From assembly GCA_965644265.1 (NCBI GenBank), contig OZ286463.1, forward strand, positions 81,406,001 to 81,470,000: a stretch of DNA of 64,000 nt. The letters run 5' to 3'. Numbering within the stretch: the stretch's first letter is position 1; each line of letters opens with the position of its first letter. Both the position numbers and the translations under genes were made by a program. Positions 1 to 64,000 of the stretch are shown one piece after another. The notes beneath the pieces are model-generated. The model was not told the origin of the DNA. It worked only from the letters and a program-made list of their open reading frames with translations, and did no database searches. This DNA comes from Glycera tridactyla. Its lineage: Eukaryota.

Positions 1-24682: not shown

Positions 24683-27600
24683 TGCGGTGGCGGTTCTCTT
24701 GGTGCGAGTCATGAGCGACTTAACCGTTGATTTGTCTTATGTCCGTGTTCCATCACAAGCACAGACATTCATCGAATCGCCGTCATTCGTGCGAGTAATG
24801 CTTTCTGATTGGCTCATTCTACACATACTATCTACAACTTCATTCATAAATCGGCGCAGTGATCCATCAAACCTGGTGATGTGGTGCAAACAAGAAGCAC
24901 TACTTCACACCCCTACAAAGATCATATAAAATGTTTTTTTTCCAGATTTATGCATACAGATAAGACAGACGGATGTCGGGGAATCAATACAGATGATCAT
25001 TCCGACAGTATGTTTAGTATTTCCCCATGGGACCTGGTAATGAGGTGCGAACAAGAGGCACTACTTTTTCGAAGTGGGCGTGGCCAAAGAGCTTGATTTA
25101 CTACTTGTGCGTAGCTATACATCTCTGAGCGATCGTATCTGTGTGCTTCGGTAATCGGCAGCAAAAACGAATGTATGGCGAAATGCCCATTACGTAATCG
25201 CTACATTCCTCAAATTGTCGTTAATCAGATCAATAAATCATCTCAAAATTGTGTTAGATTAGATCATTGGATCCTTTACACAAATCCAATCAAGATTCGT
25301 TTGATTATATCAGCCTCGAGAGACAGGATCGGCGAAGTTAGAAAGCATTTCGAGCAGAGAGGTGGCAGCATAATGATCTCCAATGGAGATCACAACAAGA
25401 GCGCAAACCTGCGCTGAGTGATCTCCGATGAGAATCGGGGAATAGTGACAAGCCCTCCTTCAAGAATTCATGCCGTCATTCATGTCTATTAGGTTTGGAG
25501 CCGGGACTACTTTCACCAAATCGTGTCAAATGATCAAAGCAAATAACAAGTAGCTCTCTCTGTCTGTCTGTCTGTCTCTCTCTTGATTCCTTGACATCCA
25601 TCTGTCTTGCCTCCATGTATAAATCTCGAAAAATCTGTGTTTTGGTTGATATGATATTTCGTAGGGAAGTAAAGTAGTGCTTCTTCTTTTGCACCTCATT
25701 ACCAGAATTCATGGATCAATGCGCCGATTCATGAATGAAGTTGTAGATAGGGTGTGTAAAACCAGCCAATCAGAAATCAGGACTCAAAGTGGGCGTGCCC
25801 AAAGAGCTTGATTGACAGGCATTTACTACCTGTGCGAAGCTGTACATCTCTGAGCGATCATATTTGTGTGCTTCGGTGATCGGCCACAAAAACGAGTGTT
25901 GAGAGAATTTCGTATTACGTAATCCATACATTTCCTCAATTTGTCGTTCATCAGATCAATAAATCATCTCAAAATTGTGTTAGATTAGATCTTTCGATCC
26001 TTTTCCACAGATCCGATCAAGATTCGTTTCATTATATCAGCCTCCAGAGTCAGAATCGGCGAAGTTAGAAAGCATTTCGAGCAGCGAGGTGGCGGCATAA
26101 TGATCTCCAACGGAGATCACAAAAAGGGATAAGTCGAAATGCAGACCTCTTCTCGGAAATTTGTTTCAGGCTTTCCACATTCAATCCGGTCAGTCACTCA
26201 GTCAGTCAATCAGACGTGTCTAACTCTCATTCCGCTGACAACATTTCAGTTGTCACCTCATGTCAAAGTTATCCTAAGATGCCATCGGGAAAACATCAAG
26301 CCAAATTTCTAAGTTCTTACGTGATACCTCGTCAGACAGTCGCTTGTCAGAGTTTTGGGGTGATGGTGGTAGGGATGTTGTTATTTCTGCAGGCGTACTT
26401 TCATACCAGTTCGTTTGTAAATGCATTTGTGTGTGAGGGGATCTGTATAAGTATAGCACTTTTCGTGATGTGATATGTGTTCATACATTATGACATTGGA
26501 ATAAACTGATGTGCTGTGATGTTTGATACTACTGCAGTGAATCTCCAAGTCCGCCCCACGGATTATACTAATCCCACCACTCTGTATCCTCCGTCTTCCT
26601 GTACAACATACTGGCAACTCGAACATGAGAAGAGTGTCATNNNNNNNNNNNNNNNNNNNNNNNNNNNNNNNNNNNNNNNNNNNNNNNNNNNNNNNNNNNN
26701 NNNNNNNNNNNNNNNNNNNNNNNNNNNNNNNNNNNNNNNNNNNNNNNNNNNNNNNNNNNNNNNNNNNNNNNNNNNNNNNNNNNNNNNNNNATTATTATCA
26801 TGGTTACCTCCTAATACCTTCATCTTGGAGTTGTTATTGGCTCTGCTGATAAAACCATAAACTTAGTTTTCCATAGTCCTAGGATTGCTCCAGTAGATCA
26901 GAATGTTCTGCTGATAATCTCCCTCTGATGTGATCGTTTTTCTCTCACATCAATGTTTGAGGTTTGTCAGCTGTTACACGTGGGCCTATGGCCTCACCAG
27001 GCCTGTCGTCCTTTGTTAAGTATAGTTATTAAAACGAAGAACAGAAATACAATGATGATGATGATGAGCTGTCCTGGTCATTTCCAGGATATGATATTCA
27101 TCGACCTTGCTGATGAGAACATTCGCCCTTTCCATGTGTGGCCACGTCCCGTAAGGGGCCCTCTAGGAACCTCGCTGAATTCATTGTTAGCTCATTTTGA
27201 GGCTGTTTTCTCACTAGATGACGTCATCGAGTGGGGTCACTACGTTCGATTGCGTCACTTGACAACGAGAATGTTTCTGTTTGTCTCGGATGAGGGGGCT
27301 GGCTTGACGGCTGATCCGGTCAACCCACATACAGTGTTTCGGCTTCATCCCATCAACAGGGTACGTTCCTGCCACAATTTTTCTGGCATTTCTATTTCTA
27401 TATAATTTTCACACGTCACAATCTGCTGGTACCAGACACGCCAGTTTGAAGTCCTGGTTCAAGTACTGCACTTCACTATGGCTGATTATATGCTATATGT
27501 AGGTCAATGTATATCATAGAATGTTGATGATTTGAATTTCGGCTAATTCTACTCTACTTCTTGTATGGCTCAAGTCACCTTACCATGAAGGTGATGCATA

Positions 27601-30600
27601 CTAGGACGGAATTTCAAGCTCACATAGATTTGGAACAGATGGCATACATAGCCAGAAATGACATATTTGGTGTCTGTATCTCTTCGATGAATTTACCTCC
27701 TCTCTACCCAATAATCAGGGTATCAAGATGGTGATCACTTCCCGATACCAATCGAACAAATAACCAATCTATTAGGGTCATGATGCTACCAATCGATGTC
27801 ATAGCGGTGGGGTTTGATAGCAAAGCCTGTGCTTGCCCTCGTCAGTATTTTCACCAATCAGGGCTTCTAAGGAGTTTCACGAAAAGCTTGAAGACAGTAT
27901 TGTATGTACAGGGCATCAATTATGGAAGAAAAACAAGTTTGAAAACGATGTCTCGTGACTAAAGCTCCGATTTTCGAGCATTTTCGGTGTGTGTAAACTT
28001 ACAGTGGGCATTATATCTGGATTTGCCACTGATTGATTTATGTCCAGGAATATGGTTGGAGTGGTGTCTTGACAGAGCATTTGTCATCACTGTTCAGCGT
28101 CTGGAAAATAACTCATGCTTATAGGATGAGAGCAAATCCAGCTCTCACATTTCAGGGAACACACCACATACATCATACAATCGTATGATACCCTAAGATG
28201 AACCCAATTGAATAGTTACCCAAGGGGCCACCACCATAAACATCTGTCATATTTCTTTTACAGTCATTTGGTGCAATATCTGACGGCAGCTGTTGTCGTC
28301 TAGAGCACGTGCTCACCTCTACTTGGCTCGGTGCGCTTCAATGTAGGTTATTGAGTTTTTATAGTATAATAATTTAATAATTAATGATTCAATTTCTATC
28401 AGACGTTGTTGGAACATCCAGCAGCAATTCATTTTCTATCTATCATTGCATATCAGTAGACATATCTATATTCATATTTATCTCACCATTCGGTATAAGG
28501 TTGGTGTGAGGTCAGTGAAACAGGAACAGTCAGGCGATGTGTTTGTCATTGAATTGTTGGAAGTAGAATATCACTAATTGATTTTTAATTGGCACATCAA
28601 CTAGGATCAATGCAGAACAAATAATATATCTAGTGGAAGAACATATAATACATTGTGACACTTTCAGACGAATCTTTCCATAAATCACCTCTCCCGAAAG
28701 TCACCTGTCTCTGAATGGCACTTTTGACACATCATCCACCAATCACTCTCGATCACATTTGAACACTGTATTCTATCCATGTCCCTCCTTCCCTTCAGCT
28801 GAGAACTATATACGCAATACGATGAAATGGGACCGATCGATCAGAAAAAAGGTGAGACTTTCTCGCTCGATATCAAGGAGATAGTATTACTGTGTGGTAC
28901 ATGTGAGAAAAGAAACCAGAACAATTGGATTGTTACAGTGTGCATGAAGGTCTTTCGGTGATCGGCACCAAAACCAGATTGTATACCTTGTTCAAACTTG
29001 AAATCAGTGATCGTGTTAGTGCACTCGAATAGTAACCTTATATGTACTGTATATGATAGTGCCTGATTTATGTATGTATTGTATCATTTTTGGGCCATTG
29101 ATTTATGTGGTATTGTGGTTTATGGGATTGAAAAGATTTACCAGCTCATCTTCATAATGAATATTTGTGGAGTTTTTTATGAAGCATAATTGAGATGAAC
29201 TGGATTACTTCAGTTACTCATTAGCGTCATGGCAACTAGTCATTGGATGAGTGACCATGATAGTGGTGTGAGGATGTGTATACCAGTAAGGTTGTACCAT
29301 ACAATACACCAATAGTCACAGACGACACAAGTGATCTGGCCCCCACACCGGTGTAGAGCTATAACATGGAAACAGGCACGATCTTCACACCATGAAGACT
29401 GGATGATGGTGTGAGCGCCTATCTGGGATCTGAATACAGTGACGCTATACTGAGTGACTACAAAAACCGGCAACAATGACACCCTTCCCTAGCATACAGT
29501 CACATGTAAGCACTAAACAGGAGGGCTAAAAATGCGATCACAGACAGAGAGGGATGTGCCTTGCTAGGATCAGACCTGTCACCTATGGATAGGTAACAAA
29601 AGCACTGGAAAGAACCTTAAGGGTCTGACAGTGGCACTCGGCTGAGATCAGACAAAACAGTCAACCAAACGAAGAGTAGACCGATAATGCGGTAGCATGG
29701 TAAATATGTAACGCCGGCATATTGTTAGCATGGCCTGTGTTTATCCATGTGTTCACATCAATGACATTGTGGACAAAGCGTTGTCAAATCGACGAAAAGA
29801 TGTATTCGGATTCTATGTGTCCTCACTCTAGACCATATCTCGAAAGTATAAAATTTGGTCCATGGGCAGATACAGAATTTCAGTGAGACGCGAAATGAAA
29901 ATGACACCAAGTGGCAAACCAGCCGACGACCTGAATGGCGGATGTTAAAATGTCATGACATAGAATCCAGGGCTCGCTCCGTAATTGTGGGGAATAAAAG
30001 GCTTTCTTTTATCACGATCACCCCGGAAATGTAGCCCTATTCCGGCATGGCATGGGCTTTGTGTCTAATTTGATGCTTCAAACTTAATCGTGTACAGCCA
30101 GTAATACCCAACAAAGGCATATCACGAACACCTAGTTATCTAGTGATTGTGGAGGAATGATCTTTATTACCGTGTCTTTGATTCGCTCACTTACAGGTGG
30201 GATTTACATCGGGACGGGTGTACCAAGATGCGTTTCGTCTGGATGCAGTCAAACCTCAGTTTGTCATGGACTATAACAGACTCTCGGGACTTTTGCCCTT
30301 TCTTCTCGCTGTTACAAAGCAGGTATGTCCCAGCATTATTATAGCCTTTTGGAGTCAGCATTGTTTATCTGATCTCTGTTATATTTCCTAAGTCGTGATC
30401 ATCGTGATTTCCGATTATCAATCAGGTTTTGAATCATTACTCTGATTGTATATACGTACACCTGATATACGTGTTGTTTATCCCAGCCCCCCCCCCCACG
30501 TCCCGAGTAAAAAGAACGTAAAATAAAATTCAAAGTAAATAATGACAGTTAACCACACTTTTTCGGCGTATATTACCCAATATCCACTCTAGGTATTACC

Positions 30601-32126
30601 TATGTCATACATTCACATGTGTGATCGCTCTAGCTGGTTCGACTGTATTCTTACTCTCAATATTCAATTTTTCAAGGAAATCAGACTTGACGAAGTTGGC
30701 CGCAGGAGAGAGTACGCCATGATGATGAATGGAGTTATCATGGTAAGTATATATATAAGAGAACTCAACTCCCCTAGAACAGTCGACTGGATTTCCACAT
30801 TCATCAATTGAATTGGCCTTTATAGAAAATTTCGGCTTTGTAGACGCAATGCCTCCCGTGGAAAGTATCGTTGCATTCAGCGCTAAGGGCAGGATTGTCT
30901 GAATCTCTTCTGGCTATTTCAATGAAATACGTAAGAGAGAATATTGACATTTTCCTACTCAGTTCTGTTCGGAACATTTTGGAGATCGAATCATTTTCAC
31001 ATTCGAGATACCAATATTCATCAACATTTCGTATCCAAGAAATGCAAATTGGTGAGAGCAATGACCGAACAGTGCCGACTATTACGCCCTCTCCCCAATG
31101 ATGCCACAGCCGAAATGATTCTTAAGTAGCATCACAAAACTGAGCCATTGAATAGTACCAATGATATGATTGGCGACTGTCGTTACAAATATAACCAGAT
31201 CCTTACATAATTACTCATAACAGATGAACATGCATCATGCTTCAGGCATTGGGTGAGATTGAGCAGTTCGTGAAGGAAGAGGTAGAGGCACATCGGAATC
31301 GGAGGCGACTTCTGCGTGAAATGATGGTATGTGAACATTCCACAATTGATACCTATCTCGTGAGTTTTATCTGCGGTTCTGTATATAACCCCTCGCGTGA
31401 TCACGTGGCACGGCTTTTCATCACTGAAACAAGTTTTGAGGGGTTGGTAAGGTTGGTCGAGAGGCATGATCCACGTGGTCGCAGGTGGATGTTGCCGACC
31501 ATGAGTGAAGGGCCCGGGGCTCAAACCCCAGTCCATCACAGGTGTTAGAGCTGACTACCTCCAAAGTGTTTTGGTGTCCAAGCCGACCAGATATTGTTAG
31601 CAGATGCCATCTGGTGAACACAATGAACACCCATACTGCTATCACCCATCCATTGGCAATGTCAGACATGAACCACACGCCGGGAAAAAAACCCTCACGT
31701 CATGGAAATTGATCAGTGGATATTGCAGTTTTTCATTACTCTACTCCAANNNNNNNNNNNNNNNNNNNNNNNNNNNNNNNNNNNNNNNNNNNNNNNNNNN
31801 NNNNNNNNNNNNNNNNNNNNNNNNNNNNNNNNNNNNNNNNNNNNNNNNNNNNNNNNNNNNNNNNNNNNNNNNNNNNNNNNNNNNNNNNNNNNNNNNNNNN
31901 NNNNNNCTACTGCTACTACTATTGATACAATCTCTACCACCACTACCAACCCAGAACACAGACACGACCACCATTACACTGAACCTACTTCTATTACTAC
32001 TACCGCCACCACTAATACTACTACCGTTGCAATTACTAGTAATGCTGTTACAGTGCCTGCTGCTACTGCTGTTACTACATCCACTATAACATACTCCACC
32101 ACGACATGTCCGCAACAATAAAATCA

Positions 32127-32165
<39 letters not shown>

Positions 32166-35100
32166 CACTGCCATAGTGGCTACTGCTGATGTGAGTGCTG
32201 TTATTGCTCTTGTTATTGCGACTGCTGCACTCTGATGACACTCATATTACTTGCAAGGTACTGGAGTTACTGATGGAGCTTATGAAGACACTGACTAGCT
32301 GGGCATCTGGCGATAACAAGAAGCATATATATCGCTGCATCCACGAGATCTTCTACACTTGCATCGAAAACGGAGAGCTCAGCGATTCAATCTACTTCAT
32401 ACAGTTTCTTGAGACCTTCCTCTCTCAACTCTACACCACCGTAAGTTCATACTCATAATCACACCGTTACTCATTAGTTTCAGTTTCCGTTCGGTTGGGT
32501 GCTCTTCCATTCATCCAGTTGGTGAATCAACAGTAATGATGATACAGTCTACCTTGCGGCCGTCCACTGAGCAGCCACCTTCTTTGCGTGGCCACTCAAA
32601 AATTGTGACCCGAGGGTTCTCGCATATAATTCACCTATCCTGGGCAGCCATTTTTGTCCTTCTCGAAGGTGACTGCTAAGAAAAAGCTGGACCATAATTG
32701 AATAGAATCAGGGAATGTAGCACAAATTGACAAGAATAAAGGCTGCGTCAATTTCCAGCATCAGTAATATAGAATGGAGGTCGCAATGCGGTCACTGGAT
32801 GACAGCTCATAGGGCTGGGAATATGGAACGATAGGTATGAGAACATCCGTGGTGATTAAAACCATGAGAACATCTGTCTGAGGGGCCAAGAACCAATAGA
32901 ACAATCACAACTGTGGCTCTATGTGCGAAGAACTCAGAAATAGGAATGAGAACGTCCTTCGTAAGTGAGACCCAGGCAAACGACTTTTTTGTGGGCTCAC
33001 GAGCTAATCGATTATTCACAGTTATTTGTCATCCAAGTGAATCCAATGAGGATGTTTTGGCCAAGGTGCACTAATTTAATCTTTCCTCTTCTACAGAGGG
33101 GTCATGATTTGCTGGTGACGCGCATGCTCATAGCTCTGGTTAGTGACCGGAAGCAGGTGATTGAAACTCTCAACATGGCTCATATCGATTCGTTTGTCAC
33201 TCTGCTCANNNNNNNNNNNNNNNNNNNNNNNNNNNNNNNNNNNNNNNNNNNNNNNNNNNNNNNNNNNNNNNNNNNNNNNNNNNNNNNNNNNNNNNNNNNN
33301 NNNNNNNNNNNNNNNNNNNNNNNNNNNNNNNNNNNNNNNNNNNNNNNNNNNNNNNNNNNNNNNNNNNNNNNNNNNNNNNNNNNNNNNNNNNNNNNNNNNN
33401 NNNNNNNNNNNNNNNNNNNNNNNNNNNNNNNNNNNNNNNNNNNNNNNNNNNNNNNNNNNNNNNNNNNNNNNNNNNNNNNNNNNNNNNNNNNNNNNNNNNN
33501 NNNNNNNNNNNNNNNNNNNNNNNNNNNNNNNNNNNNNNNNNNNNNNNNNNNNNNNNNNNNNNNNNNNNNNNNNNNNNNNNNNNNNNNNNNNNNNNNNNNN
33601 NNNNNNNNNNNNNNNNNNNNNNNNNNNNNNNNNNNNNNNNNNNNNNNNNNNNNNNNNTCTATATGCTCCTTATCATCTTCAGCAGCAGCATCAGCAGCGG
33701 CAGCGTCAGCAGCGGCAGCCTACTCGTCGTTGTCAATGCCATTAAGGTTGTCGTTGTCACCATCGTGGTATTATAGAGCTCGTCGTCATGGTGGCTGTCA
33801 TCGCTGTCTCCTGATTCTCATGGAAACAATTCATCCCAGGGNNNNNNNNNNNNNNNNNNNNNNNNNNNNNNNNNNNNNNNNNNNNNNNNNNNNNNNNNNN
33901 NNNNNNNNNNNNNNNNNNNNNNNNNNNNNNNNNNNNNNNNNNNNNNNNNNNNNNNNNNNNNNNNNNNNNNNNNNNNNNNNNATTTGAACGGAATGCGCAA
34001 CACGTGCGGTTCAATGAAGTACCCTGAAGATTCTCTCATCTGAAAATGTGGCAAAAACAAAACGTCCAAATGTAGCAAATTTCGACCATTAGGTTACGAT
34101 GGCCAGTACTTATGACAAGTAAAACACAATGGGAAACAGATTTGTTGTTTCAAAGTGGATAATAGAAAAATTGACCATTCTTGATATCACTAAAAATATT
34201 GATCGAGTTCTTACCATCGATTCAGATTTAATGCATTCGTTCAATAATTACAATAGAAGTCACGATATAATTTCAGTTCGCCCTCACGCTATCAAATAAT
34301 GGCGTGAATGGATATAAATGTGGAAATGCATTCTAACCTATTTCAGCATCATCGCTTCCTGCAGCTGCTGGGCACATTGTGTGTTTGTGATGGAACTGCA
34401 ATGGTGACTATCCAGAATCGGATTTGCGAGAGGTTGATCTCGGATGAACATGTGAGTTACATTATCCATTCTGAAAGAACACTATGAGCAACCACACGAT
34501 GTGCCCCCTGTTTTACTATGCATCAGCAAGCTCAAGGAGAGAAGTATGCCGATGATACAGCAATCTATTTGAAAGAAGATGACCAAAACAATCTAGAACT
34601 ACAACTACAACTTAGATCAGTGGATACTGAAATGAAATTAACGTAGAATTCTGATTAAATGATTGGATGCTATTCAGGATTCATCCATGAATTTCGGGAT
34701 GAGAGAAGGGCAACTGGAGACAGTTATTTTGGAGCCTGGTCATATCAGGCATCACAATATATTCTGGATGTGGATCGTAAAATCTTTTGATGTGATATTT
34801 TTTCCACAGCATCATCTGTTCCGCTTTGGTCTGCGACACGGTGTAGTCGTCGTAATAGATGGTTCCAGTAAGACAGAAACGCCTATAGCTGACTTCATCG
34901 ACGTAAGTGGAATAGGTGATGAAACCTAATCTTCATACAATGGTCTTTCAACTTCTGTATGTATTTTAGAATAGCTTCATTAGTAATGTGGTATTGTAGC
35001 CACAGCCCAGCCACAGCCCAGCCAATGAAAGGAACCCTGGTATTTAAGGGCATCCAGGCAAGGATCGAGTTCAAAAATAGCATGAGTGCCTTCAAGGCAT

Positions 35101-38100
35101 TCATACAATACAGTTGGATGCTATGTCTGGCACAGTGTTTACTTTGTGACATCGTTTTCGGATGCATCATTATTGAGTTCGAACATACGATTAAGGATTT
35201 AGCTGCTGTAGATATGTTAATTGACCATGGTACAAGTAAAAGTTGTCAAAGGGTCGCAATCATCCATTCATATCATGCATCACTTCATTTCACTTCATTT
35301 ATATATACCATATCATCATGTATCGTATTCTATGTTTTTTCTGTGTATTGTTCGTAATCCTGAAAACGAATGTTTCATTTCTTCCAATTGTACTAACGAA
35401 AGAAAATAAAGAGTTGAAAGCAAAAATGTGTGTGTATGTGGGGGGGGGGGGGGGCTAAGATAACAAACCTATCTTCCCCAATCATATGTATACAATAATG
35501 ATTATATATTGATAAATATATAGAGACGCTTCAATGACAACTGGGATGAATGAAATATTGCATCTGGTCGATATCCTATTGGGGCTGATACTTTTCATCC
35601 AACTGATTGGAATGTTTGTAGAAATCATGGGCTGGTTACTGTGATGAGGATTGCCACTACCTGAAGCAGCAACTTGTGCTCCTATACAGACTATGTCAGG
35701 TTAGTTCTTCTACACTTCAATACCACACACACATCTACCTGAACATGCAGGCATGCGTACAAACACNNNNNNNNNNNNNNNNNNNNNNNNNNNNNNNNNN
35801 NNNNNNNNNNNNNNNNNNNNNNNNNNNNNNNNNNNNNNNNNNNNNNNNNNNNNNNNNNNNNNNNNNNNNNNNNNNNNNNNNNNNNNNNNNNNNNNNNNNN
35901 NNNNNNNNNNNNNNNNNNNNNNNNNNNNNNNNNNNNNNTATTGGGCCATCATTTCGGATGCTTCATCGTTGTTTTGGGAAAATGACCAAATCCGCGTCGC
36001 TGTTGATAATGATATTCACTGTCGATATGGATGTGATTGGATTATTCCATAACCGTATGTACCATATAATGTACCCTCTTTCGGGCACAGCTGAAATGTC
36101 ATGCATAGTATCCAATTCTCCATCATCTGGACATGTTTGTGATTTCAACATTTCGATAAGCCATTGCTAACATACTGTGTGGGTTCATGAGTTCACTTAT
36201 GCTTGATTAGATGAAATGAGATCAGTATCTTTGTTTCATCGAATTTTTTAGAGTATATATGGAAGCTCGTATGAAAACATGCATGCACACGCGATCAAAC
36301 GCACTACAAATCACACATGCACACCAATGATCTATTCACACATGCATGCACAAAACACACATACAAATTCAGGGTCCACACCTATTGGCGCCATCCCTGA
36401 ATTCAGATATGGCCCTATTGAACCAGACCAAGGAAAGGCTATTCAGCATCCAAAATTCAAAATGATACGTACCTTATGGGCTCTGTTTGGTTCTAACAGA
36501 CGGAATAGCGATGGAATAAGAGACCAGTCACTCCGTGTCATTCCCACTCAATACGTAAAATCAGATCCTGAGCCTTGTATTTGTCCTCGTTGTAGGGCCG
36601 CAATCATTTTTGCATGGACCACATCATCCAGAACACATTGTCATGGGATATAATCGTTGGCGTCCTGAAATCAGAAGCAAATATCAGCGATCATTTTCGG
36701 GCTGCTTTTACTGATCTCATGCTTGGTGAGCAACCTGACCATCACAAGTCTCTGGGCTGATGATTCAAGTCTATGAAAATGTGGTATTTTGTTTCTCTTT
36801 CATAATCTTCTGTTGAATCTGGTGTGCCAGCCTATTCTTCGGCATTTAGGTAGGACTGGATTACGTGATCCACTTGCATCCACACCATACCCTATCCTCT
36901 ACTTGTCTTTCATCTATAGCTTCAACTTTCTCTCTAATCATGGACAGCGCTACTATTTCAAAGCGTTGGGTGAGGCAGGTGACAGAGAAGGCAGGCGAAA
37001 GGGCGGAGGGATAAGAAGAAAAAAGGGAGAACCATGATCAGAAGGAATAGGGCTGGGTCGAAGAATATGGGATGGAAACCGAGACAGAAGATAATGAGGA
37101 GAAGGTAGAGCAGGGAGAGGAGAGGAGGAGGGGACGGAGTGGAACAGGAGGGCTGGAGATAGATGGGGAGTATGATTGGAAAAGGGGGCGGATTAGGCGA
37201 GGACATAAAAGAAGCGGAAGGGGAAGAATTGGGTTAGAGAGAAAGAGACTGAAGAGAACACCTTGATGATACCAGAGAGTTGGTTTATATTTGCCCAACA
37301 TCAGATGGAATATATTCTTTTTGGGTCCAGATGAGTATAGATAGAAACAATAACATTCGTGATACATCTCTCACTCCTCATCTGTCCGACATGTAGTGGT
37401 AACCTAGTAGGATCCAGAACCAGATCCTTGTCCATAAGGCATAACCTGGTTTCAAGTCTCCGAAAAGATAAGCACGATTTCATGGGTCTCTCGTTCTACC
37501 TAATGACTTTCTAAGAAAGCCCGAACATGGCATTCTCGTTGATTTGAAACACCCGACATGTCCATATCTCGGCCTTGAGTACGCTACTTTGAAATCAACA
37601 TTGTTGCCAGAATATTTGCATTATCGCCCACAGGACATCTACCACAATTAGTCCCGCAATGAGAAACCACTGTATCGGGCTACCAGCTGCTTCAAGAACC
37701 ACTTGAGTATATCACACTGTACCTTACCTGTAATATACAACCAAATATATCAAGCAGTCACTTCCTGCAGCCTCCAACGTGGTCTTATGTTGTGTTGACT
37801 GTACATTTGATCATTGCAGGTTATAGGGATCAATATCCGCCGTTTTGATTAAGACTGGTGGAAATAACGTATCTGAATACGACCTTTGTTCCAGTTCTTT
37901 TCATCGATGCTGGAAAAAATACCTCAATTTACCGATCCAGCGCATACAGTACCTTCGAATACAGTCAGCTGTCGCCTCATACAGATAAAGACATGTGGTA
38001 TCACCGTAACATCATACATGTAACTACTCATCCTCAATTTTGGCCCCATCATCCATTCACATCTTTCGCATCTGGTTATTTGTACGCTCTTGAAACACCA

Positions 38101-39029
38101 TCAAAGCTAACATCCCACTCGAAAGGCTACCCTCACAAGGCCGGTTTGCCGATTAGTATTGTAATTGGTTATTGTATAACTAGTCCGAGTTGATCGCTTC
38201 GTCTAGGGTGTTGGACGAATCACTGACAATCACTTATATCAAGTACACCTATGGGATCTTTTGTGAAATGGATAACAAGCGTCTGCCATCTATCTAGCCC
38301 CTATAAGTACAATCTCCAATGTAGTTATAGCATCCAGAGCCCCGTAAATACTTGAAATCGTTGTTCTTGTTCATACATGTGATCCCCCAACCTTTGGTGA
38401 GATTCCTCGAGTGGCATACCTCACATGCAACTCAGCCTATGAGCATCAATGGATATCGACCGATGATGCTAGTCCACAATCTAACAGCTGGACAACCAAC
38501 CAGACCCCCAGCCTTACCTATGTTAATTTCTTCCCGAATACGTGTTCCTTTAGGTGGATCCCGTCCTTCAGCAACGTATTGAAACATTCAAACCGTGGAT
38601 TCTCGAGTTTCTCGAGAACAACACCGAAATGGTTGCTTCTAACACACAGCGAAACGCCTTCATCAATTCGGTGAGTGAGATCGTACCGCCAAAATGCAAG
38701 AACGTATCTTAGTGATCCTTTCAGTGCGAAATGTATCCACTTCTCCCGATGCGGAATAGCCAGGCATTAAGCTCAATAGGATAATTGCATACTGTGTATC
38801 ACGGCCGATCGTTATCATCATNNNNNNNNNNNNNNNNNNNNNNNNNNNNNNNNNNNNNNNNNNNNNNNNNNNNNNNNNNNNNNNNNNNNNNNNNNNNNNN
38901 NNNNNNNNNNNNNNNNNNNNNNNNNNNNNNNNNNNNNNNNNNNNNNNNNNNNNNNNNNNNNNNNNNNNNNNNNNNNAGCATCAGCGGCAGTAGCACAGCG
39001 GCAGCGTTGGCACCTCCATCACTACCCTC

Positions 39030-39075
<46 letters not shown>

Positions 39076-42000
39076 TCAATACGATCCTATAACCTTCGAA
39101 TCCTAATGCTCGGAAGGATGTTGTTGCTGCAGGTTATCCGTGTAGTGTGCCATCTGGTGGAATATGGTTACTTGGTGCCGAGTGAAATGATGAGGCTGCA
39201 TAACATTTTCATGGATCTGCTAGATGGCACCACAGACCTGCCATTCGCCGTCCACCATACGACAACGAGATTCTTTAGTGAGTATAGCAAACAAACCAGC
39301 CAGGTGACTGTTGTTACCTAGTCATTTTGGTTTTAGCTGATTTCTAGTTCAATCTCATTGTGACTAACAGTCATTGTCTCTGTACTCAGTTACCGTACAT
39401 ATGTCCCAATTTTGTGTGACTCTTCTATTCCCAACAAAAAAGCAAATAAAGATGGATTTGTAAATCCCAAGTCACCACAAGCCATCAACATCGAATTTGT
39501 ACTCAGCCGGTGAACTGTTGCTCCATTTCCCTTGATGACTTGGGAAGAGCAGTCCAGACCATGTGGACTCTTTGTACCAATTGCTTTACGCAATTGCGTG
39601 AACGTTTACCAAACTAGAGCTATTGAAATTTAGCATAATGATTACCCAGGTGTGGCATGGATGCAGGGTGGCGGTTGGGTGCCATTGGTTTCTGGGAATG
39701 TTCAAAAAGTCAAAGTTCGAATAAAGACTAGCGACTTTCAATGGCAGTGAATGCGAACCAATACAGCACAGTTCAATGTTTGTTCTCTGGACACTGTCCA
39801 TGGAGGGCACCACGGTCTCTTCTAATGTCGACTATGTAGATGGTAGTGGCTTGTTGATAAAAAAGATTCAGAAGCAGAACGGGCCAATAAGGACGTATTT
39901 CAGTGATGTGAGATATTTTGTTATACATCAAACCTGAAATCGATCAAATGTCTCACTGACCCGTGAAACCCTTCCTACCATACAGGTTCTCCAATCAGAT
40001 GCATTGAAGAATACCGTAGAGTTGACCGATTTCTGAAGTCGGAAGAGACGGACATCATTGTTGCAGCCAAATGCCAGTAAGTAATCATCATGGAAAGCAC
40101 CTCAGAAATACGATATTTGTCGACAGTGCATGAGTGAGCATTTTCCGAGCTCTGCTGCCAGGCTTGAGTGTCAGTTTCCAGCTAGTCAACGTTTGTTATG
40201 CCAACAATCGATTCGTCAAATATTTCTTCGACCTGTAGAAGACAGGGACATACGTCAGGGACATACGTCGTACATAAACCCAGGGAGTAAGAATATAATG
40301 TAATGTGTCTTGGAACACAGGAGGAAAATGATATGGATTAGTATGAATTTCAAAGATATATGACCTATCCAGTAGCAAAGTCGGGTCTCACAAGATTTGG
40401 TCTAGATTCAATAATGCGCACTCTCTATATGGAATATTTTCAGGAGGAATAATTCCACGTTTTCTATAACTACTTGATCCACTGGCGATCCATTAAGGCT
40501 TTTTGACGCTTCATAATCGTTATTCAGAGAATGCATAATCACACATCTCCCTTCCCCACCTTGTATAGATACAAATACATCATTAGCCTATTTAACATTC
40601 ACTGCTTATCATGAATGTACACACATAAGAACATCCATCCGTCACGTGAATACTTTCTCTGCCACGATATTGTAACCATAGCTACGCAATACTACTAAGG
40701 TATGGTATATACTCCATTAGCCAAATTATTTAAATACAAAGTTGCAACATATAATCGACTATCGGTACTATTGTGCTGATGTTGAAAGAGCAGCAACAGC
40801 AGTGATTGTAGATCAAGATTCATGACATCACGCACGGCTAATGACGCACGGAGATAGGCATGCTAGTAGTGTCCTCAGAAGCAGGAGTTCCACTACTATC
40901 GCTTTTCTGCAGGGCATTTGCCATCCTCATTGAAAAGACACGATAGGTGCTCTTTTCTACAGTTCGATGATTTGAAATTGTACGTATGTGGGAAATACAA
41001 TGATACATTCGTGTTGATTACCAGCTCCACATGCAGTTGAGAGGGGGGGGGGGGGGGGGCTGCTAGTCGACATGTACAATCATGATATCATTTTGCAATT
41101 GAAGGGTCTGAGTCCGGTCTGCTAACAATGCTACATTATCTCTTATATATCTATATATCAGCCCATTCCCTAGACAGATTGACCTATAGTACACATCAAC
41201 AGGGTTTGTTCCTCAATTCTAGAAATTGGATGCTGCCCTTAAACATACTTCCTCTTATCTATTCATCAAAGGGAATCCGATTTTGTGTTACGCGATATGA
41301 CATGGGTCTGAATGGCTGCCAATTTTGATATTTTCTATAGGGCGATGGAATTTCTAGGCTACTCGCAAGATGTCATGATGAACTTCATCGGAGAGGTGAG
41401 CGAACTACTCAACATCATCGCTTGATCTCCACATATTTTGGTGTCGAGAATTGACACTTGGCGGAGCCCATCCCAGTGTGAGCTAGTAAACACCGGTTTA
41501 AACTCACGAACCGGCATGAGCCGGTTCCGCCGGTTCGTACCGGGAGTAAATCAAGATTTGATAAACTAAGAAATTTTATTGATGAATATTAAGAAAGGGG
41601 AATCTTATTGTAGGTATATATTTCATGAAGATTTTTCCAACAGCTGGTAATACAGCAGGGGTAAACAAGCACTCTTTCCCTGTCCAACTGAACCAGTAGA
41701 TACACCATATCTGACGAGGGAACCTAGTGAGAACCCATCCATTCCCATTGCACAGGAGTCTCTATATTGCCGGAATGGTGCTGATGAGGCCGAGAAAAAT
41801 TTATTGCCTCACCATTCAACATCGGACGTGCCTCGAATCTTGAGTGCTTCCTTGTTACTATTCAGAGAAGCGATATCTCCAGAGTCAGTCGCTTTGCTGC
41901 GATGACGTATCGATCTCGTCAGATGTTTGTACCTCGTATGTTAGAAAGTATGTAACCTCGTCTGTCGCGCTGAACATGTAAATAAAGATATGTTATGTTA

Positions 42001-42915
42001 TGTTATGTTATGTTATGTGAGACGTCACTGAACCTCATCAGAATTGAATGTGAGATTGGTTAGTTGGTTGTGCTTTGACGTCACGTCAGCTCCATTAGTG
42101 CTATATTGTGACGCGCAAGGAATGGGCCTGGGTGAGTTCATTTAGGACAACTCCTTCTGGGTCGCCAATAGAAGAAGAACATATATCAAATTCACTGTGC
42201 TTTTTTGCTTTGTAGCAAATATGTGCCAAATTCAAAGAAGTGAACGAAGGCACAGAAAGTGGATTCCTCTACAGACTGGAATCTCCGATGTTTAACGTCC
42301 TCGAAAAGATGACATGCAGAAGGTAAACTGTTGAATGATTCAAATTATACTTCATCGTTCCCTGTAAAATGATTCATCATTATCTCAGTGTATGTTGCAT
42401 TACTTTATGACTACTGTGATTGATTCCGGCAGCCTGATGCCATGGAATTTTTGAACAAACACTAACCTTTCCCGACAATACGTAGCTCAAACATATCCTC
42501 CCTAATTATGGATTGCTTCTAGTCATTTCTGCCCTGAATACTTTTAATACGCCCTTTACAATGTGCCATCTACTAATAACTCCAAAGCAGACTTGGCGTT
42601 TGTATGAAAAGTCTGTTCCCAATCCGTTCGATGTTTCCCAGACTTCGATGTTTTCTCCGACTCGATTTGGGATATATGAGATAGTTCAGGGTCAGATATG
42701 ACCACATGTCTGTACATGCTATCCCCACACTACGTACGTACCGTATTGCTACATCACAGTGATGTATTTCTGTTCAGTTGCAGCCTGTTCAAGAGTCCAA
42801 CAAGAGTGCGCTATCTTGTGAATCATCTGATCAAAATAGTGTTTTCGAGCAAATCGGATACAACCATCTCTGTTCTAAAGGTGATTATTGCGATCATCAT
42901 TGATTACAAATGTTT

Positions 42916-42947
<32 letters not shown>

Positions 42948-45900
42948 GTCAAACAGACGCACGGACGGGTGGATGGACAGGCAGACAGATAGACAAACCG
43001 ATAGATCGACAGACAGGCAGACATACATACAGGCATACAAGTGGACANNNNNNNNNNNNNNNNNNNNNNNNNNNNNNNNNNNNNNNNNNNNNNNNNNNNN
43101 NNNNNNNNNNNNNNNNNNNNNNNNNNNNNNNNNNNNNNNNNNNNNNNNNNNNNNNNNNNNNNNNNNNNNNNNNNNNNNNNNNNNNNNNNGGATCAATTGT
43201 TGGACTGAGGAATGAATGAATGGGTGGATGTATGGATGAATGAAAGGATGGATGGATAGACAGATGGGTGGATGGCTGCATGATGCATGCATAGATGTAC
43301 GGGTGCATGGATGAAGTGATGGATGCAGGGAGTTTCAGCTCTACGGATAGACGAACACATTAGTCGGTGGGAGGGTTGGTCATTATCCCATTAGGTATCC
43401 AATCTCGAGGTATTAACCGACAAATGAATGTATCAATGGGTAGACGTATGAATGTTGTGGAGCGCCATCACCGATGAGATATCGTCTTGAGAAGAGTTGT
43501 CTGTTGCAGGACCTGACGCGATACGAATATGACTTCATGACGTCACACTCACTCATCCTCATACATAATCTTCTCAACATCAAACCAGAACTTGTCAATC
43601 TGCTGAAGAATTCACAGGTAAGGGGGGTCAGTAGTGTTTGTGTGATACATTTTCAATGCAAGTCTGAGCTTTGGCATTTACTACATTTCGAGGTCCCCTG
43701 TTCCCTGTTAACAAGAGAGGTATGTGTGGTGTGTGGGGATGGGGAATATTTGTTTGTTCGTTTAAGTTTAACGTCTTTTCAACCTTCTTGGTTCATGTCT
43801 GACCGGAAGACTAAAAATGCTGAAGAAGAGAACCACTACTGCCGGGGGCTGTCCTCACTCTTTGTGAAGAACAGCAGTGGTTCTTTCACGTGCATACGGG
43901 AAAAGTCTCCATATGCACCGTCAGCCATTGATCTTCCAGTCGGCATGCACTGGATTCTCACTTGGTCGCCTCTTACGACACATAGGGATACGCGGGGGCC
44001 CTATTCTTGTTCATTGGCATGACGAAGGTTCCAAAAACCTCACGGGGATGGGGAATATCAGAACATGCGTTTCCTGTTTACAGCTGTTGTTGACTCCAGC
44101 GTCGACGAAGATGTACCGCGATATCAGGACATACATGCCCCAGCTTCGACGTCTCCTCAACGTACAGCTGACACCAGACCAATACAGCACCATCTCACAC
44201 ATCCTCGACGCCTTCAAAGAGTGAGTTCATCAAGAGTTTAGAGCGGATGTGTACATATGCCTGCACAGATTTGTATAACATACAGGCCATATGCTATTGC
44301 TTCACAACCTCAACTTTAAGTTTTCGCTATGACATCAAAATCTTTTGCCATTAAATCCATCGTATCCTTCGAAGTGGTAGCATATTTACATCACATCCGG
44401 AAGTGAAAAAGCTGTGGCTGCAACTAGCCATTAGATGAATGGCAACGTGAGAGGCATGAGGATGGCTAGCCTGTATGAAGTGGACACATGATTGATTCCA
44501 GATCAAAATTATATCACAAGGCTGCCCCCAAGGTACTGAAAATATCAAATGAGGCATGATCCTTTTGGATCTGAAAATATTGATCGGTGGTACGACTATT
44601 AGGAGTGACAAAAACAGTCACAATAGTACCCTTCTTCGACATACACATGCAGGCATAAGAGAGTAAGGTCCAATTCAATCACAGATGTAGGGTTGGGTCC
44701 TATCAAGATTAAACCTCTCACACAGAGAGAACCATATCAGCAGCGTCGGGAGACCAGAAACACTCTGACATTGCCACCTGGCTAAACCTCATCAATAGAA
44801 TAATTCGAATAGGTTTGTTTTGTTTTATAACATTGTCTTTATTCGTACTAAGCAGTTAGATACAGTATAGTATTCTTCTTCACTTAGAAGAAAACGTATA
44901 TACAAATATTCAAATACGATTCAATGATAATGAGATGATAATATACAAAATGTATGATCTGATGATGAGAGGAATGAGATGAGAAGATGATTTCTCCATA
45001 CCTCATTAGCATATATGGTTATGTATTTGTTGTGTCTATGGATTTCAGTTCTTCCAAGAATATTTTGAAAGGGGCAAGATCCATACCCCCCCCGTCTCAA
45101 GATACTTACTAATAAACAGATTGCACCCTTTGGCAGCTCAGTGTCTGAAACTCTTTTCTGTGATCGAACAACTTCAGTTTATTCACCTTGAGCAAAGCAC
45201 GCGAAGCAGAGCGAGTAGGGAGGCAATGCTCTATTGTGTCATATTGACAAATGGGTTTAGAGGTGAAATTTCCACTCAAAGATTTTTAACAAAAATGAGA
45301 TCGTGTTCTCTTCTTCTACCTGACAACCTTCGAACCCTTAGTTCATTATGCATCAAGTCATTGCTATATCTTTTCGGTGTGTACTTCAGAAGTCTGATAT
45401 GCTGAGCTGTGCACTTGAATGAAGTTCGAAACAAAACCAACCAGAGGGTGACGTTTAACGTCTGATCCGGTGATATGTTATACAACCAAGACCCCGCAGC
45501 GTGTGTTGCCTTGGTGTTACTTCTGAAACTCTATAAAATGTGTTGTCAATTCTCGTGAGATACTACCAATCCATAATGCGACAGATTGTCCTTGATCTCT
45601 CAAACCTATCTATCGGAATCCATCAGAATTACTCAAATAATGTGGTAAGGTCTTCCAAGCTGTGGGTGCATTTGTAGTCTCCGGGGATAGCCCTTCATCA
45701 TATTTTGTCAGAATTCTATAGATGAGTCGCTCATTGTTGTGCTATATATGGACACTTCGGAACTAAGAATGGATCACTGCTCTGCATTTACAGTTGCTGT
45801 CGACTTCCGTTCGATATGAGCCGGCCGCATGCACTAGGGCAGAACATTCTACGTAACGAAGGACTGATACCCTTGCTTGTCTCCATTGTTAACAGGAGCC

Positions 45901-48900
45901 ACGCCAGTAGTCAAGAAAAGGTTGGTCGCTTGTTGAAGGTATCGTGGGAACAATTCTGGTTTTATTGAGACTCCTGAGCAATGGGCATGAGTGGAGTTCA
46001 TTCATGGATCTTCCTACTGGGCTCCCTAATGATATGAAAGTAGAATGGACATTCACCACTGTGCTGCTTGAGAGCGTTGCGACTGGGGGATGCATTCTTT
46101 GTAATGCAAGGAATGAGAGGATCACAGGAAGTACATGTATAAGAGATAGTTGTCTGATTAAATCAATCCACAGATCATCCCGTTTTTGGTGCTGAAACAA
46201 GACAGCTTCATTGCAATAGTGCCATAACTGTTACAAAAAGTCCTCTCGTATCATCATGAGTAAGGCCTCATCAGATCACACGGTAGGATCACTAAGAGGA
46301 AAATGGTTGATTCATTCTACGTATCTTGCTGTTGTGGTGCAAATGAATTGTAGGTGGGTATACTTTGACTGAATGGAGTCAGTGGCCTTAGTGGCTGTAT
46401 GAATGGGAACGATTTCTAGTGATATGCTCCACCTCCGAGTAGGCTGACACAGTCTATTTGTTCTATAGGTAGAGTTATCCAAATGCCTGTCCTATAAGAG
46501 AGTGTCAGTTTGATGCAGAACAGCTTCATTGTATATATTGAATAGACTTTCATGCGTGGAGGTACAGGTGTTTGAGATTATCGATCCAGTAAATTCCCCA
46601 ATATGCGCCTTGCTGCTCTAGTTACAATACTACACAAGACCAATATCAAGACCAACAGAAAGAATGAGTATGGTTATTTTTTCTGTTGTAGAATGAGTGT
46701 ACAGATCAGACAGATTTGTGCCGGGACAGTCTGCAACTCCTTCGGCTAACGGCAAAAGAAAACCTGAAAGTACAAACTCAGATTTTCTCTCACATCGAAG
46801 ACCTTCTACGTGTCAAGACATGTCCGAGAGAACTAGCTAATGCGCTTTTGGAGGTGAGTGAATCTTTTGGGCAAGTAGTTCACTAGAATGCCATCTTGTC
46901 CATCAGATGGCAGAACATTGAATGATCCAAACGGGTTATCCATCTCATCCAACTTTGCACGAAAGCACTCTTACCTAGGAAATGCAGAATTTGATGTATA
47001 AAATGGTATAGATATTGATTCACCGGTCGAATGGTGGTGCTGGTGAGCCATTACCCATGCGTGACCCTCTGACCTCGAGTCATTTGTCCACCAACTCGTG
47101 AAGTGCATTCCGCCATGATTTTGACTTTTTATATATTCGATTCTTGCAGGTATTTCGATACAACGCGGATATGAGTTGGCGTATCAAGCCGGCCCACGTG
47201 AGATCTGTTGTGTCGATGATTGGTTCACACCAGGAGCGAGCCCCTGAGCTCATCTCACTTCTACGCTCTTTCATCATTGCCGATGAGCAGGGTACTCTCA
47301 TCAAACGCAACCAGGCGCTTGTCATACGATTCTTTCTGGAAGGATATCCCAGAGATGCTCATATATTCGAATACAACGCTGACAGGAGGTAAGTTCCCTT
47401 AATCAGGTATTTTCCCAACTTATTGCCAGATCTATTCACCAGTATGGTCATGGTCTCCTAGCTGATTGCTGAACCAATGCTCTGGATGGGCAGGCCTTCA
47501 TTTCATATCACGATATGACGATGATACATGATTGCCAATGAAGGGAATCACTGTATGTCTGTAATCGAATCTTATTGGTCAATATATCAATTTGATTTTC
47601 ACTGAAACGTGTAGCAGCAAAGAGCACGTGTCCAGTAACTGCATCGATGGGACTCAAATGTCGTAATAATACGTGAGTTTCACGATGTCACGTGGGTGTC
47701 ACGTTAGTGAATGATTGGTTGGTTCTGGTTCACCATCACTTCAGCGATATAAATGCTATGTTGTGACATCCATGCAGTCCGAATGGGTGGGATCATTCAC
47801 GACTCCTTCTTCTGGGTCCTAATAAGGTGAGAAGTCACGAGACACACAGATACTTAAGGTGTCATATCTGGTATCGGGATTGTTGACCAAAGTGCCACAC
47901 TGTGAATATGGCATTGATGTGAGTAATCCTCATGTCGCATCTTGCCAGGACCCAGTTTTGGGATAATGAGATGCCGTTCACAGAATATGGAGAGCCTAGC
48001 CTGAGTATGACAACTGTTATGATGCGAGAGTGCATTTGATTTACTGTCATATGGGCAATGATGATGGCCAACTATCCATGGTGATCTGTATATGTCATTT
48101 GTAATCATTACTATTGATATCCTTGTATGTGATGAAGTAGATCCAATGCATGCATAATTGACTCATGACAACTATTATAATGCGAGAGTGCATTTGATTT
48201 ACTGTTATATGGGCAATGATGATGGCCAACTATCCATGGTGATCTGTATATGACATTACTATTGATATCCTTGTGTGTTGTGAAGTAGATCCAATGCATG
48301 AATTGTGATGGCACACATAATTGACGTATGGTGTGCATGGCAAACCTGGTTGTGTCGATAATATGGATAGATTATCACACTGTCAGAAATGACGGCGATC
48401 TAGCCCTGTAGAGAATGAAATGCCGACAAGTGAATGCTGATGACAGTGCAGAAAAAGATTAGACATCCATGTCCCTGGTGTGTGGACTGGTCGGTTGACT
48501 GGTAGGAATCCAATGGCATTTATCTGGAATTGGGATTGGTGATCAGCAAAACCCTATGTGGTATTCCGCTGATCATTGAAGGCTGCCTACTCAGCCCGCT
48601 GCGGACATCAATCTGACTAACCCTAAACACAAGAAGATAGGGAATGACTAAACTGAAGGACCGACCTATTGATCGAATGATGGATGGCCTGATTGATTGA
48701 TCACTTTGCCGTTTGTTCGATCGACAAGTTGGTGAATCCTTTTACTGCTTCTGCCTCGTCATAAAAAATGGGTGAAATTTGCTAAATGTTCAAAAATTCA
48801 GTAGAGCACATGACAAGTCGACAAACTCCCTATTCTAAAGCTATCAACAGGCCAATCGATCAATCAACTACTACCAATGTCTATTAATAATGTATTCTTT

Positions 48901-51900
48901 GTTTGAAGGCGTGCGATACTGCAAGGGAAAGAAGGCAAAGACATGCTCGAGTATTTCTTGCACATTATGGATCTTCTGGTAGTGCTGCTACAGGAATCGA
49001 AAGGCGTCATCCAGTCCTTTTCTCAGAATGCCCTGACTATTTGGGAACTGTTCGACTTGCTCAGTCTTGCTGATGTGCCCGCCTTTCGAAAAATATCATT
49101 CATCAATTACCTTGTATCATGCTTCCTCAAGAAGGACGTCCTTGACCTGGATCGCAAGGTATCTCTGATGCATAACAAGTAGGTATATGAAAAATTCTCA
49201 TGATGCCATGTTCACTAAATTCCCAGTGACATCAGCGATCTCACGATCGTAACAGACAAATCCAAACCCTGGAGTCTCATTTCTGACAACAGTTCAACCA
49301 TAACCACTCTGGTGTCAGTTGCAGGGATATGACTTATTTTCACAAACTACCCAGAAATGACCGACGATGGCTCAAGACTCTATGTCAGTTCATTTTCGCC
49401 ATCAGGTGACGTCCCACTCAGGGACAGACTTCAAGTCTGCAAATCACAGAAGGTGTTGTCTTCTCATGAGAGGATTGGCAAGGTGTGTTGCAAGGCCCAA
49501 TTCTTTAACCACTACTGTCCATCGCACACAATAGTGGCCAACCGGAAATACCATTTGACAACCGATAATTTATGTATGTCGATGCTATAGCAATCAAGCG
49601 AAGAAATCCGCAATCAAGTACAAGAGAAATGATGATTACCCGAAGTGGGCGGAGACTTGCTCATCTTCAGAATATGTAATGTCCTGAAGGAATAGAAATA
49701 GTTGAATCAATTGAGTATTCAGGGATGTACATCGATCGGAGTTTCATTGCCAAGTAAGATGGATCTATAACTCCAATGTTTGTAGTGATATACTTCATGA
49801 TACTAGTGTCTTCAGATATCGAAATGATAAGCCTCAAAGGATATTCATAAGCGGAATCCTTGAAGCGATACTAATGGCTAACCATCGACAGTCCTGATCA
49901 GTGAGCCCCGAGTCATCATCACATGCATTTTCTCACCAAATTATCTAGCTTAAAATAGGCAAAGATAGGTCAGAAAATAGGGTCATTGTCATCGTCATCG
50001 TCATCGGACCTTTATGAATCATGCCTTAATAATGCCACGTCCTGGATTATCTTTTTGATATGGCATTCTCCCTTACTGATATTGGTATGTCTCATGGTTG
50101 TCCAGGATGGTACGAATTTCTGTATTAGTAGTGATAGTATTATATGATGTGACGAATATCTCTTTCTGACGGTGTCGTTACCCCTCTCTCTCTATGATTT
50201 AAATTAATGCCCTATCTGTGGTAGGCAGTAATCAGAACGGATATTGTATGATGATCTATCATTGAATATGTTTACCTGATGTGAGGTGTACATTGTATGT
50301 TCACATTTGTACATGATGATTCGTCTGCTCTTAAGGGACCGATATACTCACCGTGATTGTCCTGTCAAAGCAAAATAAAGTGTTTTTCAATTCAATTCAA
50401 TTCAATTCAATTCAATTCAAATGTTCCTCAAGACAGGTGGAGTGCCGTAAGTAACTTTGAGCAATGCAGGGCGAGGTGATATAAAGTCAGGTTTGGCACC
50501 TCAAGGATGGGGTAAACGCCGACTCCGAGTTGATAGTGAGACTTGATATTGATTGCTTATTCGTGTTCTGACGCTGATGTGGCATTCTATTTCAGCGCCC
50601 TCTGGGAGTACATGGAACAGCTATGTGAAGATGTAGACTGGTGTATCACCCAACTGTCTGGGAGACAACTTAGTTCCTGCTTCATGATGACACAGAAACA
50701 ATTGTGAGCAATCTTCTCCCTCTAGTATTCGAGAGAAAGTGTGGGAAGTAACAGTGCACCACAGGTGTGGAGCCGCAAAATGATGCCAAAACGCGTCATT
50801 TTATGGCTCTACGAAGGAATGAGTGTTATGCAGGGGTCTGGGCAGATGGGCGGGATGGCATCATGGCAGGAAATTGCGTGTATGGTTAGTCAGGATAGCA
50901 GACAGAATTTTGGTCAAGAGAGTGACATATCTGCAGACGGACAGACTGACAGACAGACGAACAGACAGACACCCAGACAGACATTAGACAGAAACAGACA
51001 AATATTCAGACATACAGACTTTGACAAATGGACAGACAGCCAGTTTCCAGGTGATAAACGGCTGCGGGAGATACATCCTCAACCTACAAAAAGGGATATT
51101 GCTCATAAGTCATGATTTTGGTACTTTCACATATAGGCAGAATAGGGCAATTCCTGTTAAAAGCCACGATCTGGCAATCCTATTATTTCAGGCAAGCTGC
51201 TGATCCCGATGACGAAGAGTCCACTGCGGCTGGGATTCTCCTCTATTTCATCGATGGCGCATGTAACTTCATCAAGGTGTGTAACAATAACAATAACAAT
51301 CTATCATTTCCGAGTCATAGGTCGATACAATGAAAATCAGAGTATGTTGGGTTCTGACATGATGATCACGTGACCCCAGCCCCTGACAGGCTTACAAGAC
51401 TCGGCAGCCTATACTGAGGAAATCAGCTGCAGATTGTTGTGATAATTGGTTAGTGTCGGTTAGTTATACGTATGTTGGGTCATCCCTCACTAAAGGGGGG
51501 GGGGGGCACTCTTCAGGAATTACATTCACAATATACATGGTAATTATTCACATAACTCTCAGTGAGTTGGATCACGACTTTCTCATTTCATGTTCTGGTG
51601 AGAAAATCATATATCCATTCGATCTATCAATCAATTAATCCATCAATCAACCTATCAATCGAGTATACTATTGTTTGATATCATGTTTTAATCAGCTCAT
51701 CAATCATTAAGTGGCCGGGAAGAGTTGTATATGTCTGCGTATGTCAGTCGCACACAGATGAGTTACGCCGTGTAGTTTTGTTAGCCGTAGCACCCGGACC
51801 ACCTACCCAGACATGTGCGGACCATTCCCAACTCAGTTTTCCTATAATTCAGAGATTCTGTCAACTCTACACAAAGGATGAAGACGGCGAGCCTGAGGAG

Positions 51901-54900
51901 ACCAGAATAATGAGACGTCTCGCCGGCGGAATGAAGGTACCGTGAAAGTCAGTGCGTCGATTAAAAGGGTGAAGCCATGTAGTACAATCAAAATCACTTC
52001 GAATGCCCCTCCTTTGCAGAGGTCACTTATCATTGGATTAATTATAATCGATGGATCAATATTCAATACTTTGGAGAAAATAACATAAAGAAATTTTGAT
52101 AATTCTCACTAGATGGGGGGGGGGGATCGACCGTTTCACATGATTTTGAGATGAGGTGGAATTTTTTAGCATCTTTTTGTATGAAGATGGTGTATCATAA
52201 GTATACTCAAAAAAACGTTATCCATGATATAAAATGTATCTTTTTTACATTGAAACTCAACCAATTTTCTCTATGCTTCACAGAAAACCCTCTTACCTCG
52301 GCTGAAGTATATTCATCAGATTACCTCGAAAAAGAGACTCTCTCATTCAGATGATTACATCTTCCTTGATTCATATTACAGAATATGGATATATCTCGGT
52401 CGGATATATTCACCTCGGAATATTTCTCACTGATTAACATGGAGTATCTAAAATGGCATTGGGTGACTCGAATGCATCATCTAGTTATCAAGCATCACCC
52501 GAGAAGCGGTTACCAGGACGTTATAGTACACATGTGTCTAACACATGGAATATTTCTTTCAGAGATTATTTCCGTTGGCCGCTCCCGTATTGACTAGAAA
52601 GAGACAGGTGGTAACACTCGAACAAACAATGGACTTCCTGATGAGAGCCAATGCGGAGTCTCCAGATGTAAGCTGCATACTCGTCTCCATAGTCTCCCCT
52701 TTACTATGCGTAATTTGACTCGAATTAGAATATTACCTCCAATTTATCTCCATGTTCATACTGGTGTGATGATAAATTGATGAGAGGGACTTCATCAATG
52801 ATCGAATAGATACAAAAACAATTCGTTAGTTATCTCATGAGAACTGAATTAGAAGTTATCACACTTCATTACATTATCGACTGGAGATGTGTTGGAAAAC
52901 ACATGATATATTGAAAAATGAAGCTGGTTGAAGATATCCACACAAGTTTGTCTATTTATTCCTCGGGGAAAACATAGGTGAGTTACGAGTATAAGCACAG
53001 GAAAAGGTTTTCCTCGTGAGTTCAATCCACATAGATAAATTCTTAAATGACCTGAACTCTCTAGTTGATATGACCTGAATGAAAAAAGTAGTCGCCGATG
53101 TCGTGGTAGTTACTAAAAAGTGTCCTTTCAGTGCATATTTTATCACATGCAGTGCATCCATGCAACTTGAAGTACGTTTGGTGGTAGGACGAAATGAATG
53201 CATATATTAAGAGGATCATCAATAGAATGGTATCGATGTTGGATGTTGTGACTCGCCCAATCAATGGATCAGATAATTGAATGAGTCTTTTGACCGACAT
53301 ATTTTTTAATGCGCGGTATAAAAGCTGCTGCTCCCACTGCAGGTGTCATCACTTCTTATCGTCTACTCATTGAGAGGTGCATACTCTAATTTTAAAAGAA
53401 TGGAATTGAATCCTTCTAAGCATGCTCTGAAAAATGACAGTTACTATCAATTTCTCTTTTCTAGAATGTGACGGTGACTTCAGTTTCACTTTTAAAGTGC
53501 TGAAAGTCAAATTTGACTTTCTCGGTACGCTTCCTTCTTGATAGCCTCCGTCATGTACCGTATGCGACACAATCAGAATTTTATGGGGACATCATCTAAG
53601 ATACGATGTTTTTGCGATATTTCCACCGCCCGCAGTGAGAACTTAGTATTACTGGTATTTCACCTATCTCAGATAGACACTGTTCATTTATTTCAATTAC
53701 AGGAAATCAAAATCACCAGAGGAGAAATGCAACAAGTGATGCCAGCAATTGAGGAATCACCGAATGCAGTCAGTGTGAGTTATATACGTCATGAACATAT
53801 ACACCATATACTTCCATAAAGTTAGCCAAGTATATCTAATTTCACCGATACACTCGCAGCACGTGGAAAACGGATACTCGTCATTTCAACTGTCAAGTTT
53901 TAAAAAGAAACGCCATTCTAACAATCTGCACGAGAGTAACACATCTGCAGGAAAAGTAAAAGTGGTATACCTTGATGAGCTGCAGTAATACCTAATACTC
54001 ACTCTGTATAGAATATCACATACCTGTTGCCACATACAAGTCCCCGTGCTCCGGTATGCTGCCCGAAACATTGGTATTCGACCTCTTTATCACGCGTTCC
54101 CTATTCTTCCCTTCTTTCGAATAGTCATATTTGACTTGGCCCATAAGCCCAGGTCTTTCTAACAACATATCAGTATCTATCTCCTTACATCGCCAATTAA
54201 GGTCTTCTCCTACATACACACTCAGCTGGTCTAGATGTGTGCAAACCATTTTTAACACCATTTATATGTCATAATTCCTTTTGTATAAGTCATCTTTATG
54301 CTCTTATATTCTGGGAGCAAGTGATCCTTGGGGACCATACACAGTGATCCTTGGAGGCCTACTTCAGGGCTTGATTTCTTGTCTAGGGTAGCTCCCGCTC
54401 CCTGGTGCTCAGTCATGTAGAATTACTATTTTCGCTTCCCCCCTGATGATGGACGCCCAGAGTCCGAAAAGCTTCGTGGGAAAATGTTTTGTTTTCTTGT
54501 CTGAGATCTTCTGTGAACACCAGGAAGATTAAAATGGAAGTGTGGAGCTCAAGTCTGAGTTGTGTCTTCTCCTCTTCAAACTCATATAATATCTGTAGTG
54601 TAATGGTTTTCTGAAAGATCAAGGTGAACTCCTTCATCGTCTTCCTTGAAGGCAATCTTGCTGATATCAACTGCACCTAGATATGCTGAAAGTTGGATAG
54701 TATTCTGCGAAACACCGATAGCGATATAAATACGGTATCCGAAAAAAACTATGGATGGATGGTCTGACCTTTGTCAACATCAGAATAAGGCCCCGTCTCA
54801 TACTTCGGAATCAAAAATTACTTCCCACATATTCGTCATTTTCTGCAGGAAGATGACCAATTGCACAAAGAGGAGCTTGAGCTGAATGAACAGTTTCAAG

Positions 54901-57900
54901 TCTTCGTGCGACAGATCGAGGAGGCACTCATTCTCATGACTGACAAGAAGCCACAAAAAGGCAAAAGTAAGTCTACCAAATATTTCAACTTCATCTGAAA
55001 AAAAGGAAGAGGATTAGGGCCAGAAGAAGTGGGTTTGAGCGAAAAATGAGTGGATAGTTTATGTGTCGAGGTGTCTGATATCGAATCCGTGTGTTCATGT
55101 TAACCATCAGATGAGACTGACAATGGGTTTTAGGGATATAACAAGTGTTCTACGATGATCCCAAGGAGCAGAAATATGATGGGATTTCAAGATGTAACGT
55201 CAGGGCAATCTGTGCAATTGCAATGCGGTAAAACCCAACCACAGCAACCTGAAGTTCCCATCCAGACAAAATAGGGGAGGACATCATCAGGACATCTTAC
55301 TTTCAACACCTTTAAGACCAGACTCAAAACACATTTGTCCAATCTTGCTTTTTTCACCAACTTGATTTTATGCCTTGCTTTTCAGGTACATTTTCATGTA
55401 AAGCACTCTTGAGCTTATTATCAAGTGGATAAGCAATCTCTTGTAGTGAAGACGAAAACGATTTGAGTTACAAATTTCACAAAGTCTGCCGATTTCAAAC
55501 ACGTGTATATACATCACATAGATGGATCCGAATCCGAGCAATCAGAACTTCTACTTAGTCGGTTGACCAATCGATACTTGGCTGGCACCATTGTGACAAT
55601 CTATATGATCTGTACTTCCACTAAAGTAGGTAACATTTTATAGATTTAACTGAACGAAACGCATTGGTCAAACTCATACACGCAACTCACATGCCAATGC
55701 GTACTTGGCTATAGGCCGTAATGATGATGATGAGAGATAGCCATGCGTTTCATATGCGAGGGTATACAAAGAAGTAATCCGGCGGTGTTGAACAAGGCCA
55801 AAGTTTCAAATTACCAGGCTTCAAACCACTGCAATATCATGAAAGAACTGTAGTGAGCTTGAAGACGATTTTTCATAGGACTCAATTCGCTTGATTCCGG
55901 AATGGACCTGTCAGACTTTGCAGTGAGTTGAGAGTTGATTATTAAATTGTCATCGATATTTCCAGGTGCAATAGGACGTGCTAAAGATGACTTGGCAGGT
56001 GATAAAGGCTTTCGGTCTTTTATCAGAGTATTCATAGACGATAGTCGCTCGAAAGATGTGGCCGAGAAATACCAGCCTCTCGTTGTTATCATAGACCATT
56101 TACGGTAAGTACAAGTGAATGTAGTTGAGATCTAGATCAAGTGATCGAATGATCGAAGTTAAATGACATGTATCAACCTGAAGAATGTTTCATGACGTGT
56201 CTTGCAAGTCTATGGATCACGAACCCTGAACACAAAATTAAGGAGAACCAGACACGTTGCCAGCCGGACGTAGCTGACATATCAGGAACACCTCTACAAG
56301 CCTGATATAACACGATGGCTCACATGAGCGCGTAATACGACCCACGAGGTCATGTGTGAATTTGTAACATATATCACTATCTATTATGTACAAATGTTCT
56401 AATGCAATAGTAACTCACTTACCTGATAGTGGTGTACATACCCCATTATCGACGGACACACAGGGCGCAACTCATGTAATGCACAACGGTCAATGCATCA
56501 CTTATGCCATATACCTCCATACCATTTTTCCAACAGAGGTTCCACAATCAGATAATTTTCAATTTAACAAAGCGTCAGTGAAAGGGGTGATTGGTCATGG
56601 GGGATCATAAGCGAAATGCAAGCTGGTATGAAACGGGTAATCGGAACATTTCTGTTTGTTCTGTTCCTGATAGCCGTAGTAGTGTGAGGGAAAGGGTTGG
56701 TAAATCGACCAAGCAGGATGAAAGAGTTGACACGTACTGCCTACATATCCTGAAGTTCATCTTAGAGACCAAGATCCGTGATCTTCCTACAAACTGGAAG
56801 AATCGCAGACAAAGAAAAAGTTCACGGTAAGTACATTTTATACTTCCGGTTGAAGACATTGCATTTAGCAATGATGACTTCAGCTGGTTTTTGAATGACA
56901 AACACCTCAGTCTTTTACTCAATTTCGCCTCATACAAAGAAACTCAAACGATTGGATATTATCTCCAATTGCCTCGCCTCTTCTGTTCCTCCTTGATCCC
57001 TTATCGCGGCATAGAAACCATCAGATCTGTGTGAGTATACACAAGTCTTGTTTTGTATGGGTACATGTATGAGTCAGTGTAGACGTAGTTTCATGCTGAA
57101 ATGGTGTGATAGATTCTTCAATCTGTGACTAAATAATTTGCAAATTTGGATAGACGAACACCAGAACGAACTATGAAATATAAAACATTCAAACATTTCG
57201 GACGAGACTTCGTTGTTTGCCTGCCTGTTCAGATGAAGATACGACTTCATTGCTAGACGCTCACCGTCTAGGTCATGCTGCTTCACCTATGTAAGCTGAG
57301 AATGATATTTGAACTACTGACATCCGAGGTACAGCGACTTTTTTCGTGCACCATGTCTTTATCATCAACCGCCAGCTGATCACAGGTTCCTGAGATGGCG
57401 TCACGCGACGGCTTCCGCTTCCTTACGATGTTCCTCCTGTAAAACATGAAATGTTACCTGTTATTCACTTGTAAAATTCCCCACGATCATCATCATCATC
57501 ATTATCATCATCATCATCATTTTGCTGCCAGCTAATTGTCATGTTTCATCAATGTTCCCGGAAAAAAGGCATGATAGATATCGAATAATACCCTCATATT
57601 TTGTTTTATTAGCAATATCTCCGCGGGGGTCTCCTGAGACACTCGAATATGCATGGACTGCTGATATACTGGCTTGGGTTACTGAGAGAAATACGAAATA
57701 TATGGTTATATAGAGATGACTTGGGTGATGCCAATACTGCGTTTGATTTTCTTAGACTACTGAGCGAAATACACGAGATACAGAACTTCTTTGTGGACCA
57801 TGGCCTAGTGGATGCGCTACAGCTGATGATGATGCGTCTCGAGGATAAAGACATACAACAGGAGGTGCTTGCCCTCTACGGTGCACTGCTCTTCGGTGCA

Positions 57901-60900
57901 AATCCCTACGTGCAGGTCAGTGAATTAGAGTCATCACAGGCCGACCCGGAACGCTTCGACAGTACCCATTGGCTATGACCCCCCCCCCCCCCCCCCCCGG
58001 CCAATCATGTACAGTACGACCAGAATTCAGCAACTACCCTCGGGAATGAATGGTGTTTGCTCAAGACAGGTAGTTGCTCGATACAGGTGAATTACAGTAC
58101 AAGACATCCTGGTGGGATATTGAAGAGTGATTGCTTAAGACTTGCCCTTTCAGTACAGAATCTGTCTCTCTCCCTGTCTCCATCTATTTGGCATCTATGG
58201 ATCTGCTCTGTCAGTCTGTCTGTCTGTCTGTCTGTCTCTGGCTCCCTCTCCCTATCTCTCTTTTTCTTCTTCTCCTCTCTCTCCTCCCTCTCTCTCGCGC
58301 ACACACATTTGTTGAAGTGAATGGCTCCGATTTCGATGATTCTCACCTTTCCGTGAGAAACCAGCCGGGGGAGCATTGGTTGATGTAAAACCATTGCATG
58401 TTCGTCTCATGCAACATTGACGAGAAAACAACCGATCAGAATGTCAATCTCTGCACTCGTGTGTGGGAATGTCTGATTTCATGATCATTTTTCAGGATTC
58501 AACAGTTGAACATTTCTCGAACACTAAAGAAGAAGTATTCGTGTTAATATTGAGAGGTATATTCGAGCAATGGACCCAGTTAGCGAAAGAACGGTGAGTA
58601 CCTTACAAATACCGTTACCGGTAGGCATGGTCTGTTAACAACACCCATATAAGTACATCGGCTTGACTCAATGTCAATCCAAGGGCACATACGCAGAACG
58701 AAGATTATACTGGCTAATCGACACTGACATGGTATTCGAGTTGCATATTGTTTATCTATCATTTCCTTAATTGTTAAGCGGGCAGGGATACACAACAATA
58801 CGAAAATGGTCATGTTATCTTGTCTTAATTTTTGGTGCCTAGCAATATGAATATTGTCATTTAGCACACACTCGAGGTGAGCATAATTATCACCCTTGCT
58901 GAGCATATACAGTCGAACCTGTCTATAAAGACCGCCTTCGGTCACATCAAAAAGCGGTCTTTATGGGCAGGTGGTCTTCATAGAGAGGTCATTTACTGTT
59001 GAAAATACTACCACGGTCGCAGCTCAGGCGGTCTTTATAGAGAGGTGGTCTTTATAGAGAGGTGGTCTTCAGAGCAGGTTCGACTGTAGTTCAAAAGCCA
59101 AACAAACAGTTGAAGATCAGAAGCAATCTACGAAAACTTTCTCATGTCATACATACTGGTGTCTTTATATGAAACAACAAGAAATAAAACAAGTGTTTTT
59201 CTTTCAGAAAGTCAATCGACGCACAGCGAAAACGGAAATCACATGTCGAAGACAGACCTGACCCGATGAATATTCAACAAGACGATTCTAGGCTAGATGT
59301 GGGTACATCCACAATATCGACCGACTTACACAAATAGGCGTCTGAGACCGGTTCCAATTTTGGGTATCTCATTGACACACAGACACAAACACACATACAC
59401 ACACACCTTTGAAATTTCAAAATTCTTGCTTTTGCTGCGTGTCATCTGAGCAATTATTGTCATTCCAGACATGCGATTCACTTATATATCTCCAAGTTGA
59501 CTTGTCATACGAGTGATGGAATAGCAGTTTTACCAAGAATCGTGGCGATTACGTTTTGATCATGTTAGTCGATGGCTGTACACCGGAATTAAAGGGGGTG
59601 GTGGGGTTGGTGGTTACGACAGAAGCTGGGGTAAGAAGGATCCAGCTCGTCTCTTTCTGGTAGAAAAGAACGATGTGGCTATGGAAGAAATCCATGAGGT
59701 GCCATCAGGATCAAGGCAGGGGCTTCCACTGAAAATACTCGACAAATACAGTACGACCACAACTGAAGTAAGTGACAAATGGAAATTCGATGCCATTTCC
59801 CCGTCATTTTCGCATCGATCGTGAGGATATTGATGATGGAGGATTGAAATACCGGAAATTCCCTAATTGTACATCAGCAATGATTATTATGATCCTTGGT
59901 TCAGTCGGCGGTGATTATGTGCATGACTTTCAATCTATAAATAGATAAATACTTCGTGACTTGGAATGGGATCCCCTTGCGCATGAAATGGAATAAATCA
60001 ATTGCTTTTCTCATCATGATGATCTAAATAATTTGATGCTTTTTTGGACAGGCATATCGAGATACTTGTAAATCGGCCATGCATTGTTCACAGACATCTG
60101 ACGGATGTGGTGGTGAGAGCTGGCGTGGAATACATGTTGGAGTTAGTTTCCACCTGTATATCAACAAGCTAATGTCATCGCTTCTGGTTGCAGGCTGTTG
60201 AAAAAGTGAGAAAGGAAAGTGACACAGATGCTGACATGCTGCTGACTTCAACAGATGATGACCTACTCGACCTTGTTATGCGCATGCTCGGAGCCCTCTG
60301 TGATGGAAAACATACCAAACTACAGGTCAGCTCAGATATCAAACCCCCATACACTGATTGAATGATTGATAGAATTATTGTTTCGGGGGACCTGAAGAAA
60401 AATGTTCCTTAATAGGATGCCCAGTCCCCTGAAACTTGCTCTGCGAAACGGAAGTAGGTCATGATCTACTTAATAAGTGTTTGGTNNNNNNNNNNNNNNN
60501 NNNNNNNNNNNNNNNNNNNNNNNNNNNNNNNNNNNNNNNNNNNNNNNNNNNNNNNNNNNNNNNNNNNNNNNNNNNNNNNNNNNNNNNNNNNNNNNNNNNN
60601 NNNNNNNNNNNNNNNNNNNNNNNNNNNNNNNNNNNNNNNNNNNTGTGACCATGTCGTCCATCCACTCTGCTAAGATAGGGATCCGCTCGCCCTGGATGAA
60701 TCAGGAAAGTACGAACAGTCCTTCGTTAGTTTAATTCCTCATCAATTCCAACGAAGTGTTCTTATTGCTGTAGCGCACTGAACCTTCTTGGCTTCGTCGT
60801 CGTGTGATATATCGGTCGATTCAGCAGATCGTCTTTTTGACGAAGTGTTATTGTTATTTCGTCTCCAGAACTATCTACGCTGGCAGCCTGATAACCTACG

Positions 60901-63442
60901 TACGTTCAACTTGGTGGCCGGGACAGCAGCATTGTTACGTTCGCTCTTCACCTCGCTGACGGACAAGACCTACCATCTCGTCCTGCAGGTCATCGGGACC
61001 CTCAACGAAATCACCGTGGTAAGCCTTCGAAGCTCACTCTACCATCTCACACCCCTCGGATTCCTGTTTTTGAGCAGTTTTGGTGTGCTATATTGAGACA
61101 CCCGAGCAAAGAATTTAATTGAGATTGATCAAATTTCTGGTTTTTAGGATAGTTGACAATCTCGGGACTTGCAGTGCAGCCTCATGTTTTCATGTCCCGC
61201 CAGAATATGCGCTTCAGATTTCTAATCATCTGCCATAGGTTGTGAGATATGTATCACAATTCAGCTACTATCAACTTTTCGAACCACCGAATACAGGTGC
61301 ATGCGGCTGACGGCTTATTCGGTGGTGATAACAATACTTGAAATTACTAGGGGAAGACGAGGCTCGTTTGTAGGGGACTGGCAGCATACTGTGGGAAGAA
61401 GAGATTGTCTACTAATTGTAGAGCCGGCTTCAGGGCAACAATCCACAGTTGAACACAATTGCCATGCTTTGCCGGAACTGCATGAATCTGTTTTCTTTCG
61501 ATGTTTTTTTTTTTTGCTTTTTGAGATACGCATTGTTTCACTCTAGCCGGATGAATTAATCGTTGAGATCCTACATTTTTCCATGAAAGCAATACATGTT
61601 TACAGAGGTCAAATTTGCTATAGCGTGAAAGACTACCCCAGAAGATGCCATCTTAGGAGATGTTTAGCAATCAATGGCAACAAATCGGATATACAAATGA
61701 CAGCTATACCTTTGGGACAAGTTTGGCGGGATATATTTCATCATAGACGTAATTTGCTTCTGCTGATATATATGTGATATGTCCTTCTCATATTCACACC
61801 CTCTGTTCCTCTATAATGATTACATATATGGCTCTGCAGGTGTCACACATGCAAAAAGGCTGCAAGCTAGTCAGAACCACTGCCTGAGAACGGTTGCATA
61901 CGTTGCTAGCCGGTCTTCTGCTAAAGCTCTTCACGAGCAGTTACATGTACCCTTTTTGCATGAGATGAGGTCATTGAATGTTTGTGTTCAGGTCAGGTCT
62001 ATCCTGTTTGCCCAGGGATCTGGTCCTTCCTTAGCACTTTTCAGGCACATCTCTGAGGTTAGCGCTAGAGAGACACGTCTCTCTACTCAACGCAACTTGT
62101 ATTTGGACCGTTGTCGGACCCAATTTGTCTCAAAAGGAATTTCAGAATTCGGGGAGCAGCAGCCTGAAATAAATTGCCATTGAATCTCAGGTCAGCTTCT
62201 CGCCAGCGCTATTCAAAAGCCTATCTATTTATAGATTTTCACCCAACAACTAGATGTCGATTTGAAGCTTGATAGAGTTCATACCTCCTTGTATGCAGGA
62301 GAGTTTTCCTAGTTTTCCTACTTTAAATGCTTGATGCTTTATTGTCATACTCTATTAGTCTGAACTATGTGTCGTATCCAAGAAATATTCTCACTGTGTA
62401 TCATTATGATTTGAAGAATTTCATTGTGTTAGCTCCTACTACTGTTGTCATATCTGTCACCACTCTGTAAAATTATTGTGTTTCTTTTGTTTTGTTATCA
62501 TATGATTGTATGTAAAATGACATGTCATTATACAGTCATGATAAATTATTTACAAACAAACAAACAAACAAACATTATCGTTTTCAGGGTAATCCCGAGA
62601 ACAGACTAGTTCTCCTGGACAACAAATTAATTGACAATATAAATCGAGTATTCCGCGTCAAAAGATTCCCTGGCATCACGGAATTTGAGGTGAGTCGGAG
62701 TTACAGACCACGTGATTGCGANNNNNNNNNNNNNNNNNNNNNNNNNNNNNNNNNNNNNNNNNNNNNNNNNNNNNNNNNNNNNNNNNNNNNNNNNNNNNNN
62801 NNNNNNNNNNNNNNNNNNNNNNNNNNNNNNNNNNNNNNNNNNNNNNNNNNNNNNNNNNNNNNNNNNNNNNNNNNNNNNNNNNNNNNNNNNNNNNNNNNNN
62901 NNNTCATGCAATCAATCAACCAATCAATCAAAAAACCTTCAATCAATCAATCAATCATTCATTCATTCAGTCAATCAATTTTCGCAGTTGCTGACATTAC
63001 TGGGCCACATTGCCGATCTGCTGATATCCATGATCGAAGAGGGCTGCTCGGGCTCCGTTGATATACCTAAGGTACGTGTCCCCCAACCTGATGGCTTCCT
63101 TTCTTTCAAGTACTGTACCTCGACAAAATGAAAGCATCTACCTTTCATGGATCAGGAGCACATCGCATACATAATTATCTGGCTTGATAAGCACAACCGA
63201 ACCAAACCTCAGGCACCCCAAATCCTATCTCGCTCCCACGATGCTTCCAGGATGAGTTCTGTTTTCGAATTGAAGTTGCAGTGAGTCTACCATTACTTAA
63301 TGCAAGTATTATTTTGGCTTGTAAGATTCATGCGATTCATTATGTGAAATGCTCATATTTTCTCACCCATCAGGAGGTGGCGACAACATTGGACTTGGTG
63401 GCAACCAGAAGAGTGCTCGTCAGATGTCACGCCATCGCTACG
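18697..63442 (+). CDS. ITPR: Divergent inositol 1,4,5-trisphosphate receptor-like (ITPR/RyR family) Ca2+ release channel, >=52 coding exons, continues beyond window
   Basis: The spliced ORF of ~1,960 aa is colinear with ITPR. Landmarks: suppressor domain ([11 protein letters not shown]; QNRY; [11 protein letters not shown]), MIR repeats ([10 protein letters not shown]; YWQLEH; [10 protein letters not shown]; [11 protein letters not shown]), RIH (NRRRLLRE; [11 protein letters not shown]; HYLKQQL), RIH-associated ([25 protein letters not shown]; TLNEITVGNPENR). All junctions are phase-consistent except two exon ends hidden in N-gaps. Confidence 0.93.
20126..20199 (+). CDS. ITPR: ITPR-like exon 2
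   Basis: cacag|t..g|gtaagt; [24 protein letters not shown]. Confidence 0.85.
20762..20892 (+). CDS. ITPR: ITPR-like exon 3
   Basis: [43 protein letters not shown]. Confidence 0.88.
21259..21345 (+). CDS. ITPR: ITPR-like exon 4
   Basis: [29 protein letters not shown]. Confidence 0.92.
21547..21626 (+). repeat. (TC)n microsatellite
   Basis: Read directly. Confidence 0.95.
21955..22032 (+). CDS. ITPR: ITPR-like exon 5
   Basis: [26 protein letters not shown]. Confidence 0.9.
22357..22437 (+). CDS. ITPR: ITPR-like exon 6
   Basis: [27 protein letters not shown]. Confidence 0.9.
23093..23190 (+). CDS. ITPR: ITPR-like exon 7
   Basis: [32 protein letters not shown]. Confidence 0.9.
23641..23698 (+). 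repeat. (AG)n microsatellite
   Basis: Read directly. Confidence 0.95.
23828..23918 (+). CDS. ITPR: ITPR-like exon 8
   Basis: [30 protein letters not shown]. Confidence 0.88.
24368..24455 (+). CDS. ITPR: ITPR-like exon 9 (MIR)
   Basis: [29 protein letters not shown]. Confidence 0.92.
24596..24678 (+). repeat. (AG)n microsatellite
   Basis: Read directly. Confidence 0.95.
24802..25776. repeat. ~66-bp inverted repeat pair (24802-24867 vs 25711-25776)
   Basis: tttctgattggctcattctacacatactatctacaacttcattcataaatcggcgcagtgatccat is the imperfect reverse complement of atggatcaatgcgccgattcatgaatgaagttgtagatagggtgtgtaaaaccagccaatcagaaa. Confidence 0.88.
25072..26124 (+). repeat. Two ~330-bp direct repeats (25072-25398, 25787-26124), each ending in an 8-bp hairpin
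   Basis: aagtgggcgtg.ccaaagagcttgatt ... gttagaaagcatttcgagcag...TGATCTCC-aa(t/c)-GGAGATCA in both copies. Confidence 0.9.
26538..26640 (+). CDS. ITPR: ITPR-like exon 10 (3' end lost in N-gap)
   Basis: (V)[33 protein letters not shown], then gap. Confidence 0.88.
27218..27360 (+). CDS. ITPR: ITPR-like exon 11 (MIR)
   Basis: [47 protein letters not shown]. Confidence 0.92.
28264..28342 (+). CDS. ITPR: ITPR-like exon 12 (MIR)
   Basis: [26 protein letters not shown]. Confidence 0.88.
28799..28851 (+). CDS. ITPR: ITPR-like exon 13
   Basis: [17 protein letters not shown]; phase 1/0 bridges exons 12 and 14. Confidence 0.8.
30197..30322 (+). CDS. ITPR: ITPR-like exon 14
   Basis: [42 protein letters not shown]. 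Confidence 0.9.
30677..30742 (+). CDS. ITPR: ITPR-like exon 15
   Basis: [22 protein letters not shown]. Confidence 0.8.
31246..31326 (+). CDS. ITPR: ITPR-like exon 16 (RIH start)
   Basis: [27 protein letters not shown]. Confidence 0.88.
31463..31680 (+). mobile_element. Possible tRNA-derived SINE head (degenerate)
   Basis: A-box-like TGATCCACGTGG (31468-31479) and B-box-like GGCTCAAACCC (31518-31528) at tRNA-like spacing; 3' boundary uncertain. Confidence 0.3.
31907..32165 (+). repeat. Degenerate (CTA/CCA)n low-complexity tract
   Basis: Read directly; flanks an N-gap. Confidence 0.9.
32258..32440 (+). CDS. ITPR: ITPR-like exon 17
   Basis: [61 protein letters not shown]. Confidence 0.9.
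33097..33208 (+). CDS. ITPR: ITPR-like exon 18 (3' end lost in N-gap)
   Basis: [37 protein letters not shown], then gap. Confidence 0.9.
34347..34451 (+). CDS. ITPR: ITPR-like exon 19
   Basis: [35 protein letters not shown]. Confidence 0.92.
34810..34902 (+). CDS. ITPR: ITPR-like exon 20
   Basis: [31 protein letters not shown]. Confidence 0.85.
35622..35699 (+). CDS. ITPR: ITPR-like exon 21
   Basis: [26 protein letters not shown]. Confidence 0.88.
36596..36725 (+). CDS. ITPR: ITPR-like exon 22
   Basis: [43 protein letters not shown]. Confidence 0.92.
37895..38019 (+). CDS. ITPR: ITPR-like exon 23 (donor uncertain)
   Basis: [41 protein letters not shown]; donor cat|gtaact chosen because it gives the phase 0 that exon 24 requires. 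Confidence 0.72.
38554..38670 (+). CDS. ITPR: ITPR-like exon 24
   Basis: [39 protein letters not shown]. Confidence 0.88.
39029..39073 (+). repeat. (CAA)n microsatellite
   Basis: Read directly. Confidence 0.95.
39133..39277 (+). CDS. ITPR: ITPR-like exon 25
   Basis: [48 protein letters not shown]. Confidence 0.92.
39986..40076 (+). CDS. ITPR: ITPR-like exon 26
   Basis: [29 protein letters not shown]. Confidence 0.88.
41341..41395 (+). CDS. ITPR: ITPR-like exon 27
   Basis: (Q)[18 protein letters not shown]. Confidence 0.82.
42216..42322 (+). CDS. ITPR: ITPR-like exon 28
   Basis: [35 protein letters not shown]. Confidence 0.85.
42778..42880 (+). CDS. ITPR: ITPR-like exon 29 (alternative in-frame acceptor at 42784)
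   Basis: [34 protein letters not shown]. Confidence 0.82.
42916..43325 (+). repeat. (GACA)n and (TGGA)n microsatellites flanking an N-gap
   Basis: Read directly. Confidence 0.9.
43510..43617 (+). CDS. ITPR: ITPR-like exon 30
   Basis: [36 protein letters not shown]. Confidence 0.92.
44084..44220 (+). CDS. ITPR: ITPR-like exon 31
   Basis: [45 protein letters not shown]. Confidence 0.92.
45794..45920 (+). CDS. ITPR: ITPR-like exon 32
   Basis: [42 protein letters not shown]. Confidence 0.88.
46692..46853 (+). CDS. ITPR: ITPR-like exon 33 (second RIH)
   Basis: [54 protein letters not shown]. Confidence 0.9.
47150..47388 (+). CDS. ITPR: ITPR-like exon 34
   Basis: [79 protein letters not shown]. 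Confidence 0.93.
48007..48300 (+). repeat. Tandem duplication, period ~158 bp
   Basis: atgacaact.ttat.atgcgagagtgcatttgatttactgt.atatgggcaatgatgatggccaactatccatggtgatctgtatatg at 48007 and 48165. Confidence 0.9.
48909..49178 (+). CDS. ITPR: ITPR-like exon 35
   Basis: [89 protein letters not shown]. Confidence 0.92.
50388..50420 (+). repeat. (TTCAA)n pentanucleotide repeat
   Basis: Read directly. Confidence 0.9.
50596..50703 (+). CDS. ITPR: ITPR-like exon 36
   Basis: [35 protein letters not shown]. Confidence 0.85.
51192..51276 (+). CDS. ITPR: ITPR-like exon 37
   Basis: [28 protein letters not shown]. Confidence 0.87.
51853..51936 (+). CDS. ITPR: ITPR-like exon 38
   Basis: [28 protein letters not shown]. 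Confidence 0.85.
52563..52667 (+). CDS. ITPR: ITPR-like exon 39
   Basis: [35 protein letters not shown]. Confidence 0.82.
53703..53774 (+). CDS. ITPR: ITPR-like exon 40
   Basis: [24 protein letters not shown]; support is splice signals and phase, low conservation. Confidence 0.72.
54436..54482 (+). ncRNA. Minimal type I hammerhead ribozyme (Penelope-like-element type) in ITPR-like intron 40
   Basis: TTCCCCC-CTGATGA-T-GGAC-gcccaga-GTCC-GAAA-AGCT-TC-GTGGGAA: intact core, 4-bp stem II, palindromic AGCT stem III, UC cleavage site, stem I 6/7 paired. Confidence 0.72.
54849..54966 (+). CDS. ITPR: ITPR-like exon 41
   Basis: [39 protein letters not shown]. Confidence 0.88.
55966..56104 (+). CDS. 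ITPR: ITPR-like exon 42
   Basis: [45 protein letters not shown]. Confidence 0.87.
56674..56826 (+). CDS. ITPR: ITPR-like exon 43
   Basis: [50 protein letters not shown]. Confidence 0.9.
57756..57915 (+). CDS. ITPR: ITPR-like exon 44
   Basis: [53 protein letters not shown]. Confidence 0.93.
58496..58593 (+). CDS. ITPR: ITPR-like exon 45
   Basis: [32 protein letters not shown](R). Confidence 0.9.
58910..59086. mobile_element. pogo/Tigger-type (Tc1/mariner superfamily) MITE, 177 bp
   Basis: Perfect 12-bp TIRs CAGTCGAACCTG / CAGGTTCGACTG flanked by TA on both sides; internal (G)GTGGTCTTTATAGAGA repeats. Confidence 0.85.
59208..59302 (+). CDS. ITPR: ITPR-like exon 46 (variable linker)
   Basis: [31 protein letters not shown]. 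Confidence 0.78.
59664..59767 (+). CDS. ITPR: ITPR-like exon 47 (variable linker; alternative in-frame acceptor at 59646)
   Basis: [34 protein letters not shown]. Confidence 0.75.
60194..60325 (+). CDS. ITPR: ITPR-like exon 48 (RIH-associated)
   Basis: [44 protein letters not shown]. Confidence 0.93.
60869..61018 (+). CDS. ITPR: ITPR-like exon 49 (RIH-associated)
   Basis: [50 protein letters not shown]. Confidence 0.94.
61700..62574 (+). mobile_element. 3' remnant of a CR1/L2-group non-LTR retrotransposon
   Basis: ORF 61779-62183 reads like the post-RT end of ORF2 ([12 protein letters not shown]...LHEQLH...TR...L...[11 protein letters not shown]). After a frameshift it continues [11 protein letters not shown]. 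An AT-rich 3' UTR ends in a (CAAA)n tail at 62553-62574. Confidence 0.7.
62588..62689 (+). CDS. ITPR: ITPR-like exon 50
   Basis: [34 protein letters not shown]. Confidence 0.93.
62988..63071 (+). CDS. ITPR: ITPR-like exon 51
   Basis: [28 protein letters not shown]. Confidence 0.9.
63374..63442 (+). CDS. ITPR: ITPR-like exon 52 (last found in window)
   Basis: [23 protein letters not shown]. Confidence 0.82.
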
Positions 63443-63456
63443 GTAGGAGTGGTCTG

Positions 63457-63691
63457 CGATACGATACGATACGATACAATACGATACAGTATAGTACCAT
63501 GAAGTATAGTCCAATAATAATAGATAAATGATAATGATATTTATTTATATAGGGCATTATAGTACAATGCAGTACAATACAATGCAACTTAACACAAGCA
63601 ATGCGATGCGACATACAATGAAATACAATACAGTACAGTAGAGTCTAACAGAATACAGCACAATATTGGTTTGGTTTGGTTTGGTTTGGTT
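63457..63691 (+). repeat. (GATAC)n, (CAATA/CAGTA)-like and (TTGGT)n pentanucleotide tracts
   Basis: Read directly. Confidence 0.85.
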
Positions 63692-63884
63692 GACTGTTTT
63701 GACTGATCTCAGTCCAGTACCACTGTCAGAGCCTGAAGGTTCTGATCTTCCCAGTGCTGCTGTTAGCTATTTATGGGTGACAGGTCTAAGCATGGCAAGG
63801 CGCAACCTGTGATTGAATTTTGAACCTCCTCTCTTGTGCTTGTATGTGTGTTTATGCTGAGAAAGAGTATCTGTGTAGCTGGTT

Positions 63885-64000
63885 TTTGTCACAGAGACCA
63901 CCCTTGGTTGTACCAATGAGTAGAATCTCTATAGAGGTGTTTTTTGTGAAGATGTCATTTACTGTAGAATATTCCGACACGGTCACAGCGCAGTGCAGCC
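63885..64000 (+). mobile_element. Degenerate partial relative of the 58910 MITE
   Basis: gtcatttactgtagaatattccgacacggtcacagcgcag resembles gtcatttactgttgaaaatactaccacggtcgcagctcag at ~58978-59017. Confidence 0.5.

What the first reader, a model, noticed from the sequence alone, without database searches (positions are those of the whole stretch)
26538..32440. IP3-receptor-family channel whose IP3-binding core appears degenerate: candidate IP3-independent Ca2+ release channel
Seen: exon 10 encodes [10 protein letters not shown], exon 16 [10 protein letters not shown] and exon 17 [15 protein letters not shown]. Known: in mouse ITPR1, IP3 is coordinated by R265, T267 and R269 (VFLRTTGRQ), R504, K508 and R511 (NRERQKLMRE), and Y567, R568 and K569 (QDYRKNQEY). 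Inferred from by-eye alignment: R265 becomes Q, R269 becomes T and the YRK triad becomes roughly GEL, so the beta-trefoil side and the 567-569 motif are lost, while the R504/K508(R)/R511 cluster is kept. The whole protein is far more diverged from canonical ITPRs than animal orthologues usually are. That points to a separate, little-studied paralogous lineage of intracellular Ca2+ channel with an unknown or absent ligand.
Basis: partly seen in the sequence, partly recalled or inferred. Interest (0 to 1): 0.78.

Follow-up and report, generated by a model that had tools for sequence, protein, structure and literature searches.

The report
Fast-evolving IP3RB-type calcium channel paralogue
This annelid gene belongs to the already described IP3RB branch of calcium-release channels that vertebrates lack, and it has lost part, but probably not all, of the positively charged pocket that normally holds the messenger IP3.

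Summary
The quoted peptides are at the stated places. They lie in a + strand gene whose exons I placed from about 18.75 kb to 63.06 kb. The pore-forming end lies outside the window. Neither assembly gap breaks the frame: exon 10 runs into the first gap, hiding about 3-4 codons and its donor site, and the second gap is intronic.

The protein is not a canonical ITPR (19.6% identity). It is a very long-branched member (30-35% identity) of a family found from sponges to hemichordates. This family matches the published IP3RB subfamily, so the "separate lineage" is already known.

The family keeps a nearly invariant basic pocket:
- R265, K/R504, R506, K508, R511, R568 and K569 (IP3R1 numbering).

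The window protein:
- keeps the 504-511 cluster;
- has uniquely lost Y567/R568/K569/N570, which read E-L-S-D;
- has lost R241 (now Q);
- lacks R269, as does the whole family.

The alpha half of the binding core is the most eroded domain (43% of family-invariant positions kept, p=0.0015).

Verdict: partly supported. This is a new, divergent member of a known kind. Loss of IP3 binding is plausible but unproven, and no RNA run was listed.

The parts
18751..18849 (+). Exon 1 (from the second in-frame ATG; an upstream ATG at about 18697 is also possible). It encodes the start of the suppressor domain, [18 protein letters not shown].
   Evidence: HMM hit at positions 3-42; splice model.
20136..24455 (+). 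Exons 2-9: 20136-20199, 20762-20860, 21209-21345, 21955-22032, 22357-22437, 23093-23190, 23828-23918 and 24368-24455. They encode the suppressor domain and the first strands of the beta-trefoil. The codon at 24383-24385 is Gln at the R241 position.
   Evidence: GT-AG junctions chosen by HMM score. The frame closes over the whole piece. R241 column posterior is 1.0.
26538..26640 (+). Exon 10, cut at its 3' end by the assembly gap. It reads [34 protein letters not shown]. Key codons are Gln 26546-26548, Arg 26552-26554, and Thr 26576-26578 in place of a family-invariant Lys/Arg.
26641..26790 (.). Assembly gap hiding the last 3-4 codons or so of exon 10 and its donor site. It was not filled.
   Evidence: HMM coordinates run 302 then 306 across it. 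A stop at 26926-26928 in the exon 11 frame shows an intron follows.
27218..31326 (+). Exons 11-16: 27218-27360, 28264-28342, 28799-28851, 30197-30322, 30677-30742 and 31246-31326. They encode the rest of the beta-trefoil and the first helices of the alpha domain. The basic cluster is R 31294-96, R 31300-02, R 31306-08 and R 31315-17, matching R504, R506, K508 and R511.
31750..31906 (.). Assembly gap inside intron 16. No exon is missing here.
   Evidence: HMM coordinates are contiguous between exon 16 and exon 17. No second exon-17-like ORF was found in the sequenced part of the introns.
32258..32440 (+). Exon 17. Codons 32375-32386 read E-L-S-D where canonical receptors have Y567-R568-K569-N570 and the family has S-R-K-N.
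   Evidence: posterior 0.97-0.998.
33097..34451 (+). Exon 18 (33097-33208, running into the gap at 33209-33657) and exon 19 (34347-34451). They encode the end of the binding core and the first RIH domain.
   Evidence: Pfam RYDR_ITPR at 1.1e-07 on 34308-34484.
36596..63062 (+). Downstream exons, colinear with family-HMM positions 697-1985. Those with clear junctions are 39133-39281, 39999-40076, 44084-44220, 45794-45920, 46692-46853, 47150-47388, 48909-49137, 56729-56826, 57756-57915, 58496-58593, 60211-60325, 60869-61018, 62588-62689 and 62988-63062. They cover the second RIH domain, RIH_assoc and the Ca2+-sensor region. The gene runs on past the window.
   Evidence: Pfam RIH_assoc at 1.3e-09 and RIH.

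Best explanation
The window holds roughly the first two thirds of a gene for an annelid member of the IP3RB subfamily of IP3R/RyR-type intracellular Ca2+-release channels. It is a lineage-specific, very fast-evolving paralogue.

Its N-terminal ligand-binding core has the IP3R fold but has been partly dismantled:
- The helix motif that grips phosphate 1 and helps grip phosphates 4 and 5 of IP3 (Y567/R568/K569, plus N570) is replaced by E-L-S-D.
- R241 is Gln.
- Two further family-invariant basic or polar residues on the trefoil side are gone.
- The alpha half of the core is the most eroded domain of the protein.

The R504/R506/K508/R511 cluster is kept, and so, most likely, is the R265 equivalent.

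Inferred, not shown: the protein no longer binds IP3 with the canonical affinity and selectivity. The two Ca2+-sensor acidic residues are kept (one as Asp). It would therefore work either as a Ca2+-regulated release channel or as a ligand-poor subunit that tunes hetero-tetramers formed with the other IP3R paralogues of the same animal.
For: Superfamily and fold:
- Pfam MIR, RIH (twice) and RIH_assoc hit exons.
- An exon chain is colinear with a 2611-position family HMM from position 3 to 1985.
- All 19 N-terminal exons have GT-AG junctions, consistent frames and no stops.

Family placement:
- Identity is 30-35% to family members and 19.6% to vertebrate ITPR over 1097 columns.
- The gene sits inside the lophotrochozoan clade of the family. 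It is sister to Dimorphilus DgyrCDS6999 (SH-aLRT 97). Without that sequence it falls among annelid sequences.
- Its terminal branch is 2.4-2.9 against a median of 0.25.
- The family N-terminus folds with pLDDT 87.5. Its best structural matches are IP3R3 and IP3R1 (E 2e-38, TM 0.72-0.76), ahead of RyR. The family profile hits IP3R1 at 5.8e-89 and RyR2 at 2e-40.

Pocket:
- Family counts are R568 114/121, K569 120/121, N570 120/121, K504 121/121, K508 121/121 and R511 120/121. The window protein reads L, S, D, R, R, R.
- Alignment posteriors at these columns are at least 0.97.
- Kept family-invariant columns by domain: suppressor domain 77%, beta half 68%, alpha half 43%, central region 61%, later regions 65-75%. 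Fisher test for the alpha half against the rest gives p=0.0015.

Ca2+ sensor: LCDGKH (Glu to Asp) and NEITVGNPEN (Glu kept).

Literature: IP3RB is a bilaterian subfamily lost in vertebrates, fly and nematode, and is functionally uncharacterised (PMC7992859). Capsaspora IP3R-B could not bind IP3 (PMC9113742 citing Alzayady 2015).
Against: - No binding or expression data exist. No RNA run was listed.
- The pore and transmembrane part lies outside the window, so 'channel' is an inference from homology.
- Under the better-supported register the three residues classically held critical (R265, K508, R511) are all basic. R504 and R506 are kept too, and an extra Arg sits at position 507. A weaker or altered inositol-phosphate site is therefore not excluded.
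- The strand register at R265 is unsettled: hhalign and MAFFT disagree with HMMER. DSSP strand ends in the two AlphaFold models do not decide it.
- No orthologue was found, so purifying selection could not be measured.
- The pairing with the Dimorphilus sequence joins two long branches.
Confidence: 0.5

Rival explanations
1. The pocket still works. The protein binds IP3, or another inositol phosphate or phosphoinositide head group, with changed affinity or selectivity. It uses the retained R265-equivalent, R504, R506, R508 and R511 plus the extra Arg at 507, and remains a ligand-gated channel.
For: Profile-profile alignment puts the Arg at 26552-26554 on R265 with posterior 0.88. The 504-511 cluster is fully basic. 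From established knowledge of mouse IP3R1 mutagenesis (recalled, not checked here), R265, K508 and R511 are the residues whose single loss abolishes binding. R568 mainly sets selectivity among inositol phosphates.
Against: R568, K569, Y567 and N570 are all replaced, one of them by an acidic residue. R241 is Gln. A family-invariant Lys/Arg in the trefoil loop is Thr. The alpha half of the core is the most eroded domain, at 43%. No other family member of about 121 tolerates loss of K569 or N570 together with R568.
Confidence: 0.3
2. The gene is a decaying or silent duplicate. Its long branch and eroded binding core would reflect relaxed selection on the way to a pseudogene.
For: It has the longest terminal branch in the family. 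It keeps the fewest family-invariant positions, 63%. No close orthologue was found in any database searched. No RNA run was listed.
Against: The 33 exons with defined junctions carry no stop or frameshift and have canonical GT-AG junctions. Erosion is uneven across domains: the suppressor domain keeps 77% and the HMM 1597-1703 region 75%, against 43% for the alpha half. Uniform decay would not predict this. The Ca2+-sensor residues are kept.
Confidence: 0.12
3. It is the animal's canonical ITPR (IP3RA) orthologue that simply evolved fast.
For: Automatic annotation calls all relatives 'inositol 1,4,5-trisphosphate receptor type 1/2/3-like'.
Against: Identity is 19.6% to vertebrate ITPR against 30-35% to the IP3RB-type family. 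The family including this gene is separated from ITPR by a branch with 100% support. The gene shares family-only features, such as LEAYLCAEG and the longer trefoil loop. Annelids are reported to have separate IP3RA genes (PMC7992859).
Confidence: 0.02

Closest known systems
IP3RB subfamily of IP3 receptors (Alzayady et al. 2015 Mol Biol Evol; leech hve-ip3rb2 in Heath-Heckman et al. 2021, PMC7992859)
   Same: Same domain order (suppressor domain, beta-trefoil, armadillo core, RIH, RIH, RIH_assoc). The gene groups with the Lottia, Capitella, Saccoglossus and Trichoplax proteins, which come from species that paper lists in its IP3R tree or (Trichoplax) that I recall from the 2015 study. It is absent from vertebrates and is an annelid gene. 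Function is uncharacterised.
   Different: It is much more diverged than any other member (branch 2.4-2.9 against a median of 0.25). It is the only one lacking the family-invariant R568/K569/N570. The alpha half of its binding core keeps only 43% of invariant positions.
Capsaspora owczarzaki CO.IP3R-B
   Same: An IP3R-like protein reported not to bind IP3 (as cited in PMC9113742). It is the precedent for an IP3-insensitive IP3R homologue.
   Different: Metazoan IP3RB proteins as a group keep most IP3-contact residues, so the loss in this gene is an independent, recent event.
Dimorphilus gyrociliatus DgyrCDS6999 (P0145)
   Same: It is the nearest relative in both trees (SH-like 99, SH-aLRT 97). 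It is an annelid sequence and is also long-branched.
   Different: Identity is only about 33%. It keeps H-x-R-x-R, K-x-R-x-K-x-x-R and S-K-K-N, that is, an intact basic pocket.
Canonical IP3 receptors ITPR1-3 (IP3RA; structures 1N4K, 3UJ0, 5XA0, 6DQJ and others)
   Same: Same fold of the N-terminal 700 residues. This was shown for the family model, not for this protein itself (Foldseek E 2e-38, TM about 0.75). The R504/R506/K508/R511 cluster and the Ca2+-sensor residues are retained.
   Different: Identity is about 20%. T266, G268, R269, Y567, R568 and K569 are not conserved. It also lacks the long insertion before the 504 helix.
Ryanodine receptors
   Same: Same superfamily. RyRs are ligand-pocket-free, Ca2+-gated release channels, which is the working model proposed here.
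   Different: No sign of the RyR-size architecture: the exon chain is colinear with a protein model of about 2,600 residues. The family profile and fold match IP3R clearly better than RyR.

Membership tests
IP3R/RyR superfamily | MIR/beta-trefoil, two RIH domains and an RIH_assoc domain, in that order | tested here: met
   Pfam hits on exons: MIR, RYDR_ITPR 1.1e-07 and 0.047, RIH_assoc 1.3e-09. The exon chain is colinear with the family HMM.
IP3R/RyR superfamily | C-terminal six-helix pore domain (Ion_trans) with selectivity filter | not testable with these tools
   The gene runs off the window at HMM position about 1985 of 2611. The rest of the genome could not be read.
IP3RB subfamily | Falls in the clade of non-vertebrate IP3R-like proteins, apart from IP3RA (canonical ITPR) | tested here: met
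   A 100%-supported branch separates the family plus this gene from vertebrate ITPR. Identity is 30-35% against 19.6%. Caveats: no invertebrate IP3RA, no RyR and no Capsaspora sequence was in the tree. The clade is equated with published IP3RB on shared species, plus the Trichoplax record recalled from the 2015 study (PMC7992859).
IP3RB subfamily | Family-invariant basic pocket: H-x-R-x-R, loop K/R, K-x-R-x-K-x-x-R, S-R-K-N | tested here: not met
   The window protein reads N-x-Q-x-R, T, R-x-R-x-R-x-x-R and E-L-S-D. Of the nine basic positions five stay basic. This feature was defined here from 125 sequences and is not a published criterion.
Canonical IP3 receptor (IP3RA / ITPR) | IP3-contact residues R265, T266, T267, G268, R269, R504, K508, R511, Y567, R568, K569 | tested here: not met
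   Kept or conservatively replaced: R504, K508 (as R), R511, and probably R265 and T267 (register posterior 0.88). Lost: T266, G268, R269, Y567, R568, K569.
Canonical IP3 receptor (IP3RA / ITPR) | Binds IP3 and releases Ca2+ in response | not testable with these tools
   This needs a binding assay and a functional assay.
Ryanodine receptor | Protein of about 5,000 residues with SPRY and RyR-repeat insertions after the N-terminal domains | tested here: not met
   Exons are colinear with the IP3R-like model of about 2,600 positions, with no extra conserved blocks. The family profile scores IP3R1 at 5.8e-89 and RyR2 at 2e-40. The fold match is better to IP3R. SPRY was not searched for exon by exon.

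The most novel reading that the evidence does not exclude
A naturally ligand-blind subunit has arisen inside a channel family whose IP3-type basic pocket is otherwise nearly invariant from sponges to hemichordates. It would act as a purely Ca2+-gated release channel. Alternatively, because IP3R tetramers in mammals need ligand on every subunit, it would act as a built-in brake or tuner when it co-assembles with the animal's other IP3R paralogues.
Probability: 0.3. Interest if true: 0.55.

Novelty: new member of a known kind. Interest (0 to 1): 0.35.

Why it matters
IP3RB channels are present in most animal phyla but missing from vertebrates, flies and nematodes, so almost nothing is known about what opens them.

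Two results here bear on that:
- Across about 120 IP3RB sequences the IP3-type basic pocket is nearly invariant. This argues that typical metazoan IP3RBs still bind a phosphorylated ligand, unlike the Capsaspora protein.
- This annelid paralogue is a natural exception with part of that pocket removed. Tested beside a typical paralogue from the same animal, it would show what the pocket is for.

On its own it is one more fast-evolving duplicate in a family that is heavily expanded in lophotrochozoans.

Tried and rejected
- Single exons against the PDB gave only chance hits. Single exons against Pfam were mostly too short.
- The one whole-library search had to use a 50-residue exon. It found no relative above 54% identity, and only one full-length protein, which served as the entry point.
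- A search with exon 17 alone for fragmentary relatives found no candidate.
- I tried to add window exons to a full-length relative in one alignment, to draw search words from them. MAFFT scattered the fragments, so this was abandoned.
- A third search, seeded with the nearest relative, found sponge and further lophotrochozoan members but no closer orthologue and no protein of this genome.
- No RNA run was listed.
- I tried to settle the R265 register from DSSP strand ends in two AlphaFold models. Both registers are one residue off, so this is undecided.
- Fold search gives no residue-level superposition.
The window protein itself was therefore not modelled.
- A full-length MAFFT alignment for the tree timed out. 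It was replaced by hmmalign to the family HMM.
- The Alzayady 2015 paper is not held. Its content is quoted only through papers that cite it and from memory.


Full report
**What is in the sequence.** Exon 10 begins at 26538, after a CAG acceptor, and reads (V)[33 protein letters not shown] up to the assembly gap. Exon 16 (31246-31326) ends in [14 protein letters not shown]. Exon 17 (32258-32440) contains [15 protein letters not shown].

Pfam recognises MIR, RIH (twice) and RIH_assoc on single exons. This places the gene in the IP3R/RyR superfamily.

**Gene model.** A 50-residue RIH_assoc exon served as the query for the whole-library search. It found one full-length relative, a Pomacea protein. 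Searching with that protein gave 120 relatives.

I built a 2611-position HMM from 40 of them. It picks out a colinear chain of + strand exons from 18766 to 63062, covering HMM positions 3 to 1985. The pore-forming C-terminus therefore lies beyond the window.

For the first 19 exons I chose junctions by HMM score among all frame-compatible GT-AG pairs. Nearly all have good consensus sites. The frames close over each gap-free piece and there are no stops. Fourteen further downstream exons have equally clear junctions.

**The assembly gaps (the test asked for first).**
- Exon 10 is open right up to 26640. On the far side of the gap, the frame of exon 11 carries a stop at 26926-26928, and a strong acceptor sits at 27218. 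An intron therefore lies between the two exons.
- Family-HMM coordinates run 302 on the near side and 306 on the far side. About 3-4 codons and the donor site of exon 10 are hidden, and the two sides agree in order, strand and frame.
- The gap at 31750-31906 lies inside intron 16. Exon 16 ends and exon 17 begins at adjoining HMM positions, so nothing coding is missing.
- Exon 18 also runs into a gap, at 33209.

**Which family.** All 120 non-vertebrate relatives are only 21-25% identical to a rodent ITPR3. The window protein is 30-35% identical to them and 19.6% identical to vertebrate ITPRs over 1097 aligned columns.

In a FastTree of 82 sequences and an IQ-TREE (LG+C20) of 40, the family plus the window gene is split from vertebrate ITPR by a fully supported branch. 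The window gene sits inside the lophotrochozoan clade, as sister to Dimorphilus DgyrCDS6999 (support 99 and 97). With that long-branched sequence removed it falls among the Owenia, Dimorphilus and Capitella sequences.

Its terminal branch, 2.4-2.9 changes per site, is about ten times the median and is the longest in the family. Earlier notes of this scan call the genome an annelid, which fits.

The family includes sponge, placozoan, acoel, hemichordate, brachiopod, nemertean, mollusc and annelid proteins. They include proteins from Lottia, Capitella and Saccoglossus, species named in the published IP3R tree, and a Trichoplax record that I recall from the 2015 study.

The leech paper PMC7992859 states that the bilaterian ancestor had IP3RA, IP3RB and RyR. 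It adds that IP3RB was lost in vertebrates and is absent from Drosophila and C. elegans, that it is understudied, and that leeches have two IP3RA and two IP3RB genes. PMC9113742 summarises Alzayady 2015 as showing that IP3R-B could not bind IP3.

The "separate, little-studied lineage" is therefore real but already described.

**Fold.** An AlphaFold model of a typical family member (Owenia, residues 1-700) has pLDDT 87.5. Its best solved-structure matches are IP3R3 and IP3R1 (Foldseek E 2e-38, TM 0.72-0.76). RyRs come second (E about 1e-28, TM about 0.62). The family profile hits IP3R1 chains at 5.8e-89 and RyR2 at 2e-40.

**The pocket, family level.** I aligned 125 family sequences to the HMM and also aligned them with MAFFT L-INS-i. 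The residues matching canonical IP3 contacts are almost invariant:

| IP3R1 position | Family residue | Count |
|---|---|---|
| R504 | K | 121/121 |
| R506 | R | 114/121 |
| K508 | K | 121/121 |
| R511 | R | 120/121 |
| R568 | R | 114/121 |
| K569 | K | 120/121 (plus one R) |
| N570 | N | 120/121 |

On the trefoil strand the family has an invariant H-x-R-x-R, followed by an invariant Lys/Arg in the loop. Y567 is Ser, and R269, T266 and G268 are not conserved. Typical metazoan IP3RBs thus keep about seven of the eleven classical contacts. This is a family-wide observation worth recording in its own right.

**The pocket, this gene.** The window protein reads as follows.

| IP3R1 position | Window residue | Window coordinates |
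|---|---|---|
| R241 | Q | 24383-24385 |
| R504, R506, K508, R511 | R, R, R, R | 31294-31317 |
| Y567, R568, K569, N570 | E, L, S, D | 32375-32386 |
| trefoil strand (family H-x-R-x-R) | N-x-Q-x-R | 26540-26554 |
| loop Lys/Arg | T | 26576-26578 |

Profile-profile posteriors for the alpha-domain columns and for R241 are 0.97-1.0, so these assignments are firm. No other family sequence lacks R568, K569 and N570 together.

**The R265 question.** The family has two arginines two residues apart, and the window protein keeps only the second. Which of the two matches R265 depends on a two-residue register.
- HMMER against mouse IP3R1 puts the first Arg (Gln in the window) on R265, with posterior about 0.7. 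It flips for other canonical sequences.
- MAFFT in three separate alignments puts the second Arg (kept, nt 26552-26554) on R265.
- hhalign against vertebrate sequences alone agrees with MAFFT, but weakly (posterior 0.33-0.49).
- hhalign against a canonical profile broadened with Fonticula and three non-vertebrate canonical-type sequences agrees clearly (0.84-0.88). The family-invariant Asp then falls on the Asp that those sequences carry at position 268.
- Strand ends in AlphaFold models of both families are one residue off under either register and do not decide.

I put the second register at roughly two to one. It is not met for 269 or 568.

**Is the erosion specific?** Across columns that at least 90% of the family share, the window protein keeps 63%. 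That is the lowest value in the family; the next lowest are 72% and 74%.

| Region | Family-invariant columns kept |
|---|---|
| Suppressor domain | 77% |
| Beta half of the binding core | 68% |
| Alpha half of the binding core | 43% |
| Central region | 61% |
| HMM 1597-1703 | 75% |
| RIH_assoc / Ca2+-sensor region | 65% |

The alpha half differs from the other three N-terminal regions (suppressor, beta half, central) with Fisher p=0.0015. Its 43% is below even what a vertebrate ITPR keeps there (47%). The erosion is therefore concentrated where the ligand binds.

The two acidic Ca2+-sensor residues are recognisable by the LCE(N/G)HN and TEYxQGPC motifs. This mapping is from my own knowledge of RyR1 and IP3R3. 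They read LCDGKH and NEITVGNPEN, that is, Asp and Glu.

**What it most likely does.**
- Shown: the gene is an IP3RB-type paralogue, intact over at least 33 exons, with a partly dismantled ligand pocket.
- Inferred: canonical, selective IP3 binding is weakened or lost. Gating would then rest on Ca2+, or the protein would serve as a ligand-poor partner in mixed tetramers.

The main rival is that the remaining basic residues still bind IP3 or another inositol phosphate. That cluster is R265-equivalent, R504, R506, an extra Arg at 507, R508 and R511. A silent, decaying duplicate is a minor rival. Intact frames and uneven erosion argue against it, but no RNA run was listed and no orthologue was found for a selection test.

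**Limits.**
- The spliced protein could not be passed to the fold or library tools, so the window protein itself was not modelled.
- No invertebrate IP3RA, RyR or Capsaspora sequence was in the trees.
- The Alzayady paper could not be read.
- The channel part of the gene was not seen.

**Verdict.** This is a new, unusually diverged member of a known subfamily. It is of moderate interest, mainly as a natural contrast for finding out what the conserved IP3RB pocket binds.

Noticed in passing
P0047-P0177 (family proteins): Across about 120 IP3RB-type proteins, from sponges (Oscarella, Corticium) to hemichordates, the residues matching R265, R504, R506, K508, R511, R568, K569 and N570 are nearly invariant. 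This sits uneasily with the shorthand that 'IP3R-B cannot bind IP3', which rests on the Capsaspora protein.
   Followed up: partly
P0142 (Lamellibrachia satsuma): A second annelid family member has lost both trefoil-strand arginines (VHLHVL) but keeps R-R-R-N at 567-570. This is the opposite pattern to the window gene.
   Followed up: no
window 9404-9769 (+): An exon of a secretin/adhesion-type 7TM receptor (Pfam 7tm_2, 1.7e-07) lies upstream of the channel gene on the same strand.
   Followed up: partly
Rfam finds nothing in the whole window at gathering score, and nothing in 54200-54700 at E up to 1.
   Followed up: partly
window 26641, 33209 and other gaps: Two of the twelve N runs begin inside coding exons (exon 10 and exon 18), so the gene model loses a few codons at each. 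The run at 20919-21153 lies in intron 3.
   Followed up: partly
window 31907-32240: Intron 16 carries a long TAC/TGC-rich simple repeat directly after the gap. Several other introns hold (GA)n, (CTGT)n or (GTC)n-type arrays (for example 10215-10770, 21370-21690, 24540-24730).
   Followed up: no
P0182, P0185, P0186 (Logan, JGI and ENA assemblies): Three unnamed proteins carry a canonical-type VFLRSTDR...YRKNQ pocket with Asp at position 268. They are probably non-vertebrate IP3RA proteins. They were useful for settling the alignment register.
   Followed up: partly
same genome, about 62 Mb upstream (note s1-312406): Another window of this genome is noted as holding a 'divergent, non-canonical IP3 receptor paralog'. 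The animal therefore has at least two such genes, and a ryanodine receptor as well (s1-314052).
   Followed up: no

Follow-up and report, generated by a model that had tools for sequence, protein, structure and literature searches.

A minimal hammerhead motif in an intron of Glycera tridactyla as a probable remnant of a Penelope-like element with a third, zinc-finger open reading frame

A minimal type I hammerhead ribozyme motif at positions 54436..54482 (+) of a 64,000-nucleotide stretch of the Glycera tridactyla genome (hereafter, the window) is very likely the terminal-repeat hammerhead of a truncated copy of a Penelope-like element (PLE), inserted on the sense strand of an intron, and is likely to be a neutral, poorly cleaving or silent leftover. 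Thousands of hammerhead leftovers of this kind exist in animal genomes, and the ribozyme is unremarkable among those already described; what appears to be new is the parent, an EN+ PLE with a conserved third ORF of the C2H2 type. Judged from the sequences of longer copies, this parent is a Neptune-type element that encodes a reverse transcriptase (RT) with a GIY-YIG domain and, downstream of these, a zinc-finger ORF3.

Every hammerhead part claimed in the initial annotation was found where it had been placed, on the + strand. The 5′ arm of stem I (54436..54442), which carries one extra C, precedes the catalytic box CUGAUGA (54443-54449); a single additional base, U54450, which the annotation had not described, extends this segment (54443..54450) before stem-loop II (54451..54465), which has a 7-nt loop and 4 bp formed by GGAC (54451-54454) and GUCC (54462-54465). 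The segment 54466..54475 comprises the GAAA box (54466-54469), AGCU (54470-54473) and the UC at 54474-54475, with cleavage predicted after C54475, and it includes the very short palindromic stem III, AAGCUU (54469-54474). The 3′ arm of stem I (54476-54482) is followed by the PLE tail (arm and tail, 54476..54591), a sequence with a fixed 3′ end that precedes ORF1 in longer copies. The core elements CUGAxGA, GAAA and UH are present in type I order, in columns that are invariant across the aligned motifs, and the G10.1-C11.1 pair corresponds to G54451-C54465. The motif differs from its family at four positions, including C54441 (A in the family), which creates a C-U mismatch (54441/54477) adjoining the core.

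This arrangement is not due to chance, as indicated by shuffled controls, by its recurrence at 98 exact places and by covariation across families. The site at 54436-54482 was the only one recovered by a hammerhead pattern search of the 64-kb window, and 300 dinucleotide shuffles of the window yielded a mean of 0.03 loose matches per window and 0 strict matches. Two exact motif patterns were located at 38 and 98 places in the genome, the latter with a 26-base pattern, and the reversed controls of both gave 0. Among 22 motifs taken from the examined loci, 9 of the 11 stem pairs change on both sides, the palindrome included, and each of the two inner palindrome pairs has changed in a compensatory manner in 4 of the 22 sequences; paired cells amount to 91.7%, versus 74.7% in shuffled and 28–39% in slid controls, although the covariation count is biased toward structure because the 22 rows were chosen by pattern. 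The flanks diverge between families, and the ribozyme is kept.

A covariance-model check had been proposed for this site, and the Rfam hammerhead families gave no match at the gathering score over the whole window and none at E ≤ 10 over 54000-55000, a result that lowers the probability of membership in an Rfam family, not that of hammerhead-like working. Simple folding of 54420-54500 was no better than that of shuffled sequences (z = 0.59), and fold energy alone therefore fails to reveal the motif. An unfiltered covariance model run over the window and its 30-kb flanks (94,000 bases, with 2,206 masked bases of the window outside the scan) returned only this motif, at 55 bits in a model whose training set contained it, and the next score was 13 bits. 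The earlier report of no second hammerhead in the window thus holds for the scanned bases; the accompanying idea that the ribozyme is tolerated because one copy cannot dimerize gains from the lack of a partner in 94 kb and is strengthened by the stem I mutation.

The motif is located on the sense strand of a 1,074-nt intron between two predicted exons on the + strand, an upstream one of 72 nt (53703..53774; AG/GT ends, open frame) and a downstream one of 118 nt (54849..54966; AG/GT ends, compatible phase). Across 15 scanned segments of the window, a RIH_assoc exon (E = 1.3e-9) and a weak MIR exon (E = 0.006, below the cut-off) were detected on the + strand, and an Ion_trans exon on the same strand lies approximately 14 kb past the window end (E = 3.7e-5, below the cut-off, with 66 of 91 downstream ORFs scanned). 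Taken together, these domain exons make an IP3R/RyR-family channel a fair reading of the host gene, and the proposal of a sense-strand location within an intron of a Ca2+ channel gene is borne out to this extent. The host gene exons (window 20719-61096 and L239:3679-3849) returned no PDB or database homolog in the searches performed, and the gene looks divergent for its family. Upstream of it, an exon at 9404-9772 (+) with a 7tm_2 match (E = 1.7e-7) belongs to a secretin/adhesion-type receptor gene. Elsewhere in the window, a CG-rich array of short degenerate repeats with approximately 10-nt units such as AACGTCGT occupies 14173-14743 and is unlike the surrounding DNA; direct repeats of 300 nt (95%; 598-897 and 1472-1771) and 125 nt (91%; 25275-25399 and 26002-26126), as well as an inverted pair of 98 nt (24793-24890 and 25688-25785), are probably other mobile elements.

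The hammerhead is embedded in a dispersed repeat at 53997..54591 (+), a 5′-truncated 3′ end of a Neptune-type PLE consisting of the 3′ non-coding region, the pLTR with the hammerhead, and the tail. The boundaries of this 595-bp copy were defined by BLAST comparison with 29 other copies, and its identity to longer copies is 84–89% over 576–595 nt. A DNA search of the 2.04-Gb genome found 39 other places at 85–92% among the 40 scored of 429 candidates. The search for copy number and parent suggested with the initial annotation led to a dispersed repeat whose related copies preserve the stems and whose parent is a Neptune-type PLE. The right end is fixed, in that 23 of the 29 copies stop within 7 nt of each other (54585-54591), approximately 115 nt beyond the cleavage site, and AAT/ATT/ATC-type repeats adjoin 20 of the 29. 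The AT-rich sequence TAATA at 53993..53997 (+), found again at 54587-54591, is tentatively regarded as a 5-bp target-site duplication on the basis of the flanking sequence. Comparison of the copy with 30 GIY-YIG/RT proteins matched no coding remnant, the region being the non-coding 3′ part. Copy 5′ ends at the cleavage site were also considered and rejected: copies that run into ORF1 start at scattered places (about 54451, 54493-54508, 54522 and 54532, or upstream of the ribozyme). One family copy is adjoined by tandem single-exon ORFs (L088:2215-2991 and 9417-9998, minus strand), which from their motifs we take to be short-chain dehydrogenase-like.

Longer copies continue to the left of position 53997 on the same strand, through approximately 1.3 kb of non-coding sequence and then into an ORF that ends in a short helix, and beyond this ORF end lie a twin C2H2 region and RT/GIY-YIG remnants. 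The window copy is connected to these coding regions by a chain of loci: it is 84% identical to L090 over 595 nt, and L090 is 84–91% identical to L159, which holds RT-EN and ORF3; L160 connects the ORF3 end to the ribozyme; and L158, whose 5′ end matches 54508-54594 of the window at 87%, presents this tail first and then ORF1, RT and ORF3 in order at one locus. The tail likewise precedes ORF1 in L215, L218 and L223. The RT and GIY-YIG matches in L159 and L158 are decayed, L158 is without part of RT-EN, both loci are separated from their 3′ ends by 7–17 kb of other DNA, and for the window's own family the loci examined included no full-length copy free of interruptions.

These relationships bear on the proposal that the insert is a PLE or retrozyme remnant. 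The terminal repeat is also found on short units that have lost internal sequence, at L216, L217, L219, L223, L224 and L019/L025, some of them in tandem (L019/L025, with a spacing of about 511); these units are non-autonomous, retrozyme-like derivatives of the window family. The sharing of the terminal repeat by such units (L216, L217, L219 and L224), the tandem copies, and the derivation of retrozymes from PLE ends described in a recent preprint (bioRxiv 10.64898/2026.07.22.740005) would suit a non-coding retrozyme monomer that spreads through circular RNA rather than a truncated coding element. However, collinearity with the 3′ region of the coding element extends along the entire window copy, longer copies carry on leftward from its boundary as far as ORF3, and the window copy is single, without a unit-length repeat structure. 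The retrozyme half of the proposal is largely refuted by this collinearity and is retained with very little probability, whereas the PLE half stands, as a truncated Neptune-type 3′ end.

Compared with the column majority of the 29 other copies, the window copy differs at 4 of 47 ribozyme positions and at 17 of 246 positions elsewhere, and within those 29 copies 31 of 376 core positions have changed, versus 539 of the 7,079 remaining positions; the similar rates in the core and the rest indicate that inserted copies decay without selection. All 13 core bases are intact in the window copy, and a full core is retained, by chance, in 10 of the 29 others. Position 54441 is A in 92 of the 98 exact motif matches and C in 2, and C54441 disrupts stem I right next to the core; the additional base ahead of stem II is A in 94 of the 98 and U only in the window copy. 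In folding predictions, which ignore tertiary contacts, the active dimer was the minimum (−27.7 kcal/mol) for four family-type copies and was nearly favored for a fifth, whereas it was not favored for a sixth that has mutations of its own. For the window motif, the active dimer was predicted at −23.7 kcal/mol, 3.8 above the minimum, with core-adjacent stem I pair probabilities of 0.01–0.08. When 100–250 nt of context are included, some family-type copies also lose stem I, and the contrast is thus clearest for the bare motif. The window copy is accordingly described here as predicted to disfavor the active dimer, and because of this prediction regulation of the channel gene by the ribozyme is unlikely.

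Adoption of the ribozyme by the host to tune the splicing or yield of the calcium-channel transcript is highly improbable. It would agree with the sense-strand position inside the intron, and an action on pre-mRNA has been suggested, though not proven, for the intronic hammerheads of amniotes (PMC6765202), but the ribozyme is no more conserved than the rest of its repeat by the counts given above, bears a damaging stem I change, has neither a long stem III nor a partner, and is one of many similar dispersed copies. A subtler effect is conceivable, albeit improbable: the ribozyme might cleave a minor fraction of the channel pre-mRNA, either through trans pairing with hammerheads on PLE transcripts or with the aid of the PLE protein, a cut that would be tolerated because the exons are still joined. 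The intact core, the presence in the genome of young, intact tandem families with the same AAGCUU palindrome, and the cleavage of an Anolis PLE ribozyme with help of the element's own protein (PMC11167929) count against the leftover reading and in favor of this one, the last two making help or pairing in trans possible. The stem I mismatch and the disfavored dimer weigh against it, as do published data: a minimal hammerhead of Schistosoma is reported to show no cleavage as a monomer and low cleavage even as a dimer (PMC4209133), and the Anolis data reportedly contain no RNA ends at the cut site (PMC11167929).

The earlier suggestion of a possible cut in the pre-mRNA, with consequences for splicing or yield, is therefore not upheld, given the lack of excess conservation, the disfavored active fold, the absence of a partner and the weakness of published minimal hammerheads as dimers; that same weakness qualifies the statement that minimal type I hammerheads usually cleave efficiently as dimers (PMC4209133), of which the short palindromic stem III is confirmed. 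The preferred reading, that of a leftover, can be framed as follows. The element's protein would have nicked AT-rich DNA, and target-primed reverse transcription may have started internally in the RNA, at the tail, and ended once 595 nt had been copied, by analogy with the Anolis PLE (PMC11167929). In active tandem elements, the palindromic stem III would bring two hammerheads together, and these may cleave multimeric RNA (PMC4209133; PMC6765202). The remnant in the window would be transcribed as part of the intron and likely spliced out uncut, as the lone copy, with no partner in cis and a stem I mismatch, would rarely be in the active form before splicing.

The zinc-finger ORF of the parent proved to be a recurrent feature of related elements. 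A search with the finger region of the window's own family gave 114 matches among the 150 scored of 267 candidates, and of 18 finger loci examined, 9 show an RT and/or GIY-YIG ORF upstream of the finger ORF and in the same orientation, while a hammerhead follows downstream in 15. Young, intact head-to-tail arrays (L193-L196; C1:147.04-147.08 Mb and C7:90.81-90.84 Mb), with an inverted copy at one end, repeat a 6.9-kb unit in the order hammerhead, ORF1 (360–372 aa), ORF2 (745 aa), ORF3 (552–565 aa, with Pfam zf-C2H2), approximately 1.2 kb of non-coding sequence, and hammerhead; their hammerheads have U, not C, at the cleavage position. Pfam RVT_1 and GIY-YIG were matched on ORF2 of L193, and the CX2-5CxxC linker before the endonuclease was observed in ORF2 of L193, L204, L205 and L202 as well as in the L159 translation. 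In L193-L196, L205 and L209, tandem units were found in which the coding region is flanked on each side by a pLTR with hammerhead and tail. At all seven junctions viewed, a Met belonging to ORF2 lies close to or inside the ORF1 end; this conserved Met overlaps the ORF1 end in L158 (4180-4460), L193 (6940-7200), L202, L204, L205, L209 and L210, and ORF2 is in the +1 frame relative to ORF1 in L193, L195, L202 and L205.

An RT tree of 13 rows, midpoint-rooted, drawn only from elements of this genome and including a short, long-branched L159, groups six finger-bearing families with L158 and L159 as a clade (100/100) separate from the remaining five rows. Controls were negative: nothing matched ORF3 within 1.5 kb of the 30 best GIY-YIG loci, which mostly belong to one family, and a C2H2 ORF was absent from five further RT loci. 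ORF1 was dismissed as a novel feature, since upstream ORFs also occur in families without ORF3 and in the published fish Neptune, which has two ORFs, one of them upstream (PMC12602865). A comparison of the PLE RT with phages gave no match. In a whole-genome GIY-YIG search, 149 of the 150 scored loci among 4,525 first-look candidates matched; the Glycera genome is very rich in PLEs, with many families that each have their own hammerhead variant.

Substitution patterns argue that ORF3 is a real protein gene under purifying selection, with dN/dS values of 0.10–0.17 in six pairwise comparisons of four copies and 0.32 over a 152-codon stretch of two decayed copies of the window's own family. Close to its start, ORF3 is predicted to contain a GT-AG phase-0 intron of 435–500 nt, by script in five of six loci and by eye in the sixth. 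L205 has the same N-terminus without the predicted intron, which its sisters L209, L193, L199, L200 and L204 have, a difference that points to intron loss or gain within a retroelement clade. Near the ORF3 start of most families, the window's own included, lies a hydrophobic-then-acidic motif (IVIDSDE, VIVISSDE), which we take to be SUMO-binding-like. None of 394 candidates was an ORF3 homolog at E ≤ 0.001; in a representative library, the top 150 of 7,116 matches were all multi-finger proteins, and an Atlas search gave no result. A K-Y-G-x-A-P-R-K stretch confined to ORF3 of L205 and L209 resembles part of the histone H3 tail; when the N-terminal 61 aa of the L205 protein were compared with the PDB by phmmer, no histone appeared at E ≤ 10, and the likeness was set aside for want of support beyond this short stretch in two families.

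The ORF3 product may act in the nucleus, bind nucleic acid and come into contact with the SUMO-linked silencing machinery of the host. That it is a nuclear nucleic-acid-binding protein using the SUMO-binding-like motif to counter or steer host silencing is a tentative reading of its sequence. With similarly limited confidence, we propose that the clade of the remnant comprises undescribed EN+ three-gene PLEs whose third gene, a spliced and conserved twin-zinc-finger gene with a SUMO-binding-like motif, might encode a protein that binds the element and acts in anti-silencing or chromatin steering. A search of the main texts of openly accessible papers returned none that describes an EN+ PLE in which a C2H2 ORF lies downstream.

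The hammerhead itself changes nothing, and there is no sign of its use by the host. The parent matters because EN+ PLEs have been described as compact single-ORF elements with no accessory gene (PMC8557442, PMC6431247, PMC3846280). A conserved third gene with fingers of the DNA-binding type, which some sister families keep with an intron and others without, would offer a handle both on how PLEs escape host silencing and on how they retain introns while moving through RNA.

Among known systems, the minimal hammerheads of PLEs resemble the window motif in the type I fold, the short stem I, the extra base between positions 9 and 10.1, the G10.1-C11.1 pair and the small palindromic stem III, and, like the window copy, they are mostly single dispersed copies from truncated PLEs; stem II of the Schistosoma hammerhead has 7–8 bp rather than 4, and the window adds the stem I mismatch, with no difference of kind (PMC4209133). 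The non-LTR retrozymes of metazoans likewise have a type I hammerhead derived from a PLE end and are non-coding and often intronic monomers, whereas the window copy is the truncated end of a coding element, not a tandem unit (bioRxiv 10.64898/2026.07.22.740005). The Poseidon element PAc of Anolis has in common with the window family a fixed 3′ tail end past the hammerhead and an AT-rich/ATT target, but it belongs to a different clade and has a single ORF that starts inside the ribozyme (PMC11167929). Terminons/Athena correspond to the parent clade in PLE class, in having several ORFs and in 3′ hammerheads; unlike it, they are telomeric and without a fused endonuclease, and the extra ORFs listed for them encode exonucleases, esterases, Rep and coiled-coil proteins rather than twin C2H2 proteins (PMC6431247, PMC5408684), esterases being mentioned in some Neptune-like PLEs as well (PMC5408684). 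Also close are the EN+ Neptune/Nematis-type PLEs, which share with the parent clade the RT, the CX2-5CxxC linker and the C-terminal GIY-YIG (PMC8557442), together with a pLTR with hammerhead and tail, tandem or inverted copies, microsatellite targets and an upstream ORF (PMC8557442, PMC12602865). The parent clade differs from them in its unit of approximately 6.9 kb, in an ORF3 of 490–650 aa with two C2H2 fingers downstream of RT-EN, in the predicted intron and SUMO-binding-like motif of this ORF, and in at least 0.7–1.3 kb of non-coding sequence before the hammerhead; with three ORFs instead of one, it is not a plain member of that group.
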